A stretch of DNA of 64,000 nt from Bacteroidota bacterium (lineage in GTDB: Bacteria > Bacteroidota > Ignavibacteria > UBA10030): the NCBI GenBank assembly GCA_035559595.1, contig DATMBF010000005.1, positions 100,905 through 164,904 on the forward strand. Direction: 5' to 3'. The notes under the pieces were generated by a model that was not told where the DNA came from, did not search any database, and saw only the letters and a program-made list of their open reading frames with translations. The stretch's first letter is position 1. Each line of letters opens with the position of its first letter. Below, piece after piece: positions 1 to 64,000 of the stretch. The translations under genes and the position numbers were made by a program.

Positions 1-375
1 TGCCACCACATCAAGCACCTTTTCGAGGTGTTCGTGGTGCGCATGTTCAGCCTGGATTTGAGCGATGGAACGTTCCATGAAGAGCTTTGTGGGAAAGCGG
101 ACCATCTGCATGAGCTCAATGTTCGCATACATCGCTTCGCTGAAACGAAAGCCCGGCATCTCCATCCAGCGGAGGATCAACTCCGGATCATCCAGAGCCC
201 ACCGTTGCGTTACCTTGTGCTCAAACACCGCCATACGAGATACCTGAGCAGCGATCTCCGGATTATTCGAGATCGCCTCGATAATGAGAAACTGTAGGTC
301 TTCCGTCTCTTGCTCTTGTGAGTAGATTGTTGTGAATGCACCGAGAATGAGTGCAAGAAAAAGCACACGAATCAT
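1..375 (-). CDS. Outer-membrane efflux protein, TolC/OprM/CzcC family. N-terminal 125 aa only; the gene runs off the window start.
   Basis: The reverse-strand ORF is open from the ATG at 375 to position 1 with no stop. The N-terminus is MIRVLFLALILGAFTTIYSQEQETEDLQFLIIEAISNNPEIAAQV: a signal peptide followed by the 'L..EAI..AL.NNPEL' motif typical of TolC-like N-termini. It is absent from the ORF track because no stop codon lies in the window. Confidence 0.5.
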   Translation of the reverse strand, partial: MIRVLFLALILGAFTTIYSQEQETEDLQFLIIEAISNNPEIAAQVSRMAVFEHKVTQRWALDDPELILRWMEMPGFRFSEAMYANIELMQMVRFPTKLFMERSIAQIQAEHAHHEHLEKVLDVVA

Positions 376-458
376 ACGTGCTCCTTTGAAAGTAAAGTCT
401 GATCGAGGTAAACGATTACACTACTTCAGCGAAGGAAGCTGAGGACAGCAGAGGAATC

Positions 459-854
459 TTAGAGCAGGAGACTGGCGTGGAGAAGGAAGAGTGGTTCAGA
501 CGGTGGTAACGCGGTGACCTGAAGCGAGGTGGTTGAAGCGAAGAAACCGGATAAAAAACTGTAATCGGCGACAATATCAACGATGAGAGTGAGGATTCGC
601 TCGGAATCACCATGGCTGCGATCACTTTTGAGGTAGGGAGTGGTGTTCCGTTCCGCGATGATAATCTTGCCGCAGCAATCTGGTGTTTGCGACGAAACCG
701 CAATGCCGCTTGACGGGGGAGCAGACATCTCGCACGTCGGTTGCTCAGCACTCATCATCGGGCAGAGGTACGTTACAATGGGGAGCCCGACGCTAAAGAG
801 CGTGAGCGACGCGATGAGGGTTGTTGCCGTGAAGAGGTTCAGTTTTGATTGCAT
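459..854 (-). CDS. Hypothetical small protein with a hydrophobic N-terminus and clustered Cys (C..C, CC); possibly the first gene of the efflux operon.
   Basis: A 131-aa ORF on the same strand, immediately upstream of the TolC-like gene. Its hydrophobic N-terminal segment is followed by an S/P-rich low-complexity stretch. No family recognised. Confidence 0.25.
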   Translation of the reverse strand: MQSKLNLFTATTLIASLTLFSVGLPIVTYLCPMMSAEQPTCEMSAPPSSGIAVSSQTPDCCGKIIIAERNTTPYLKSDRSHGDSERILTLIVDIVADYSFLSGFFASTTSLQVTALPPSEPLFLLHASLLL

Positions 855-1107
855 ACGAAAGTTCTAACGTGAAACGGTGCCAGAATGTTTCACCTTCAAC
901 ATTCGGGCCATTCTAATCTTAGGAAAATTGGCATTGATTCGCAAGTCCGGCGGGATTCTTCCCATAAATGGGAAAATAAGGGCCAAGGCAATGCCCAAAA
1001 CTGCGAAAGGGTGTGGTAAGGAAATCTGAAAGAAAGGCTTTTTCGCCCATCTTCATCAGCACAGTTGCATGGTTGATGAATGTCATTCGCAAATTCCATT
1101 AGACCGC

Positions 1108-1866
1108 CTACAACGTCCGTCCCCAGGATTTCGGATAGGGGTCGCGCAGTTGCACGGGAGCTGTTGTCGTTTTTCGAAGGCGCAGATTGAGCATCTCGAC
1201 AAAGACAGAAAAGGCCATGGAGAAATAAATATACCCTTTTGGAATATGTTGGTCGAATCCCTCGGCAACGAGTGTAACGCCGATGAGAAGAAGAAAGGCG
1301 AGCGCGAGCATTTTCACCGTGGGACGTCGATGGACGAAATCGCTGATCGCGCGGGCTGAGAACATCATAAAAACGACGGCAAGAATAACAGCGGCAATCA
1401 TCACGCCAAGCCTGTCGGTCATGCCAATTGCTGTGATGACGGAATCGAGAGAAAACACAATATCGAGGAGAATGATTTGAAGGATAACACTCCCGAAGGA
1501 TGCAACGTTGACAGCCTTTCCTCCCGACTCTTCGCCTTCGAGTTTGTTATGAATTTCGTGTGTGCTCTTGGCGATAAGGAAAAGTCCCCCAATGATGAGG
1601 ATGATATCTCGTCCGGATATGTCGTTGCCGAAGAGCGTGAAGATCGGTTGGGTGAGGCGCATGATCAGCGTGAGAGAAAAGAGGAGAGCAACGCGCGTGA
1701 TCATCGCAAGAGCAAGGCCGATTGTTCTGGCTCGTTGCTGTTGATGCTCTGGAAGTCTACCGGAGAGGATTGAGATAAAAATAATGTTGTCGATTCCGAG
1801 AACGATTTCGAGCGCAGTAAGGGTGGCGAGAGCCACCCACATGCCGGGATCGGTTAACCATGTCAT
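1108..1866 (-). CDS. TerC family integral membrane protein (Alx/YkoY-like)
   Basis: A 252-aa multi-TM protein. The motifs 'LEIVLGIDNIIFISIL' and 'DIVFSLDSVITAIGM' are TerC hallmarks (two DN/DS-containing helices). Confidence 0.8.
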   Translation of the reverse strand: MTWLTDPGMWVALATLTALEIVLGIDNIIFISILSGRLPEHQQQRARTIGLALAMITRVALLFSLTLIMRLTQPIFTLFGNDISGRDIILIIGGLFLIAKSTHEIHNKLEGEESGGKAVNVASFGSVILQIILLDIVFSLDSVITAIGMTDRLGVMIAAVILAVVFMMFSARAISDFVHRRPTVKMLALAFLLLIGVTLVAEGFDQHIPKGYIYFSMAFSVFVEMLNLRLRKTTTAPVQLRDPYPKSWGRTL

Positions 1867-1915
1867 GATTGAGTCCGAATGAATAGAGTGAGGGAAGTTA
1901 TGGTTGGGGTCAGTG

Positions 1916-2719
1916 TTATTCCAGAATAGTTATCTCGTCGCCAATATTGATCCTCCCCATGTTTTCGTGAATCAGATTCTGTCCGAACATCACCTTGCCA
2001 CCGCGATTGCGAAATGTGGCAAGAGTCCTGAGCGGTTCCTCGCTCCTGTTTCCGGTTTCCTGGTCAACCGTCGTAATGCTGCATCGGTCACACAGTTTCG
2101 CCGATCGAAAGCGAACCGCCCCGATCTCGATCGTCTTCCACTCGTCCTCGGCATAGGGTTGAACGCCTTTGACCACAATATTGGGCCGAAAGCGGTTTAT
2201 TGACAGAGGATTGGAGAGACGATTATTGAGGTCGTTAAGAGATTCCTGTGAGATCAGAAGAAAAGGAAAGCCATCGGCAAAGCTGACGACTTCTCCAGAA
2301 TGCTGGAATTCGGGGGGAACAGGACGGCGAGATTCATCCGGCATGTAAACGAGACGACACCGGATCCCCAGGAATTCGTTGAGCAATCGGTCCGCCTCGC
2401 AACTCACCAACGTCGCAGGCACGGTGTTGTGCCAAATCGTGGCGGGAAAAAGGGATTGAGTTTTGGGAGAAAGAGGAACGGATATCGAAAAGGCATTATT
2501 GACTGAGAGGACCAACGATCCGCATTCTATCGCTGTGTGAATCAGTGCCATGCGGGGATGGATGCGTTGAGTGAGAAAAACGTTGTCCTCGTCAACGATC
2601 ATGAACCGGCGATCGTGTTGAAATCCGCGTTCGACGACGTTGCCAGCCAGAATGGAGATCCCCCTGCACGATTTGACGGGATAGATGTAGAGCTGTGCCA
2701 CGGTCATGAGATCGGTCAC
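1916..2719 (-). CDS. MOSC domain-containing protein (YcbX-like; MOSC beta-barrel plus MOSC domain)
   Basis: The 267-aa protein starts 'LYIYPVKSCRG' (MOSC N-terminal beta barrel) and has a conserved Cys near the C-terminus (CDRCSITTVD). Confidence 0.7.
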   Translation of the reverse strand: MTDLMTVAQLYIYPVKSCRGISILAGNVVERGFQHDRRFMIVDEDNVFLTQRIHPRMALIHTAIECGSLVLSVNNAFSISVPLSPKTQSLFPATIWHNTVPATLVSCEADRLLNEFLGIRCRLVYMPDESRRPVPPEFQHSGEVVSFADGFPFLLISQESLNDLNNRLSNPLSINRFRPNIVVKGVQPYAEDEWKTIEIGAVRFRSAKLCDRCSITTVDQETGNRSEEPLRTLATFRNRGGKVMFGQNLIHENMGRINIGDEITILE

Positions 2720-3195
2720 CAGCCCATTTTCTTCCGGAGTTCCGTGATTTGTCCCACGTGATTCTCACCGTGTTTGGAGTACGTGACGAGAAGACTCTGC
2801 AGGGTAATCGGTCCACTTTCGGGGTGAACTCCCCTGCGGTCCCAATCTGCTTCCGACCGTGACCTCAGGAGCGCCGTCATTCTTGCATGCAGGCCCTTGA
2901 GAATCAGGATTGAGCTCTGAATCGGGTGCGATTTCCCGTCCGGCAGATCTGCCCATTTCTCTTGATCGTAAGGTTTGATAGTGGGGTTCTCCTCGGTGAG
3001 GAGCAACTTCATTCTCGTCCAGGCATTCAAATGAGAATCGGCAAGGTGATGGACGACCTGTCGTACCGTCCAGCCGCCATCTCTGTAGGGTGTGTCGAGT
3101 TGACTGTCGGCAAGACCACGAACTGCCTCTTCGACTTGATCGGGAAGTCGTTCGATTTTTACTATCATAGCATCTCGTTCCGCTTTTGTCAGCAT
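2716..3195 (-). CDS. DinB_2/YfiT family metal-dependent hydrolase; bacillithiol S-transferase BstA-like
   Basis: Strong similarity to B. subtilis YfiT across the core: 'LDTPYRDGGWTVRQVVHHLADSHLN', 'PYDQEKWADL' and a C-terminal 'HVGQITELRKKMGW' (the H..H..H metal triad). Confidence 0.8.
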   Translation of the reverse strand: MLTKAERDAMIVKIERLPDQVEEAVRGLADSQLDTPYRDGGWTVRQVVHHLADSHLNAWTRMKLLLTEENPTIKPYDQEKWADLPDGKSHPIQSSILILKGLHARMTALLRSRSEADWDRRGVHPESGPITLQSLLVTYSKHGENHVGQITELRKKMGW

Positions 3196-3380
3196 CGTTC
3201 AATCCTTTCCGGAGAAGACCTCATCGTTCATTTTTTGAAGCGTCAGAACAATGGATGTCATGAAGTAGCTGCAACCTTCAGTTGCGATTTCTCACAAGTT
3301 CGCAGGCTGAAGCCTTCGGCACCGCGCGCTTCAGACGTTCATATTAAAAGGCCTCTTCGTGTATTCTTCCTATTCTCCCT

Positions 3381-4718
3381 TCACTTAACCCTTTTGCCAT
3401 GTTTTATCACCATATCCACGCGCTGCAACAGCGTAATATATCTCAACACATCTCCCTTCAACGCAATGATGTCGGCGTACTTTCCTTCACTCACGGTTCC
3501 GTAGTCTTTATCGACTTTCATCGCAACGGCAGGCCAGTACGTCGCAGCACGGATGGCTTCCATCGGCTCAACGCCAAGCTTGTTGACCCAGATATCGAGC
3601 TCATTCCAAGTGGATTGGCTATGGAATTTCATCGGAATGCCGCTGTCCGTTCCGATCAGGAGAACGACACCGGATTCTTTAAGCTGCTGAAATTTTCGCG
3701 TCAATGTTGGTCGTCGGCTCGGTGTAATCTGGAAGTAGGAAAGGCGGTCGGGATAGGCGATTGATGTCTTGATATCCTGAATGATCGAATCCGGCAGGCC
3801 GAGATGCCATGACGTCTCGTCAAGCTTCTCGGGGTTATCGCGAATGTACTCATAGTTGAAAAGTCCCTCGATCGTCGGCGTCCAGAAAAGGGGTCCAAGA
3901 TTCATCTTGGCGGTACGCTCACGAATCATCTCTATGATGTCCGGTGGATACTCCGGCGCTGTTGCCAATCCCGTATGTTCGAAGCAATCGATGCCGGCCG
4001 CTAAGCCGCGTCGAATTTCCTCGGGACGATGAGAGTGTGCAACTACCGGCAGTTTGTACTTATGCGCTTCATCGACGACGGCATTCACCTCATCCATTGT
4101 CATTTGGTCATGATCGATCAGTTTGATGCAATCGACCCCGGCTTGCGCGAGTCTTCGGACTTTTGCTCGCGCATCCGCGGCTCCGTTCACTCCCCAACGA
4201 AACAACTCTGTCCCGGGATATGGAGCTTTCTGGATGAAGGGGCCTGAAACGTAGAGCGTCGGACCTGGAATCCTTCCTTCTCGAATCGCATTCCGTACAT
4301 TGATACTCGCTTCGAGCGGGGCGCCTAAGTCCCTTGCGCTTGTCACCCCAGCCATCAACAGCTGTCGCGCAGAGGCGGGCATGATGATCGATTCGAAGAC
4401 AGCGGGATACTTCTTGTCCCAATGTGAATAATCGGCATGCCCGTTGATCATTAAATGCACGTGCATATCCCAGAGTCCGGGGAGGATGGTCATCCCTTCT
4501 GTTGAGATAACTTCCGCTCCATCTGGGATCCTCATCCCAACGCGTCCGACAGCCTTTATCCGCTCCCCTTCAATGATAATGACGCTGTTCTGAATCGGTT
4601 TCCCACCGAAACCATCAATGAGCGTTCCACCCACCAATGCTTTGAGGTTTTGAGAAAGGATGGGACAGAGAGGAAGTATGGCAAGAATGAGGACGGCGAG
4701 GATTCTGATCGCATTCAT
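3381..4718 (-). CDS. Secreted amidohydrolase family protein (metal-dependent hydrolase)
   Basis: The start was reassigned to MNAIRILAVLILAIL (signal peptide), which has an AAGGAGG RBS 5 nt upstream. It carries the 'DMHVHLMINGHADY' metal-binding motif and an 'HS...EE' region typical of the amidohydrolase fold. Confidence 0.8.
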   Translation of the reverse strand: MNAIRILAVLILAILPLCPILSQNLKALVGGTLIDGFGGKPIQNSVIIIEGERIKAVGRVGMRIPDGAEVISTEGMTILPGLWDMHVHLMINGHADYSHWDKKYPAVFESIIMPASARQLLMAGVTSARDLGAPLEASINVRNAIREGRIPGPTLYVSGPFIQKAPYPGTELFRWGVNGAADARAKVRRLAQAGVDCIKLIDHDQMTMDEVNAVVDEAHKYKLPVVAHSHRPEEIRRGLAAGIDCFEHTGLATAPEYPPDIIEMIRERTAKMNLGPLFWTPTIEGLFNYEYIRDNPEKLDETSWHLGLPDSIIQDIKTSIAYPDRLSYFQITPSRRPTLTRKFQQLKESGVVLLIGTDSGIPMKFHSQSTWNELDIWVNKLGVEPMEAIRAATYWPAVAMKVDKDYGTVSEGKYADIIALKGDVLRYITLLQRVDMVIKHGKRVK

Positions 4719-4759
4719 AATTTCCTCCTTGAGAAGCGAAATGTCAGGGGAAAAAAGTC

Positions 4760-5203
4760 TCAGTGTATCGAGAAGCTGGGCATAAGCGACGTGGCAACGA
4801 GAAAGAATCGGCCGATGACGCAATCGAACATATCGCCATTATCACGCTGCATCTGATAGGTTCCTTCCATCGTTCCCCATTCGGTTTGAAGCGGACAGAA
4901 GCTGTCATACTCGAACGATTCACCGGGCTCAAGGCGCGGAGTCTTACCCACGACACCAGGGCCTTTCACATCCTCCTGTTTTCCATCGGCATCAATGATG
5001 ATCCAATGGCGTGAGAGGAGGCGGGCCGGTTCCGTTCCCTCGTTGGTAATCGTGATGTGGTAGCCGAACACGTAACGATGACTTTGCGGATCGGAATGTT
5101 CGGCAAGATATCGTGCTTCCGCACGGACGCGAATTCCGTGTGTAACCGCTTCGGAGTGGAGTGGTTGTTTCATGGCATTCGTTGGAGTAAGCAGTGGGTT
5201 CAA
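4760..5203 (-). CDS. apaG: ApaG (DUF525) domain protein
   Basis: 'VRAEARYLAEHSDPQSHRYVFGYHITITNEGTEPARLLSRHWIIIDADGKQEDVKGPGVVGKTPRLEPGESFEYDS...PLQTEWGTMEGTYQM' matches the ApaG fold signature (GxGVVG, TPxG). Confidence 0.75.
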   Translation of the reverse strand: MNPLLTPTNAMKQPLHSEAVTHGIRVRAEARYLAEHSDPQSHRYVFGYHITITNEGTEPARLLSRHWIIIDADGKQEDVKGPGVVGKTPRLEPGESFEYDSFCPLQTEWGTMEGTYQMQRDNGDMFDCVIGRFFLVATSLMPSFSIH

Positions 5204-5246
5204 ATATACTGAGGGAATTCCTTAGTTGCACGACTGTCCGGAGAAC

Positions 5247-6629
5247 TCAAGAATGCCTGTCCGTTTTGATTTTCCGCCGCCAATAGAAGTATGCCGGGAT
5301 CCCCGAGACCATCATCATCGCACCGATGATCGAGTCGCGAGGGTTTTCGACGATTGCGTTCGCAATGAGATAAAAAGAGAACGCGATAAAGAGGCCAGGC
5401 GTGTAAGGATATCCCCACGTCTTGTAGGGGCGATGGACATTCGGCCAACGTTTGCGGAGAAGGAAAACACCGAAGCAGGACATTGCATAAAAGACCCAGG
5501 AAGCGAAAATGACGTAGGTGAAGAGTTGCTCATAGGTACCGGTAAGAACCAGAAAGCATGCCCAGCCCCCTTGAGCGAGAAGCGAAGGGATTGGGGTCTT
5601 GTATTTCGGGTGGACGGTGGCGAGCGATTCAAAGAAGACCCCCTCTTTTGCCATTGCATAGTAAATGCGTGCGCCCGTGAACACGTAGCCATTGTTGGCG
5701 CCAAACGTGGAGAGGATAACAGCGAGGGTGACGAAGGAGGCACCGGCAGGACCCATGATTACGGTCGCGGCGTCTGATGCGACAAGCGTGGATTGAGAAA
5801 GCTGTTCAATCGACAAGACGTAGACATATGCAACGTTGATGAGGAGATAGAGGACAATGATGATGATTGTTGAGAGGATAAGGGATCGATGCACATTGTG
5901 ATCCGGATTCTTCACTTCTCCGGCGACGAAGGTGATTTCAATCCAGCCGTCGTAAGCCCAGAGAACCGCAATCATTGAGATACCGAAGGGACCCAGCATT
6001 GATGTCAATGAATCCGCAGGGAGGAGGGGTTGGAAATTGGTTAGCGATCCACCGCTCAGCATGAAGCTGAAGAGAATCAAGAGGCCCAATGCCGCAATCT
6101 TGGAGAAGGTAAACCCATTCTGAATCCATGCCCCAAGCTTCACGCCAAAACAGTTGATAACAGTCAGAAGAAGAATCGAGGCGATAGCGATTGTTTTGAT
6201 GGCAGTATCATCGAGCGGAATGAAAAAGGCGAGATAGGTGGCAAAAGCAACGGCAATCGCCGAAATCGATCCGGAGATGATCACGACAAAAGCTGACCAG
6301 CCATAGAGGAAACCCCAGAGCGGACTGTAAATTTCGCGGAGGAAAACAAACTGTCCCCCTGCTCTCGGCATCAGCGCGCCAAGCTCCGCAATCGAAAGTG
6401 CTCCGAACAGACTGACCACACCGCCGAGCACCCAGACAAGGAGAATCATCGACGTTGAGGGGAGATGACCTGCAATGGAGGCCGGCACAATGAAGATCGC
6501 AGAGGCGATGATGCTGCCGACATTGATCATCGTGGAGTCGAGAAGGTTGAGCTCACGCCGAAGACCGTTCGACGTATCCGACACGGCCTGCAAACTCTTC
6601 GATTGTGGAGTCAACGACTCAGGAATCAC
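5247..6629 (-). CDS. APC family amino acid permease
   Basis: A 460-aa, roughly 12-TM protein with the N-terminal motif 'LNLLDSTMINVGSIIASAIFIVP' typical of amino acid/polyamine/organocation transporters. Confidence 0.8.
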   Translation of the reverse strand: MIPESLTPQSKSLQAVSDTSNGLRRELNLLDSTMINVGSIIASAIFIVPASIAGHLPSTSMILLVWVLGGVVSLFGALSIAELGALMPRAGGQFVFLREIYSPLWGFLYGWSAFVVIISGSISAIAVAFATYLAFFIPLDDTAIKTIAIASILLLTVINCFGVKLGAWIQNGFTFSKIAALGLLILFSFMLSGGSLTNFQPLLPADSLTSMLGPFGISMIAVLWAYDGWIEITFVAGEVKNPDHNVHRSLILSTIIIIVLYLLINVAYVYVLSIEQLSQSTLVASDAATVIMGPAGASFVTLAVILSTFGANNGYVFTGARIYYAMAKEGVFFESLATVHPKYKTPIPSLLAQGGWACFLVLTGTYEQLFTYVIFASWVFYAMSCFGVFLLRKRWPNVHRPYKTWGYPYTPGLFIAFSFYLIANAIVENPRDSIIGAMMMVSGIPAYFYWRRKIKTDRHS

Positions 6630-7813
6630 GATGCGTTACGTGCGCGTCGGTAGAATTGTTTGAGGAGGGATTGAAAATGATAGACGCCGAGTTCGGTTTC
6701 CGGCGAGAAACGGCCCTTATGGTAGGCAATGGATTCGAGCCCCTTCTGGACCCGTTCACAGATCTCGATGTCTTCAAGCTGAATCTTGTGGCTGTATTCA
6801 ATATCCTGCTCGATCATTCGTAAGGCTTTGGGTGAGCTGATGTCGTCGTAACAATAATCGAAGATGACCCGCGTGTGATTGTGATCCACCGGCAGAACAA
6901 GGTTCGTTTGTAGCCGACCGGGGAGGATATTCAACATGAAGTTCGGAAACACGAAGTAGTAGAATGCTCTCCCATGATCGGCAGAATAGAAATTCTCTCC
7001 TTCGGTAAAAGGGCTGTATTGGAGGGAATAGAAATTGCTCGTCTCCGTCACATAATGGTTATAGTCCAGAAGCTTGGCAAGTTCCGGATGAACGTACGGC
7101 AGGTGGTAGCCTTCAAGATAGTTGTCGATGTAAACCTTCCAGTTGCAGCGAATGTCGTATGTGACTCGTCTGAAGAACGTTTTGGTCTTCAGGTCGAAAG
7201 GCGTGATGCGAGCAGGTATGTCTTTCAGTATTGAGTTGAGCGATGTTGCCGTGCCCGACAAATCCACGAACACCAGACCTTCCCATTCCTCCAATCGAAT
7301 CGGCACCAATCCAAAATCCTTCTTGTCGAAAAGCTCGACACGATTGAATTTCGGGGTGCCACGGAGGCTCCCATCGAGAAGGTACGTCCATCCATGGTAG
7401 TGGCATTGGAGAACTTTTGAGTTGCAATCTTCGATGGCCAGTGGCCCACCTCTATGTCTGCAAACGTTGAAGAATGCCCGGAGCCTATGGTCGTCCCCAC
7501 GAACGACGAGGATCGGATTCCCTGCCGCCTCACCAACAATTTGGTCTCCCGGGTTCTGGAGCTTCGATACATGTCCGACACCTTGCCAAGTTTTGCCAAG
7601 CACGAATCGAAGATCAATCTCATGAAAGCGTGGATCTGTATACCATGTGGATGGAATGGTCTCCGCTTGTTCCAGTGGAGCAAGAGAAAGATCTTCTTCC
7701 GTAAAATCAGGAAGAGATGAACTATGGATTTGCATTTCTTTGGGAGATAGAATAAGCTGGTTGTCGTTGTTCTTCGCGCTGCCCAATGTAGTGACCCGAC
7801 GCAGAAAATGCAA
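6626..7813 (-). CDS. Rieske [2Fe-2S] non-heme iron oxygenase alpha subunit-like (ring-hydroxylating or choline-monooxygenase-like)
   Basis: Rieske motif 'CRHRGGPL...CHYHGWTY' and a downstream mononuclear iron site 'EGYHLPYVHPE'. It overlaps the permease gene by 4 nt. An alternative start is MQIHSSS at 7735. Confidence 0.75.
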   Translation of the reverse strand: MHFLRRVTTLGSAKNNDNQLILSPKEMQIHSSSLPDFTEEDLSLAPLEQAETIPSTWYTDPRFHEIDLRFVLGKTWQGVGHVSKLQNPGDQIVGEAAGNPILVVRGDDHRLRAFFNVCRHRGGPLAIEDCNSKVLQCHYHGWTYLLDGSLRGTPKFNRVELFDKKDFGLVPIRLEEWEGLVFVDLSGTATSLNSILKDIPARITPFDLKTKTFFRRVTYDIRCNWKVYIDNYLEGYHLPYVHPELAKLLDYNHYVTETSNFYSLQYSPFTEGENFYSADHGRAFYYFVFPNFMLNILPGRLQTNLVLPVDHNHTRVIFDYCYDDISSPKALRMIEQDIEYSHKIQLEDIEICERVQKGLESIAYHKGRFSPETELGVYHFQSLLKQFYRRARNAS

Positions 7814-7899
7814 TCGGTCTCGCTTGAATGAAACAACGGTTAGCCGTATAATTGGGGGGGCGGAAACTTCAACGCGTTTTGTTCGTTACAAGAGATCAC

Positions 7900-9420
7900 A
7901 TGCAATTCACGAAGACCATACTGCTTGCAGGTATTGTTGTCCTTGGCTATTCCCCCGCGCACTCTGAGAGTGATGACTGGGCGAAAGTCCATACGCTCAC
8001 GGTTCGCGGCATTGACGAGCTCTACAACCTCGAAATGGAGAAGGCGGATAAGACCTTCGATGAGGTCATTGCCATGGCGCCGAATGATCCACGCGGATAC
8101 TTTTTCAAGGGGATGATTTACTTCTGGACCTACAACCTCAACAAAGATCGGCAGGCGTACGACAAGTTCATGGAGCTCTCTGATCGCGTTATCGTCATCT
8201 GTGAACGTCTTGTAGATCAGAATCCGCACAATGCTTTGGCCAAATTCTACCTCGGCGGCACGTATGGTTATCGCGGACTTGCCTTTCAGCGGAACGGGTC
8301 GTTACTCAAAGCGGCGTGGGACGGCAGGAAGGGTTACTCATACCTGAAGGAGGCGGTCAGCCTCGATTCTACATTGTATGATGCACAGATGGGCTTTGGT
8401 CTCTTCAGCTACCTCGTGGCGAAAGTGCCCAGGTCTTTCCGTTGGATTCTGAATGTGCTTGGCTTCAGCGGCGATCTGGAGGGGGGATTAAATTCACTTC
8501 GATTAGCAGCTGAACGGGGACTCTACACAAAAAGTGAGGCCTCGTTCTTTCTCGCTCAGTTTCTCTTCGTAGAGGAACGATTCGACGAAGCGTACTCTTA
8601 CATGAATGGGCTCCTCAAGAAGCATCCCGAAAACACACTCTTCCTCGTTTTGCATGCGCAATGGGAGTTCCGGCAGGAGCGACTCGAGTCGGCAATGGAA
8701 TCGGCGCGGAAAGCAATTGCGATCAATGAGAGAAAGAAGGTGAAGTTGGGGGATGAGTTCGCCTACAACATTCTCGGCTCGGCCCATTTTGCGCTGAACG
8801 AATACGAGCAGGCAAAAAAGAATTTTGAATCCTACCTCGATCGCGTTGAAAACAAGAGCCAGGTCTTCAACAACACGTACTACCGCCTTGGTCTCTGCTA
8901 TGAAATGCTGGGGCAACGTGAGCGAGCGGTGTGGGCTTATCGGCAGATGCAAAACAGCGACAATCAATGGAATGCCCATTTTTATCGTCGTGGTCAACAG
9001 CGGCTCAAGAGACCGTTGGACGAAATTGACCGTCTGCTCATCCGGGCGGAGAATGCCTCATCGCTCAGGAGATACAAAGAGGCGAATGAGCTCTATGAAC
9101 GCGCCACAAGGTTTCAAAACATCGACTCTGAGCGGCTTGCCCTGGCACTCTACGGCCTGATTCAGGTTTCTTACGAACAGGAACGCTTCGATGATCTTCA
9201 ACGCTATGCGCAGCAACTGTTTGCCTTGAAGGTGCAAGAGGAGCTTTGGGTTGTGCCCCATACGCATTTCCGGTTGGGACAAGCGTATGCCAAGCGCGGA
9301 TTGGTCGCTGAGGCTCGAAGACAGTTTGAAGCTATCGACCGCTACGATAAGTACGATTATCAGATGCGACTGGAAAGCAGAGTGGAGTCAGAACTTGCAA
9401 AATTGGGCGGGGTGAATTAG
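7900..9420 (+). CDS. Secreted TPR repeat protein
   Basis: The start was chosen at MQFTKTILLAGIVVLGYSPAHS (signal peptide); the ORF track start is at 7852. Multiple TPR-like helical repeats follow (e.g. 'YYRLGLCYEMLGQRERAVWAYRQ'). Confidence 0.6.
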   Translation: MQFTKTILLAGIVVLGYSPAHSESDDWAKVHTLTVRGIDELYNLEMEKADKTFDEVIAMAPNDPRGYFFKGMIYFWTYNLNKDRQAYDKFMELSDRVIVICERLVDQNPHNALAKFYLGGTYGYRGLAFQRNGSLLKAAWDGRKGYSYLKEAVSLDSTLYDAQMGFGLFSYLVAKVPRSFRWILNVLGFSGDLEGGLNSLRLAAERGLYTKSEASFFLAQFLFVEERFDEAYSYMNGLLKKHPENTLFLVLHAQWEFRQERLESAMESARKAIAINERKKVKLGDEFAYNILGSAHFALNEYEQAKKNFESYLDRVENKSQVFNNTYYRLGLCYEMLGQRERAVWAYRQMQNSDNQWNAHFYRRGQQRLKRPLDEIDRLLIRAENASSLRRYKEANELYERATRFQNIDSERLALALYGLIQVSYEQERFDDLQRYAQQLFALKVQEELWVVPHTHFRLGQAYAKRGLVAEARRQFEAIDRYDKYDYQMRLESRVESELAKLGGVN

Positions 9421-9582
9421 TGCAGGAGCAAGGAGATTGCCTTCACAGCCATCCCTACTGTGTGCTGAAGGCAACTTCGGCAGACAGGCGATGAATCGGC
9501 TGGCTGCTTTGCTCGAAACCCTTTGGGTGTTGTCGAATAAGGCGTTAACTTTGATGGATGCCGGGGAATTGACAAAACACCA

Positions 9583-10326
9583 GTGAACTGTTCTGATACG
9601 GTGCAGCTTGCACAAATTATCATGGAGCGCTTCGAGCTCTTCGGCTTCTTGCACATCCTTTTTCTCGCCTCTGTTCCTTGTGCTGCCGGTTTTCTCGTAT
9701 TGCTCTCCAAACACTTCCCACATAGGCAGAAAGTTATTCGGTATCTTCTCGCCGCGTCTCTTGCATTCAACGAGCTCCTTTCTTTCGGCTACAAGATTCA
9801 TCAGGGATGGTTGAGTTTCCCGAATACGCTTCCCCTTCATCTCTGTGATCTCACCATCTGGTTGACAGCATTCAGTCTCGTCTCGTTCAATCGAAGAGCG
9901 TTTGAGCTAGTGTATTACTGGGGACTTGCCGGCACCACCATGGCGATTCTCACCCCCGATCCAAACGCTCTTTCGACATCCGTTGCTACGGTTCAGTTCT
10001 TCCTTTCCCATGGGGGTGTCGTCGCGGCTATTCTTTTTGTCGCCTGGTCCGGCCAACTTCTTCCACGGCCAAACTCTTTCTGGAAAGCTTTTCTGATTCT
10101 TAACGCTTACGCTGCAGTCGTGGGAGTCTTCAACTGGGTGTTCGACACGAATTACTTTTACCTCTGCCGTAAACCCGCGGAGGGGACGTTGCTCGACTAC
10201 CTCGGTCCGTGGCCCTGGTATCTTCTTGCAGGCGAAGTTCTGGCGCTTGGGTTGTTTGTTCTGTTGAGCTTGCCACTCAGGAAGAACAGTAATCTGCTCC
10301 CTCGTAATTCTCAACTTCCCAATTAA
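9583..10326 (+). CDS. Integral membrane protein resembling the TIGR02206 (YwaF-like) family
   Basis: A 247-aa polytopic protein. 'LHLCDLTIW' and 'QFFLSHGGVVAAILFVAW' resemble the conserved core of that family. An alternative start is MERFELF at 9622. Confidence 0.45.
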   Translation: MNCSDTVQLAQIIMERFELFGFLHILFLASVPCAAGFLVLLSKHFPHRQKVIRYLLAASLAFNELLSFGYKIHQGWLSFPNTLPLHLCDLTIWLTAFSLVSFNRRAFELVYYWGLAGTTMAILTPDPNALSTSVATVQFFLSHGGVVAAILFVAWSGQLLPRPNSFWKAFLILNAYAAVVGVFNWVFDTNYFYLCRKPAEGTLLDYLGPWPWYLLAGEVLALGLFVLLSLPLRKNSNLLPRNSQLPN

Positions 10327-10327
10327 T

Positions 10328-10762
10328 CTACACTTTAAACTCAGAACTTGAAACCGTTCGGTTGGAAATCACTGACGCGGTCCGCAACCCTCCGATGACA
10401 TGGCACAAGACTCCTCCCACACTCAGGAATGCAGCCACGAGCGTCAACGGTCTCGTCGGACTCGCCATAGGCGGTTCAACGAAGAAAGCGAGGATGAAGA
10501 GAATCGGGGCAAGGAAGAGAATACGAGAACCGAATGTTTGAAGTTTGTTCCTCCACTTCGTAGAGCTTTCGGTGAGATAGAGTCCAAGACAGAGATTGAG
10601 GAGCCCCGAGAAGAGAATGTACACATGGTTAGCCCGATACAGAAAGCGAATGCTTTCGTTACCGGCATGCAGATCCGGAAATCCCGATCGCATGTAGGCC
10701 CCCGTTGCGAGAAAGACAAGACATGTCAAGAATCCGACGATGAGATGGAGTTTCCTGTGCAT
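10328..10762 (-). CDS. Small 4-TM membrane protein, last gene of the cytochrome operon
   Basis: A 144-aa ORF with four hydrophobic helices. Its start overlaps the stop of the upstream octaheme cytochrome gene. Confidence 0.5.
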   Translation of the reverse strand: MHRKLHLIVGFLTCLVFLATGAYMRSGFPDLHAGNESIRFLYRANHVYILFSGLLNLCLGLYLTESSTKWRNKLQTFGSRILFLAPILFILAFFVEPPMASPTRPLTLVAAFLSVGGVLCHVIGGLRTASVISNRTVSSSEFKV

Positions 10763-10764
10763 AG

Positions 10765-13029
10765 CTACTCCTTTCTGAGAGCTTTCAGCAAGTCTCGGCG
10801 CATTTGGTTTGCCGATTCGTTCTGAGCGTCAAAGATGAGTCCTTCATTTACCGCGGCCAGCGCTTTTTCGTATTGCCGTGTCAGGATGTAAGCACGTGCG
10901 AGATAGAAATGGCCGAGTGCCATTCCGAAATCCAAGTCGACGGCTTTTTCGTACAACGGAATTGCCCTCTGCGGTTGATTAGCCTGAAGGTAGACATTTG
11001 CCAGATTGAAATAGGCGAGAGGCTCAAAAGGATTCTGCTCAATCGCCTGCTCGTATGTCACGATAGCGCGGCTCATGTTGCCTTGAGCCGCGTATGCAAT
11101 GCCGAGATTGACCAGTGCTAACGATTGAGCCGGATTGAGATCCAAACTCATTCGGTAATGTCTTATTGCCTCGCCGTAATCTCCAGCAGCCGCATACGCA
11201 TGTGCGAGGTTGAGATGGAGGTCGGCGTCATTGGGCGACACTTCAAGTGATTTCAGATAGAACTCTATTGCGCCGTGGGGATTCTCGCTCTCTCGCTCCC
11301 GATCGCCAAGAAATCCCAGCACCAAACTTATCCGACGGCGTAATGCATCTCTGTCTTGAGCATTGGCTTCCCCAAGGATTGAATTGATTCTTTCTTTGCG
11401 CTCCGCGAGCAGAAGGGCGCTCAGTGCAATTGCACGAACATCAATGTCCGAATGCCGGGCCAATTTCGAGAGCGAATCCAAAACAAAGGCAGACACTTCC
11501 TTGCGATCGGTACTAAGGTAGTTTTCAAGGAAGAAGGAAACTCCGGCAAACTGAGCCATCGGATGACGTGCAGAGGGGAGGAGAACCCTTCGTGCTGCAT
11601 CTTCGAGAGTTTTGCTCTGGTGAGCGGAAAGCAATCCGCGGACGATTTCTGGATGGGGCTTGATTTCACCGTACCATCTGCGCATAATGCCCTCGAGCGA
11701 ATCGGGCTTCATCGAGGAATGACATCGGCTGCAGGCGCTCTCTATCCCAAGCTGTTCGTCGAACACTGGCCGGGGAATCGATATTGTGTGGTCCGAGCGC
11801 GCAAAGCGAATAGATTTGCCCACCTCGGGATGCTGCAGGTAGGGCATATGGCATGCCACACATCGGCTTCCGTCGGACCCCTCCTTGTGAAATGTGTGTC
11901 GCTGGGGTGCTTCAGCCTTGCTGGAGTGGCAGCCTGTACATTGGCGATCGTCAAACCGGTCGGGCAACGGATTTCGATTGATGTCGCGATAGCCCTGACT
12001 GTGCGGGTCGTGACAACTCACACACGTCATGGATCCGTTCAAATAACAGTCGCTAAAAAAATGGCCCTCCTGATAAGCGAACGTTTTGGTCCGTCCGTCG
12101 GGGTGAAGGTGAGACTCACCCAGCAGTGGCAGTTTGAGGGAGTAATACCTCTCGAGCTTTGATCCGGGGAGATATCCTTGCTGAAGAACATCTTTTACCG
12201 CATGACATTGAAAGCAAACAAGAAGTGATTCATCTTTTGACAGTGTGGAGAGGGAACGCAATCCAATATCGTCTGTCATTCTACCGCTGCGGGCAAGCTG
12301 GACGTGTCGCTTTGCCGGGCCATGACACGACTCACAATCTATCGTGAGAGAGGTGACGTGAGTCTCGTATTTCTTTCGGTTCTGATCGAATCGAAGAGAG
12401 ATCTGACTTCCGTGACATTCCTGGCAATGAGAAAACCGACGGTCAGTGCCAAGCACCCGCGTTGGCGGCCAATCGCTGCATTCGGCAAGCCTGAGTTCGT
12501 CGTTGATGGGGACCCACCCTTTGTTCCCTTTTCCGATCGTATTGGCGAACCACATTCGTCCTTGTTTGCTGTAATCGAAGGGAAGAAACCGCAACGTCCC
12601 GTCAGGGAATTGTGTTACGAAACCCTGTGTACCGCCTCCAACCATATGACCGCGTCCGATAACTCCATCGACTCGAAAAACCCTCTCTCTGGCATTCGAT
12701 GGACGGACTGTAAAAACATATTCTCCGTTTTGAGCGACGGATGGAATGACAACTGCATCCTTGAAGCGGATCGGTGTTCCGTCAAATGGTGCTATAAGAG
12801 TTTCGGGGATTGGCAGTCCGCCGGCATTGCCGTGTGTTGAGTGAACCCAGGCATCGTATTGCTCTGCGTGACAATTCTTACAGGTTTCAGCTCCCGCAAA
12901 GTCCGAGAACGAGATCGACTTCGTGGCTGTGAATGACGTTTGAGAGGTACTATCAAAGCGGGATGATTCGAAGGCGAGAAAGAGTCCCAGCCAGCAGGGG
13001 AGCAAGGCGAGGAAGAGTTGCGGCCTCAT
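10765..13029 (-). CDS. Octaheme c-type cytochrome with C-terminal TPR repeat domain
   Basis: Eight CXXCH motifs (CKNCH, CQECH, CESCH, CFQCH, CVSCH, CTGCH, CVACH, CSRCH). The first is followed by 'AEQYDAWVHSTHG' (CXXCH-x6-W-x2-S-x-H, as in the NapC/NrfH/c554-type family). The C-terminal 250 aa or so are TPR repeats (e.g. 'YFNLANVYLQANQPQRAIPLYEKAVDLD'). The start was chosen at M15 (signal-like MRPQLFLALLPCWLGLFLAF), giving an ATGA overlap with the upstream gene. Confidence 0.8.
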   Translation of the reverse strand: MRPQLFLALLPCWLGLFLAFESSRFDSTSQTSFTATKSISFSDFAGAETCKNCHAEQYDAWVHSTHGNAGGLPIPETLIAPFDGTPIRFKDAVVIPSVAQNGEYVFTVRPSNARERVFRVDGVIGRGHMVGGGTQGFVTQFPDGTLRFLPFDYSKQGRMWFANTIGKGNKGWVPINDELRLAECSDWPPTRVLGTDRRFSHCQECHGSQISLRFDQNRKKYETHVTSLTIDCESCHGPAKRHVQLARSGRMTDDIGLRSLSTLSKDESLLVCFQCHAVKDVLQQGYLPGSKLERYYSLKLPLLGESHLHPDGRTKTFAYQEGHFFSDCYLNGSMTCVSCHDPHSQGYRDINRNPLPDRFDDRQCTGCHSSKAEAPQRHTFHKEGSDGSRCVACHMPYLQHPEVGKSIRFARSDHTISIPRPVFDEQLGIESACSRCHSSMKPDSLEGIMRRWYGEIKPHPEIVRGLLSAHQSKTLEDAARRVLLPSARHPMAQFAGVSFFLENYLSTDRKEVSAFVLDSLSKLARHSDIDVRAIALSALLLAERKERINSILGEANAQDRDALRRRISLVLGFLGDRERESENPHGAIEFYLKSLEVSPNDADLHLNLAHAYAAAGDYGEAIRHYRMSLDLNPAQSLALVNLGIAYAAQGNMSRAIVTYEQAIEQNPFEPLAYFNLANVYLQANQPQRAIPLYEKAVDLDFGMALGHFYLARAYILTRQYEKALAAVNEGLIFDAQNESANQMRRDLLKALRKE

Positions 13030-14699
13030 CGGTTTCCTTCTTGCGACCAGGCAGGACCCTCGCAGGTACACAGCGTGCGAATGAATCGAACGAGACTCCA
13101 GATCTGCTCGCGGGTAAGTGTCTTTCCAAAGGCGGGCATAAAATGACTTTTGCCAAGAACTCTACCGCCACCATAAATTCCATCAAAAAGCGTGTCGTCG
13201 CTTCGCACCGACATGACAGAAGGATCCGAGTGTTTTGCGGGTTGCACAGGGAGGTAGCGGGCGTTAAATCCGTCTCCGTTGCCTCGCAGACCATGACACG
13301 GTGAGCAATAATGCGTGTAAAGGCGCCCGGCTTCGGTTGTGTCAGGTCGGCCGGGATTTCCATGATCGATGATGTTGAGTTGTGGAAGATGTTGAGGTTT
13401 CTTGTCGCGCGTTGATAAAAACGTAGCGAGCAATTCGACATCCGACTTCGGCAATGGGAGGGCAGGCATGGCACTCTCATGAACCGTGCCCTGAGGATCC
13501 TTGATTATTCGGTAAACAAAGGTCGGTTGAAGTCTCGGCTTGAGCGAAGAAAGGTCCGGGCCAACCATTCCTCCCTTACCATCGAAGCGGTGGCAGCCGA
13601 AGCAGGGAAGTTGCGTGCGTAAGATGTTCTCTGCTTTGCGTTGAGAGAATGGCGAAAGACGAGTGGGGGTAAACGTCGCGTCGACATCGCTCTTGAGCGA
13701 AGCGAGGTGTGATGTGAGCGTTTCCAGTTCATCGGTTGTGAGGTCATAAGAGGGCATTCTGCTGCCGGTTCCCGGATGAAAACCGAAAGGCCGGATCGTG
13801 TGCGGTTGTGCGAGGTATGACCGAAGCCATGTCTGATGGACACGAGAGCCTTCTGTGCTTAAATCCGGCGCGTTGTGCCGTTGATTCACTCCACGCATTG
13901 CATGACACCCGCCGCAATTCTGAAACTCGAAAATCCTTGCTCCGTCTTCAGCGGTAACGGTCGGGTTCGCACTCCGAACTCTCTGGTATGCGACCTCCAT
14001 TGTTTCACGTTCCTTTGCCCCAAAGCTCATCAGATAGCTAACCATAACCTGAATCTTGCTTCCTGCATCCTGAATCACCTCTTTCAACTCGTTCTTTTCC
14101 TGATCCTTGCTATAAACTTGCGCCGGCATTGGTGATCCGGGATCAAATGCCTGAGGCAACGCGAGGTATTGGACAAGCCAGTTTGCTTTCGCTCTCAAAC
14201 CAACGCTGACCAAATCCAGAGCAATTGGTCCGCCCTGACCTTCGAGCTTGTGACAGAATGTGCATTTCAACTCATCGACGATCATCTTGCGGGCCTCGGC
14301 AGTACGAGGAGACTTGCGGTCCCACGACTGAACAATCGTGGGGAACGCCGGCAGGGGTTGGTCGGTTTTCAACCGTTCCTTCAAATACAACACTAACGCC
14401 AGCCTCTCCCGCTCGGTTAACCGGAAGTTGGGCATTTGTGTCTTACCGATGTGCAAGCGCACTCGTTTGGGATTCCCAAGATAGTCAAAGAGATACGCTT
14501 CTGGATAACGCAGCCCGGCGTAGCTCAACGATGGAGCTTTGGTTTCAATCTCAGCAGCAGGTTCAACCCCCGGATGACAGGCGCCACAGGCAAGCTCAGT
14601 CACAAGTTGGCGTGCAGATTGGGATTGGGCAGAAGGTGTCAATACGAACACAGCAATGAAGGCAATGGCGAAGTGAACAGACTTCACGAGGGGGACCAC
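13026..14699 (-). CDS. Pentaheme protein made of five class-I cytochrome c domains
   Basis: Five CXXCH motifs (CGACH, CTFCH, CGGCH, CFGCH, CSPCH). Each is followed by a 'GG/GP' turn and a distal Met-Pro (MPNF, MPAQ, MPSY, MPAL, MPAF), the usual Met sixth-ligand arrangement. There is an N-terminal signal peptide. Confidence 0.8.
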   Translation of the reverse strand: MVPLVKSVHFAIAFIAVFVLTPSAQSQSARQLVTELACGACHPGVEPAAEIETKAPSLSYAGLRYPEAYLFDYLGNPKRVRLHIGKTQMPNFRLTERERLALVLYLKERLKTDQPLPAFPTIVQSWDRKSPRTAEARKMIVDELKCTFCHKLEGQGGPIALDLVSVGLRAKANWLVQYLALPQAFDPGSPMPAQVYSKDQEKNELKEVIQDAGSKIQVMVSYLMSFGAKERETMEVAYQRVRSANPTVTAEDGARIFEFQNCGGCHAMRGVNQRHNAPDLSTEGSRVHQTWLRSYLAQPHTIRPFGFHPGTGSRMPSYDLTTDELETLTSHLASLKSDVDATFTPTRLSPFSQRKAENILRTQLPCFGCHRFDGKGGMVGPDLSSLKPRLQPTFVYRIIKDPQGTVHESAMPALPLPKSDVELLATFLSTRDKKPQHLPQLNIIDHGNPGRPDTTEAGRLYTHYCSPCHGLRGNGDGFNARYLPVQPAKHSDPSVMSVRSDDTLFDGIYGGGRVLGKSHFMPAFGKTLTREQIWSLVRFIRTLCTCEGPAWSQEGNR

Positions 14700-15256
14700 T
14701 AGAAGGTGAATGTCAGATCGGTATTTCCAAGACTGGAGAGGAAGTCTTGCATCAGTCCCCCATTCCTAATAATGACAATACTGTAGTCGTTGAACCGGCC
14801 GTTGATCCCGTAGGTCCATCGTGTGAAGATGATTTCACCAGTTGACGTGAACTTCTTTGGATACCTGACTGGCTCGAGGCGGAAGTCTGGCTGAAGGTTC
14901 GGGTTTGAATCTACCCAAGCAAGGAGGCCTCGATTTCCAGATCGATCGGCGGGTAAATCCATTCGGAATGTTCTTGTAGCTGTCGTGCCCGAGATCGTTT
15001 TGGTTGAAAGAAAAGCGTAGGGGGGAGAAACGTCGAATGAGTCTACTACTTCAAGTGTATTAAAGACAGCAAAATCCGAGACAAAAGCGAGGATCACATC
15101 CTTTGTGGCAAGTGAGTCCGGAAGTTGAATTGACCCCGAGACAGTTGTGATCTCGGGCTCTTCTGGTTGTTCGTCTTGTTGTAAACAACCGCCGGAGCGA
15201 AGTGCGAGAACGAAAAGAATCAGAAGAAAGATCCTTACATGCCACATAACGACCAC
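14699..15256 (-). CDS. Lipoprotein, first gene of the cytochrome operon
   Basis: Signal peptide with lipobox LALRSGGC. The 185-aa protein is beta-rich and ends in TFTF. No family recognised. Confidence 0.5.
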   Translation of the reverse strand: MVVMWHVRIFLLILFVLALRSGGCLQQDEQPEEPEITTVSGSIQLPDSLATKDVILAFVSDFAVFNTLEVVDSFDVSPPYAFLSTKTISGTTATRTFRMDLPADRSGNRGLLAWVDSNPNLQPDFRLEPVRYPKKFTSTGEIIFTRWTYGINGRFNDYSIVIIRNGGLMQDFLSSLGNTDLTFTF

Positions 15257-15289
15257 TCAGAATGTTTGTCGCCGGTGGTAGAACCAGGA

Positions 15290-16507
15290 CTATTTACAAG
15301 TTTCAGAAATGATCTGACCGTTGATGAGTACGCCGCACACATGGCTTGTATATTCGAACGGGTCTCCGTCAAACAGAACGACATCGGCATCTTTGCCGGC
15401 TTCCAGCGACCCAATACGCTTATCGACCCCAAGAATCTTGGCCGCGTCGATGGTGATCGAGGCGAGTGCGTCCTCGTGCGAAAGTCCGTTTGCTGCAGCA
15501 ATTGCAGCTTCATACAGAATTACCCGGACACGTGGAACGTAGCCTTCAAATCCACTCTGGAGTGCGAAGGGGATTCCTGCAGATTTTAGCTTGGCCGCCG
15601 TTTCGAATGATGCGTTTCTGGTATCCCCTGCCGTTCGCACCATTGTCGGGTGCAGAATCACGGGAACACTGGCGTTTTTGATTTCGTCGAGGATGAGGTA
15701 GCTTTCCGCTGCCCCATCGAGGATGGGTCTGAAGTTAAACTCCTTTGCAAGTCGCAGCACAGCCAGAATGTCGGTGGCACGGTGAGCAGTAAACAAAGCT
15801 TTTACCTCACCGGCGAGAACTTTCGCAAGCATTTCTGATTTCAAATCTCTCGCGGGGCGCTTTTCAGGATCCTTATTCTGCATCTTTTTCGCATAATCTT
15901 GGGCTTTCAGGAACTCGTTTCGGATCATTGCCACGCTTTTGGCCCGTGTTCCGGGTGAGCGGAAGTTGTTGCTGACCGATTCGCCAAGTGTGAACGCAAT
16001 CATTCCAGTGGGATCGACCAGGGCCTCTGAAACCGTATTCCCAACAGTTTTCACGACAATAGTCGAGCCACTCGCAAGTGCACCTGGACCGTGCCCTGTG
16101 TTAACCGTTGTGACGCCTAGATTGCGGACCCAATTCACAAGCTGTTCGCGCGGATTATAGGCGTCGATAGCACGAAGCTCCGGCTGCATTGGATCGGATT
16201 TCTCCAATTGCATCTGGTCGTGGGGCACGTTGTAAATTCCGGCCAGGCCGACTGTTGTATGGGCATCGACGAGACCCGGTGTTACCACTTTTGCTGTTAG
16301 AACTCTGTATTCCGACGGAATCGTAACTTGGGCAGCAGCCCCAACGTGTTCGATCTTGTTTCCGGAAATCAACACAACGCCATTCTGAAGAGGTGCTCCC
16401 GCCATCGTGTAAACAATTTCTCCTCGAATCGCTATTTGAGAATGCAGAATTTCGGAAGAAGGGAGGAGTAGGAGACTGACCATGAATACCATTTGACGGA
16501 TTCTCAT
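15290..16507 (-). CDS. Secreted amidohydrolase family protein
   Basis: A 405-aa protein with a signal peptide and the 'PGLVDAHTTVGLAG' metal-binding region. It is a paralog of the downstream gene and shares an ATGA overlap with it. Confidence 0.75.
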   Translation of the reverse strand: MRIRQMVFMVSLLLLPSSEILHSQIAIRGEIVYTMAGAPLQNGVVLISGNKIEHVGAAAQVTIPSEYRVLTAKVVTPGLVDAHTTVGLAGIYNVPHDQMQLEKSDPMQPELRAIDAYNPREQLVNWVRNLGVTTVNTGHGPGALASGSTIVVKTVGNTVSEALVDPTGMIAFTLGESVSNNFRSPGTRAKSVAMIRNEFLKAQDYAKKMQNKDPEKRPARDLKSEMLAKVLAGEVKALFTAHRATDILAVLRLAKEFNFRPILDGAAESYLILDEIKNASVPVILHPTMVRTAGDTRNASFETAAKLKSAGIPFALQSGFEGYVPRVRVILYEAAIAAANGLSHEDALASITIDAAKILGVDKRIGSLEAGKDADVVLFDGDPFEYTSHVCGVLINGQIISETCK

Positions 16508-17805
16508 TGGTCACCTCCTTCGCAAGCATCGCCAAGAAAGCCATCACGAAACACTTCATAGCCACCGGTCGAATACTTTCTGTCGTCTGGATTCAACCGG
16601 TCGTAGACCTTCTTTCCTTCAACCCATGTTTGCTCAACATGCGTGTATGTGCTGAGAGGATCGCCGGAGAGAATGATGAAGTCGGCATCCTTGCCCGGTT
16701 TCAGCGATCCGATTCGTTTGTCGAGATCCATCATTTTTGCACCGGCGAGTGTAAGCGCTTCGAGGGCTTTCTCTCGCGACATTCCCGCTCTCACACCAAA
16801 TGCGGCAGCTCGAAGAAAAAGCCGTGAATCCGTAACTCCATCGTCAGTATGGTATCCCACGAGTGCTCCGGCCTTCTCGAGTGCGGCGCCGTTTTCGTAA
16901 CTGATATCCACCGCTTCGAGTTTTCCCCCCGGAGAATCCAGAACGATAATGGAAGAAGGAACTCCGGCAGCAGCAATCTCTTTTGCCACCTTCCATGCCT
17001 CACTGACGTGGTGCAACACCACGCGGAACCCAAACTCCTGCTTTAACCGAAGGACTGTGAGAATATCCTCCTGCTTGTGCGTATGATGATGCACAATGCG
17101 TTTTCCATCGAGGACCTGAACAAGTGCCTCCATGTCAAGCTCACGCTTCGGCATCTTTTCCGGATTTCCTTTGGCGGCCTGGACTCTCGCTCGATACTCT
17201 TGTGCTTTCACAAAAAGCTGTCGAATCATCGCGGCAGATTTTGCTCGTGTTCCCGGAAACGGTTTTTCGCGAATAGAGTTCGTGCCGTTTGCCATTTTCA
17301 TCCCGCCGCAGATGTCGTTGAGAGGATCGGTACAAAACAACATGTCGTTGATCGTGTTCGCACCTGCGCGGAGCTTGAGATAAACCGTCTGACCACTCAT
17401 CAAGTGTCCCGACCCGGGCATGACATTCACGCTGGTAATTCCACCGGCCAGAGCTTTCTTAAAATAGTCGTGTCGTGGATCGACAGCATCGAGAATCCTC
17501 ACATCGGGATGGGTTGCTGCGGATTGATCGCCACCGGATCCTCCACCGATGTGGGAGTGGGTGTCGACAAGTCCGGGCATAATGACTTTGCCTGTCACGT
17601 CCCGTACTTCGGCGTCTGACGGAATACTCACACCGCCGGATTTTCCAACAGCAGTGATGATCCCGCCTTTGAGGATAAGGATTCCGTTTTCAATCGCTGG
17701 TCCTTCGATGGGATAAACCGTAGCTCCGCGAAATGCTATTGGTTTGTCTTGAGCGAAGCACAGGATGGAGATGAAAAGCAAAGGAGCAAGGAATCTCAAG
17801 CTCAT
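16504..17805 (-). CDS. Secreted amidohydrolase family protein
   Basis: The start was reassigned to MSLRFLAPLLFISILCFAQD (signal peptide), which has an AAGGAG RBS. It carries 'PGLVDTHSHIGGGSGGD' and is a paralog of 15290-16507. Confidence 0.75.
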   Translation of the reverse strand: MSLRFLAPLLFISILCFAQDKPIAFRGATVYPIEGPAIENGILILKGGIITAVGKSGGVSIPSDAEVRDVTGKVIMPGLVDTHSHIGGGSGGDQSAATHPDVRILDAVDPRHDYFKKALAGGITSVNVMPGSGHLMSGQTVYLKLRAGANTINDMLFCTDPLNDICGGMKMANGTNSIREKPFPGTRAKSAAMIRQLFVKAQEYRARVQAAKGNPEKMPKRELDMEALVQVLDGKRIVHHHTHKQEDILTVLRLKQEFGFRVVLHHVSEAWKVAKEIAAAGVPSSIIVLDSPGGKLEAVDISYENGAALEKAGALVGYHTDDGVTDSRLFLRAAAFGVRAGMSREKALEALTLAGAKMMDLDKRIGSLKPGKDADFIILSGDPLSTYTHVEQTWVEGKKVYDRLNPDDRKYSTGGYEVFRDGFLGDACEGGDQ

Positions 17806-18007
17806 GAAGAGTCTCCTTCTTTTGGTGGGCATTTCAGGGCAAGTTTGCGTCGAAGAAAGTAACGACAATCAACTGATGAGTCAAGAGGGAAATCGCAAAC
17901 GCATTGAGCCAATGAGAGTCGGAAGAATTAAGTCTGTGATCACTTTGTTCGCACGCCTTCCGGGCATCTGACGGTTTGATTTCACCACAGAGAGACAACG
18001 AGCAGGG

Positions 18008-19165
18008 TCAGGTCCTGCCAGCATGAATGACATCTTTTCCAAACTTCTTTCGTAGTTCATCCACTGCGACAAGAGCTTGCGATCGCTTGGATTCCGCAGG
18101 GAAAAGTGAAGGTTCGGTGAAGTTTTGATCCACGAAATGGGAAAGCCGTACCCCCACCAGCCGAAGCGGCAGCTTTCGGGTGTAGCCTTCGGCAAGCAAT
18201 TCTCGAACTGTCCGAAAGATTCGTGGATCGTCGTTGGTGGGGGAAATGGTCCTTGCTCTGCTGATCGTCTTGAAGTCGGAGTATCTCAACTTCACCGTAA
18301 CAGTTCGGGCTTTCCATTGCTTTGCTCGGATGCTTGAACAGAGATGTTCTACCATTGCGAAGAGCCGCTCCTCCAGATCCGCTCGGTCTCTTGTGTCACT
18401 CGCAAATGTTTCCTCATGGCTGATGCTTTTCCGAATGTGGTCTGCATGTACGGTCTGACTTCCCCCACCTTGGACCACTCGATGAAGCCAGATTCCTCGT
18501 GAACCAAGAAGGTTTTCGAGGCGCTCCAATGAAACGGCTTGCAGATCAGCCACTGTTTGGAATCCCTTCTTCTTGAGATAGGCCTCCGTCTTTTTGCCTA
18601 CGCCGGGAATAACTTCAATCGGCAGCGGAGCGAGGAAGGAGCGCTCTTGTCCGGCAGGAATTATGCAGAGTCCGTTGGGTTTGACTGTTCCTGCAGCGAT
18701 CTTGGCTATGGTCTTGTTCGCCGCCAGCGAAAACGTGCAGGGAAGTTGAAACTCATCCCACACGAGCTTTTTGAGTTTTGCCATCAATCCCGGCAAATCA
18801 TGGTTATACATTGACTCGCAGCCGGTCAAATCCATGTACATCTCGTCGATTGACGCACGTTCAACAATGGGTGCAAAGTCGAGCATTCGTTTGTAGAGTC
18901 TCTGCGAGTAATCTGAATATGCGTTGTAATCTCCACGAACTACGATAAGCGAGGGGCAGAGTCGCAGTGCCTGTCCCGTCGGCATCGCAGAGCGAACACC
19001 GAAGGCACGAGCTTCGTAGGAGGCCGAGGCTACAACGCCGCGTCCGGAGGGAGTGCCGCCGACAACAACAGGTTTTCCGATGAGGTCGGGATTCTTGATG
19101 CGCTCAACAGAGACAAAGAAGCAATCGAGATCGAGATGGGCAATATGCGTCTGGGGGTGGGACAT
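18008..19165 (-). CDS. dinB: DNA polymerase IV (Y-family translesion polymerase)
   Basis: N-terminal 'IAHLDLDCFFVSVE' followed by 'VVVGG' is the catalytic Asp-containing motif. It also has the DinB-type little-finger region. Confidence 0.85.
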   Translation of the reverse strand: MSHPQTHIAHLDLDCFFVSVERIKNPDLIGKPVVVGGTPSGRGVVASASYEARAFGVRSAMPTGQALRLCPSLIVVRGDYNAYSDYSQRLYKRMLDFAPIVERASIDEMYMDLTGCESMYNHDLPGLMAKLKKLVWDEFQLPCTFSLAANKTIAKIAAGTVKPNGLCIIPAGQERSFLAPLPIEVIPGVGKKTEAYLKKKGFQTVADLQAVSLERLENLLGSRGIWLHRVVQGGGSQTVHADHIRKSISHEETFASDTRDRADLEERLFAMVEHLCSSIRAKQWKARTVTVKLRYSDFKTISRARTISPTNDDPRIFRTVRELLAEGYTRKLPLRLVGVRLSHFVDQNFTEPSLFPAESKRSQALVAVDELRKKFGKDVIHAGRT

Positions 19166-19399
19166 CGAAGGGTTGGGCTAACGTACGAGATTGTTGGGTT
19201 GCCCGCAAGAGTTGGCTGACTCCTCATGCGAAGGCCCCCCGGCCGAAGGAATCACAAGCGGCGGAAGGCCTTTGAGAAACCGCATTTCTATCCAGAGGAC
19301 TTCTCAAAAACAGCTAATCCGAAAAGGTCCCCCCCTGACGGCGATCGCCGAGGATCCCATCTGAGACACGATGTTAGTTTTTGAGAACACTCCGAAGTT

Positions 19400-20089
19400 T
19401 CATTGAATCGAAATCAACTCAACCTCGAAGATCAATGTTGAATTCGGGGGAATCACCTGTCCAGCACCCCGTTCGCCAAAGCCCAGTTCAGCAGGAATGA
19501 ATATCTGCCATTTTGAGCCAACCGGCATCAATTGCAAGGCCTCTGACCAGCCCGGGATAACACTGTTGACTTCAAAAGTCGCCGGCGAACCTTTCTTGTA
19601 CGAGTTATCAAACTCGATCCCGTCAATGAACGTCCCCTTGTAATGGACCGTGACGGTTTGCGTTGCCGTTGGCTTCTTTCCCTTTCCTGCAACGATAATC
19701 TTGTATTGCAATCCGCTCGGTAATGTGACAATTCCTTGTTTCTTCTTGTTCTCCGCAAGAAAAGCATCTCCGTCTTTCTTGTTCTTCTCACCCATGGTAC
19801 GAATGGACTCGTCTCGTTTTGCCGCGAGTTCCTGTTGCAGCGAAACGAGCAAAGCATGCGCGGTCTCATCGGAGATCATCTGTGTTGAATCCTCCAAAAA
19901 ATCTCTGAACGCCTGCCCGAGAACCGCTGCGTCGACGTCAAAACCCTGTTGCTTCAGGGTCTTGGCAATGTCGAGACCGAGACTGTAGCTAAGGCTATCT
20001 TTCCGTGTTTTAAGTTCGGTCTTGTTTTGAGTTTGGGTTTGACAGGCAAAGAGGAGAGTGCAGAATACTGCACCAACAATGGCTTTCAT
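19400..20089 (-). CDS. FKBP-type peptidyl-prolyl cis-trans isomerase lipoprotein (FkpA/FklB-like)
   Basis: C-terminal FKBP domain 'VTVHYKGTFIDGIEFDNSYKKGSPATFEVNSVIPGWSEALQLMPVGSKW...PPNSTLIFEVELISI'. The start was chosen at MKAIVGAVFCTLLFAC (lipobox), 6 nt from an AAAGGG RBS. The ORF track start at 20170 would run across a terminator hairpin. Confidence 0.8.
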   Translation of the reverse strand: MKAIVGAVFCTLLFACQTQTQNKTELKTRKDSLSYSLGLDIAKTLKQQGFDVDAAVLGQAFRDFLEDSTQMISDETAHALLVSLQQELAAKRDESIRTMGEKNKKDGDAFLAENKKKQGIVTLPSGLQYKIIVAGKGKKPTATQTVTVHYKGTFIDGIEFDNSYKKGSPATFEVNSVIPGWSEALQLMPVGSKWQIFIPAELGFGERGAGQVIPPNSTLIFEVELISIQ

Positions 20090-20103
20090 GTGCATCCCTT
20101 TTT

Positions 20104-20140
20104 GAAAATGAAAAACCGAGCCGGGCCCTTCCCGACTCGG
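20104..20140 (-). terminator. Rho-independent terminator downstream of the DUF2238 gene and upstream of the FKBP gene
   Basis: On the minus strand, CCGAGTCGGG-AAGGG-CCCGGCTCGG (10-bp stem, one mismatch) is followed by TTTTT. Confidence 0.5.
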
Positions 20141-20187
20141 TTGATTCAAAGTACTTCTATTTCTGCTCAAATCAAAGGACGGACAAC

Positions 20188-20883
20188 CTATGCAGCCGGT
20201 CCGAAGGGAGTCGAATACTCCGGAACATGCGGTTTCTTCCGAAGCGTTCGAACCACTCCCGTTGCTACCATGCAGAGGATGGCTCCCAATGCTGCGAGGG
20301 CCATATCTTTCTGAGCGTCCCAGATATCTCCTTGGGTCCCCAGATATGCATCTCCTGCTTCCGGACTGACGATGACCGCAACGATCATCTCAATGACTTC
20401 ATAACCGCCGCTGAACGCAAGGGTCACATCAAAAGGAAGATAATAAGCGAAGAATCCTTTCGTGCGGGCTACTCGAAGGAAGATCTCACGAATCGGATAA
20501 GCCATCAGAAGGCCAAAGCTGAAGTGGACGACTCGATCGAAATGATTCCGATCAAAGCCGAACCAATCCTGCATCCAGAATCCGATCGGTGTTTCGGCGT
20601 AGGTGTAGTGTGCTCCGATAGCGTGGAGGGTCATGAAGATTGTGATCAGGGTGTACGAAAGATCGGAGAGAGGGAATTGACGGTACGTGAGGATGAGTGC
20701 AGGGAGGAAGAGAATCACCAAGATATTCTCCAGCATCCAATCGATTGGATAGACGGGATTGATTGCAGTGACAATCCAGACCAACACATAGAGGACGAGC
20801 AGAACTTGCTGCAGTCGGTTCTGACGAAAGTTTGCCGTGATGCGCATGGTGGAAGTCGTAAACATCTGATGATCCTCGTGCAA
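20188..20883 (-). CDS. DUF2238 (YjdF-like) inner membrane protein
   Basis: A 231-aa polytopic membrane protein. 'HFSFGLLMAYPIREI' and 'YYLPFDVTLAFSGGYEVIEMIVAVIVSPEAGDAYLGTQGDIWDAQKDM' resemble the YjdF family. Confidence 0.5.
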   Translation of the reverse strand: MHEDHQMFTTSTMRITANFRQNRLQQVLLVLYVLVWIVTAINPVYPIDWMLENILVILFLPALILTYRQFPLSDLSYTLITIFMTLHAIGAHYTYAETPIGFWMQDWFGFDRNHFDRVVHFSFGLLMAYPIREIFLRVARTKGFFAYYLPFDVTLAFSGGYEVIEMIVAVIVSPEAGDAYLGTQGDIWDAQKDMALAALGAILCMVATGVVRTLRKKPHVPEYSTPFGPAA

Positions 20884-20966
20884 AAAATTGTTTGTTTTGT
20901 TATTTTGAAAGAGCCAATCTAATGATCGGCGTGGAGTGAATCAACTTAATCTGAGGAGGAGCATGT

Positions 20967-21527
20967 ATGGCCGTCGAATCGATAGAGATCCCATTAAAAA
21001 CCAAGATGCCGTCGTTCGAGCTACCTGACCCGGATGGAACAATGTATCGTGGAAAAGATCTGTACGGTCCAAAAGGATTGCTGGTCATCTTCTCGTGCAA
21101 CCATTGTCCGTACGCGCGAGCCGTTTGGCCTCGGACAATCAAGCTTGCGTCCTACGCCAAAGGGCTTGGCATCAACACCGTGGCGATCAACCCGAACATT
21201 CATCCGGACTATCCGGAGGACAGGCCGGAAGTAATGAAACAGAAGATTAAGGAATGGGGGATTCCGTTTCCGTATCTCGTAGATGAGTCACAGCAGATTG
21301 CTGCCGCTTTCAAAGCCCAGTGCACGCCAGATATCTACCTGTTCAATAGCAATCAAGAGCTTGTCTATCACGGCAGGGTGGATGATAACTGGCAGGATGA
21401 GGCGAAGGTTACCCGCGAGGAGCTGAAGGATGCAATCACGAGTCTCGCACAGGGGAAACCGATACCGGAACAGCAATATCCCTCTCTTGGCTGTTCAATT
21501 AAATGGAGAGAGAATCCGTATACCTAA
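20967..21527 (+). CDS. Thioredoxin-fold protein (redoxin/AhpC-TSA-like) with CXXC
   Basis: 'LLVIFSCNHCPYA' is a CXXC active site set in a thioredoxin-fold context, and it sits in a 'VAINPN' TlpA/redoxin-like layout. Confidence 0.6.
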   Translation: MAVESIEIPLKTKMPSFELPDPDGTMYRGKDLYGPKGLLVIFSCNHCPYARAVWPRTIKLASYAKGLGINTVAINPNIHPDYPEDRPEVMKQKIKEWGIPFPYLVDESQQIAAAFKAQCTPDIYLFNSNQELVYHGRVDDNWQDEAKVTREELKDAITSLAQGKPIPEQQYPSLGCSIKWRENPYT

Positions 21528-21570
21528 GGAAAAGGGAAGGTGAGATGTGATAGGCGAACGATGATGGGGT

Positions 21571-23247
21571 TTAACGAAGCCTCTCGAGTGCCCTCAGTTT
21601 TTCTTCAGCTCGCCGCTTATATTCGAGCGTGGCTGTGTGTTGCGGATCGATCAGAAGGACTTTGTTCCACTCATCGAGTGCCGCTTTATACTCTTCTTTG
21701 ATGTAGAGCTGAACTCCAGCTCTGAAGATTTTGTCGATCTCAGTTTTTAGTGCTTCTCGCGCACGCTCGAGGTACGTCCTGGCATCACGATGTTTCTCGT
21801 CCCGCTGTAACACTTCGACCATTGTGTTTACAGCAACCCAATAATTCGATTCATCGAAGGCGGCTTTTCCACGCTCAAAGATTTCTTGCACTCTCTTCCC
21901 CCGCACGCTTTCGAGACCCTTTCGCGCGTCGGCATTGCGAGGCTCCATGGCGAGCACTCGCTCGAACTCTCTTTGTGCTTCGTCCAGCTGGTTGCGGCTC
22001 AACAGCGTGCGTGCGCGATTCAAGATCGTCTGGACGTTCTCCTTCATCATTCCCTCTAATTCGGTAAGCTTTACCATGATGCTATCATTCAGAGGGTCGA
22101 GTTCAAGCACCTGCTCATACGAACGCCGCGCACGCTCGAAATCTCGCCGCGCTCGAAGACTGTCACCAACCGAGAGCAGCCTTCGCACATTCGATTCGAG
22201 AATTGGTCTAACTGCCTCCAGCCGCTTTTCAACCTCGGAGTGATTCGGTTGCATTTTCAGAATTGTCTGATATCGTTTGATTGCCTCAACATAGTTCTTT
22301 CGTTCTTCAAGTTTCGATGCTTCGTCAAACAGGGCAGAAACGTTACTATCGAGCTCCGCTTGCGTTTGTTCAATCATTGCATGCGCATTGTGAAAATATT
22401 CATCGTACTCGAGAGCCAGAATGAATTGGTCACGGGCGTCCGACAGCCGTTTTTCTTCATATGCTTCCATCGCTGCTTCAAAATGCTTTGAACGTAAGTC
22501 TTTTGCAGCTTCGCTGAATCTGAAACTTACCGAGAAGACAATGCCGGCTTTGCCGGCCGCGAGCTCAAGTTTCGCAAAGTTGGATTGAAGACTGACCCCA
22601 CCGCGGATTTCCTTAAATGCACGAGATCCAACTTGGAGGCCCAACCAATCTGCAGCCAAGAGTTCGGAACCGACAACGAGTTCACCCCGCTCTGCTTTTT
22701 GCCATCCCGCCTGAACTCTCCAAGTGTCACGCAGGAGCCAAAACCCGACACCTGCTTGCAAACCCATCGGCGAACCGAAAGGCTGCTTCGGCAGATCGTT
22801 GACACTCACGCCGAAATGAAAGCCGGAATTCGCAGAAACGGAGTCCGGAAAATGGAGTGCAGATCCGACCGAGAAAGAAAACGTTTCCTTCGCATTTCGA
22901 AAAAGGTTCAGCACCGCTCCGATCGTGTGTACGTCGCCGATAAGTCCGCCATAGCCGACGGTGTATTGTGTTGCTTGACCGAGTTGCGCAATTCCGGCCC
23001 CAAACGTACCTACAAAGGGGAAAAAATGCGCAGCACTCATAGAAGAGAAATTTGAAAAGCGATTTGTACTGAGGAGAAACTCCGATTGATGGAGGCGAGC
23101 CATCTCAGCCGGATTAGAAAACAAGGCTGACGGACGGGGGAGCCACATACTTGAACTTCCGCCAAGTGCATAATCGTTACCCCCTGTTGTTTGTGCAGCG
23201 AGAGGAGAAATAATGAAAACAAGAAGAAGGTGGGGGAGGTATTTCAT
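21571..23247 (-). CDS. Secreted protein with an N-terminal beta-rich (possibly PorP/SprF-like barrel) domain and C-terminal TPR repeats
   Basis: A signal peptide and 250 aa or so of alternating-hydrophobic beta-like sequence containing an 'FSNPAEMARL' (NPA) motif. The rest is TPR-like repeats (e.g. 'YEQVLELDPLNDSIMVKL'). The gene overlaps the upstream cyclase gene by 4 nt. Confidence 0.55.
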   Translation of the reverse strand: MKYLPHLLLVFIISPLAAQTTGGNDYALGGSSSMWLPRPSALFSNPAEMARLHQSEFLLSTNRFSNFSSMSAAHFFPFVGTFGAGIAQLGQATQYTVGYGGLIGDVHTIGAVLNLFRNAKETFSFSVGSALHFPDSVSANSGFHFGVSVNDLPKQPFGSPMGLQAGVGFWLLRDTWRVQAGWQKAERGELVVGSELLAADWLGLQVGSRAFKEIRGGVSLQSNFAKLELAAGKAGIVFSVSFRFSEAAKDLRSKHFEAAMEAYEEKRLSDARDQFILALEYDEYFHNAHAMIEQTQAELDSNVSALFDEASKLEERKNYVEAIKRYQTILKMQPNHSEVEKRLEAVRPILESNVRRLLSVGDSLRARRDFERARRSYEQVLELDPLNDSIMVKLTELEGMMKENVQTILNRARTLLSRNQLDEAQREFERVLAMEPRNADARKGLESVRGKRVQEIFERGKAAFDESNYWVAVNTMVEVLQRDEKHRDARTYLERAREALKTEIDKIFRAGVQLYIKEEYKAALDEWNKVLLIDPQHTATLEYKRRAEEKLRALERLR

Positions 23248-24869
23248 TCTACTGGTGCGTAATCAATGCGGTGGACGGGGACTCGCTCCTGTTTTCCTTT
23301 GATAGCGACCTTCCCTTCCGATCGTGTCTTGTAATTGCCGTTGAGTCTCGCAACGACGGTATCGCCAACGAGAATCTGGTCAGCCTCTGCGATGGCGCAC
23401 AATCGAGCAGCGAGATTGACCGTATCACCGATGGCGGTGTAGTCCATTCTGTCTTGTGACCCGATGCTTCCCATCACGGCTACTCCTGTCGCAATACCGA
23501 TGCCAACCTTGAGTGTTATGTCGCCGCTGGCCCCCCGTTCCTTGTTGAGTTTTGCCACCGCACATTGGATGTCCACTGCCGCCTTAACGGCCTGCTGCAC
23601 CATCTTCTCGCCTGTGAAGATGCTCATAATCCCGTCGCCCAAGAATTTATCAACTACTCCGCCGTTCTGATGAATGATGGTTGTTTGCAGGTCGAGGTAG
23701 TGGTTCAACACGACGACAACCTCTTCAGGCCACTTACTTTCGGAAACAGAAGTGAAGTTTCGGATGTCTGTGAACATGGCGGTAATGACTCGCCGGCTTC
23801 CGCCCAATGTCACCTCTTTTCCCTGGGCGATCATTTGAGCTGTCGCTCTGGAAACAAACTTCTGCATCTCCGTCTTTTCCCGAATCTGCAAGACCATCAT
23901 GTTGAATTCATGGGCGAGGCTGCCTAACTCGTCTTTGACACGAGTGGCTACCGAGACTTTGAGGTCTCCCATCCCCACACGTCTTGCAGCATCGGCAAGA
24001 ACGATAATGATATGGACGGCCTTCTTCGAGAAGATCGCCACGAGAGCAATTACAATTATAGAGACAATCGAGGCCGTGAGAATGATAGTGTTTTTGAGCT
24101 CTTCGATTGGAGCAAGCAGGATGGCTTTCGAAAAGCCAACGGAAGCGGCCCCAATAAGGATCTGCTTGGTTTCATTTCCCTCTCTCTTTGACACAGTAAC
24201 CGCCTTGATAAATCTGAACGACTCGGGAGACTCGATCGCCCGTGCAGAATCAGTCCTTGCAAGGAGGTCCCACTCCGCCAACGAAATCAGCTTGTTCATG
24301 CTGTCAGGTACCACATGTGCAACAATCGTTCCCGTCCGATCGACGACGAACAAATGATCGAGCCCCGGAATGTTCTGCTTGGTGATATTCTTCACGTAGT
24401 CCTGCAAGACGATGTAAGAGCCCAGGAGAAGATTATCCTCGGCGACAGCGGCAAGACTCTGCACGATGTTCGTGCCCAACACTTGTGTTTGTACGCGAAG
24501 CTCCCGCTCCTGGATCTGCAGCGCAATGGTGCTAATGATGATCGTAACCACAATTACTGAACCGCCGACGATGAGGCTCAGCTTAATCCGAATCTTTAAT
24601 CGGAGGAAGGTCTCAACAGCATAACCCCACGCGGCCTGGAGGTTCTCTTTGATCGTGCGAGCAATGCGCCGAATAGCAGGTCTGGCTTTCGTTGTCTGTT
24701 GTTGAACGGAGTCCTGAAGAAGGAGCGTGAGTCGCGTGATTTCTTTCCCGAAACGTTTGGCGAGTGGTATGGTGTGATGAAACGCCTCTTCAACGTACTG
24801 TCGCGCGGCCGCGATCAGTTTCGACGCTGATGCGAGGATCCGTTTCGGGTCAAAGGAAGGAGTGGACAT
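23244..24869 (-). CDS. Membrane-anchored class III adenylate/guanylate cyclase with HAMP domain
   Basis: TM segments, a HAMP-like linker, then CYCc motifs 'VTAMFTDIRNFTSVSE', 'VDKFLGDGIMSIF' and 'GIATGVAVMGSIGS...DYTAIGDTVNLAARL'. Confidence 0.8.
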   Translation of the reverse strand: MSTPSFDPKRILASASKLIAAARQYVEEAFHHTIPLAKRFGKEITRLTLLLQDSVQQQTTKARPAIRRIARTIKENLQAAWGYAVETFLRLKIRIKLSLIVGGSVIVVTIIISTIALQIQERELRVQTQVLGTNIVQSLAAVAEDNLLLGSYIVLQDYVKNITKQNIPGLDHLFVVDRTGTIVAHVVPDSMNKLISLAEWDLLARTDSARAIESPESFRFIKAVTVSKREGNETKQILIGAASVGFSKAILLAPIEELKNTIILTASIVSIIVIALVAIFSKKAVHIIIVLADAARRVGMGDLKVSVATRVKDELGSLAHEFNMMVLQIREKTEMQKFVSRATAQMIAQGKEVTLGGSRRVITAMFTDIRNFTSVSESKWPEEVVVVLNHYLDLQTTIIHQNGGVVDKFLGDGIMSIFTGEKMVQQAVKAAVDIQCAVAKLNKERGASGDITLKVGIGIATGVAVMGSIGSQDRMDYTAIGDTVNLAARLCAIAEADQILVGDTVVARLNGNYKTRSEGKVAIKGKQERVPVHRIDYAPVE

Positions 24870-24955
24870 CGGTCTCCCTGCAATCCATCAAAGAAGCTTT
24901 TGAAGGCCACACACTCTACGAGATAAAAGTGAAAAAAGCAATGCAAGCCGAAAGC

Positions 24956-25480
24956 CTAGATTCCCTGCATGCGCTTCAAGAGTTGGATTTGTCCTGCATG
25001 GTAAATGTCGTGTGCGGCAATCCCATAGATCAGTCTTGCAACCGTATGTTTGCTGCCGGGTGACTTTCGGTAAAGATCGCGCGGCTTTAACGCTGTGATT
25101 GCACGTCGAAGGCTGCGATGCATGTTGTCCACTAAGTGCAGATGTTCAGCCCACAGCCGTTCGGCGGATTTATCGATGGTCCGCGGACTGTAGCTGACAG
25201 GGAACCAGTTGCTTCCTTTCACTGGAAACGAGCCACGGTTCTCGTTCGTCAGTCTTCTTCTCACCGCATACTTCCAATAGGCTGTGTGAATCGCTATCTC
25301 CCAGATGCTGTGACGTTTTGGCGATGGTCTCCAGCTCGCTTGCCGAGCGGTTAATCCTCTGAGGGAGCCCTTCAGGTTTGGTCCGTGCCAGGCCTGTTTC
25401 TCATACGCCTCCTCAATCAATCGCAGAAGCAGGTGAAGCTCGTTCCGATTCTTCATCACAGAATCGCTCATCCTTTCCAT
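24956..25480 (-). CDS. DinB/YfiT-like superfamily protein (DUF664/DinB_2-type four-helix bundle)
   Basis: 'WHGPNL...IWEIAIHTAYWKY' and a C-terminal 'AAHDIYHAGQIQLL' give the His triad of DinB-like metalloenzymes. It overlaps the 3' end of bshB1 by 13 bp and is likely co-transcribed with it. Confidence 0.55.
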   Translation of the reverse strand: MERMSDSVMKNRNELHLLLRLIEEAYEKQAWHGPNLKGSLRGLTARQASWRPSPKRHSIWEIAIHTAYWKYAVRRRLTNENRGSFPVKGSNWFPVSYSPRTIDKSAERLWAEHLHLVDNMHRSLRRAITALKPRDLYRKSPGSKHTVARLIYGIAAHDIYHAGQIQLLKRMQGI

Positions 25481-26196
25481 TGGACGAGGTGGAAGAGATC
25501 ACTCACGCCAAGTGGGAAGAGTGAGTAGAACGGTTCGCCATACTGAACTCCAATCCTCCGTCCGTAGTACCGTGCCCGGTTCTCTACTGAGTCAAGAAAA
25601 TCGGGACGGCTCAAAACGGTTTCGGGATCTTTGCTCTCTGGATCGTGAAATTGAGAGCGATGTGCCCGTATGGCATTCATCTTTACATCCATCACATCGC
25701 TAATGTCCACAATGAATGTTGGAGTCACTTGATGCCATTGCATATATTCATAGTACCGGTCGGGACGGTAGGCGTGTTGAGTCTGACCGTTGAGTGTTGT
25801 TCGAATCTTTTGAAGTCCGGCGTAGAACCACGACTCTTTGCACAGGAGATGTGCTCGTCCGTGGTCTGGATGCCGGTCGACTGAATAAGGGATCAGCATC
25901 ACCTTCGGCTGAAGCTCCCGGATGAGCTGGATCAATTTCAAACGATTGTCTTGATTGACCTCAATGTTGCCATCAGGGATCTTCAAATTCCTTCGAGTGA
26001 CGGCTCCGAGAATCTTTGCCGCTTCCTCTGCCTCTTTCTGTCGCATCTCCTTTGTCCCACGTGTTCCAAGTTCTCCCTCAGTGATATCGATGAGTGCAAT
26101 CGAACGACCGAGCTTCTTGAGTTTTGCGAGAGTTCCGCCACAGGAGAGTTCGATATCATCCGGATGTGCACCAAGTGCGAGAATATCAACGGACAT
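25468..26196 (-). CDS. bshB1: PIG-L/LmbE family N-acetylglucosaminyl-malate deacetylase (bacillithiol biosynthesis BshB1-like)
   Basis: 'ILALGAHPDDIELSCGGTLAKL' is the PIG-L motif, and 'HPDH' lies downstream. The start was chosen at MSVDILAL, which has a GGAG RBS. Confidence 0.7.
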   Translation of the reverse strand: MSVDILALGAHPDDIELSCGGTLAKLKKLGRSIALIDITEGELGTRGTKEMRQKEAEEAAKILGAVTRRNLKIPDGNIEVNQDNRLKLIQLIRELQPKVMLIPYSVDRHPDHGRAHLLCKESWFYAGLQKIRTTLNGQTQHAYRPDRYYEYMQWHQVTPTFIVDISDVMDVKMNAIRAHRSQFHDPESKDPETVLSRPDFLDSVENRARYYGRRIGVQYGEPFYSLFPLGVSDLFHLVQWKG

Positions 26197-26459
26197 AGTT
26201 GGGACTCCAGGTTGATCGGCTGGCAATATAGCGAGCACAAACCTGAAAGACAAGAAACTGATCATGGTAATCCCGCAAATCTTGAATGACGTGATGGACC
26301 GCGTTTCGATGTTGTTTGGAGATCGACTCCCTAAGGGCTAAATATCGTGAAGTTCTGTGTCGGAAGTAACGGAACAGAAGGAATTCTGCTTGAATATCGT
26401 CCACCAACTGGCTACCTTGAGGAACACGTCAACGCAAATAGTCAAAGAAAGTTTCGACG

Positions 26460-27656
26460 ATGGACCAACGAGGGAGGAAGATTCTCAGCGTCAGTGAGTT
26501 GACCCAGCTCATCAAGTATTCACTGGAGAATGCTTTTCCGCATGTGTGGTTGCAAGGGGAGATCTCCAACGCCAAGCTTCACACATCGGGCCATTTCTAT
26601 TTTACCCTGAAAGACGAGAAGTCTCAAATATCTGCCGTCATGTGGCGATCCAACCTCACCACCCTTCCTTTTGTGCCGGAGGATGGAATGAAAGTGTTGG
26701 CACTTGGGTCGATCACGGTGTATCCTCCCCGTGGAAACTATCAGATAGATGTCGTTGAGCTTCAGCCCGTTGGCATCGGTGAACTTCAACTCGCTTTTGA
26801 TCGCCTCAAAAGGAAACTCGCTGCTGAAGGATTGTTCGACGCGGCCCACAAGAAGCCTCTGCCGGAGTTCCCGGAGCGGATTGGCATCATTACATCGCTC
26901 ACCGGCGCGGCATTGCAAGATATTCGTACCGTTCTTCAAAAGCGATTTCCGGCTGTTGAGGTCGTTGTGTCCCCGGTTCGAGTGCAAGGTTTCGGCGCGG
27001 CTGAGGAGATCGCCCAAGCCATTGAGGAGATGAATCGATTTGGAGAGGTCGATGTGCTGATTGTTGGACGCGGCGGCGGGTCGCTCGAAGATCTCTGGGC
27101 ATTCAACGAAGAACGCGTCGCGCGGGCAATCTATGCCTCGAGGATTCCCGTGGTGAGCGCAGTAGGGCATGAAATTGATTTCAGCATCTCCGACTTTGTG
27201 GCGGATTTGAGGGCCCCAACCCCCTCGGCAGCAGCAGCGATGGTCGTGCGAGACCGCAGAGAACTCCTTGAAGTTCTCTCGAACATTTCCTATACTATGC
27301 GGCAAGCCATTGCAGATCGGATTCAACACCTGCGCGATCGGATTCGCCACGCCGTGGGGAGCTATTCCTTCAATCGACCCAGAGACCTTGCAAGAGAATA
27401 CGCTCAGCGACTCGATGAGCTGGGGCGCGGCTTAGTGAGCGCAATGAATCACCGCTATGCAATGAAGAAACACGAGAGCGCCGCACTCCATCATAGACTT
27501 GAAGGATTGAGCCCGCTCCGCGTACTGCATCGGGGTTATGCCATCGTGAGGAAGAACGGAGCAGTCGTGGCACGGGCAAGCGATCTCAAACAAGGGGATC
27601 AAACCAAATTGCAGTTTTACGATGGAACCGTAGGGGCACGCATAGACGAAGAATGA
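26460..27656 (+). CDS. xseA: Exodeoxyribonuclease VII large subunit
   Basis: N-terminal OB-fold 'LSVSELTQLIKYSLENAFPHVWLQGEISNAKLHTSGHFYFTLKDE' and the catalytic region 'VGHEIDFSISDFVADLRAPTPSAAAA'. Confidence 0.85.
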   Translation: MDQRGRKILSVSELTQLIKYSLENAFPHVWLQGEISNAKLHTSGHFYFTLKDEKSQISAVMWRSNLTTLPFVPEDGMKVLALGSITVYPPRGNYQIDVVELQPVGIGELQLAFDRLKRKLAAEGLFDAAHKKPLPEFPERIGIITSLTGAALQDIRTVLQKRFPAVEVVVSPVRVQGFGAAEEIAQAIEEMNRFGEVDVLIVGRGGGSLEDLWAFNEERVARAIYASRIPVVSAVGHEIDFSISDFVADLRAPTPSAAAAMVVRDRRELLEVLSNISYTMRQAIADRIQHLRDRIRHAVGSYSFNRPRDLAREYAQRLDELGRGLVSAMNHRYAMKKHESAALHHRLEGLSPLRVLHRGYAIVRKNGAVVARASDLKQGDQTKLQFYDGTVGARIDEE

Positions 27657-27892
27657 GTGCAAAGAAGAATCCGAAGCAAACCTTCGAAGAGTCCTTGAAG
27701 CGGCTCGAGAAGATTGTCGAAATTCTTGAACAGGGTGAGATTTCGCTCGATGAGGCGATTGAGCTTTATGAGGAGGGAATCGAGCTTTCGAAGTTCTGCG
27801 GCGAAAAACTGAAAACGGTCGAGTTAAAACTGAAGAAACTTTCCAAGAACCTCAACGGCGAGTTTGAGATTACCGACTTAGAAACGGAATAA
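27653..27892 (+). CDS. xseB: Exodeoxyribonuclease VII small subunit
   Basis: A 79-aa protein, 'FEESLKRLEKIVEILEQGEISLDEAIELYEEG', overlapping the xseA stop. Confidence 0.8.
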   Translation: MSAKKNPKQTFEESLKRLEKIVEILEQGEISLDEAIELYEEGIELSKFCGEKLKTVELKLKKLSKNLNGEFEITDLETE

Positions 27893-27896
27893 CAAC

Positions 27897-29834
27897 ATGA
27901 GCGAACTTGAATTCAAGTTCTTTGATAAGATTAACGATCCTGCAGATTTGCGAAAGCTTGATGTGAAGGATCTCAGGACCGTCTGCACAGAACTCCGCGA
28001 GTTTCTTGTCGATTCCGTTTCGAAAACCGGCGGACATCTTGGCGCCGGGCTCGGTTCTGTTGAGCTTGCTGTTGCGCTTCATTATGCGTTTAACACACCA
28101 CACGATAAGCTCGTCTGGGACACCGGCCATCAGGCCTATCCGCACAAACTCCTTACCGGAAGAAAAGATCGATTCCACACATTGCGGCAACTTCACGGGA
28201 TCAGTGGATTCCTGAGAAGAGTGGAGAGCGAGTACGACGTGTTTGGCGCGGGTCATGCCAGCACGGCAATCTCTGCAGCCCTGGGCATGGCGGCAGCAAG
28301 AGACTTCCTCAAGGAGAACTACAAGGTCGTTGCAATCGTCGGTGATGGCTCGCTCACCGGCGGCATGGCGTATGAGGGATTGAACAACGCGGGCCTTCTG
28401 AAGAAAGATCTGATTGTTGTCTTGAATGACAATCAGATGATCTCCCTTTCTTCCCTTCAACCGACACTCTGGTCGCTGCACAGCTATTTTGCGGAGGTCC
28501 TCACACATCCAACGTACAATAAGTTCAAGGCAAATGTCTGGGATTTGACGGGAAAGCTCGATTCGTTCGGGGATAGGCTCCGTATAGCAGCCCAGAAAGT
28601 TGAAAAGGGTGTAAAGTCGATTATCACACCCGGGATGCTCTTCGAGGCTCTCGGTTTTCGATACTTTGGTCCGTTTAACGGACATAACGTGGTGAAACTT
28701 GTGGAGATCTTTCAGCACGTGAAAGATCTGCATGGGCCCATTCTTGTTCATGCGATTACGGAAAAAGGGAAGGGGTACGCTCCCGCGGAGAAGGAGGCGA
28801 CACGACTCCATGGTGTAACTCCGTTCGACAAAATCACGGGAGTAGCCCCGAAGAGCAGCGGCCCACCGTCATACACCGATATTTTCGGGAAGGCGCTGGT
28901 CGAGGTTTGCAAGAACAATCCGCGCGTTATCGGTATAACAGCCGCCATGCCGGATGGAACGGGTTTGAAGGCACTGCAAAAAGAACTTCCCGAAAGATTT
29001 TTTGATGTTGGCATTGCCGAGCAACATGCCGTGACGTTTGCAGCCGGTATGGCAACACAGGGATACATTCCTGTGGCTGCAATCTATTCAACATTTTTGC
29101 AGCGAGCGTACGACCAGATTATCCATGATGTTGCGCTACAGAATCTCCATGTGGTCTTTGTGATGGATCGTGGTGGGCTTGTCGGAGCAGACGGCCCAAC
29201 GCACCATGGCGTGTTCGACCTGAGCTATCTGCGGTGCATTCCCGGAATGGTTGTCATGGCCCCCAAGGATGAGCAGGAGTTGAGGGACATGCTCTACACG
29301 GCCATCGAGTACAGGAAGGGGCCTATTGCACTACGCTACCCGCGCGCCAATGCACAGGGTATTGCTGTGAGGGACGGTTTCCAAAAGATTGAGATCGGTA
29401 AAGCGGAACGAGTGCGGCAGGGGAAGGATGTTGCGATTCTCGCCATTGGAAACATGGTTCCAAACTCATTGAAAGCTGCAGAAATTCTTGCGAAAGAAGG
29501 GATCGAGGCTGAAGTCGTAAACATGCGTTTCGTGAAACCGCTTGATGAAGAGATGATCGAGTCGATTGTGGGGCGTTTCGAGAATGTCGTTACGGTGGAA
29601 GACAACGTCATTCAGGGTGGCTTCGGATCGGCAGTTCTTGAAGCCGTCCACAAACTGGGTGCAGCCAACACGCTGGTGAAACTCCATGGAATTCCTGATT
29701 CCTTCATTGACCATGGCACGCCGGCCGAGCTTCACCAAATGCTCAAGATGGACGCACAGGGGATTGCTGAAGTCGTGAAGGATTTCTTGATCTCTCGGAC
29801 CGGCAAGACCGCCATGGCACTCATCGAAACGTAA
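27897..29834 (+). CDS. dxs: 1-deoxy-D-xylulose-5-phosphate synthase
   Basis: 'GGHLGAGLG...DTGHQAYPHK' is the TPP-binding region, with 'GDGSLTGGMAYEGLN' and a transketolase-like C-terminus. The protein is 645 aa. Confidence 0.9.
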   Translation: MSELEFKFFDKINDPADLRKLDVKDLRTVCTELREFLVDSVSKTGGHLGAGLGSVELAVALHYAFNTPHDKLVWDTGHQAYPHKLLTGRKDRFHTLRQLHGISGFLRRVESEYDVFGAGHASTAISAALGMAAARDFLKENYKVVAIVGDGSLTGGMAYEGLNNAGLLKKDLIVVLNDNQMISLSSLQPTLWSLHSYFAEVLTHPTYNKFKANVWDLTGKLDSFGDRLRIAAQKVEKGVKSIITPGMLFEALGFRYFGPFNGHNVVKLVEIFQHVKDLHGPILVHAITEKGKGYAPAEKEATRLHGVTPFDKITGVAPKSSGPPSYTDIFGKALVEVCKNNPRVIGITAAMPDGTGLKALQKELPERFFDVGIAEQHAVTFAAGMATQGYIPVAAIYSTFLQRAYDQIIHDVALQNLHVVFVMDRGGLVGADGPTHHGVFDLSYLRCIPGMVVMAPKDEQELRDMLYTAIEYRKGPIALRYPRANAQGIAVRDGFQKIEIGKAERVRQGKDVAILAIGNMVPNSLKAAEILAKEGIEAEVVNMRFVKPLDEEMIESIVGRFENVVTVEDNVIQGGFGSAVLEAVHKLGAANTLVKLHGIPDSFIDHGTPAELHQMLKMDAQGIAEVVKDFLISRTGKTAMALIET

Positions 29835-29849
29835 AGATCATCCTCGCGA

Positions 29850-30857
29850 ATGGAAAAAGTCCGCATTGGCGTCATAGGCCTCGGCAATATCGCACAAACC
29901 ATCCACATTCCTATCCTTGCCAAACTTCCCGACGCAGAAGTAGTAGCTGTCTGTGATCTTGATATCGGCAAAGCGCGCACCGTAGCGCAAAAGTTCGGTA
30001 TTCCCCGAAGCTATTCAAACTACGAAAAGATGCTCGAGGCCGAGGATGATATTGTCGGAATCGACGTCTGTGCTTCGACATTTGCTCATAAAGAGATTGC
30101 TGTTGCCGCCCTCCAGGCAAAGAAGCACGTTCTCGTCGAAAAGCCGCTTGCGAGAACACAGAAAGAGGCAATAGAAATCGTTTCGGTCGCTAAAAAGCAT
30201 CAGCGACAGGTGATGGTGGGGATGAATAGCCGCTTCAGACCCGATGCGATGATTCTCCGAAGTTTCATTGAGGGGAAAGAATTGGGAAAGATTTACTACG
30301 CAAAGGCAGGATGGTTCAAACGATTGAGTGTCGAGACCCCATGGTTTACCCGAAAGGCGCAGTCGGGGGGAGGCGTTGTGCTCGACCTCGGCATCGTGAT
30401 GTTCGACCTGGCCTTTTGGATGATGGGATATCCTGCTGTGAAAGAGGTTATCGCTTCGACGTATTCCCACAATACGAAGGAAGTGGAAGATTCAGCCATC
30501 GTCTTTATCAGAATGAAGAACGGTTCGACAATGACTCTGGAGGCAAGCTGGTCGTTTGAGTCGACGCACGATTTCTTTTACTGCGATGTGTTCGGAACGG
30601 ATGGAAGCGGCTCGTTGAACCCGTTCCGCATCCTCAAGAAGATGCACGGCAATCTCGTCAACGTTACACCCGTTTCTCACGAAACACCCCAGTCGCTCTA
30701 CCGAAAATCGTACGAGAATGAATTGAAGCACTGGATTGGCTCGCTGCGCGGATTGCATACGTTCGTCTCGACGGGCGAGGATGCTGTTCATCGCATGAAA
30801 GTCGTCGATGCCATCTACAAATCCGCAAAAAGCGGAAAGAGTGCAAGCTTAGCATAG
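29850..30857 (+). CDS. Gfo/Idh/MocA family NAD(P)-dependent oxidoreductase
   Basis: 'VRIGVIGLGNIAQTIHIPIL' is the Rossmann GxGxxA motif, followed by 'EKPLA'. Confidence 0.8.
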   Translation: MEKVRIGVIGLGNIAQTIHIPILAKLPDAEVVAVCDLDIGKARTVAQKFGIPRSYSNYEKMLEAEDDIVGIDVCASTFAHKEIAVAALQAKKHVLVEKPLARTQKEAIEIVSVAKKHQRQVMVGMNSRFRPDAMILRSFIEGKELGKIYYAKAGWFKRLSVETPWFTRKAQSGGGVVLDLGIVMFDLAFWMMGYPAVKEVIASTYSHNTKEVEDSAIVFIRMKNGSTMTLEASWSFESTHDFFYCDVFGTDGSGSLNPFRILKKMHGNLVNVTPVSHETPQSLYRKSYENELKHWIGSLRGLHTFVSTGEDAVHRMKVVDAIYKSAKSGKSASLA

Positions 30858-30889
30858 CCACGGCGTTTTTCCTTCCTCATGGTGGTTTC

Positions 30890-31693
30890 ATGTCCCTCAT
30901 CGCGTTGTTGACCGACTTTGGATTGAGCGATCATTATGTTGGAACGATGAAGGGTGTCATTGTTTCGGCAAATCCCGGCGCGCGAATTATCGACCTCTCG
31001 CACGATGTCCGCCCGCAACAAGTCCATGAGGCCGGCTATCTCCTCTGGGCAGCTTACACATATTTCCCCAAAGGCACGATTTTCGTTTGTGTTGTTGACC
31101 CGGGTGTCGGCTCAACGAGGAGGATCCTCGCCGTGGAGACCGAACATTATCGATTCCTAACTCCCGACAACGGATTGCTTGACTATGTCCTGGCGGAAGA
31201 GCGAATCATTGCCGCCCGCGAAGTTGTCGTTACAGCCAATGGTGTGAAGGGGCTCCCAAGGGTTCGCATCGAACGAATCTCGTCAACATTCCATGGGCGT
31301 GATATCTTCGCGCCAGTTGCCGCAGCACTCTCTCGTGGAGATCAATGGACAGGCGAAGCCCCACTCCTCTCGTTAAAGACGCCGGATTCAGTTTTTGTCG
31401 ATTCACATCGAGGGAAGGTCCAACCCCGCATACTCCATATCGATAGATTCGGGAATCTCATAACCAACATTCGATCTTCGAATTTCTACGAGGCAAAAAC
31501 CCTCGCACCCGCACTCCGCGTGGGGAAAAAGAGAGTTCGTCGTTGGATCTCCAATTATTCAGAGGGCTCTCTCCGGGAACCGTCGCTAATCCTCGGAAGC
31601 AGCAGTCTCATTGAGGTTGTGTTAAGGGAAGGAAGCGCCGCCCGCCACCTCAGAGCGTCGTTAGCCACAAAGCTTGCCATTGTTCGTTCATGA
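30890..31693 (+). CDS. SAM hydroxide adenosyltransferase family protein (DUF62; fluorinase/chlorinase-like fold)
   Basis: 'IALLTDFGLSDHYVGTMKGVI' and 'FVCVVDPGVGS' match the DUF62 N-terminal domain. The gene overlaps ribD by 4 nt. Confidence 0.7.
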   Translation: MSLIALLTDFGLSDHYVGTMKGVIVSANPGARIIDLSHDVRPQQVHEAGYLLWAAYTYFPKGTIFVCVVDPGVGSTRRILAVETEHYRFLTPDNGLLDYVLAEERIIAAREVVVTANGVKGLPRVRIERISSTFHGRDIFAPVAAALSRGDQWTGEAPLLSLKTPDSVFVDSHRGKVQPRILHIDRFGNLITNIRSSNFYEAKTLAPALRVGKKRVRRWISNYSEGSLREPSLILGSSSLIEVVLREGSAARHLRASLATKLAIVRS

Positions 31694-32787
31694 ATTCCTC
31701 CTATCTCCATCCTGAATTCATTCGACGCTGTTTTGAGCTTGCGAAAAAAGGAGAGCTTCATGTTACCCCGAACCCGCAGGTTGGTTGTGTTATTGTCAAA
31801 GACGGCAGAATCATTGCAGAGGGGTATCACAAACAATTCGGCAAAGCACACGCAGAGATAGAGGCGTTGAGGATTGCCGGTGAGAGGGGGCGAGGGGCAA
31901 CAATGTATGTCAATCTCGAGCCTTGCTCGCATTTCGGCAAAACGCCCCCCTGCGCAGATGCGATTATCAAGGCCGGGATTTCAAAAGTTGTGGCTTCAAT
32001 CGCCGATCCCAATCCGCAAATCTCGGGGAGGGGTTTTCAGAGACTCCGGAAGGCCGGGATCGCTGTCGAAACGGGAATTCTTGCTGAAGAGGCAACGAGA
32101 CTCAATGAGCGATTTGTGTATTACATGAAGAAACGAAAGCCATTCGTCGGTATCAAAGTCGCTCAGACTCTCGACGGATTAATTGCCGATGTCCGAAGGA
32201 GATCACAGTGGATTACTTCGCCTGGAGCAAGACAGGAGGCTCATCGCTTACGCGCAATATATGAATCGGTGCTTATCGGGGCGGGGACGGCCATCAAGGA
32301 TAATCCCGAGCTCACCGTCAGGTTGGTAAAAGGGCGTAATCCTACCCGGATAGTTGTTGATGGACGCTTGCGTTGTCCGCCGAATCTAAAACTTTTCGAT
32401 ACTCGTCACGCTAAGACAATCGTTCTGACATCGCGATCGGCATTTCATCGAAAGAAGGCGTTGGTTCAGCAATTGGAAAGAAAAGGCGTAAGCGTGATCA
32501 CAGCCGGCGCAAGTCCGCAGTTGTCGGTCACCGCCATTCAAACGAAACTCTCAACACTTGGCATTTCATCCGTTTTAATTGAAGGGGGTGGAGAAACGGT
32601 GAGTCGGTTTCTTGAAAAACCAGTTGCCAACAAGATTCACGTTTTTGTTGCTCCAAAAATTCTCGGCGGTGGGTTGACATCATTTTCTTTGCGGAATCCT
32701 CGTATCTTAACAAAAGCGCTGACGTTGAACGGAGTCGAAGTGCGGTGTGTGGGCGACGACGTTCTTGTCGAGGGCTACTTCCGCTAA
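31690..32787 (+). CDS. ribD: Bifunctional riboflavin biosynthesis deaminase/reductase
   Basis: The deaminase zinc motif is 'HAEIEAL...PCSHFGKTPPC' and the reductase part is 'LIGAGTAIKDNPELTVR'. Confidence 0.85.
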   Translation: MNSSYLHPEFIRRCFELAKKGELHVTPNPQVGCVIVKDGRIIAEGYHKQFGKAHAEIEALRIAGERGRGATMYVNLEPCSHFGKTPPCADAIIKAGISKVVASIADPNPQISGRGFQRLRKAGIAVETGILAEEATRLNERFVYYMKKRKPFVGIKVAQTLDGLIADVRRRSQWITSPGARQEAHRLRAIYESVLIGAGTAIKDNPELTVRLVKGRNPTRIVVDGRLRCPPNLKLFDTRHAKTIVLTSRSAFHRKKALVQQLERKGVSVITAGASPQLSVTAIQTKLSTLGISSVLIEGGGETVSRFLEKPVANKIHVFVAPKILGGGLTSFSLRNPRILTKALTLNGVEVRCVGDDVLVEGYFR

Positions 32788-32811
32788 CGATAACGGAGTG
32801 TAGGAAGAACA

Positions 32812-33402
32812 ATGTTCACCGGCATCGTCGAAGAGATTGGCAGAGTTTCGAAGCTCAAACGCAACGGCACAAGCATCGCGTTGACCGTGCGGGCTCGAAC
32901 TGTATTGCGGGGATTGCGGAAGGGGGATAGTATTTCCGTCAACGGTGTGTGCCTTACCGTTACGGAAAAGGGAGCGGGTCGTTTTGCCGTTCAAGCAGTT
33001 GAGGAAACACTGCGGAAGACGAACTTAGGAACCTTGCGTGAAGGAAGCGCTGTTAATCTGGAGCGCTCGATTCTTCCGAATTCACGCATGGGAGGTCATT
33101 TCGTGCTTGGACATGTGGATACGACCGGCAGAATCGAATCAATCAAGAATCTCAAAAGTAGCCGACTGATGTGGATCAGCGTTTCGAAGAGATTCGCGAA
33201 GCTTCTCATCCCGGTCGGTTCTGTAGCTATTGATGGTGTGAGTCTCACCGTTGCCCGACTCGAGACGACCCGGTTTGCTGTGTCGCTGATTCCATATACC
33301 CTGAAGGTGACAACACTCGGAAGATCCCGCATTGGTGATCGCGTGAATATCGAATTCGACGTGCTCGGCAAGTATGTTCAACGAATGATCGGAAGGAAGT
33401 AA
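32812..33402 (+). CDS. ribE: Riboflavin synthase alpha subunit
   Basis: 'MFTGIVEEIG', 'NGVCLTV' and the duplicated lumazine-binding repeat 'IDGVSLTV'. Confidence 0.85.
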   Translation: MFTGIVEEIGRVSKLKRNGTSIALTVRARTVLRGLRKGDSISVNGVCLTVTEKGAGRFAVQAVEETLRKTNLGTLREGSAVNLERSILPNSRMGGHFVLGHVDTTGRIESIKNLKSSRLMWISVSKRFAKLLIPVGSVAIDGVSLTVARLETTRFAVSLIPYTLKVTTLGRSRIGDRVNIEFDVLGKYVQRMIGRK

Positions 33403-34161
33403 GTGGGCAGAAGAATCATCTATAAGATTGAGGATAATTCGCAAAACTCGTTCACGGAAGACCAGTGGCAAGAAGTACAGCGCCTTCAACATTGGTACAA
33501 CAGCGAGTTCACCTGGACGGCAGGAAAAATCGCCTTTAAGAGATATGTTCTCTTTCCGAATGTCGAAGAGTTCTCCAATCTTGATCTCTCCATTTGGGAG
33601 ATCATCGCACAGCGCTACGAGTCGCTCGCAGCACAGGGGCTCTCGGAACGTGACGTTATTACGCAACTCGAAAAGGACAGGCTTGTCTTCGTGAAATGGG
33701 GCGGGTATTTCGATGATTGTTTGGGGAGCGGGTTTACGCGGGTTGCCGACAACGAGTGGAATGCTTTTCTGGTGTGCGACTTTTTGCTCAAAGCATCAAC
33801 GCTCCTCACGGATGCAACCATCCAAGTGATCGATGAGGGGAGATTTATTAAGATGGGATCAATCGGCCTTCGAAACGGCAAAGTTCTCTTGAGTCGAAGG
33901 AAGCAACAAAAAGAAAGAGGGGAAAGCCCGCGAGGACATGTCTTTTCTATTGTCGATCCGGAGAAATACGACAAGCACCCGAAGTTCAAGAATACGATTC
34001 CTGATTTCAATTCTCTGGCGAAGAAGGAGCGGCTGGCGTGGATTCAGAATTGGAATTGGCTCGGCTACGGCGACAGCTATGACGCCGATGGCGACGACGA
34101 AAAAGGATTCGACTTGAATAAAAAGATTCGAAATATCGAATACCTGGATGACCAACAATGA
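33403..34161 (+). CDS. Hypothetical Trp-rich protein encoded directly after ribE (GTG start)
   Basis: A 252-aa ORF beginning at a GTG immediately after the ribE stop. It has no recognisable family, and a terminator follows at 34276-34301. Confidence 0.4.
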   Translation: MGRRIIYKIEDNSQNSFTEDQWQEVQRLQHWYNSEFTWTAGKIAFKRYVLFPNVEEFSNLDLSIWEIIAQRYESLAAQGLSERDVITQLEKDRLVFVKWGGYFDDCLGSGFTRVADNEWNAFLVCDFLLKASTLLTDATIQVIDEGRFIKMGSIGLRNGKVLLSRRKQQKERGESPRGHVFSIVDPEKYDKHPKFKNTIPDFNSLAKKERLAWIQNWNWLGYGDSYDADGDDEKGFDLNKKIRNIEYLDDQQ

Positions 34162-34275
34162 CATGTTTTGGTAGTGATTAACTGTTGGGATCTTCCATCT
34201 GTGGGTATGGACTCTTTCCGGCCATCTTCAAAACTCCTTGCATTTCAAGCGCATGATGAATATATTTGATGAGCC

Positions 34276-34301
34276 AACCCCATGAAGAGTGGGGTTTTTT
34301 A
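34276..34301 (+). terminator. Rho-independent terminator after the rib operon
   Basis: AACCCCA-TGAAGAG-TGGGGTT hairpin followed by TTTTTT. Confidence 0.5.
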
Positions 34302-34318
34302 TCTTAAGGAGTGTCGTC

Positions 34319-34669
34319 ATGTACAAAGTTCTCATGGTTGTTGAGATTTTCATTAGCATTTTCCTGATCATTGTTGTTCTCATGCAGGCGAGCAAGGGGG
34401 GCGGGTTAGCGGGTTCTTTTGGCGGATCGAATATCGGAACGGTGTTCGGAGTGCGCCGTGCATCCGACTTCCTCAGCAAATCCACCACAGTTCTGGCAAC
34501 GATTTTTGTTCTTCTGGCGATGGTGATTAATTTCATGCTTCCTACACGCGAAGGAGAGACCCGGAAGAGCGTTATTGAGATCGATCAGCCTCGAGCGACC
34601 GTGCCCACCACACCGCAACCGTCTGTACCTCCTCAGCAACAGACCCCTCCGGCCCAACAGAATCCATAG
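34319..34669 (+). CDS. secG: Preprotein translocase subunit SecG (with Pro/Gln-rich C-terminal tail)
   Basis: 'MYKVLMVVEIFISIFLIIVVLMQASKGGGLAGSFGG' is the canonical SecG N-terminus, with an AAGGAG RBS 8 nt upstream. The last 40 aa or so are P/Q/T-rich. Confidence 0.7.
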   Translation: MYKVLMVVEIFISIFLIIVVLMQASKGGGLAGSFGGSNIGTVFGVRRASDFLSKSTTVLATIFVLLAMVINFMLPTREGETRKSVIEIDQPRATVPTTPQPSVPPQQQTPPAQQNP

Positions 34670-34687
34670 GTTGTCTTCTGGTGTGTT

Positions 34688-34760
<73 letters not shown>

Positions 34761-34795
34761 CTGCGTGAATTCGGATTGGGGAGGAGACTTTATTT

Positions 34796-34881
34796 GCCGA
34801 AGTGGCGGAATTGGTAGACGCGCTGGACTCAAAATCCAGTCCGGCTTACCCCGGGTGAGAGTTCGAGTCTCTCCTTCGGCA
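34796..34881 (+). tRNA. tRNA-Leu (anticodon CAA), long variable arm
   Basis: Acceptor GCCGAAG/CTTCGGC, anticodon stem CTGGA/TCCAG with loop CTCAAAA (CAA), a 14-nt variable arm, T-arm GAGAG-TTCGAGT-CTCTC. Total 86 nt. Confidence 0.85.
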
Positions 34882-34882
34882 C

Positions 34883-35080
34883 ATGTGTACGGTGTATCTA
34901 CTCCGGTCGTGGGAGGATTTCAGGTTGTATGGGAGATTTACGCGGAACCTGCCGAAGAGACTCAAGGAACACAGAGTTGGTGGTGTTGCGTCGACGAAGT
35001 TTCGCGTTCGAAGAAATACATCGGCGGTGAAGTCGGCCATTGGAACGACAACAGAAGTATTTACCAGCCGGTTGAAATAG
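34883..35080 (+). CDS. GIY-YIG nuclease family-like small protein, probably C-terminally degenerate
   Basis: The 65-aa ORF starts 2 nt after tRNA-Leu. 'TVYLLRS...LYGRFTRNLPKRLKEHRVGGVASTKFRVRR' resembles the small GIY-YIG consensus (YVYILKS...YIGYTNNLERRLKEHN.G.GAKYTRGRRP), but the ORF ends early. Confidence 0.35.
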   Translation: MCTVYLLRSWEDFRLYGRFTRNLPKRLKEHRVGGVASTKFRVRRNTSAVKSAIGTTTEVFTSRLK

Positions 35081-35221
35081 ACAAAACGCTCCCTGCGATC
35101 CTCCTTGCCTTCCCGTCAATACTTCCCTACATTTAAACCATCGAAAGCATTCTTCATTCTTCGGAGTTCATGATGGCGTAAGGATACTGTGTTGTAGAAA
35201 CCCCATCTCATCGTATCCTTC

Positions 35222-38200
35222 ATGAACGTTCTTCTTCGTTTTCTTTCTCTTCTGCTTGCAGTCAGTCCGCTTCTCGTTCAACGGTCTTTTTCACAAACAG
35301 GCTTCAAGGGTAAGGATCTTGATCACCCTATCTTCTTGGCACGGGTGAGTCCGAACGATTCGCTTGTCCAGCTTCCCCATCATTTCCTCATCTCTTCGAG
35401 TGTTACCGTCCATCTTGATACGCTAAACCTTGTCGATGGGCAAGACTATTCGCTAAATGCCCGATATGGACAGCTGAGATTACTCGCTGCTTTTAAATCT
35501 CGAATCCAACCTGATTCAACGGTTCAACTGTTGATCCGCTATCGAGCTCTTCCTCTGAACTTCAAGCCGGAATACCGACGCAACGAACTTATGATGCGAG
35601 GCATAGAGGGGGACACGACCTCTCGACGGATTGTGTCGAGCGCGGCAGCCTCTTCGTTCGGCGATTTGTTTGGGCCAAATCTTCAGAAAAGTGGATCGAT
35701 CTTTCGCGGGTTTACGTTTGGGTCGAATCGAGATCTCTCCCTGAGCTCTGGCTTTCGAATGCAATTGAGCGGAAAGCTTTCCGAGGATGTCGAGCTTGTT
35801 GCAGCGTTGACAGATGAGAATTCCCCCATTCAGCCCGAGGGATCGACACAAACTCTTCAGGAGGTCGACAAGGTGTTCGTTGAGCTTCAGCACCCTACCT
35901 ACGGTGCAACGCTTGGTGACTTTATGATCGAGCAAAGCAAGACGGAAGGGGGCGAGTTCGGGAGGTTCGCCAGAAAAGTTCAGGGAGCAAGGGGTGTGGC
36001 TCGCGCATCGTCCCTGGGAAGTGTTCTTGGCGTTGCCTCATTCTCCATTGCCGCAGCGACGAATCGTGGGAAATTTCACAATAATCAGTTTCAGGGAATT
36101 GAGGGTGCGCAGGGTCCATATCGGTTGAGCGGTCGAAACGGCGAGCGTCGCATCATTGTGATTGCAGGCAGCGAGCGCGTGTATCTTAACGGGGAGCTTA
36201 TGACGCGGGGAGAAACGAACGATTACGTCATCGACTATGCCGCTGCCGAAGTTACCTTCAGCAGCAAACGACTCATCACCAACGCTTCACGAATTAGTAT
36301 CGATTTTGAATATTCGGACCGTAACTATACCCGGAACCTCTTTGCTTCGACAACAAGCGTGCAGTCTGAAGACAAATCATTTTCCCTCAATGCTTCAGTT
36401 CTTCAGGAAGCGGATGACCCCGATTCTCCGATTGACGTCGCCCTTGACGAAACCAGCAAGTTCATCCTTCAGCGGAGCGGGGATGATCGGCTGAAGTCAA
36501 GCATCAGCGGTATCCGTTTTGTTGGGAATGACTCAGCCAGCGGCCTCCCCCTTGGTCAATACCTTCTGCAAGACACCGTCATCGCCGGCAGGTCATATTC
36601 CATCTTGGTGTATGCACCGGGGGATCCAGAGGCGCTCTATTCGGCTAATTTCTCGATTGTCGATCGCATGCCGGCCGATTCGGCCGGATACGAGCGCGTT
36701 GGCGTTGGGCACTTTCGCTTTGCGGGAATCGGCAAGGGGAATTACCTCCCGCTTCAATTCATTCCTCTTCCGCAGCGTCACCGGTTTTTGAACCTGAACG
36801 GTGGTGGAGTCGTGATGAAGGGACTTTCGATCAACGCGGAATATGCCGTTAGCGAGTTTGACGCGAATCGCCTCTCGATGCTCGATGCGCAGGATCAAAG
36901 AGGGACGGCCTCGAAAGTGACCGCTCAATACGAGGAAAAAGACGTCAGAATCGGCAGTGCAAATCTCGGTTCGCTTCGTTTTTCGTTCGGGCGTAGATAT
37001 GTCGATCGGCGCTTCGTTGCGCCGGACCGATTCAATGAAGTGGAATTCGGTCGCAAATGGGATGTTGACTTGAGAACAAAAACACACGAGGAGCTGCGGG
37101 AGGCGAGTGTTGCGTACTCACCATTTGCCGCCCTCAGTGTTGATGCAACGTATGGATCGTTCGAGCGACAAGGTGCGGAGCGGTCCACTCGCCTCGAGGC
37201 AGGTGTGAAGGTTGACCGGAGCGATGTGCCCCGGCTTTCGTATCGAGCAGAAAATATTCGTTCAGAGAATCATCTTCAACACACATCTTCTTCCTGGCTG
37301 CGCCAACGGGCTGCGGTGGATTATTCTTACGGTATGTTTGCTCCCGGATTGCGGGCAGAGGCGGAAAATCGGCTGGTCACTTCACGATTTTCGGATTCGG
37401 CGCTGGCCGGCAGTTTCAAGATTCTTGAGATAGCGCCCCGAATGGCAATAACGCAATGGGGACCCATGAATGCTTCCGTGGAATTTCAGATTCGCTCTGA
37501 GGACAGTGCCTCAGGCGGCCGCGTTCAAAGAGCCCTCGAATCGTTTTCTCAGCTTTACTCCTGGCAGCTCCGTGAGTGGAATTCTCTTTCCAGTCATCTT
37601 AATCTCAGTATCCGCACCGTTCGGTTCTCTGATGCATTCATAGCACGTGGCAATACCAATTCTGAAGTCATCCTTGTGAGGTCACTCTCGCGCTACATCC
37701 CCCTTCAGCGTGCTGTGGAGGCTGAAATCTTCTATGAGTTTTCCAGCCAGCGTTCGGCGCACCTTGAGCGTGTGTTCGTGCGTGTGCCGAGAGGAAGCGG
37801 AAACTATCGCTATCTTGGCGATCGTAATAATAACGGGATTGCAGATGAGGAGGAGTTTGAGTTGACCAGATTTGATGGGGACTACATTGTCGTTATGGTC
37901 CCAAGTGATCAATTATTCCCGATTGTAGAGCTCAAAGCAAGTTCGCGGTTGCGACTTTATGGAGAGCGTCTCGTGGGGGGGAACGGTCTCCTTGCGTCGA
38001 TTGCGCGGAGCCTTTCAACGGAAACGTATCTCCGCGTAGACGAAAGAAGCAATGAATCCGACACAAAACAAATCTATTTGCTCAACCTCAGCAGATTCCA
38101 GAATCCGGCAACAACCATCTCCGGTTCAAATCTGATCCAGCAAGATTTGCATGTTTTCGAGAACAAACCGGATCTCTCCTTTCGGTTCCGGTTCCAGCAA

Positions 38201-38779
38201 CGGAAAGGACTCGTTCAGCTTCTTTCTGTGACGGAACAAAACTCCATGCGTGAGCGGTCAGTTCGCATTCGGAGTCAGCTTGTCCGCGAGATTGGGAATA
38301 CCACGGAATTCGTGAATAAAACTGACCGCGTGGTGGCATCAGGGACAAGTCTACGCGAACGTGACATCTTTTCAAACGCATTGAGCTCGGACTTTTCGTA
38401 TCGACCGTTTGCACAATGGGAGATCGGCTTTCGTTTTGATGTGTCGGAGATTGAGGATCGATGGCCAGGTGTTGAGGCGAAGGCCGCAATTAATGAGCAG
38501 AGTGTCAGGGTAGTCTATGCAGTGTTCGGCCTTGGACAATTCAGGATAGAAGGGGAGAGGGAGGAGGTGATAGTGTTACAGGGATCGTCATCGACGAATC
38601 GACCGTTTGTCTTTGAGTTCACCGGCGGGAGAGTGATCGGGAAGACTTTGCTTTGGCAGGTTGCTTTTGATTATAGAATTGGTCAAAATGTACAGGTCAC
38701 CCTGCAATACAACGGTCGAACGGAAGGCGGGAGATCACCTCTTCACTTTGCTCGGGCCGAAGCAAGAGCATTTTTCTAA
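35222..38779 (+). CDS. Large (1185 aa) predicted outer-membrane beta-barrel protein, uncharacterised
   Basis: Signal peptide MNVLLRFLSLLLAVSPLLVQRSFSQ, beta-strand-like alternating patterns over its length, and a C-terminal aromatic residue (...RAEARAFF) typical of OMP beta-barrel signature. No family assigned. Confidence 0.55.
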   Translation: MNVLLRFLSLLLAVSPLLVQRSFSQTGFKGKDLDHPIFLARVSPNDSLVQLPHHFLISSSVTVHLDTLNLVDGQDYSLNARYGQLRLLAAFKSRIQPDSTVQLLIRYRALPLNFKPEYRRNELMMRGIEGDTTSRRIVSSAAASSFGDLFGPNLQKSGSIFRGFTFGSNRDLSLSSGFRMQLSGKLSEDVELVAALTDENSPIQPEGSTQTLQEVDKVFVELQHPTYGATLGDFMIEQSKTEGGEFGRFARKVQGARGVARASSLGSVLGVASFSIAAATNRGKFHNNQFQGIEGAQGPYRLSGRNGERRIIVIAGSERVYLNGELMTRGETNDYVIDYAAAEVTFSSKRLITNASRISIDFEYSDRNYTRNLFASTTSVQSEDKSFSLNASVLQEADDPDSPIDVALDETSKFILQRSGDDRLKSSISGIRFVGNDSASGLPLGQYLLQDTVIAGRSYSILVYAPGDPEALYSANFSIVDRMPADSAGYERVGVGHFRFAGIGKGNYLPLQFIPLPQRHRFLNLNGGGVVMKGLSINAEYAVSEFDANRLSMLDAQDQRGTASKVTAQYEEKDVRIGSANLGSLRFSFGRRYVDRRFVAPDRFNEVEFGRKWDVDLRTKTHEELREASVAYSPFAALSVDATYGSFERQGAERSTRLEAGVKVDRSDVPRLSYRAENIRSENHLQHTSSSWLRQRAAVDYSYGMFAPGLRAEAENRLVTSRFSDSALAGSFKILEIAPRMAITQWGPMNASVEFQIRSEDSASGGRVQRALESFSQLYSWQLREWNSLSSHLNLSIRTVRFSDAFIARGNTNSEVILVRSLSRYIPLQRAVEAEIFYEFSSQRSAHLERVFVRVPRGSGNYRYLGDRNNNGIADEEEFELTRFDGDYIVVMVPSDQLFPIVELKASSRLRLYGERLVGGNGLLASIARSLSTETYLRVDERSNESDTKQIYLLNLSRFQNPATTISGSNLIQQDLHVFENKPDLSFRFRFQQRKGLVQLLSVTEQNSMRERSVRIRSQLVREIGNTTEFVNKTDRVVASGTSLRERDIFSNALSSDFSYRPFAQWEIGFRFDVSEIEDRWPGVEAKAAINEQSVRVVYAVFGLGQFRIEGEREEVIVLQGSSSTNRPFVFEFTGGRVIGKTLLWQVAFDYRIGQNVQVTLQYNGRTEGGRSPLHFARAEARAFF

Positions 38780-38802
38780 ATCATTCGTACGGAGGAACGC
38801 TG

Positions 38803-39210
38803 ATGCAAAGAAGGAATCTTCTCATGCTGATGATGGTTTTTGTGATTGGCGGAATTGGATGTGATCAGCTTGTTAATGAATACACCATAGACGAGGCAGT
38901 GTATGCGCGGGTTACCACGTTTGAGGCAGTATCTGACTCCTCTGCACAATCTTCGATAGGGTTAAGGATTTCAGGATCGCTTGGCAACACGACCGCCTAT
39001 TCGCTCGAAGCCATTCAATGGGAACGAGTGGACACGCTCTTTCGCGTTGCTGTCGTCGCACGGCATCGCGAGAACAGCAATGGGCAATATACACCAAAGG
39101 ATATTCGGCTGGATACCGTGATGATCTTCCAATCACCGAAGCTTGGATGGCACTACTTTCTCCTTCATCCACTCAACGGAGGGACTCGCGACTCGACGTT
39201 TGTGCGTTAG
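38803..39210 (+). CDS. Small lipoprotein downstream of the giant OMP
   Basis: N-terminus MQRRNLLMLMMVFVIGGIGCDQ (lipobox GC). The 135-aa protein starts 21 nt after the OMP stop. Confidence 0.45.
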   Translation: MQRRNLLMLMMVFVIGGIGCDQLVNEYTIDEAVYARVTTFEAVSDSSAQSSIGLRISGSLGNTTAYSLEAIQWERVDTLFRVAVVARHRENSNGQYTPKDIRLDTVMIFQSPKLGWHYFLLHPLNGGTRDSTFVR

Positions 39211-39366
39211 TCGAAATCACTTTTCCTTCTTTCTGTCAAGAATTTTTTTTCAGACGGCCTTCCCTTCAACAGAGAGAGACCTTGCCTCAAGCTTAAAAAA
39301 ACGCTACCATAAGCCCGCAGTGAGGCTGTTTAAGACCTCTCGCGTTACCCTTCGTTCCACGTTTTC

Positions 39367-41595
39367 ATGAAACTTCTTCAAGACCTCAATCCCGTCCAGC
39401 AGGAGGCGGTCAAGGCTGCAAACGGTCCCGTCATGATTGTCGCGGGAGCCGGAAGCGGCAAGACGCGCGTTCTCACCTACCGCATTGCCTACCTCGTGGC
39501 GTGCGGCGTTCCACCATATCAAATTCTTGCTCTCACGTTCACAAACAAAGCTGCAGATGAGATGAAGAGCCGCATCATCAAGCTCGTCGGCGATCAGGCC
39601 AGCCAGCTCTGGATGGGAACGTTCCATTCAATGTTTGCACGGGTGTTGCGCAAAGAAGCTGAAAAGATCGGCTACACCAGGACATTCTCTATTTATGATT
39701 CGGATGATTCGCTCGCTCTGGTCCGGCGGTGTATGGAGGAGCTGGGAATCTCCGCCCAACTCATCCAGCCAACCGTAATTCGATCCAGAATCAGTGCCGC
39801 AAAAAACCAGCTCATCGACCCGAAGACTTATGAGTCCATGGTGCGCGATATGGTTGACGAGAAAACAGGACAAGTGTACTACAAGTACGATGAGCGACTT
39901 CGAAAATCGAACGCCATGGATTTTGACGATCTGCTGATCAGACCGATCGAGCTGTTCGAAAAGCATCCGAATGTGCTCGAGAAATACCAAGAGCGCTTCA
40001 AATTTGTTCTTGTGGACGAGTTTCAGGATACGAACCGGGCCCAATATCAAATGACAAAACTCCTGGGGGCTCGCTATAAGAATATCTGCGTTGTGGGGGA
40101 TGATGCACAGAGCATTTACTCATTCCGTGGGGCGGATATCCGGAATATCCTCGACTTCGCAAAGGATTATCCCGAATGTCAGACGTTTCGGTTGGAGCAG
40201 AACTACCGCTCGACAAAAAGTATCCTCAAAGCTGCAGGGCAGTTAATAAAAAACAACGTTGAGCAAATCCCAAAGAATCTTTGGACTCAAAACTCGGAAG
40301 GAGATCCGATCGTCTTGTTTGAATGTGCAGATGACCGGGAGGAGGGTCTCCGGATCACGCAGTTTATTCAGGAAGAGATTCACAGAAACAAGCGGAATCT
40401 TCGGGACTTTGCGGCTCTCTACCGGACCAACTCTCAATCGCGTTCGCTTGAAGATGCGTTCAGGCGTGCGGCCATCCCTTATGTGATTGTCGGTGGCATC
40501 CGGTTCTATGAACGAAAGGAAATCAAAGACGTTCTCGCATATTTGCGTCTGCTGGTGAACCCTCAGGACGAGGAAAGCCTTCTACGGGTAATTAACTATC
40601 CGGTGAGAGGAATAGGGGAGACCACCATACAACGATTGCGCGAATTCGCGGTGGTCAAGAATCTCTCCCTCACTCAAGCATTGGCAAAGATCGACGAGAT
40701 CCCTGAAATTGGCGAACGAATGCGAACCGGCGTGAAATCCTTTTCTAATCTGATTACCAAGTACAGTGCCCTTCGGCAGAAGATGTCCCTCAGCGAGCTG
40801 ACTCGCGCCCTTGTCGATGAGCTGGGGATTCTCAAGGAGTTCAAAGAAGAGGGAACCATCGAGGCGATGAATCGGTGGGAAAACGTTCAGGAACTGCTCT
40901 CGGCGATTACAGAGTTCTCCGACGAACGTCCTGAGGCGGGGTTGGAGGATTTTCTCCAGGAGGTCTCCCTTGTTTCGGATATCGACACGTGGGAGGGGAG
41001 TCGAAATGCCGTAACACTCATGACACTTCATGCCTCAAAAGGCTTGGAGTTCCCTGTTGTGTTCGTTGCCGGATTGGAGGAGGGACTGCTGCCGTTTTAT
41101 TCAAATACGATCGACAGACAGGATTTGGAAGAAGAGAGACGGCTCTTTTATGTTGGAATGACAAGGGCGCAAGTGCGGCTCGTGCTGAGCTATGCCCGCG
41201 TTCGCTATCGGTTTGGTGATTTGACCTATACAACGGCATCGCGCTTTTTGTCCGAGATTGGGCCTGAGTCCCTCGAAGGACATGCTGCCGCGCGTGAGAT
41301 GCCTGTTGCGAGCAGAACTTTTGGGCACCGAAATGGGAGAGGTCGCACCTCTAACCGGAATCGTTCTCTGGCCGATACCGAAAGTTATTTTGAAGATGCC
41401 ACGCCCAACTACGAATCCGAGGCTCAAGAGACCCTGGAGGTCAAAAAGGGCCAACTGGTACTCCACGAGACATTTGGGCGTGGCAAGGTGATTGAAGTGA
41501 GGGGAAAAGGGGATTTGCGAAAAGCAACCGTCCAGTTCGATGACTATGGCCTGAAGAACCTCATTCTCAAGTTTGCCAATCTCAAGAAGGTCTGA
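39367..41595 (+). CDS. uvrD: ATP-dependent DNA helicase UvrD/PcrA
   Basis: Walker A 'AGAGSGKT', 'VLVDEFQDTN', 'TLHASKGLEFPVVF' and the 'LFYVGMTRA' helicase motifs. The protein is 742 aa. Confidence 0.85.
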   Translation: MKLLQDLNPVQQEAVKAANGPVMIVAGAGSGKTRVLTYRIAYLVACGVPPYQILALTFTNKAADEMKSRIIKLVGDQASQLWMGTFHSMFARVLRKEAEKIGYTRTFSIYDSDDSLALVRRCMEELGISAQLIQPTVIRSRISAAKNQLIDPKTYESMVRDMVDEKTGQVYYKYDERLRKSNAMDFDDLLIRPIELFEKHPNVLEKYQERFKFVLVDEFQDTNRAQYQMTKLLGARYKNICVVGDDAQSIYSFRGADIRNILDFAKDYPECQTFRLEQNYRSTKSILKAAGQLIKNNVEQIPKNLWTQNSEGDPIVLFECADDREEGLRITQFIQEEIHRNKRNLRDFAALYRTNSQSRSLEDAFRRAAIPYVIVGGIRFYERKEIKDVLAYLRLLVNPQDEESLLRVINYPVRGIGETTIQRLREFAVVKNLSLTQALAKIDEIPEIGERMRTGVKSFSNLITKYSALRQKMSLSELTRALVDELGILKEFKEEGTIEAMNRWENVQELLSAITEFSDERPEAGLEDFLQEVSLVSDIDTWEGSRNAVTLMTLHASKGLEFPVVFVAGLEEGLLPFYSNTIDRQDLEEERRLFYVGMTRAQVRLVLSYARVRYRFGDLTYTTASRFLSEIGPESLEGHAAAREMPVASRTFGHRNGRGRTSNRNRSLADTESYFEDATPNYESEAQETLEVKKGQLVLHETFGRGKVIEVRGKGDLRKATVQFDDYGLKNLILKFANLKKV

Positions 41596-42030
41596 CTAAG
41601 GCTGCTTGCTTGAACTGACGAGAACGATGTTTCCCCAGTAGTCTGGATGAATGTAGTGGGTGATCAGACTGTTGAATTCAGGAACTCGGGAGGAAGGGAG
41701 GATAATGTAGAGAACTGCTTGAGAGCGATTGGATGAGTGAAATTGGTCGAGGAAGACGTTGTATTGTGTGAGCGCGTGCTCTGTTTCTAAGTCTGCCACC
41801 CCGGTTTTTGCCTCCCCTATAACGTATCGCTTGCGAACAGGGTCAAAAGCATAGATGTCCGGTGCTTTATCCTCCTGATCCCCGTAGCCATCATTGTGCA
41901 ACGGTTCGGGTTGCGGTAGACCCTCCAATCCCTCAACGGCCAGGATCTTGAAATTCTCTTGCTTGAAAATTTCAAGAAGCTCGATAACCAACGCATGATG
42001 TTTTTCCAGATCCTCCTGAGGACGCGCCAT
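41596..42030 (-). CDS. Hypothetical 144-aa protein translationally coupled to bshA
   Basis: Its start lies 3 nt after the bshA stop. 'DIYAFDP...YVIGEAKT' resembles a D...(E/D)xK nuclease-like core, but family assignment is uncertain. Its stop abuts the uvrD stop on the opposite strand. Confidence 0.4.
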   Translation of the reverse strand: MARPQEDLEKHHALVIELLEIFKQENFKILAVEGLEGLPQPEPLHNDGYGDQEDKAPDIYAFDPVRKRYVIGEAKTGVADLETEHALTQYNVFLDQFHSSNRSQAVLYIILPSSRVPEFNSLITHYIHPDYWGNIVLVSSSKQP

Positions 42031-42033
42031 TGC

Positions 42034-43170
42034 TTATTTCACAGCTACTTCCGATCCGTAGAGAATTCTCTCGTAGTGCCGCTCATACATCTTCACGATT
42101 TTCGAAGACTCGAATTGCATTGCCCGTGACCGGGCGGCTTTGGCAAACATCTGTTGCTTTGATGGGTTCGCAAGGAGATCGATTGCGTACCGTGCCATCC
42201 GATCGATGTCCCCGATCTCGGCAATATAACCGCACTCGCCATGAACAACGAGCTCGGGCAAACCGCCGACGCTTGAAGAGACAACCGGCACTTCGCATGC
42301 CATCGCTTCTAACGCAGAGAGGCCAAAACTCTCGGATTGGCTTGGCAGCAGGAAGAGATCGGCTGCCGAGAGGAGATCCACAATTTCCGTTTGCTTTCCG
42401 AGGAACTTCACAAGATGCTGAATACCGAGCTCGCGGCAGAGATGTTCACAGGCCGATCGGTCGGGACCATCACCGATCAGGAGCAGTTTCGACTTGATCT
42501 GTTTTTGGACAATGTCAAAAATTCTGATCACATCCTGCACACGTTTGACGGGACGGAAGTTTGACGTGTGGACGAGGATCTTCTCACTATTTGGCGCACA
42601 AATCTTTCGGACTTCCTCGGAAGGAATTCTACGGTATTTTGTCGTATCGATGAAGTTCGGAATCACTTCGATCTCTTTTTCGATCCCGTAGTTTGTTAAG
42701 GTTTTCTCCTTCAGGAATCGTGAAACGGCGGTAACGCCATCACTCTGTTCTATACTGAATTTCATCACCGGGAGAAAACTCGGCTCCAGTCCGACCAGGG
42801 TGATGTCTGTCCCATGAAGAGTCGTAATAACTTTCGCATTCGTCGGCGAGAGCATCTGCTTTGCGAGGTAAGCGCTTGTTGCGTGAGGGATGGCATAATG
42901 GCAATGAAAGAGATCGATCTTTTCGTAACGTGCAACTTCAACCATCTTGCTGGCAAGGGCGAGCGTGTAAAGAGGGAACTCAAAGAGCGGATAGCTTGTC
43001 ATTTCGACTTCATGGTAGGTAATATTCCCCTTGAAGCCAGTGAGCCGGATAGGCATGGCGTAGGTAATGAAATGGATGGAATGGCCGCGCTCTGCGAGAG
43101 CTTTACCTAGCTCGGTGGCCACCACGCCGCTCCCTCCGTACGTGGGATAACATGTAATCCCGATGTTCAT
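42034..43170 (-). CDS. bshA: N-acetyl-alpha-D-glucosaminyl L-malate synthase (bacillithiol biosynthesis glycosyltransferase, GT4)
   Basis: The N-terminus 'MNIGITCYPTYGGSGVVATELGKALAERGHSIHFIT' and 'HCHYAIPHATSAYLAKQML...TTLHGTDITLVG' closely parallel B. subtilis BshA ([39 protein letters not shown]...). Confidence 0.85.
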   Translation of the reverse strand: MNIGITCYPTYGGSGVVATELGKALAERGHSIHFITYAMPIRLTGFKGNITYHEVEMTSYPLFEFPLYTLALASKMVEVARYEKIDLFHCHYAIPHATSAYLAKQMLSPTNAKVITTLHGTDITLVGLEPSFLPVMKFSIEQSDGVTAVSRFLKEKTLTNYGIEKEIEVIPNFIDTTKYRRIPSEEVRKICAPNSEKILVHTSNFRPVKRVQDVIRIFDIVQKQIKSKLLLIGDGPDRSACEHLCRELGIQHLVKFLGKQTEIVDLLSAADLFLLPSQSESFGLSALEAMACEVPVVSSSVGGLPELVVHGECGYIAEIGDIDRMARYAIDLLANPSKQQMFAKAARSRAMQFESSKIVKMYERHYERILYGSEVAVK

Positions 43171-43467
43171 TGTGCAGAATTCCTCACGAGTATGTTAAAG
43201 AGAATTGGGTGGAGATACAAGCAAACGGCCGAAACTCTAACGCTAAAAAGAACTTACACTGAAAAGAAGTGTGCGCTATCTCGTTTGACGATATGATAAC
43301 ATGGATTGAACGACGTTCAGTTCAGAAAAGAAGTGGGAATTATTCCTATTTTTCCCGCTTGATTTAAGGAGTAAGAAAAGTTATATTGAGAGTGTCTGAA
43401 ATGATCATCAAGCGCCTAATTGCTTGATTTTTTAATACGCATATATTGGACTGAAGAAGTCGGATTT

Positions 43468-43872
43468 ATGTTGCAGCTTTCGAAACGTGTCGAATACGGT
43501 CTGATAGCACTTCGCCATATGGCGATGCATCCAATGGGAAAGGTCTTCACGGCCAAGGAACTGGCTCGGGAGTATGATATTCCCTATGAGCTCCTTGCCA
43601 AGGTGCTTCAGAAGTTATCACGTGCGCGTGTGGTCAATTCTCTGCACGGCGTGAAAGGCGGATACGCGCTCGCCCGAAATCCGTCAGACCTTACCATATC
43701 GCAGATCATTCGAATCATCGATGAAGAGAAACCGATGGTTGCGGAATGTTATGTTGACGGTCCGGATAGCTGTTATCTATTCGGCAATTGTACGATACGG
43801 CGCCCTCTTGGAAAGTTGCAGCGCAGCTTGAATGTGGTTTTTGATAGAATGACAGTTCAGGAAATCATTTGA
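43468..43872 (+). CDS. Rrf2 family transcriptional regulator (IscR/SufR-like, Fe-S sensing)
   Basis: 'MLQLSKRVEYGLIALRHMA' is the Rrf2 wHTH N-terminus. Three clustered Cys (CYVDGPDSCYLFGNC) form an IscR-type cluster ligand set. It sits directly upstream of the suf operon. The ORF track start at 43420 is a TTG start. Confidence 0.75.
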   Translation: MLQLSKRVEYGLIALRHMAMHPMGKVFTAKELAREYDIPYELLAKVLQKLSRARVVNSLHGVKGGYALARNPSDLTISQIIRIIDEEKPMVAECYVDGPDSCYLFGNCTIRRPLGKLQRSLNVVFDRMTVQEII

Positions 43873-43890
43873 CCATTTGATGGAATCTCT

Positions 43891-44268
43891 ATGAGCGACC
43901 TCTTGAAACTTTTTACCGACAAGCGAAAGGAATTTCTCAACTTCCTTAAGTCGCGATATCACCTCTATCACCTCTCTAATGTATTCTTCCGTGACATGCA
44001 TTATGGCGTCATGGCCTTTCTGGCGATGAACGGCACGAAAGTGAAATACACTCAGGCAGAGGAACTGACAAAAAAGGTGATCGAATCTCTTGAGCAGGCG
44101 AACATTTTAGTGAAGGCCGATCGGCTGGCATGGGTGTTAACCTATCCTGACTTTAAGAAGCCACCCGTGAAACCTGCTGCTCCGGCAAAACCCTCAACGC
44201 CGGCGAAGCCGGCAGCTGCTCCGGCGAAACCACAGCCTACATCGGAAGCAACGCCTGCTTCTGCATAG
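43891..44268 (+). CDS. Hypothetical protein between the regulator and sufB, with a Pro/Ala/Lys-rich (PAKP-repeat) C-terminal tail
   Basis: A 125-aa ORF in the same orientation, tightly packed between the Rrf2 gene and sufB. The tail reads 'KKPPVKPAAPAKPSTPAKPAAAPAKPQPT'. No family recognised. Confidence 0.45.
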   Translation: MSDLLKLFTDKRKEFLNFLKSRYHLYHLSNVFFRDMHYGVMAFLAMNGTKVKYTQAEELTKKVIESLEQANILVKADRLAWVLTYPDFKKPPVKPAAPAKPSTPAKPAAAPAKPQPTSEATPASA

Positions 44269-44298
44269 CGACATGAAGTCTTTACACAGGGTAAGATC

Positions 44299-45756
44299 AT
44301 GAGCACTGAGACCAACACTGTTGAACAATTAGCAATTCAAGAGTACAAGTACGGATTCGAAACCGCGGTCGAGTATGATGTCGTTCCGAAGGGGCTGAAT
44401 GAAGACATCATCAAGCTCATATGGGAGAAGAAGGGCGAACCCGACTGGATGCTCGAGTGGCGGCTGAAGGCCTTCCGTCATTGGGAGAAACTCTACAAGG
44501 ACGGAAAGGAACCCAAGTGGGCCAACATCAAATATGGCCCGATCGACTACCAGAGTATTCGCTACTACTCAGCACCGAAGAAGAGACCGAAACTCAATAG
44601 TCTCGATGAGGTAGACCCCGAGATCCGCAAGACGTTCGAGAAGCTTGGGATTCCGCTCGAGGAGCAAAAGCTCCTTGCCGGAGTTGCCGTCGACGCTGTC
44701 TTTGACAGTGTCTCCGTTGCAACTACGTTCAAGGCAAAACTGGAGGAGCTTGGTATCATTTTCTGTTCGATGACCGAAGCAATTCGCAATCATCCCGATC
44801 TCGTCAAGAAGTACCTTGGCTCGGTTGTTCCGTACTCCGACAACTTCTTCGCAGCCTTGAATTCCGCAGTCTTTAGTGACGGCTCGTTTGCATACATCCC
44901 CAAAGGTGTGCACTGCCCGATGGAGCTCTCAACGTACTTTCGCATCAACGCACGAGAGACAGGCCAGTTCGAGCGAACGCTCATTGTCGCCGACGAAGGC
45001 GCTTCCGTGAGCTACCTTGAAGGATGCACCGCTCCAATGCGTGATGAGAATCAGCTCCATGCAGCGGTTGTTGAGCTCGTTGCCCTCGATAATGCCACCA
45101 TTAAGTATTCAACGATCCAGAACTGGTATCCGGGGGACAAAGAGGGTCGTGGGGGGATCTATAACTTCGTGACCAAGCGAGGAAAAGCGCTCGGCAGGAA
45201 TTCGAAGATCACCTGGACACAGGTGGAGACCGGCGCCGCCATTACGTGGAAATACCCAAGCTGTTTGCTGATCGGCGAGAATTCCGTCGGCGAGTTTTAT
45301 TCCGTTGCGGTAACAAACAACTACCAGCAGGCAGATACAGGGACAAAGATGATTCACATCGGGAAGAACACACGGAGCACTATCGTTTCAAAAGGGATTT
45401 CTGCTGGATTCGGTCAAAACTCGTATCGCGGCCTTGTTCGTATTCAGAAAAGTGCGACTGGAGCGAGGAATTTCTCTCAGTGTGATTCATTGCTGATCGG
45501 AGATAAATGCGGTGCTCACACCTTCCCCTACATGGAGGTGCAGAACACCACTTCGAGCATTGAGCACGAGGCAACGACATCAAAGATCGGCGAGGATCAG
45601 ATTTTCTACTGCAAACAGCGCGGACTCTCAACAGAAGATGCAGTGAACATGATTGTCAACGGCTTCTGCAAAGAGGTCTTTCGCGAACTGCCGATGGAGT
45701 TTGCTGTCGAAGCGCAAAAACTTCTCAGTATTAGTCTGGAAGGCAGTGTCGGGTAA
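44299..45756 (+). CDS. sufB: Fe-S cluster assembly protein SufB
   Basis: A 485-aa protein. '[33 protein letters not shown]' is the SufB core, and the C-terminal 'IVNGF' region is present. Confidence 0.9.
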
Positions 45757-45789
45757 ACACTCAGGAACACATTCAACAAAGGAAAAGCA

Positions 45790-46548
45790 ATGCTGGAAAT
45801 CATAAATCTGCACGCTGGAATAGACGGAAAAGAAATTCTTAAGGGAATCGACCTTAAGGTGGGGAAAGGTGAAGTTCACGCCATTATGGGTCCGAACGGA
45901 TCGGGCAAAAGCACGCTCGCTCAAGTTCTTGCGGGACGAGACTCGTACGAGGTTACCGAAGGGAGCGTCATTTATGAGGGAAAAGATCTCCTCGAGCTCG
46001 ACCCGGAAGAGAGAGCTCGGGCGGGTGTGTTTATGGCGTTCCAGTATCCGGTCGAAATCCCGGGCGTGAGCAATACGTATTTCCTCAAGTCTGCACTGAA
46101 CGCAATCAGAAAACATCGTGGCCAGGAGGAGCTTGATGCGGTTGAGTTCCTTTCTCTGGTGAAACAACGAGCCAAGATGGTTGATATGGATGAAGAGCTT
46201 TTGAGCCGGCCGGTGAACCACGGCTTTTCTGGCGGCGAGAAGAAGCGAAACGAGATTTTTCAAATGGCGGTTCTGGAGCCTAAGCTCGCGATTTTGGACG
46301 AAACGGATTCCGGACTGGATATTGATGCCCTTCGGACCGTCGCTGCAGGCGTGAACAAGCTTCGGTCAAAAGACAACGCCGTGATCGTTGTGACACACTA
46401 TCAGCGGTTGCTGAACTACATCATCCCCGATTACGTCCACGTACTGCTTGATGGCCGTATCGTCAGGTCTGGCGGCAAGGAGCTTGCCCTCGAGCTTGAA
46501 CAAAAGGGGTACGATTGGCTTCGGGAGACGGCTGAAGTAACGGCGTAA
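45790..46548 (+). CDS. sufC: Fe-S cluster assembly ATPase SufC
   Basis: Walker A 'GPNGSGKST', the ABC signature 'FSGGEKKR' and Walker B 'LAILDETDSGLD'. Confidence 0.9.
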   Translation: MLEIINLHAGIDGKEILKGIDLKVGKGEVHAIMGPNGSGKSTLAQVLAGRDSYEVTEGSVIYEGKDLLELDPEERARAGVFMAFQYPVEIPGVSNTYFLKSALNAIRKHRGQEELDAVEFLSLVKQRAKMVDMDEELLSRPVNHGFSGGEKKRNEIFQMAVLEPKLAILDETDSGLDIDALRTVAAGVNKLRSKDNAVIVVTHYQRLLNYIIPDYVHVLLDGRIVRSGGKELALELEQKGYDWLRETAEVTA

Positions 46549-46562
46549 GGAGTGGACTGAGA

Positions 46563-47900
46563 ATGTCAACGACAGAAAAGCAAAACTTGTGGTACGTCTC
46601 TAACTTCGAGGCGCTGGAACGAAGTCTTAATGGTGAAGCGGCATCGTACGTGCATGCACTGCGGAAGGCTGCGTTCGACAAGCTTTCACAAACGGGGTTT
46701 CCGACAACGAAAGACGAAGAGTGGAAGTACACAGATGTATCCTCACTTGCGAAGACGGCATTTAAGCCGATTCTCTCTCCCAAAAAACCTTCCCTTGCGA
46801 TTGAACCGTATCTGTTGGGGCATCCTGAATGGAATCGCCTGGTGTTCGTCAATGGTCACTTCTTGATGGAGCTTTCGGATCTCCGCTCGCTTCCGAAGTC
46901 CGTGATCATGGGAAGTCTCGCTGAGGCGATGAAGTCGCACCCAAAGCTGATTGAGGAATATCTCACGGCGTGTTCTCGCTATGAACAAAACGCTTTTACC
47001 GCTTTGAATACGGCTTTTATTCAAGATGGTGCATTTGTCTATGTTCCAAAAGGAACCATCATCGAGCAGCCGCTTCATCTTCTCTTCATTTCTAGTCTGG
47101 AGGAGGGGGAATTCGTCTCTCATCCTCGCAACGTCATCATCGTTGGTGAAAGCAGTCAGGTTGCCATTCTGGAAAGTTACGTGAGCCCCCGAGAGCATCT
47201 CTCGTACTTCACGAATGCCGTAACCGAAATTTCTGTCGGTGAAAATGCGGTGGTGGAGTATGACAAGTTCCAGAATGAGAGCATGGCGGCCTACCACATT
47301 GCCTCGACATACGTGCGACAGCAGAGGAACAGCAATTACGCATCGAATCTCGTGACGTTCGGTGCCAAACTTTCGCGCAATAATGTCTTCGCTGTCCTTG
47401 ATGGTGAAGGAATCGAGTGCACGCTCAATGGCCTCTATCTTGGCACCGCAAACCAGCATATCGACAACCATACCACTATCGATCACGCGAAGCCGCATTG
47501 CAACAGCTTCGAGGTGTACAAGGGAATCCTTGACGGCAAGTCGAAGGGAGTTTTCAACGGAAAAATTATTGTCCGGAAGGATGCGCAAAAGACCGATGCG
47601 AAGCAGACAAACAAGAATCTTGTTCTTTCTGACGAAGCATCGATCGACACGAAGCCGCAATTAGAGATCTTTGCAAACGATGTGAAATGTACTCATGGAG
47701 CCACGATCGGGCAACTTGACCGTGAAGCCATTTTTTATTTGCAGTCCAGGGGCTTGAGCAAGGAAGACGCGCGCGATATGTTAATCCATGCTTTCGCGAA
47801 GGACTTGATCGATCGGATTAAAAGCGAAGGGGTTCGGACCAATCTGGAGCAGCTTATTTATGAGAGGCTCCGGGCCGGGAGAGTCAACACGAGGACGTAA
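46563..47900 (+). CDS. sufD: Fe-S cluster assembly protein SufD
   Basis: A 445-aa SufB/SufD-fold protein with the 'RNVIIVGESSQVAILESY' beta-helix region, positioned between sufC and sufS. Confidence 0.85.
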   Translation: MSTTEKQNLWYVSNFEALERSLNGEAASYVHALRKAAFDKLSQTGFPTTKDEEWKYTDVSSLAKTAFKPILSPKKPSLAIEPYLLGHPEWNRLVFVNGHFLMELSDLRSLPKSVIMGSLAEAMKSHPKLIEEYLTACSRYEQNAFTALNTAFIQDGAFVYVPKGTIIEQPLHLLFISSLEEGEFVSHPRNVIIVGESSQVAILESYVSPREHLSYFTNAVTEISVGENAVVEYDKFQNESMAAYHIASTYVRQQRNSNYASNLVTFGAKLSRNNVFAVLDGEGIECTLNGLYLGTANQHIDNHTTIDHAKPHCNSFEVYKGILDGKSKGVFNGKIIVRKDAQKTDAKQTNKNLVLSDEASIDTKPQLEIFANDVKCTHGATIGQLDREAIFYLQSRGLSKEDARDMLIHAFAKDLIDRIKSEGVRTNLEQLIYERLRAGRVNTRT

Positions 47901-49157
47901 ATGCATCTTGTCCACCCGATAGATACGCGCAAGGAAGAGGTGTTCAATGTGGAGAAGTTCAGGGAAGACTTCCCGATTCTCCAAAGGAAAGTGCACGGCA
48001 AGCCACTCGTCTACCTGGACAATGCGGCAACGACCCAAAAGCCGTATGTCGTGATCTACGCAGTCCAGAATTACTACTTAGAAACGAATTCCAACGTTCA
48101 CCGTGGCGTTCATTACTTGAGTGAGCTTGCAACGTACGAGTACGAAAAGGCGCGAGGAAAGATCAAACTGTTCCTCAACGCCGCAAGCGAGAAGGAGGTT
48201 ATCTTCACGCGGGGGACAACTGAAGGCATCAATCTTGTTGCCTCAAGTTACGGGCGACGGCATGTGAAGAAAGGGGATGAAGTTCTGATTTCCGCCATGG
48301 AACACCACTCGAATATTGTTCCGTGGCAACTTCTTTGCGAAGAGGTGGGTGCCCAGCTCACGGTCGTGCCGATCAATGACCGCGGTGAGCTTATCATTGA
48401 AGAGTATGAACGGCTCTTGAGTCCGAAGACGAAGATCGTCGCGATCACTCATGTGTCAAACTCGCTCGGTACGGTAAACGCGATCAAAGACATCATTCAA
48501 ATGGCACACCAACATGGAGTGCCAGTTCTCGTCGATGGGGCGCAGGCGGTTCAGCACATGAAAGTCGATGTTCGTGATTTGGATTGTGATTTTTATGTTT
48601 TTTCCGGACACAAAGCGTATGGGCCGACGGGAATCGGTGTGCTCTACGGAAAGCTACCGCTCCTCGAGGCAATGCCGCCGTATCAGGGCGGGGGTGACAT
48701 GATCAAGTCTGTGACGTTCGAGAAGACGACGTTCAACGATCTTCCCTACAAATTTGAAGCCGGTACGCCGAATATTGCCGGCGCGATCGGTCTCGGTATG
48801 GCGGTCGAATACCTCAAGTACGTGGGCGTGGAAAACATCGCAGCGTATGAGCACAAGTTGCTGGAGTATGCAACATCGGCCTTGTCGGAAATCAAGAACC
48901 TTCGGTTGATCGGGACTGCGCAGAACAAGACATCGGTTCTCTCGTTTGTCATGGATGGTGTCCACCCCCACGATATCGGAACAATTGTCGACCGTGAAGG
49001 TGTTGCAATACGGACAGGGCATCACTGCGCACAGCCGGTGATGGAGCGATTCGGAGTTCCGGCGACAGCCCGCGCCTCACTTGCTCTGTACAACACACGA
49101 GAGGAGATCGATGCACTTGTGCGCGCTCTGGAGAAAGTGAACGAGGTCTTTGCATAA
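47901..49157 (+). CDS. sufS: Cysteine desulfurase SufS (class V aminotransferase)
   Basis: 'YLDNAATTQKP', the PLP-lysine region 'FSGHKAYGPTGIGVLYG' and the active-site Cys loop 'RTGHHCAQP'. Confidence 0.9.
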   Translation: MHLVHPIDTRKEEVFNVEKFREDFPILQRKVHGKPLVYLDNAATTQKPYVVIYAVQNYYLETNSNVHRGVHYLSELATYEYEKARGKIKLFLNAASEKEVIFTRGTTEGINLVASSYGRRHVKKGDEVLISAMEHHSNIVPWQLLCEEVGAQLTVVPINDRGELIIEEYERLLSPKTKIVAITHVSNSLGTVNAIKDIIQMAHQHGVPVLVDGAQAVQHMKVDVRDLDCDFYVFSGHKAYGPTGIGVLYGKLPLLEAMPPYQGGGDMIKSVTFEKTTFNDLPYKFEAGTPNIAGAIGLGMAVEYLKYVGVENIAAYEHKLLEYATSALSEIKNLRLIGTAQNKTSVLSFVMDGVHPHDIGTIVDREGVAIRTGHHCAQPVMERFGVPATARASLALYNTREEIDALVRALEKVNEVFA

Positions 49158-49609
49158 TGTCGGAGCTCAAAGCGCTGTATCAGGATTTGATTCTGGATCA
49201 TAACAAGAGCCCGCGAAACTTCAGAGTTATCAACGACGCAGACCTGAAGGCCGAAGGCTTCAATCCGCTTTGCGGCGACCGCTACACGGTGTATGTGAAG
49301 ATGGGAAACGGGACGATTCAGGATGTTGCCTTCCACGGCTCAGGATGCGCAATCTCCAAAGCTTCTGCTTCAGTGATGACAACAGCGGTGAAGGGGAAGA
49401 CGAAGGAGGAAGCAGAACAACTGTTCGAGCGATTTCACAAGCTGGTGAAAGGTGAGTTGAACTCTGATGAGGAAATTCCTACCTTAGGAAAGCTTGCGGT
49501 GTTTGCCGGAGTTTCCGAATTCCCGGCGCGCGTCAAGTGTGCAAGTCTGGCATGGCACACGCTTCACGCAGCGCTGCATCAAGAACAAGAACCCGTTTCT
49601 ACTGAGTAG
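49157..49609 (+). CDS. sufU: SufU-type (IscU-like) sulfur acceptor / Fe-S scaffold-like protein
   Basis: 'NPLCGDRYTVYV...AFHGSGCAISKASASVMT' shows the three-Cys pattern with the SufU-type insertion. Confidence 0.8.
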   Translation: MSELKALYQDLILDHNKSPRNFRVINDADLKAEGFNPLCGDRYTVYVKMGNGTIQDVAFHGSGCAISKASASVMTTAVKGKTKEEAEQLFERFHKLVKGELNSDEEIPTLGKLAVFAGVSEFPARVKCASLAWHTLHAALHQEQEPVSTE

Positions 49610-49615
49610 GTAAAT

Positions 49616-49999
49616 GTGAAAGGAGAGAGTATGAACGAAATCACAATTCAAGAACGACCAGCCGTTTCCGAGGATATTGTTATTACTCCCCGGGCGGCCG
49701 AAGAGGTCAGAAAGATCAAGGCGGACAACAAGATTCCGGAGGCCTACGGGTTGCGGCTTGGAGTAAAAGGTGGAGGATGCTCGGGAATGTCATACGTTCT
49801 CGCCTTTGATGAAAAGCCGCGGGAAAGCGATAAGGTGCTCGAAATTGAAGGTTTGACGGTATACGTGGATCCGAAGAGCCTGTTCTATCTCTCAGGCACA
49901 ACGCTCGATTTCAACGACGGATTGAACGGTCGCGGCTTTGTGTTCAACAATCCCAATGCATCCCGCACGTGCGGTTGCGGACATTCGTTCGGAGTTTAG
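49616..49999 (+). CDS. sufA: HesB/IscA/SufA family Fe-S cluster insertion protein
   Basis: 'LRLGVKGGGCSGMSY' and a C-terminal 'CGCGHSFGV' are canonical A-type carrier motifs. An alternative start is MNEITIQ at 49631. Confidence 0.8.
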   Translation: MKGESMNEITIQERPAVSEDIVITPRAAEEVRKIKADNKIPEAYGLRLGVKGGGCSGMSYVLAFDEKPRESDKVLEIEGLTVYVDPKSLFYLSGTTLDFNDGLNGRGFVFNNPNASRTCGCGHSFGV

Positions 50000-50017
50000 G
50001 GAAGAGAGGAGTTTCCG

Positions 50018-50419
50018 ATGTCCGAGGAAGTGAAAAACAACAACGTTCACACCAAAGAAGTCAATTCACCAGGTGGTGCGACTGCGACAGGTGAAGCGGA
50101 TCAGCTACCGCTTGAGCAGAGAGTCTGGGCGGCGCTAAGGGAGTGTTATGATCCGGAGATCCCCGTGAATCTCGTCGATCTCGGATTGATCTACGAAATG
50201 AAAGTTGACGATTCTCTCCCCGGTGAGGCCGGAGTTTTCGTCAAAATGACGCTCACTGCTCCGGGTTGCGGTATGGGACCCATGATTGCCAACGACGTCA
50301 AGCGGCGTCTCCAGCTCGTTCAAGGGGTCAAGAATGTGTTCGTAGAGTTAACGTTCGATCCGCCCTGGAATCCAAGCATGATGACTGAAGCGGCCAAGCT
50401 CCAGTTGAACATGTTCTAG
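50018..50419 (+). CDS. sufT: DUF59 (MIP18/SufT-like) Fe-S cluster assembly accessory protein
   Basis: 'VWAALRECYDPEIPVNLVDLGLIYEMKV' and 'VKMTLTAPGCGMG' match the DUF59 domain found in SufT/PaaD. Confidence 0.7.
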   Translation: MSEEVKNNNVHTKEVNSPGGATATGEADQLPLEQRVWAALRECYDPEIPVNLVDLGLIYEMKVDDSLPGEAGVFVKMTLTAPGCGMGPMIANDVKRRLQLVQGVKNVFVELTFDPPWNPSMMTEAAKLQLNMF

Positions 50420-50466
50420 TTTTTCCCGCGTGCTCCTGCTTTTTCCTCGCGAGTTCGCTTTCAAAA

Positions 50467-50502
50467 CAGTCCGACGATTGAATGGTCGGACTTTTGTTTT
50501 TG
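50467..50502 (+). terminator. Rho-independent terminator ending the suf operon
   Basis: AGTCCGAC-GATTGAATG-GTCGGACT hairpin followed by TTTGTTTTTG. Confidence 0.6.
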
Positions 50503-50596
50503 CCTCTTGAGAATCCCGTCAAAAATTGTTATCCTTGTGCCGGTTCGTTGTTATTTCCGGGTCGTATCCACACTAACCTACTGAAGGAGGAACCCC

Positions 50597-51361
50597 ATGC
50601 AGACGACCGAATACCTTAGTGTACTTTTTCGCTGGATTCACATCGTTGCAGGAATCATTTGGATCGGATTGCTCTATTGGTTCAACTTTGTGAACATCCC
50701 CTTCGCAGGACTAATGGATGGCGATACCAAAAAGAAGGTTGTTCCCGAACTGATGCCGAGATCGCTCTTTTGGTTTCGTTGGGGAGCGATGTGGACGTGG
50801 GTCACCGGTGTCCTCTTGCTGTTGCTGGTGTTCTACCATGGCGGATTGATGTTCGAAGAAGGAAAGGGTGGATGGGGAATGCCGACATTTGTCATTCTTG
50901 CCCTGGTCTTTCTTATGTTCTTTATTTATGACCAGCTTGCGAAGTCCATTGGCAAGGATATCCGCGTCATGGGAGCGGTCGGTTTTGTCCTGTTGGTTGC
51001 TTTCACGTACGCAATGATGAGTTGGGCCGAGTTCAGCTACCGCGCGTATGTGATCCACATCGGTGCCACGTTCGGCACGCTGATGATGATGAATGTCTGG
51101 ATGCGGATCTGGCCCTCGCAGAAGAAGATCATTGCTGCCATCAAAGAGGGTCAGGCCCCGGACGCGGGCATCGTTGCGCTTGCCGGACAGCGATCGCGTC
51201 ATAACACGTACATGTCGGTGCCGCTTGTCTGGACGATGATCAATCAGCACACCGTTGTCCCCGCTGCAAATTCGCCAATGTATCTGTTTGCGGTAACGCT
51301 TCTTGCGTGGCTTGTCGTTTCGTGGCTTTATGACAAGTCTGCAAAGGTGAAGGGAATGTAA
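50597..51361 (+). CDS. Polytopic membrane protein resembling the N-terminal membrane domain of urate hydroxylase PuuD (Urate_ox_N-like), without a cytochrome c domain
   Basis: 'FRWIHIVAGIIWIGLLYWFNFVNIP' resembles the RW(L/I)HxxAGxxWIGxSFYF helix of that family. The protein is 254 aa and has about 6 TM segments. This is a low-certainty call. Confidence 0.4.
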   Translation: MQTTEYLSVLFRWIHIVAGIIWIGLLYWFNFVNIPFAGLMDGDTKKKVVPELMPRSLFWFRWGAMWTWVTGVLLLLLVFYHGGLMFEEGKGGWGMPTFVILALVFLMFFIYDQLAKSIGKDIRVMGAVGFVLLVAFTYAMMSWAEFSYRAYVIHIGATFGTLMMMNVWMRIWPSQKKIIAAIKEGQAPDAGIVALAGQRSRHNTYMSVPLVWTMINQHTVVPAANSPMYLFAVTLLAWLVVSWLYDKSAKVKGM

Positions 51362-51382
51362 TCGTTCTTCGGTTGAGACGAG

Positions 51383-51415
51383 AAGGTCGGGCTTATCACC
51401 CGACCTTTTTTGTTT
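51383..51415 (+). terminator. Rho-independent terminator
   Basis: AAGGTCGGG-CTTATCA-CCCGACCTT hairpin followed by TTTTTGTTT. Confidence 0.6.
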
Positions 51416-51482
51416 GCGCGAAGAACGACATTTGTGTATACTCTCCCTTCGTAATCTTTCATCAACTCGACATATCGCAGAA

Positions 51483-52910
51483 ATGAAACGATTCCTTCCG
51501 GTCGTTGTTCTGTCTGTTGTTGGTTCCCTCCTCCTTTTCGCTCAATCGCGTGAAGAGAAGAAATTCGCATCCCGTGTCTCGCAGAAGAATCTTACACAGA
51601 CCGTCCGCGATCTCGTCGGCTTGGGCAACAGAATGGGAGGGACAGCCTCTGGAGACCGTGCGGCGCGATACCTTCAACAGCGTTTCAAATCGTTTGGACT
51701 GGCTGTCCAACAACTCAAAGAGTCTCCAAAATTGACCTACACCCACACATCGTGGTCTCTGCAGGTTACTCGCCCACGCAGACTGCGTGGTTTGATTCGC
51801 AACGAGTGGTTGGCCGGTTTTTCACCCAGCACCAAGCCGACAACGGGAAGGCTAATTTTCTACGATCCAGAAATCCCAAAGGATTCTCTTTCCAAAAAAG
51901 TCGTCTTAACGGACAGGAACGTGGGGCCGGAGTTCTACAAAGAACTTGTTGAGGCCGGCGTTATCTGCATTCTCACATATGCTCCGAACATCGAGACGGC
52001 TTATTCTCGTTGGGCAATGATTTCGAGTCTTCCTGCATCGAAATCGCATCCGATTCCTGTTTATAATATTTCCCGCTCGAACGGAGAGGTTTTACGGAAC
52101 GAGATCGCCAAAGAGGTTACCGTCGACATCCGGTTTGCAGCAAAAACAATAATCCGGGAGGGCAGTCCGAAAACGGTTGTGGCAACCCTCCGCGGGAAAA
52201 GCGATGAGTACTACATTGTTTGTGCGCATGGTGACTCCGATTCCGGTGGACCAGGAGCTGATGACAACGCTTCAGGGGAAGCCGGCGTGTTGGAGATTGC
52301 GCGCATTCTCTCCTCAATGGTCGGAAGCGGCGAGCTCCCGCGGCCTCAAAAAACGATTAAGTTCGTTATTTGGGGATCGGAGTACTCCTCTGCCGAAGAG
52401 TTTGTGAAACGGGAGAAGGACAGCCTGGAGAAGATCTTGGGAGTGATGAACTATGACGAGATAGGCACGGGTGCAGAAAGAAACTGCATCTATTTTGAAT
52501 CGAATGATGTCCCTCATAATGAGAAACTTCTCAGAACACTTGAAGCCGTCGGTGAGGAGTATGTGGGAAAGAAAGGATTCTGGCAGGAAGCGACTACCAA
52601 CCCCTCACAAGGGGGGACAGACTCCTACGTTTTTCTGCCGGACTACCTGGAAAGGCTCGATCTCCCTTCTGTGGAAATCCCTTCCTCCACAATTTACACT
52701 GCAGCTTGGAATGCTCCTCGAACCCTTCCGCAGACGAAAGGATGGAGCGCCCGTTCATGGAAAGGACATCCTGATTCCGTTATTGTGGATTATTCCGCCT
52801 ACTACCATTCCTCTCTCGACCTTCCTCAATACACGACCGAGCGGGAACCCTTCAACATGGTCTGGGCGGTAAAGGCCGTAGGGATTGCTCTGCTCCGTTT
52901 GGCGTGGTAA
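51483..52910 (+). CDS. Secreted M28 family zinc aminopeptidase with PA domain
   Basis: Signal peptide MKRFLPVVVLSVVGSLLLFAQS. 'VCAHGDSDSGGPGADDNASG' is the M28 His/Asp zinc site, and 'EYSSAEEF' lies downstream. Confidence 0.8.
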   Translation: MKRFLPVVVLSVVGSLLLFAQSREEKKFASRVSQKNLTQTVRDLVGLGNRMGGTASGDRAARYLQQRFKSFGLAVQQLKESPKLTYTHTSWSLQVTRPRRLRGLIRNEWLAGFSPSTKPTTGRLIFYDPEIPKDSLSKKVVLTDRNVGPEFYKELVEAGVICILTYAPNIETAYSRWAMISSLPASKSHPIPVYNISRSNGEVLRNEIAKEVTVDIRFAAKTIIREGSPKTVVATLRGKSDEYYIVCAHGDSDSGGPGADDNASGEAGVLEIARILSSMVGSGELPRPQKTIKFVIWGSEYSSAEEFVKREKDSLEKILGVMNYDEIGTGAERNCIYFESNDVPHNEKLLRTLEAVGEEYVGKKGFWQEATTNPSQGGTDSYVFLPDYLERLDLPSVEIPSSTIYTAAWNAPRTLPQTKGWSARSWKGHPDSVIVDYSAYYHSSLDLPQYTTEREPFNMVWAVKAVGIALLRLAW

Positions 52911-52961
52911 GAGAGTGCACCTTGACCTTCCCTGAACTTCTCCCTAACTTTCGATGAGATC

Positions 52962-53120
52962 ATGGAGAAACAAGACGAAGCGCCTTTGTCAAACCCTCCG
53001 GTTGAAAGCGAACATCACTACTGGCAGTACTGCGTCAATTGCGGTACCTTGTTGGAAGGATGGCGCTGTAAACTCATCTGCCCTAAATGCGGGTTCTATC
53101 ATTCCTGTAGTGAGCCCTAG
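52962..53120 (+). CDS. 52-aa zinc-ribbon mini-protein (CxxC...CxxC), not in the ORF track because it is under 60 aa
   Basis: Translates as MEKQDEAPLSNPPVESEHHYWQYCVNCGTLLEGWRCKLICPKCGFYHSCSEP, with two CxxC pairs (CVNC and CPKC). It lies in the gap between the M28 peptidase and folP on the same strand. Confidence 0.35.
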   Translation: MEKQDEAPLSNPPVESEHHYWQYCVNCGTLLEGWRCKLICPKCGFYHSCSEP

Positions 53121-53185
53121 TTTTTTCTGGCCTGGCGAATCGGTAGCTCTCCCTCACGACGAAGTGTTCAACTCGTGCTGTCCCT

Positions 53186-54046
53186 ATGTCAATTTCCTCC
53201 ATTAACGCCGCCACACAAAAGTATCGGATTGGATCGCGCGAGTATGATTTCGCAGCGCGATCTTTCATCATGGGCGTGCTCAATGTGACTCCCGATTCCT
53301 TTTCCGATGGGGGACGATACTTCGATGTCGGCAAAGCTGTTGATCGTGCTTTGGAAATGATCGATGAGGGCGCAGATTTCATAGACATTGGGGGTGAATC
53401 GTCGAGGCCTGGGTCGGACCCCATTCCTGCCGATGAGGAGATCAAACGAACGATCCCGGTCATCGAGCGGTTGGTGGGAAAAGGAAGGGTACCGATTTCG
53501 ATCGACACCTCTAAGGCAGCGGTGGCACGTGTGGCGCTTGAAGCCGGCGCGACGATCGTTAACGACATCAGTGCGATGACATTTGATGAGGAGATGGCAG
53601 ATGTCGTGAGCTCACACAAGGCGACGGTCGTCCTCATGCATATGAAGGGAACACCCAAGACAATGCAGGTAAACCCATCCTACACCGATGTTGTGGCAGA
53701 GGTAGTTGAGTTCCTGAGAAAACGGATTGAGTTTGCGAGAGCGCGCGGAATTGATCAGGTTATTGTGGATCCAGGGATTGGCTTTGGCAAGACGCTCGAG
53801 CATAACCTTCGGCTGATAAAAGAGCTGGATGCATTGAGGAGTCTTGATGTCCCGATTCTCGTCGGCACATCCCGCAAATCGTTTATCGGGACAATTCTGG
53901 GCTTGCCTGTGGAAGAGCGCCTTGAGGGTACTGCTGCTGCTGTTGCGGCCTCTATTCTGAACGGTGCCCATATCGTTCGTGTTCATGATGTGAAGGCAAT
54001 GAAGCGTGTCGCCGCCGTTGCGGATGCCATTTGCAGGGTAAGCTAA
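53186..54046 (+). CDS. folP: Dihydropteroate synthase
   Basis: 'IMGVLNVTPDSFSDGG', 'DIGGESSRPG' and 'SIDT' are pterin-binding TIM-barrel motifs. Confidence 0.85.
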   Translation: MSISSINAATQKYRIGSREYDFAARSFIMGVLNVTPDSFSDGGRYFDVGKAVDRALEMIDEGADFIDIGGESSRPGSDPIPADEEIKRTIPVIERLVGKGRVPISIDTSKAAVARVALEAGATIVNDISAMTFDEEMADVVSSHKATVVLMHMKGTPKTMQVNPSYTDVVAEVVEFLRKRIEFARARGIDQVIVDPGIGFGKTLEHNLRLIKELDALRSLDVPILVGTSRKSFIGTILGLPVEERLEGTAAAVAASILNGAHIVRVHDVKAMKRVAAVADAICRVS

Positions 54047-54714
54047 TGGATTCGATTCTTGCCATTGTGCCGGCGTTCAATGCTGAGTCAACGCTCGGTG
54101 AGCTCCTCACAAGACTCCGGCAGTACCCCGAACTGCAGGAGGTCGTAGTGATCAACGACGGCTCAACCGATGCAACCGGAGAGATCGCGAAGCAATCTGG
54201 TGCACTTCTCTTGGAGCACACGCGGAACAAAGGAAAAGGTGCAGCTTTACAGACCGGTTTTGACTATGCACTGACGAGGTCTGGTTGGGATGCTGTTGTG
54301 ACCATTGATGCGGATCTTCAGCATATGCCGGAGGAACTGCCGAAATTTTTCAGGACTCGCCGTGAAACTGGGGCGGATATTGTGATTGGATACCGAGGCA
54401 GGCTCGGAACCCGGATGCCTTTGCCGCGTATGGCATCAAATACACTTACCTCGATGCTCGTCTCGGCCCGAACAGGGTTGAAGATCAAAGACAGTCAGTG
54501 TGGTTATCGACTCATCGGCAGCGAGGTTCTGGAGGTTGTCCGGCTTGAGTCTGAAGGCTACGAAGCGGAAACGGAGTTTCTGCTTAAGGCAGCACGAAAT
54601 GGCTTTCGCGTGGAGTTTATTCCCATCATGACAATCTACAACAACGAACGAAGTTTCATGACGCATTGGGAAACAACGAAGCGCTTTATTCAAGTGCTTA
54701 TGAAAGAGTACTGA
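54046..54714 (+). CDS. Family 2 glycosyltransferase (DPM1-like)
   Basis: 'ILAIVPAFNAE' and 'VVVINDGSTDAT' form the GT2 DxD context, and the (Q/R)xxRW equivalent 'SQCGYRL' follows. The start is taken at MDSILAIV, overlapping the folP stop (TAATG). Confidence 0.75.
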   Translation: MDSILAIVPAFNAESTLGELLTRLRQYPELQEVVVINDGSTDATGEIAKQSGALLLEHTRNKGKGAALQTGFDYALTRSGWDAVVTIDADLQHMPEELPKFFRTRRETGADIVIGYRGRLGTRMPLPRMASNTLTSMLVSARTGLKIKDSQCGYRLIGSEVLEVVRLESEGYEAETEFLLKAARNGFRVEFIPIMTIYNNERSFMTHWETTKRFIQVLMKEY

Positions 54715-55362
54715 ATGGGAAGATTAGAAGACGACAGAAAAGAAATGCTTGCGTTGCTGAGAGAGAGGGGAATCAACGAACCGATGGTGCTTGATGCCAT
54801 GGCAAAGGTGGAACGACACCTTTTTGTGCCGGCCGCCTTTGTGTCCCGTGCCTACGACGACACTGCACTTCCGATTGCGAAGAGTCAGACGATTTCTCAA
54901 CCGTACACCGTTGCATTCATGACGCAGGAGCTCGCTCCAAAGAAAGAGGCCAAGGTGTTGGAGATCGGAACTGGTTCCGGCTATCAGGCGGCGGTCTTGG
55001 CGACGATGGGATGCAAAGTGTTCACGATTGAGCGTCATCTGGAGCTATTGCTCGAGGCGCGGAAGCGGTTCGAAAAGCTGGGACTGAGAATCGCCTCGAA
55101 GCTCGGTGACGGGACGGTCGGTTGGAGCGAGTTCGCGCCGTACGATGGGATTATCGTTACCGCAGCGGCCCCCAGCGTCCCTGAGCCTTTGGTGAAACAA
55201 CTAGCGGATGGGGGGAGACTCGTCATTCCCGTGGGCGATCTCGATATGCAGAAGCTTCGCGTGGTGACAAGAAAGGGGGAAGAACTGGAGACGAGGGAGG
55301 TTCACGGCTTCAAGTTTGTTCCGTTGATAGGAAAAGAGGGGTGGGGGGATAAGTCGGATTGA
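54715..55362 (+). CDS. pcm: Protein-L-isoaspartate O-methyltransferase
   Basis: 'VLEIGTGSGYQAAVLA' is the SAM-binding motif I, and 'VPRHLFVP', 'TISQPY' and 'IVTAAAP' are conserved Pcm motifs. Confidence 0.85.
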   Translation: MGRLEDDRKEMLALLRERGINEPMVLDAMAKVERHLFVPAAFVSRAYDDTALPIAKSQTISQPYTVAFMTQELAPKKEAKVLEIGTGSGYQAAVLATMGCKVFTIERHLELLLEARKRFEKLGLRIASKLGDGTVGWSEFAPYDGIIVTAAAPSVPEPLVKQLADGGRLVIPVGDLDMQKLRVVTRKGEELETREVHGFKFVPLIGKEGWGDKSD

Positions 55363-55450
55363 GGAAATGTCGAAATCGTGAAATGAAGCGTTCGTCCTTT
55401 CTTCAGTATCGCTGGGCACTCTCCACTCCGCATTTTGCCGTTCACGCTCG

Positions 55451-56380
55451 ATGCCTCCTCCACTGGTTCCCGTTATAGTTGGTCCGACCGCTTCGGGTAA
55501 AACACCAGTCTCGATCCTTCTTGCCGAGCGGTTAAATGGAGAGATCGTTTCAGCCGATTCGCGGCAGATCTACAAGCGGCTCACGATAGGCACGGCAAAG
55601 CCTACAATAGAGGAGCTGTCTCGCGTAAAACATCATTTTGTTGATCTTTTGGAGCCTGACCGGGATTACAGTGCCGGGGAATACGGCAAGGATGCTAGAA
55701 GCGTCATAGGGGAGGTTCTTGAGCGGGGGAGAATTCCGATTCTCGTCGGTGGCTCGGGGTTGTACATCAAAGCTGTTGTTGACGGCCTGTTTGAAGGTCC
55801 GGGGAAAGATCCTGAGATGCGGGAAATTCTGGAAAGCAGAATGCAGAGAGAAGGAGCGGCAAGCCTTCTCGCGGAGCTGAGAAAGGTTGATCCGATTGCT
55901 GCCGCAAAAATGGATTCGACGAAGAAACGAAGGATTCTGCGCGCACTTGAAGTCTATTACATTACCGGTAAGCCGTTGTCTGAGTTCCATGCCGAACAGT
56001 CTCAGGATTCCCGATATCGTTTCGTTCTATTTGGTTTGCTCTGGTCGCGTAATGCGTTGTATGATCGGATCAACAGCCGTGTTGAGGGGATGATCGAGAG
56101 AGGGTTAAGAGAAGAAGTTGAAGGATTGAGGCGCGACGGTTTTTCGTCGCGGCTCAACGCTCTCAATACCGTCGGCTACAAGGAGACCTTTGAATTCCTT
56201 GACGGCATGCGAGGCTGGGTTGAGACTGTGGAGTTGATCAAGCGAAACACACGTCGATTTGCAAAACGGCAGATGACGTGGTTCAGGGCTGACAAAAGGA
56301 TTCGATGGATCGATATGACGGACACGACCTTGAATGAAGTAGCTGAGTTCATGGAAAAGGAGTGGAGACTGAGTTTTTGA
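55451..56380 (+). CDS. miaA: tRNA dimethylallyltransferase
   Basis: P-loop 'VIVGPTASGKT', 'SADSRQIYK', 'GGSGLY' and a C-terminal 'RRFAKRQMTWFR'. Confidence 0.85.
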   Translation: MPPPLVPVIVGPTASGKTPVSILLAERLNGEIVSADSRQIYKRLTIGTAKPTIEELSRVKHHFVDLLEPDRDYSAGEYGKDARSVIGEVLERGRIPILVGGSGLYIKAVVDGLFEGPGKDPEMREILESRMQREGAASLLAELRKVDPIAAAKMDSTKKRRILRALEVYYITGKPLSEFHAEQSQDSRYRFVLFGLLWSRNALYDRINSRVEGMIERGLREEVEGLRRDGFSSRLNALNTVGYKETFEFLDGMRGWVETVELIKRNTRRFAKRQMTWFRADKRIRWIDMTDTTLNEVAEFMEKEWRLSF

Positions 56381-56413
56381 TTTGACCAAAATCTTCTTTA
56401 TCTTTTTGACGAA

Positions 56414-56488
56414 CGGGGCGTGGCGCAGCCTGGCTAGCGCGCTTGGTTCGGGACCAAGAGGTCGCGAGTTCGAATCTCGCCGCCCCGA
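56414..56488 (+). tRNA. tRNA-Pro (anticodon CGG)
   Basis: Acceptor CGGGGCG/CGCCCCG, D-arm GCGC/GCGC, anticodon stem CTTGG/CCAAG with loop TTCGGGA (CGG), T-arm GCGAG-TTCGAAT-CTCGC, discriminator A. Confidence 0.85.
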
Positions 56489-56496
56489 CAAGATAA

Positions 56497-56547
56497 GGTC
56501 CGCTATCTTCATGAAATGATGAAGAGAGGCGGACGTAGTTTTTTAGG
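56497..56547 (+). terminator. Rho-independent terminator after miaA and tRNA-Pro
   Basis: GGTCCGC ... GCGGAC outer stem with an inner TCTTCAT/ATGAAGA stem, followed by GTAGTTTTTT. Confidence 0.45.
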
Positions 56548-56558
56548 GGGGAGCAAAC

Positions 56559-56590
56559 AAAAAAATGCCCCACTTCTCTGAAGTGAAAGG
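56559..56590 (-). terminator. Candidate terminator for the convergent CHASE2-cyclase gene
   Basis: On the minus strand, a CACTTC-AGA-GAAGTG hairpin with flanking G/C pairs is followed by TTTTTTT. Confidence 0.35.
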
Positions 56591-56633
56591 GGGGGAGAAA
56601 CGGACTTTCATTTTTGGAGTAGCTGCTTATGAC

Positions 56634-58832
56634 CTACTTCTGTTGCAACACAAACACGCCGCTCCAATTTGCGTCTGGGGGATTAAGCTTGTACAATTGC
56701 ATGCGGTCGATATAGAGCTGGCAGACAGGATCCTCGGGCTTATACTGCATGGCGTGCTCCATATAGGCAATCCCTTCATCCCACTGCCTCTTGTGATAGC
56801 ATGTAATTCCTTCCCGGTAGCTATCCAGAAAATACTTCATGTTATCAGAAAGTGGTCGATCGGCGGCGGCGATCAGTTCATAAATCCGAACCGGCTCGGT
56901 TTTTCCGACCACAATGACTTTGTCGATCTCGCGGGCAACCACCTTTTTCGCAACCTTGAGATAGGTCATTTCACTGATGAGGATATATGTGCCGTACTGC
57001 TTGTTGACGCCTTCAAGCCGGCTCGCAAGATTCACGCTATCGCCCATCGCCGTGTAGTTGAATTTCTGATCGGATCCCATATTCCCCACAACGCAGAGTC
57101 CGGTGTTTATTCCTACCCTTTGCTTAATTGTTACATCCCCGAATTTCCTCCATCGAGGCGCGAGCGAATCAAGCTTCGCTTGCATTTCCAATGCCGCAAG
57201 GCACGCATGAAACGGCGCATCTGGATCCGGCAATGGTGCCCCCCAGAAGGCCATAATGGCATCTCCAATAAACTTATCCACCGATCCCCGATTCCTCATA
57301 ATGATATTGGTCATTTCCGTCAAATAAACATTCAAAAGTTTTACGAGGTTTTCGGGACCAAGCGTTTCGGAGATCGTTGTGAACCCCTTGACGTCTGAAA
57401 AAAGCAGTGTCACTTCGCGCATCTCGCCGCCAAGCTTCATCTTCGTCGGATCATTGATTAACTCCCGCACAACGGCGCGATCAACGTACTTCTCAAACAT
57501 ATTTGTGATCATCCGCTTCTGCTTACCTTCGGTCGCGGCCCTGTAGGCAACGGTTCCCAAGAAGCATGTGAACATCGCAAACACGGGTTCGATAACGTTA
57601 TACCAGGTATTCCCCTGAGCAAATGCAAAGTAAGCAAACGTAAAGTAGACAACGGTAAGAATCACCAGCGCTATCGTTCCAGTTTTCATTGGCCGGTGGT
57701 TGGCCACGAAGGAGATGCCAATGGTAATCAACAGGAGAATAACGAACTGCACCGCACCGGTAGCCGGATAGATGAAGTTGTTCGTCACAATCATGTCATA
57801 GACGTTTGCGTGCGCAACGTACCCTGGGGCGCGTTCGGAAAACGGCATGGGATAATAGTCGCCGACGGCTCGTGCCGTGGGCCCGATGATGCACACCTTG
57901 TTCTTGAACTGCTCAAAGAACTGCATGTCTTGATCCCGAAAGGCCTGGAGAACATCATAAAACGAGACCGAGGGAAGATTCTCGTAGGGTCCGATGTAAT
58001 TGATCAGGACATCGCCCTGGTGATCTGTGTCGAACGTAATCGGACCGGCCTTGACGGTCGTTCCGTCCTCCGTCGTTGTGAAGGAAATTTGATTTGGTCT
58101 AATCTTGAGGGTGTGGAGGGCGAGGGCAAGACCGAGGGTGGGGTAAAGCCGTCCAGCGTACTCCACAAAGGCGGGAACAGAGCGAATACTCCCATCTGGC
58201 GAGGGATGGAGAGTGGCATCACCGACGCCAGTTGAGACATCTGCCAATTCCTTGAACGGAAAGTCATTGATCAAGGGAGCTCGAAAGAAGGAATGCGTCG
58301 GAGGTGCAGGAATTCCAAATCTTCCAATGACGTGGTGTGCGGTGCTGTCGACATCTCGTGCGGAGATTGCTTCTCGTGACGTTTGGGCTGGAATAAACGG
58401 ACCGATAATTTGGAACGTCCCCTGCGTTGCTCGAAGCATCTCCACCATTTTTTGTGCTTCTTCAATCTCTTTCTCCGTCGGCTCAGCCGAGAAGATATCG
58501 AGCGCCACGGCTTTAGCTCCTCCGATATCAGGACGGCTCAGCAACGTCATTACCGCTCCAATCTGGTCGCGTGGAATCGGGTAGTTCATCTGCTGGATGG
58601 TGTATTCGTCGATCCGAATCATGACAACATCGCCGGCATGGGGACGCTCTCCGCGCACACGCATGAGCGCATCATACCCCTTCTGCTCGATGTTTCTGAA
58701 GATGTCGGTCCCGAGCGTATCGAGAAGGAGCGTGGTGTTAAAGAGAATATAGGTGAGAATGACCGTGCCAAGGGCAAAACCCAAGGCGACTCCGGATTTC
58801 TTAAGGTCAAGGTTCAGTTTGATGGTAGCCAT
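56634..58832 (-). CDS. CHASE2 sensor domain-containing class III adenylate/guanylate cyclase
   Basis: The N-terminal periplasmic CHASE2-like region lies between TM helices. Cyclase motifs are 'VTLLFSDVKGFTTISE', 'VDKFIGDAIMAFWGAP' and 'GINTGLCVVGNMGSDQKFNYTAMGDSVNLASRLE', and the C-terminal extension is typical of CHASE2-cyclase proteins. The start was chosen at MATIKLNLDLKK (58832); the ORF track start at 59144 adds 104 aa with no obvious features. Confidence 0.75.
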   Translation of the reverse strand: MATIKLNLDLKKSGVALGFALGTVILTYILFNTTLLLDTLGTDIFRNIEQKGYDALMRVRGERPHAGDVVMIRIDEYTIQQMNYPIPRDQIGAVMTLLSRPDIGGAKAVALDIFSAEPTEKEIEEAQKMVEMLRATQGTFQIIGPFIPAQTSREAISARDVDSTAHHVIGRFGIPAPPTHSFFRAPLINDFPFKELADVSTGVGDATLHPSPDGSIRSVPAFVEYAGRLYPTLGLALALHTLKIRPNQISFTTTEDGTTVKAGPITFDTDHQGDVLINYIGPYENLPSVSFYDVLQAFRDQDMQFFEQFKNKVCIIGPTARAVGDYYPMPFSERAPGYVAHANVYDMIVTNNFIYPATGAVQFVILLLITIGISFVANHRPMKTGTIALVILTVVYFTFAYFAFAQGNTWYNVIEPVFAMFTCFLGTVAYRAATEGKQKRMITNMFEKYVDRAVVRELINDPTKMKLGGEMREVTLLFSDVKGFTTISETLGPENLVKLLNVYLTEMTNIIMRNRGSVDKFIGDAIMAFWGAPLPDPDAPFHACLAALEMQAKLDSLAPRWRKFGDVTIKQRVGINTGLCVVGNMGSDQKFNYTAMGDSVNLASRLEGVNKQYGTYILISEMTYLKVAKKVVAREIDKVIVVGKTEPVRIYELIAAADRPLSDNMKYFLDSYREGITCYHKRQWDEGIAYMEHAMQYKPEDPVCQLYIDRMQLYKLNPPDANWSGVFVLQQK

Positions 58833-59349
58833 GGCGACCCAATTCGTGGTGTGAAAATGCTCGAAAAAACCGCCGTAATGTAAGAATGGACTCAGCCAAA
58901 AGCAACAGAAGGAGATGGCGAAGCAATTTGAGAAGAATCTGCGCTTGTCAAATCCCTCCCTGCTAAATGCCATGAACGACAGGCTCTTCCAGCATTCATC
59001 ATGTATTACTGTATCCGTCGATCCGGTCATTCGATTGGCTTCCTTGACATGCATACCCTCTTTTGATATATTGGCTCTACGTTTGGCAGGTCGGTTGTTA
59101 AACCATCCACTATAGTTTGCGACAGTTTGCGCAAGAAAGCGCACCGCTTCCTTCGTCTGGTACCCATTTCCACCACAATGGTTTGGCGTTCCTTCGATTC
59201 AGTCTTCGGTTGTTGCGTTTGCTCTCCGGTGATCATCCTCACATATTCTTCCGCTGAAAAACGGGTATTTTGTGTAGTTGACGATCAGCGGGGCGGGAGA
59301 ACCGTTTGCAGTGCACAGTTAACTACTCTCAACATTTCCGGTCAACACT

Positions 59350-59955
59350 ATGCACACTAAAGCCCCATCAAACCTCCCCTTGTTGGTCGCCATTGCAGCT
59401 TGTTTGAACTTTGCATTATCCACGGACGCTTCGGCGCAACGGAGAGGAGATACTCTCTCCGTTGGGGACGAGGCCCCAAAATTCTTGCTCCGCGAGGCGA
59501 TGACGAACGAGCCGACGTATCTGAGCGATTACTGCGGAAAAGTTCTTCGTCAACCGTGGAAAAAGCGAGAGCGGAATGCCGTCGTGATCAGCTTCTGGGC
59601 TTCGTGGTGTGAACCCTGTAAGATCGAAATCCCACTCCTCATGCGGATGGCTGAGGAGTTTAAAGACAAACCGGTGAAAATTTTCCTCGTCAACACGAGG
59701 GAGACAAAAGACATGACGGAAGATTCCATTCGGGCTGTGATGAAGCGGCGGGGTTACACGCTTCCGTGTCTCCTTGACGTGACGGGGACAGTTGCCGATC
59801 GGTACACGGTTCGTGGTCTCCCGATGATTGTTGTCGTCGATAAGTTCGGGGTGGTACGGAAGATCAACCGCGGCTATCATGAGAACTTCCATACCGAAAT
59901 TGCGGAATTGCTCCGGGAGCTCATTCAGGAAGATGAGGCGGCGGTGAGCAAATGA
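59350..59955 (+). CDS. Secreted TlpA/ResA-like thiol-disulfide oxidoreductase
   Basis: A signal peptide, with 'VVISFWASWCEPCKIEIP' as the thioredoxin-fold WCxxC active site. Confidence 0.75.
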   Translation: MHTKAPSNLPLLVAIAACLNFALSTDASAQRRGDTLSVGDEAPKFLLREAMTNEPTYLSDYCGKVLRQPWKKRERNAVVISFWASWCEPCKIEIPLLMRMAEEFKDKPVKIFLVNTRETKDMTEDSIRAVMKRRGYTLPCLLDVTGTVADRYTVRGLPMIVVVDKFGVVRKINRGYHENFHTEIAELLRELIQEDEAAVSK

Positions 59956-60479
59956 TCTTCGTTCCCACTAATCCCCAAGGACTTTCCATGAACCGCATAC
60001 TCCTTCTTGCAACTATCCTTACTCTCTTCATTGTCTCATGCACCCCCTCAAAGAAAGCCGCTTCTGGACCTAAGTTCACAGTGGCTGTTCTGGATTTCGA
60101 GGCGCGGGCTGGTGTGAAACCGGAAGAGGCGCTGACCATGCGGGATGCCTTCTCCACGTTGCTGCAGCAAACAGGACGGTTTACGGTTGTCGACCGGAGT
60201 CAGACCGAGAAAGTTCTCACCGAGCAACAGTTCCAGGCAATGCAATCGGGAGACGTCTCCGCGATGGGGAAGATGCTCGCCGTGAGAAAATTCGTTGCCG
60301 GTTCAGTGGGTAAGCTGGGTGAAGACTATATTTTCAATATCAAGATGACCGACGTTGAGACGGCGGGAATCGATTTTGCGATTTCGAAACGCTTCAACGG
60401 GGATATCGAAGATGTCGTTGAAGATCTCTTCCCGGAAATGGTGCAAGAGATTCTTAAAGCTGTCGATCAGAAGAAATAA
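59952..60479 (+). CDS. Lipoprotein with LpoB/CsgG/TolB-N-like fold (paralog 1)
   Basis: Lipobox FIVSC. 'FTVAVLDFEARAGV...EALTMRDAFSTLLQQTGRFTVVDRSQ...L.EQ' and 'LAVRKFVAGSVGKLGEDYIFNIKMTDVETAGI' parallel the conserved core of E. coli LpoB and the CsgG N-terminal domain. An alternative start is MNRILLL at 59988. Confidence 0.5.
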   Translation: MIFVPTNPQGLSMNRILLLATILTLFIVSCTPSKKAASGPKFTVAVLDFEARAGVKPEEALTMRDAFSTLLQQTGRFTVVDRSQTEKVLTEQQFQAMQSGDVSAMGKMLAVRKFVAGSVGKLGEDYIFNIKMTDVETAGIDFAISKRFNGDIEDVVEDLFPEMVQEILKAVDQKK

Positions 60480-60535
60480 GTAGAGTCAGAGCTTACGGGG
60501 AAGCTCTACACCACTCCAAAACCCAGGGAGGCTTT

Positions 60536-61243
60536 ATGGTATTCCGCTTTGCTTCGATGCGCTTCATGCGCATAGTTGTTCCACCGCTCCTTGTTGTTTT
60601 TCTTACGACGCCCCTTTGGACACAGACTCGCCAGGCACAACAGCGGCCGCAAAAGCTCAATGTCGCCGTGCTCGATTTCGATGCTCGAGCTGGCATATCC
60701 GCTGCAGAAGCGGCTACACTCTCTGACGCCTTTTCCGCCCAATTGGTGGAGACGGGCGAGTTCACGGTCGTGGATCGTAATCGTATCAAAGCTGTGCTGC
60801 AGGAACAGGGTTTCCAGCAAACAGAGGCATGCTCTCAGGTCGAGTGCGTCGTAGAAGCCGGTCGTATCTTGAACGTGCAGAGGATGTTTGCCGGAACGAT
60901 CGGCAAGATCGGTCGGACGTTTAACGTTACGGTGCAGGTCATAGACGTTGAGACGGCTCAGATCAGCATCAGCAAGAGCCGTCAGCATAGCGGTGCCATT
61001 GAGGAACTGCTTTCGGATGTCATTCCCGACATTGCGGCGGAGATGTCCAGCGAGCTAACTGGCAAGCGGGTGAGGACGAGCGTCGCGACAACGAGTACCG
61101 GTACGAGCTGGCTCTGGTATGCGCTTGGGACAGCTGTGATCGCAGGAGGCGGGGTTGCAGCCTATGTGCTGCTGGCGAAAAAAGAGGATAAGGTTGAGCC
61201 ATCGGAGCCGCTTCCGTCGCCACCGCCTTTTCCGGGAAACTGA
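60536..61243 (+). CDS. LpoB/CsgG-like fold protein (paralog 2) with a Cys pair, C-terminal TM helix and Pro-rich tail
   Basis: Signal peptide. 'LNVAVLDFDARAGISAAEAATLSDAFSAQLVETGEFTVVDRNR' and 'RMFAGTIGKIGRTFNVTVQVIDVETAQI' have the same architecture as paralog 1. It also has CSQVEC and a C-terminal hydrophobic helix (WLWYALGTAVIAGGGVAAYVLLA) followed by PSEPLPSPPPFP. Confidence 0.5.
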   Translation: MVFRFASMRFMRIVVPPLLVVFLTTPLWTQTRQAQQRPQKLNVAVLDFDARAGISAAEAATLSDAFSAQLVETGEFTVVDRNRIKAVLQEQGFQQTEACSQVECVVEAGRILNVQRMFAGTIGKIGRTFNVTVQVIDVETAQISISKSRQHSGAIEELLSDVIPDIAAEMSSELTGKRVRTSVATTSTGTSWLWYALGTAVIAGGGVAAYVLLAKKEDKVEPSEPLPSPPPFPGN

Positions 61244-61291
61244 GTATCACTGCAAGTTAAACGAGTTGTTCCTAATCGGAGGCTTCTGCTT

Positions 61292-64000
61292 ATGGGACTT
61301 TTCTTACGACTTCTACCACTGTTGATGATTCCGGCCCTCCTCCCCAGCCAGGATATCCTCAATTATCGATTCGTTACGAAAAGCGTTACCTACACACAGG
61401 TTAATGGATCGGCAGGTTCCACCGTTCCCGCGCTTTCCGGTGGGGACCTTGATGATGGATTCTACAATACAATCCCAATCGGTTTTACTTTCAAATACCT
61501 CGGGGCAAATTACACAACGATTTCGGCAGCTACAAATGGTTGGATAACATTTGGGCAACTCATTAGTGATGCATGGTTGAATAACAATCTAGAAACAGGA
61601 GGCATACGGCCGGTTGTCGCGCCGCTTTGGGACGATCTGGGACTTGGAATCGTAGGCGCTGCGTTTTCTTACAAGACTGAAGGGGTGGCTCCCAATCGCG
61701 TCTTCACAGCCGAATGGCTAAATGTTGCCTGGAATTTTTCTTCGTCCACGGCTGCAATATCATTTCAGCTAAAATTGTACGAAACTTCCAATGCCATTGA
61801 ATTCATCTACCGCCAGGAAGCCGGCGCCATTACTTCTGGCTCCGCCTCTATTGGGATCACTGCAACAGGTACAGGTTCTGGCGGCACGTATCTTTCTCTC
61901 TCGAATACAAGTACTTCTCCTTCTGTAAGTTCAACGATATCCACGAACACGATAGCGACTAAACCCGCTACAGGTCAAGTCTACCGCTTTGAACCTTCCG
62001 AGCCACAAATCACTTCGGTTTCTTCTTTCTCCGGTTCTGCTGGAGCAAGCATTACGATCAATGGCAGCGGATTTGCAACGGCGACAGTGAGTAATGCCGT
62101 CTATTTCGGAGGCGTGAAGGCTACCGTTACAAACGCAAGCCTCTCGTCATTGACAGTTACTGTACCCGCAGGAGCCGACTACGGTCCAATACGTGTTACT
62201 AACCTGATCACTGGTCTCACAGGGTCCACTGCTCAATTCTTCATGCCAACGTATTCCGGCGGCGGCAACATTACAACTGGTGCTTTTGCAGCAAAGGCCG
62301 ATTCTATCACAGGCGGCTCACCAGAAGGAGTTGCCGTGGGCGATATCGACGGCGATGGAAAACCAGACGTTGTTGTGGCCAACTTTGGCAGCAACACAGT
62401 TTCTGTTTTCCGTAATACGACGGCTTCTGGGTCGTTGACATTTGCATCGAAGGTAGACCTGACAGTTGGCAGTGGTCCGTATGACGTTGCGTTGGGAGAC
62501 ATCGATGGCGACGGGAAACTCGATATTGTGACCGGGAACTACTCGGCAGGCACAATTTCTGTGCTGAGGAACCAGAGCCCTGTGGGCGGCATTTCATTTG
62601 CGCCGAAAGTTGACTCCTTAGCGGGGAGTGAACCGTACAGTGTAGCGATCGCTGACTTTAACAGAGACGGTAAGCTCGATATTGTCGCTGCAAACTACAG
62701 CACCCTCACTGTCTCCGTATTACGCAATCAGAGTTCTCCAGGATCGATTTCTTTGCAGTCGAGGGTGCCATTCGCAAGTGGGAATGGTCTCTATCCAGTG
62801 GCTGTAGGGGATATTGATGGAGATGGGGCGGCGGATATCGTTGTCACCAACCAAAGCGACAACAATGTTTCGGTGCTGAGAAATACGAGTACTCCCAGCA
62901 CGATTTCCTTTGCCGCAAGGGTAAACTTTGTGACTGGGACGACGCCTGGTGGAATTGGAATAGGTGACCTGGACGCAGACGGAAAACTGGATCTCGTTAT
63001 TGCTAATCGGAATAGCAATACCATTTCATTGCTCAGGAATACAAGCAGCATCGGTGCTCCGAGCTTCGCGCCAAAGGCTGACTCAACGACTGGTTCATAC
63101 CCGGCCAGTGTCGCACTTGGTGACATCAATGGGGACGGCAAGTTAGACGTAGTTGTCACCAACGCTTCCTCATACACGCTTTCAGTCTTCCGAAACACCA
63201 GCAGTGGTTCCATTTCGCTCTCAAGCAGAGTGGATTTTGCGACGGGCATTTATCCGTGGGGTGTTATTGTAGCAGATCTCACCGAGGATGGGAAACCGGA
63301 TATTGGAGTTGCCAGCTCAGGTTCAAATCAACTCTCACTCTATCGTAATACGATCTTTGTTCCGTCGACGCTCACCTTTCAGGTTGATGCCCGGCCGGCG
63401 ATGGCGTGGGGAAGATTCAATCCCATCCGAGGGGATTCTCTCATTGTGCGTGGAGACAAATCTCCGTTAACGTTTTCGACAAACAGCTATGTTCTGACAG
63501 ATTCACTACCCGCTGATTCGCTCTATACGGTTACTGTTACCTTCGATACATTAGGGTCCTTGAACTTCAAATACGCTATTCGTCACGACGGATTTGATAT
63601 CTGGGAATTTGACAGTGCGGGGGCTGGAGGTAACCGACTCGCGACCCTGAGCTCGGGGAGTTTCAATCTCGCGCCTGTTTCATTCTCTGGCCTTCCTGGA
63701 TACCAGAGAAATGTTGGTGAATACCCTCGCAGTACCAATACCGTGGCATTGATTCGGTTGAATGAAAATCTCTCGAATGAGCAATATCATGTTGCCAACA
63801 GCGGACAGATCATGTTTGATTATAGTGGGAGAGGCAATCACGGGTATTTGCGAGGAACAACGCTTCAGCCAGGGAGATTCGGCAACTCCCGAGGATTCGC
63901 CGGCCCGTCGGATTACGTTGAGGTGTTACACCATCCATCGCTGAACGTGGGGACAGGTGATTTTACCGTAGAATCGTGGGTCAAGTTTACAAATACGAAT
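61292..64000 (+). CDS. Giant secreted surface protein (partial; runs off the window end): N-terminal unknown domain, IPT/TIG domain, 8 or more FG-GAP/VCBS beta-propeller repeats, start of a LamG/ConA-like domain
   Basis: Signal peptide MGLFLRLLPLLMIPALLPSQ preceded by a GGAGG RBS. The IPT-like segment is 'PQITSVSSFSGSAGASITINGSGF...VYFGGVKATV'. Repeats follow of the form 'VAVGDIDGDGKPDVVVANFGSNTVSVFRNT'. The in-window end 'GDFTVESWVKF' is typical of LamG domain starts. It is open to position 64000 (903 codons), so it is absent from the ORF track. Confidence 0.7.
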   Translation, partial: MGLFLRLLPLLMIPALLPSQDILNYRFVTKSVTYTQVNGSAGSTVPALSGGDLDDGFYNTIPIGFTFKYLGANYTTISAATNGWITFGQLISDAWLNNNLETGGIRPVVAPLWDDLGLGIVGAAFSYKTEGVAPNRVFTAEWLNVAWNFSSSTAAISFQLKLYETSNAIEFIYRQEAGAITSGSASIGITATGTGSGGTYLSLSNTSTSPSVSSTISTNTIATKPATGQVYRFEPSEPQITSVSSFSGSAGASITINGSGFATATVSNAVYFGGVKATVTNASLSSLTVTVPAGADYGPIRVTNLITGLTGSTAQFFMPTYSGGGNITTGAFAAKADSITGGSPEGVAVGDIDGDGKPDVVVANFGSNTVSVFRNTTASGSLTFASKVDLTVGSGPYDVALGDIDGDGKLDIVTGNYSAGTISVLRNQSPVGGISFAPKVDSLAGSEPYSVAIADFNRDGKLDIVAANYSTLTVSVLRNQSSPGSISLQSRVPFASGNGLYPVAVGDIDGDGAADIVVTNQSDNNVSVLRNTSTPSTISFAARVNFVTGTTPGGIGIGDLDADGKLDLVIANRNSNTISLLRNTSSIGAPSFAPKADSTTGSYPASVALGDINGDGKLDVVVTNASSYTLSVFRNTSSGSISLSSRVDFATGIYPWGVIVADLTEDGKPDIGVASSGSNQLSLYRNTIFVPSTLTFQVDARPAMAWGRFNPIRGDSLIVRGDKSPLTFSTNSYVLTDSLPADSLYTVTVTFDTLGSLNFKYAIRHDGFDIWEFDSAGAGGNRLATLSSGSFNLAPVSFSGLPGYQRNVGEYPRSTNTVALIRLNENLSNEQYHVANSGQIMFDYSGRGNHGYLRGTTLQPGRFGNSRGFAGPSDYVEVLHHPSLNVGTGDFTVESWVKFTNTN

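Follow-up and report, generated by a model that had tools for sequence, protein, structure and literature searches.

Gene organization of the locus

The window analysed here, the whole stretch of 64,000 nucleotides, carries three small genes (g1, g2 and g3) for a putative periplasmic oxidoreductase and two related envelope proteins, lying directly upstream of a gene for a giant FG-GAP surface protein as an earlier note had described. The question raised by this locus is what such a cassette does in the cell envelope, and in particular whether it acts on peptidoglycan synthases or curli-like secretion, as that note proposed, or on the giant protein beside it. The ORFs of g1, g2 and g3 were all present on the forward strand (Table 1). 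Upstream and divergent from g1 is a gene, called at 806 aa, for a cyclase with Pfam matches to CHASE2 (142.9 bits) and Guanylate_cyc (81.8 bits).

Table 1. Features of the cassette and its flanks, in positions of the window.
Feature	Position	Strand	Remarks
CHASE2-domain adenylate/guanylate cyclase	56634..59054	-	Divergent from g1; a GTG start could extend the ORF to 59144
CRP-type site, TGTGA-N6-TCACA	59228..59243		9/10 match; divergent promoter region
g1, predicted periplasmic TlpA/ResA-like thiol-disulfide oxidoreductase, 201 aa	59350..59955	+	Pfam and NCBIfam matches; WCEPC
g1 C87 codon	59608..59610	+	Active site
g1 C90 codon	59617..59619	+	Active site
ATGA overlap of g1 and extended g2 ORF	59952..59955	+	Upstream ATG of g2 at 59952
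g2, 163-aa lipoprotein, TolB-N/LpoB/CsgG-fold domain, no Cys pair	59988..60479	+	Lipobox, homolog starts, Pfam, Foldseek
g2 Cys18 codon	60039..60041	+	Lipobox Cys
g3, 235-aa bitopic protein	60536..61243	+	Signal peptide, fold domain, TM helix, Pro-rich tail
g3 C99-S-Q-V-E-C104 codons	60830..60847	+	Invariant Cys pair (C99 60830..60832, C104 60845..60847); loop and N-terminus of helix 102-112
Giant secreted protein gene, 5' part	61292..64000	+	3155 aa in full (full gene L001:4833-14300); continues past window end

The ATGA coupling of g1 and g2 claimed in the earlier note exists in the sequence, where the g2 ORF can be extended upstream to overlap the g1 stop, but it probably does not mark the true start of g2. 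Since the Met equivalent to position 59988 is the start in most of 26 g2 homologs (nearly all 160-174 aa long), including a 99%-identical 163-aa protein, the spacing between g1 and g2 is probably a gap of 32 nt. The giant gene begins 48 nt past g3 and is preceded by GGAGG. A promoter and terminator scan, otherwise uninformative, found no terminator-like site between the genes of the cluster.

The g1 oxidoreductase

The g1 product scored above the Pfam thresholds for AhpC-TSA (67 bits), Redoxin (55 bits) and Thioredoxin (42 bits), contains the active-site sequence SWCEPC (W86-C87-E88-P89-C90) and has a hydrophobic, signal-like N-terminus. The nearest NCBIfam model was ResA, at 81 bits against a cut-off of 170, and the scores for the other equivalog and subfamily models were also below cut-off (StoA 51 vs 210, DsbE 39 vs 123, TlpA 29 vs 230). 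All 30 neighbouring g1 homologs that cover the active-site region have an N-terminal signal sequence; 29 carry WC[EQK]PC and the remaining one YCVPC. With its thioredoxin fold, WCxPC motif and predicted periplasmic export, g1 is classed from its sequence as a TlpA/ResA-like thiol-disulfide oxidoreductase.

Fold of g2 and g3

The g2 and g3 products align over 166 aa with 37% identity (E 2e-35) and are true paralogs. Among the Pfam models for CsgG, LpoB and TolB_N, only CsgG was above threshold, with 33.4 bits for g2 and 32.4 bits for g3 against 20.8. LpoB (PF13036; 15.9 and 20.5 bits vs 22.3) and TolB_N (16.2 and 21.5 bits vs 22.4) were just below threshold, TIGR02722 (LpoB) gave 14.4 and 22.9 bits against 110.55, and TIGR02800 (TolB) gave 17 bits against 343. 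The earlier note would have counted the lack of a significant hit to Pfam LpoB or CsgG against its reading, and the result was positive for CsgG and sub-threshold for LpoB.

The AF2 models of g2 and g3 matched TolB-N, LpoB, PelC, CsgG and FlgT, and a beta-alpha-beta-alpha-(alpha)-beta-beta-beta-alpha core superposed on solved members of the fold. The g2 model (pLDDT 79) was matched by Foldseek to TolB, GNA1162, CsgG, LpoB and PelC at E 6e-7 to 1e-5. The LpoB/CsgG-N/TolB-N fold read earlier from sequence motifs was thus borne out, and as modelled both proteins belong to the TolB-N/LpoB/CsgG/PelC-like alpha/beta superfamily, a fold family of envelope transport adaptors and rings (PMC13631591). 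Both nevertheless fail the defining features of LpoB, CsgG and TolB proper. A sequence profile search of the PDB returned no relative with a solved structure at E<=1, and neither that search nor searches of the literature yielded a characterised homolog of g2 or g3; the literature searches also found nothing relevant on CsgG/TolB-like proteins tied to type IX secretion, PEGA or LpoB-like proteins. The two proteins represent an uncharacterised family of a known fold, whose function has to be read from context.

Because CsgG was the only model to pass, and because NCBI names g3 a 'CsgG/HfaB family protein', g2 and g3 could be taken for a CsgG/HfaB-type outer-membrane secretion channel for a curli- or holdfast-like fibre. 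The match to CsgG (PF03783), however, is limited to about the first 100 of 210 profile positions (8-101 in g2 and 2-98 in g3). The proteins reach half the length of CsgG; their mature domains measure about 135-145 aa and were modelled with five short strands (<=11 residues) and no hairpin insertions from which a barrel could form. In g3, the classical hydrophobic TM helix and the Lys-Lys behind it would arrest transfer in the inner membrane. Genes for curlin, csgE/csgF or holdfast proteins (hfaA/hfaD) were not found nearby. The missing barrel elements already largely refute the proposal of curli-like secretion, and we consider such a channel most improbable. The annotations 'CsgG/HfaB family' and 'TolB-like' on genes of this kind are uninformative about function.

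Membrane anchoring and the g3 cysteine pair

The two paralogs differ in how they are attached to the envelope. g2 has the lipobox IVSC with a Cys (Cys18) that is nearly invariant in its family, and about 11 residues separate this lipid-bearing Cys from the first strand at residue 30. g3 consists of a signal peptide (about residues 1-29), the TolB-N/LpoB/CsgG-fold domain (about 38-175), a TM helix (about 191-213) and a conserved LPxxPxFP tail at the C-terminus. Its signal is of the signal-peptidase-I type: a Gln that is almost invariant follows the predicted cleavage site, and an N-terminal Cys is absent. Of the two paralogous lipoproteins described earlier, the paralogy and the lipidation of g2 therefore stand and the lipidation of g3 does not. 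The inner-membrane anchor previously assigned to g3 is likewise present and conserved, but the Pro-rich tail should face the cytoplasm and not extend to the periplasm, because it follows the membrane helix and Lys-Lys.

The Cys-x4-Cys pair, the C-terminal hydrophobic helix and the Pro-rich end noted before are all conserved in 47 g3 homologs, in which C99, C104, W192, G198, L226, P230 and P233 are invariant. The pair was found in 47/47 close homologs and at all 81 genome loci, and, among the best 150 representatives from a library of 1.84 billion proteins, in 195 of about 205 aligned domains covering those columns. With 16,353 cluster representatives at E<=1e-3, the homologous domain family is a very large one, and its members have varied anchors and architectures: a TM helix with a Pro-rich tail, an aromatic C-terminus typical of outer-membrane barrels, PEGA repeats with DUF5683, and tandem domains. 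One protein, P0006, is a tandem of two g3-type domains; since both contain Cys, its interpretation as a g2-g3 fusion was rejected. Several genomes encode two or more g3 homologs.

These features bear on the proposal that the cassette regulates peptidoglycan synthesis. LpoB, the PBP1b activator of enterobacteria (PDB 4Q6L/4Q6Z), is an outer-membrane lipoprotein with a long flexible linker that binds and activates PBP1b through its UB2H domain. That g2 and/or g3 reach and stimulate a class A penicillin-binding protein in the same way gains something from some distant relatives that exceed the cut-off of the Pfam LpoB model, namely L032 (28.5 bits) and L033 (26.4 bits). The window proteins themselves do not, and TolB-N, PelC, CsgG and FlgT match their models about as well as LpoB does, so that the fold is not diagnostic. 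Moreover g3 is no lipoprotein and g2 lacks a long linker, no peptidoglycan genes (and no PBP gene) occur among the annotated ORFs of the window, none of the former occurs in the conserved neighbourhoods, and g3-type copies are multiple per genome, several with their own giant. Regulation of cell-wall synthesis by the cassette is unlikely, and LpoB-like activation of a PBP very unlikely.

The giant protein and its linkage to g3

The giant protein contains TIG, nine FG-GAP, LamG, BNR/Sortilin, PPC and fn3 domains. Its last 120 aa match the T9SS type A sorting domain TIGR04183 with 31.1 bits against a cut-off of 23, and by this domain (TIGR04183/PF18962) it is a predicted type IX secretion cargo. 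TIGR04183 was recognised in 19 of the 25 complete giants encoded beside g3 homologs; the other six had no recognisable T9SS domain, and an example from Fibrobacter ends in a FISUMP domain. A search for a shared N-terminal recognition domain, by jackhmmer with the first 240 aa, matched a single other locus (L072); an N-terminal module common to the giants is therefore absent. The giant of the window contains no cysteine, and several orthologous giants have none in the mature protein. Action of g1 on disulfides of the giant was therefore rejected, and the Cys pair of g3 is left as the only conserved thiol target in the operon.

The strongest signal in the analysis is the near-obligate pairing of g3-type genes with giants, which the earlier note had treated as incidental. 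Among the short-type g3 homologs (<=290 aa), 41 have 2.7 kb or more of downstream sequence; in 35 of these (85%) the next ORF on the same strand has at least 800 aa and follows directly, a length reached by 76 of the 761 called genes in the background. The spacing is typically short (median about 40 nt, up to 240 nt) or the genes overlap, and the pairing occurs in Ignavibacteria, Marinimicrobia/Fidelibacterota, Fibrobacterota, Calditrichota, uncultured Cytophagia, UBP2 and Raymondbacteria. In at least two genomes each g3 copy has its own giant (CAZHOJ01 at L017, L024 and L027; JALONQ01 at L005 and L007), and one giant per g3 copy suggests a cargo-coupled factor.

A looser relationship can also be envisaged, in which the g3-type domain is a general envelope scaffold or tether that can be fixed to either membrane and the giants are adjacent through mere co-expression of surface genes. 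The size of the domain family and its many anchor types are consistent with this, as is the finding that a giant follows only 5 of 19 long-type homologs. For the short TM-anchored type, however, adjacency at this frequency across at least seven phylum-level lineages, with close spacing or overlap, makes loose co-expression unlikely, and we regard the scaffold as an improbable account of g3.

The other genes of the cassette are conserved to a varying extent. The trio g1-g2-g3 was found in 20 of 27 Ignavibacteria-type loci, to which g2 is restricted, and the g1-g3 pair recurs in Marinimicrobia and other lineages of the FCB group (Fibrobacterota-Chlorobiota-Bacteroidota), so that the expected co-conservation in related genomes was found. 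A thioredoxin-like gene is directly upstream in 29 of 81 loci, which include the 20 trios and the g1-g3 pairs of distant phyla. In other phyla, folding-helper genes stand upstream of g3 homologs, namely a HEAT-cyclophilin PPIase with a TPR protein, or HEAT with TPR. The neighbours of g2 and g3 are the thioredoxin-like protein, the CHASE2 cyclase, the giant T9SS cargo and a TPR protein. In Ignavibacteria an 836-aa TPR protein follows the giant; its N-terminus is the conserved 'C3', which measures 370 aa in Marinimicrobia. Homology between g3 and 'C3' was unsupported (hhalign probability 0.4%), and matches of 'C3' and the neighbour c8 to FlgO and LPP20 were weak and sub-threshold. A third homolog search, with a Cytophagia-type query, returned uncultured lineages alone and no tractable model organism.

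The cyclase raises the alternative that g3, with g2 as partner, senses the redox or envelope state and modulates the CHASE2 cyclase through its TM helix and LPxxPxFP tail, the cyclic nucleotide then controlling expression of the giant adhesin. The cyclase adjoins 26 of 81 loci, being divergent and upstream in Ignavibacteria, whereas in Marinimicrobia it stands downstream together with a FecR-domain protein; five of the invariant g3 residues (W192, G198, L226, P230 and P233) lie in the TM helix and tail; and a CRP-type site is present in the divergent promoter region. However, two thirds of the loci lack the cyclase while the giant is almost never missing, and the cassette showed neither a transcription factor nor a cNMP-binding protein. 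The CRP-like site is confined to the closest relatives (L013 and L021), most loci scoring no better than shuffled sequences, and cAMP-CRP control of the operon was rejected on this ground. Envelope signalling of this kind appears unlikely.

Proposed function

We propose that g1, g2 and g3 form a periplasmic accessory module, probably dedicated to the adjoining giant type-IX-secreted surface protein, and give this reading a probability of roughly 0.4. g3 would be exported by Sec and its signal peptide cleaved, so that the TolB-N-like domain would sit at the periplasmic side of the inner membrane, anchored by the C-terminal helix with the short Pro-rich tail in the cytoplasm. g2, the Cys-less lipoprotein paralog, would probably pair or co-oligomerise with g3. 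g1 would set the redox state of the g3 Cys-x4-Cys, most likely keeping the pair reduced; the dedicated thiol-disulfide oxidoreductase proposed earlier is plausible, given that g1 co-occurs with g3 across phyla and that the adjacent giant is Cys-free. Once Sec has exported the very large Cys-free cargo, the module may receive it, hold it or pass it on before it reaches the type IX translocon, and the adjacent CHASE2 cyclase possibly controls this. Tandem proteins such as P0006 were counted in favour of cargo handling because they show that such domains work side by side; the folding-helper genes beside g3 homologs in other phyla and the transport roles of the fold family were counted likewise. 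The analysis showed the fold, the topology features, the paralogy, the conserved Cys pair and the linkage of the genes, whereas physical interactions, the direction of the redox reaction and the part played in cargo handling are inferred.

Several points weigh against the accessory module, among them the six complete giants with no recognisable T9SS domain, the restriction of g2 to Ignavibacteria-type loci and the failure of the searches to find a characterised homolog. Linkage was established by gene adjacency, which is not itself proof of physical interaction. A simple periplasmic holdase would have no need of the conserved cytoplasmic tail and TM residues of g3, which hint at contact with an inner-membrane machine or at signalling. 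The giants are also variable in composition, and the sorting domain is the only obvious common site for the conserved domain of g3. A wider generalisation is possible but doubtful: that g3-type proteins are an unrecognised cargo-coupled component of giant-adhesin type IX biogenesis across the FCB superphylum, one per giant, switched by a TlpA-like reductase and in some lineages wired to CHASE2. The g3 type would then act as a checkpoint, gated by redox state and by signals, on the way from Sec export to the outer-membrane translocon.

To our knowledge, the periplasmic handling of type IX substrates of several thousand residues is not understood, and cargo-specific type IX helpers are known for one class of sorting domain only. 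A widespread small family, with thousands of sequence clusters and giant-adjacent members in at least seven phylum-level lineages, offers a testable candidate for this handling step. Bacteroidota-related bacteria have many orphan TlpA-like oxidoreductases, and g3 may also represent a new class of substrate for them.

Comparison with known systems

As with TlpA, ResA and CcmG, g1 combines a thioredoxin fold and WCxPC with an N-terminal export signal, and the active site of its best NCBIfam match is CEPC in B. subtilis ResA. Like TlpA, which acts on ScoI/CoxB, it is encoded with a protein bearing a short Cys-spacer motif. It differs in lying far under the equivalog cut-offs and in its proposed substrate, g3, which would be new; no gene for cytochrome c maturation or for a copper chaperone adjoins g1.

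Compared with LpoB, g2 and g3 show about 13-16% identity and no long disordered linker; g3 has in addition a C-terminal TM anchor and the Cys-x4-Cys that is missing in g2, and their partner in the genome is a giant secreted protein, whereas nothing points to a PBP. TolB has an N-terminal domain followed by a six-bladed beta-propeller and is encoded in the tol-pal operon, whereas g2 and g3 (163 and 235 aa) have no propeller after the domain and no tol-pal genes nearby. CsgG/HfaB share the core fold and are encoded beside an extracellular adhesive protein, but g2 and g3 lack the membrane hairpins and do not match the latter half of the CsgG profile, and g3 is unlipidated; CsgG exports an unfolded amyloid subunit, and the cargo here would be a folded multi-domain T9SS substrate. 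Homology to T9SS core or accessory proteins (PorK/L/M/N, SprA, PorV/U/Z/Q/P/E/W) was absent from the Pfam and NCBIfam matches of g2 and g3.

PelC, PqiC/PA3214, LptE and FlgT/FlgO/FlgP are ring- or plug-forming outer-membrane lipoproteins of transport or flagellar machines; no pel, MCE, lpt or flagellar genes are found near the cassette, and the inner-membrane TM anchor and conserved cytoplasmic tail of g3 have no counterpart among the structural matches listed. The putative g2-g3 assembly may be likened to the rings formed by same-fold members such as CsgG, PelC and PqiC-like proteins, and to the adaptors TolB and LpoB.

Gene organization and conservation of the cassette

All three co-directional ORFs of the earlier note, g1 (TlpA/ResA-like thioredoxin, Trx), g2 (lipoprotein) and g3 (a Cys-x4-Cys protein with a C-terminal TM helix), were found in place in the window, and an identical g3 protein, named 'CsgG/HfaB family protein [Bacteroidota bacterium]' at NCBI (source, a MAG), is carried in the same gene order by a 22.5-kb metagenome contig. 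The suggestion that the two small proteins are paralogs is borne out by 37% identity (E 2e-35), and a six-frame search of the window found no extra copies of g1, g2 or g3. The ATGA overlap of g1 and g2 does exist in the DNA, at 59952-59955, but the real g2 start is probably 59988, as this is where the start Met of most of 26 homologs falls; the family is mostly 160-174 aa, and a nearly invariant lipobox Cys lies 18 residues past this Met. Lipoprotein status holds for g2 but not for g3: the latter lacks an N-terminal Cys, and past its hydrophobic signal sequence comes a nearly invariant Gln (Q30). Exposure of this Gln by signal peptidase I would fit the 'Q-rule', reported as strong in Ignavibacterium album (PMC5837995). 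The giant surface protein gene begins 48 nt after g3, each of the two is preceded by a Shine-Dalgarno-like GGAGG, and a window scan found no terminator-like site between the four genes.

Neighborhoods were scanned using one genome per species, yielding at least 456 relatives, and the best 80 loci were examined. These span Ignavibacteria/Bacteroidota MAGs, Marinimicrobia/Fidelibacterota, Fibrobacterota, Calditrichota, KSB1, Edwardsbacteria, Raymondbacteria, uncultured Cytophagia and UBP2. As the earlier note anticipated, the genes are kept together, with the g1-g2-g3 trio in the window's order and strand in 20 of the 27 closest loci and a Trx gene directly upstream in 29/81 loci overall; g1-g3 without g2 occurs in L004 and at least eight Marinimicrobia and FCB-group loci. 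The dominant association of g3 is with the next gene downstream. Among short-type homologs (<=290 aa) with enough downstream sequence, 35 of 41 had a same-strand ORF of >=800 aa as the next gene, a size reached by ~10% of called genes in these loci, and the spacing was typically short (median ~40 nt, up to 240 nt) or overlapping. Exceptions include L015, which looks like a frameshifted giant, and L030, which looks like a toxin-antitoxin insertion. Domains of the giants vary (FG-GAP, BNR/Sortilin, LamG, fn3, Big_5, Listeria-Bacteroides repeats, FISUMP) and no common N-terminal module was found among them; a T9SS type A sorting domain (TIGR04183) ends 19 of 25 complete giants, including the window's own. 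Several genomes hold more than one g3 homolog, and in at least two, CAZHOJ01 (L017, L024, L027) and JALONQ01 (L005, L007), every copy has its own giant, with Trx and g2 at only one of these loci. This association is new and strong; literature searches found no papers on the g3 family or its link to giant T9SS cargo.

Coordinates of features in the window and at related loci (L numbers)
Feature	Position	Strand	Remarks
g1	59350-59955	+	201 aa ORF
g2	59952-60479 as ORF	+	175 aa; family start points to 59988
g3	60536-61243	+	235 aa ORF
Giant	61292-64000; full gene L001:4833-14300	+	3155 aa, Cys-free, C-terminal T9SS type A sorting domain
CHASE2 cyclase	56634-59054		divergent, upstream of g1
sCache-HAMP-Guanylate_cyc	23244-24869	-	second class III cyclase; then 558-aa TPR protein, 21571-23247
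1185-aa ORF	35222-38779	+	no Pfam match found at E<=1e-5
768-aa protein	within 10765-14699	-	multihaem cytochrome c-like motifs, C-terminal TPR repeats
557-aa protein	within 10765-14699	-	FixO-like, two cytochrome c domains; adjoins 768-aa protein
836-aa TPR protein	L001:14322 onward		window's contig
HEAT-repeat/cyclophilin PPIase fusion, TPR protein	L032:5241-7967		directly upstream of g3 homolog; Calditrichia
HEAT protein, TPR protein	L074:5289-7909		directly upstream of g3 homolog; UBP2
C3, c8	L037:5306-7267; also L040, L042, L044, L056, L063, L072		370 aa, weak FlgO hit; 281 aa, weak LPP20 hit
MNT-HEPN pair	L026:7294-7984		between Trx and g3 homolog
MNT-HEPN pair	L030		between g3 homolog and giant
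Long g3 homologs, other anchors	L032:7998-9182, L033:4620-6914, L048:8058-10214, others		PEGA/DUF5683 fusion or Phe-ended

Fold and architecture of the g3 family

The LpoB/CsgG/TolB-N fold proposed in the earlier note proved correct as judged from AlphaFold2 models and Foldseek. The g3 model (mean pLDDT 80, >90 across most of the domain; alignment of 47 sequences) has a beta-alpha-beta-alpha-alpha-beta-beta-beta-alpha domain at residues ~38-175, and C-terminal to it a disordered linker leads to a helix (191-213) and a tail; the g2 model (pLDDT 79) returned the same fold set. The models thus place g2 and g3 in this fold at the superfamily level; it is shared by envelope proteins of many unrelated functions (PMC13631591). 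No solved-structure relative was detectable by sequence, even with the family profile.

Searched against a library of 1.84 billion proteins, a g3-homolog profile matched 16,353 cluster representatives at E<=1e-3, with 720 of them at E<=1e-30; many have a tandem two-domain architecture. One 395-aa JGI metagenome protein (P0006) has a tandem of two Cys-x4-Cys domains before a TM helix and Pro-rich tail. The Cys-x4-Cys pair (C99/C104) is invariant in 47 close homologs and occurs in 81/81 genome loci and in 195 of ~205 aligned domains covering those columns among the top library representatives. Conservation in the family peaks in the segment that contains it, LxEQGFQQSEACSQVEC, where helix 102-112 begins; g2 retains the EQxFQ portion without the cysteines. 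W192, G198 and G204/G205 of the membrane helix and L226, P230 and P233 of the extreme C-terminus (LPxxPxFP) are invariant or nearly so, and Pro-rich C-termini of this kind are also seen in Marinimicrobia, Calditrichota and UBP2. Since Lys-Lys follows the helix, the tail should be cytoplasmic by the positive-inside rule. Some distant relatives fuse the Cys-x4-Cys domain to six PEGA repeats and DUF5683, and other long relatives (390-760 aa) end in a C-terminal aromatic (Phe), as in outer-membrane barrels; as these anchors differ, the domain appears to be tethered to either membrane across lineages. Close relatives all come from uncultured organisms, and database names are generic ('CsgG/HfaB family', 'TolB-like', even 'LPXTG-motif', the latter due to the C-terminal helix). 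Within a known fold, this is a distinct, very widespread family whose architecture (Cys-x4-Cys, C-terminal TM, Pro-rich tail) is new.

Proposed redox partner

The g1 product has a WCEPC active site and exceeds the Pfam cut-offs of AhpC-TSA, Redoxin and Thioredoxin, while the closest NCBIfam model, ResA, gave 81 bits, well below its 170-bit cut-off. By fold and motif it is TlpA/ResA-like, yet it is the equivalog of no named enzyme. Neighboring Trx homologs have a signal sequence and keep WC[EQK]PC, with a single exception (YCVPC). The window's giant contains no cysteine, and in L004, L003, L013 and L027 any cysteine of the giant is confined to the N-terminal signal region; several orthologous giants beside a Trx gene are likewise Cys-free in their mature part. 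Because the giant is Cys-free and the lipid Cys is the sole cysteine of mature g2, g1 could act within the operon on just one conserved thiol pair, C99/C104 of g3, which supports the dedicated oxidoreductase suggested earlier. WCxPC proteins of the ResA/TlpA type (ResA, CcmG, TlpA) act as reductants where studied, and by this analogy we favor a g3 pair kept reduced and functional, in metal binding, redox sensing or mixed disulfides, over the less likely purely structural disulfide.

Neighboring genes and proposed role

A CHASE2 adenylate/guanylate cyclase adjoins in 26 loci, divergent and upstream in Ignavibacteria, or downstream of the giant alongside a FecR-domain protein in Marinimicrobia; together with the sCache-HAMP cyclase it gives the window two sensor cyclases. 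The CHASE2 cyclase and g1 are separated by a divergent promoter region in which GGTGATCATCCTCACA (59228-59243), ~120 nt before g1, fits the CRP-type palindrome TGTGA-N6-TCACA at 9/10 positions; similar sites at comparable distance were found only in the closest relatives (L013, L021), most loci scoring no better than shuffles. TPR proteins, HEAT-repeat proteins and a HEAT-cyclophilin fusion also recur as neighbors; those directly upstream of the g3 homologs in L032 and L074 are putative further folding helpers. Ahead of the Trx-g3-giant unit, Marinimicrobia/FCB-group loci encode two conserved secreted proteins, C3 and c8, neither of which has a Pfam assignment. Over its residues 126-282, C3 shares homology with the N-terminus of the 836-aa TPR protein whose gene follows the giant in Ignavibacteria; comparison gave no support for a relationship of C3 to g3. 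A nucleotidyltransferase/HepT-like (MNT-HEPN) toxin-antitoxin pair sits inside the cassette of L026 and L030.

From the folds, sequence features, conservation and linkage described here, we propose tentatively (probability about 0.4) that g1-g2-g3 assists the co-encoded giant. g3 would sit at the periplasmic side of the inner membrane, g2 would be its lipid-anchored partner without the Cys pair, g1 would set the state of that pair, and the module would help the giant on its way from Sec export to the type IX translocon. A simple holdase does not explain the conserved g3 TM helix and cytoplasmic tail, and this keeps alive an unlikely signaling variant, with g3 modulating the CHASE2 cyclase or reporting to it.

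Comparison with LpoB, CsgG and TolB

The earlier note had envisaged regulation of peptidoglycan synthases or curli-like secretion. Pfam CsgG is the only above-threshold family for g2 and g3, with a match limited to the first half of the model, whereas the LpoB models stay below threshold. Nothing ties the genes to peptidoglycan synthesis, and no such link was found among the annotated window ORFs (folP, GT2 glycosyltransferase, PCMT, miaA, SUF, dxs, uvrD, cytochromes, two cyclases). Membership in LpoB was rejected: LpoB is lipid-anchored with a long linker, whereas g3 is unlipidated and neither protein has that linker. The LpoB idea, from which the finding drew its appeal, is unsupported, and the linkage to giant cargo and redox is a concrete, testable lead. 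Membership in CsgG was rejected, and curli-like secretion is very unlikely, since g2 and g3 lack the barrel hairpins and second profile half of CsgG and no curli genes were found nearby. TolB was likewise rejected, being a propeller protein of tol-pal loci, whereas g2 and g3 have no propeller and stand apart from tol-pal genes.
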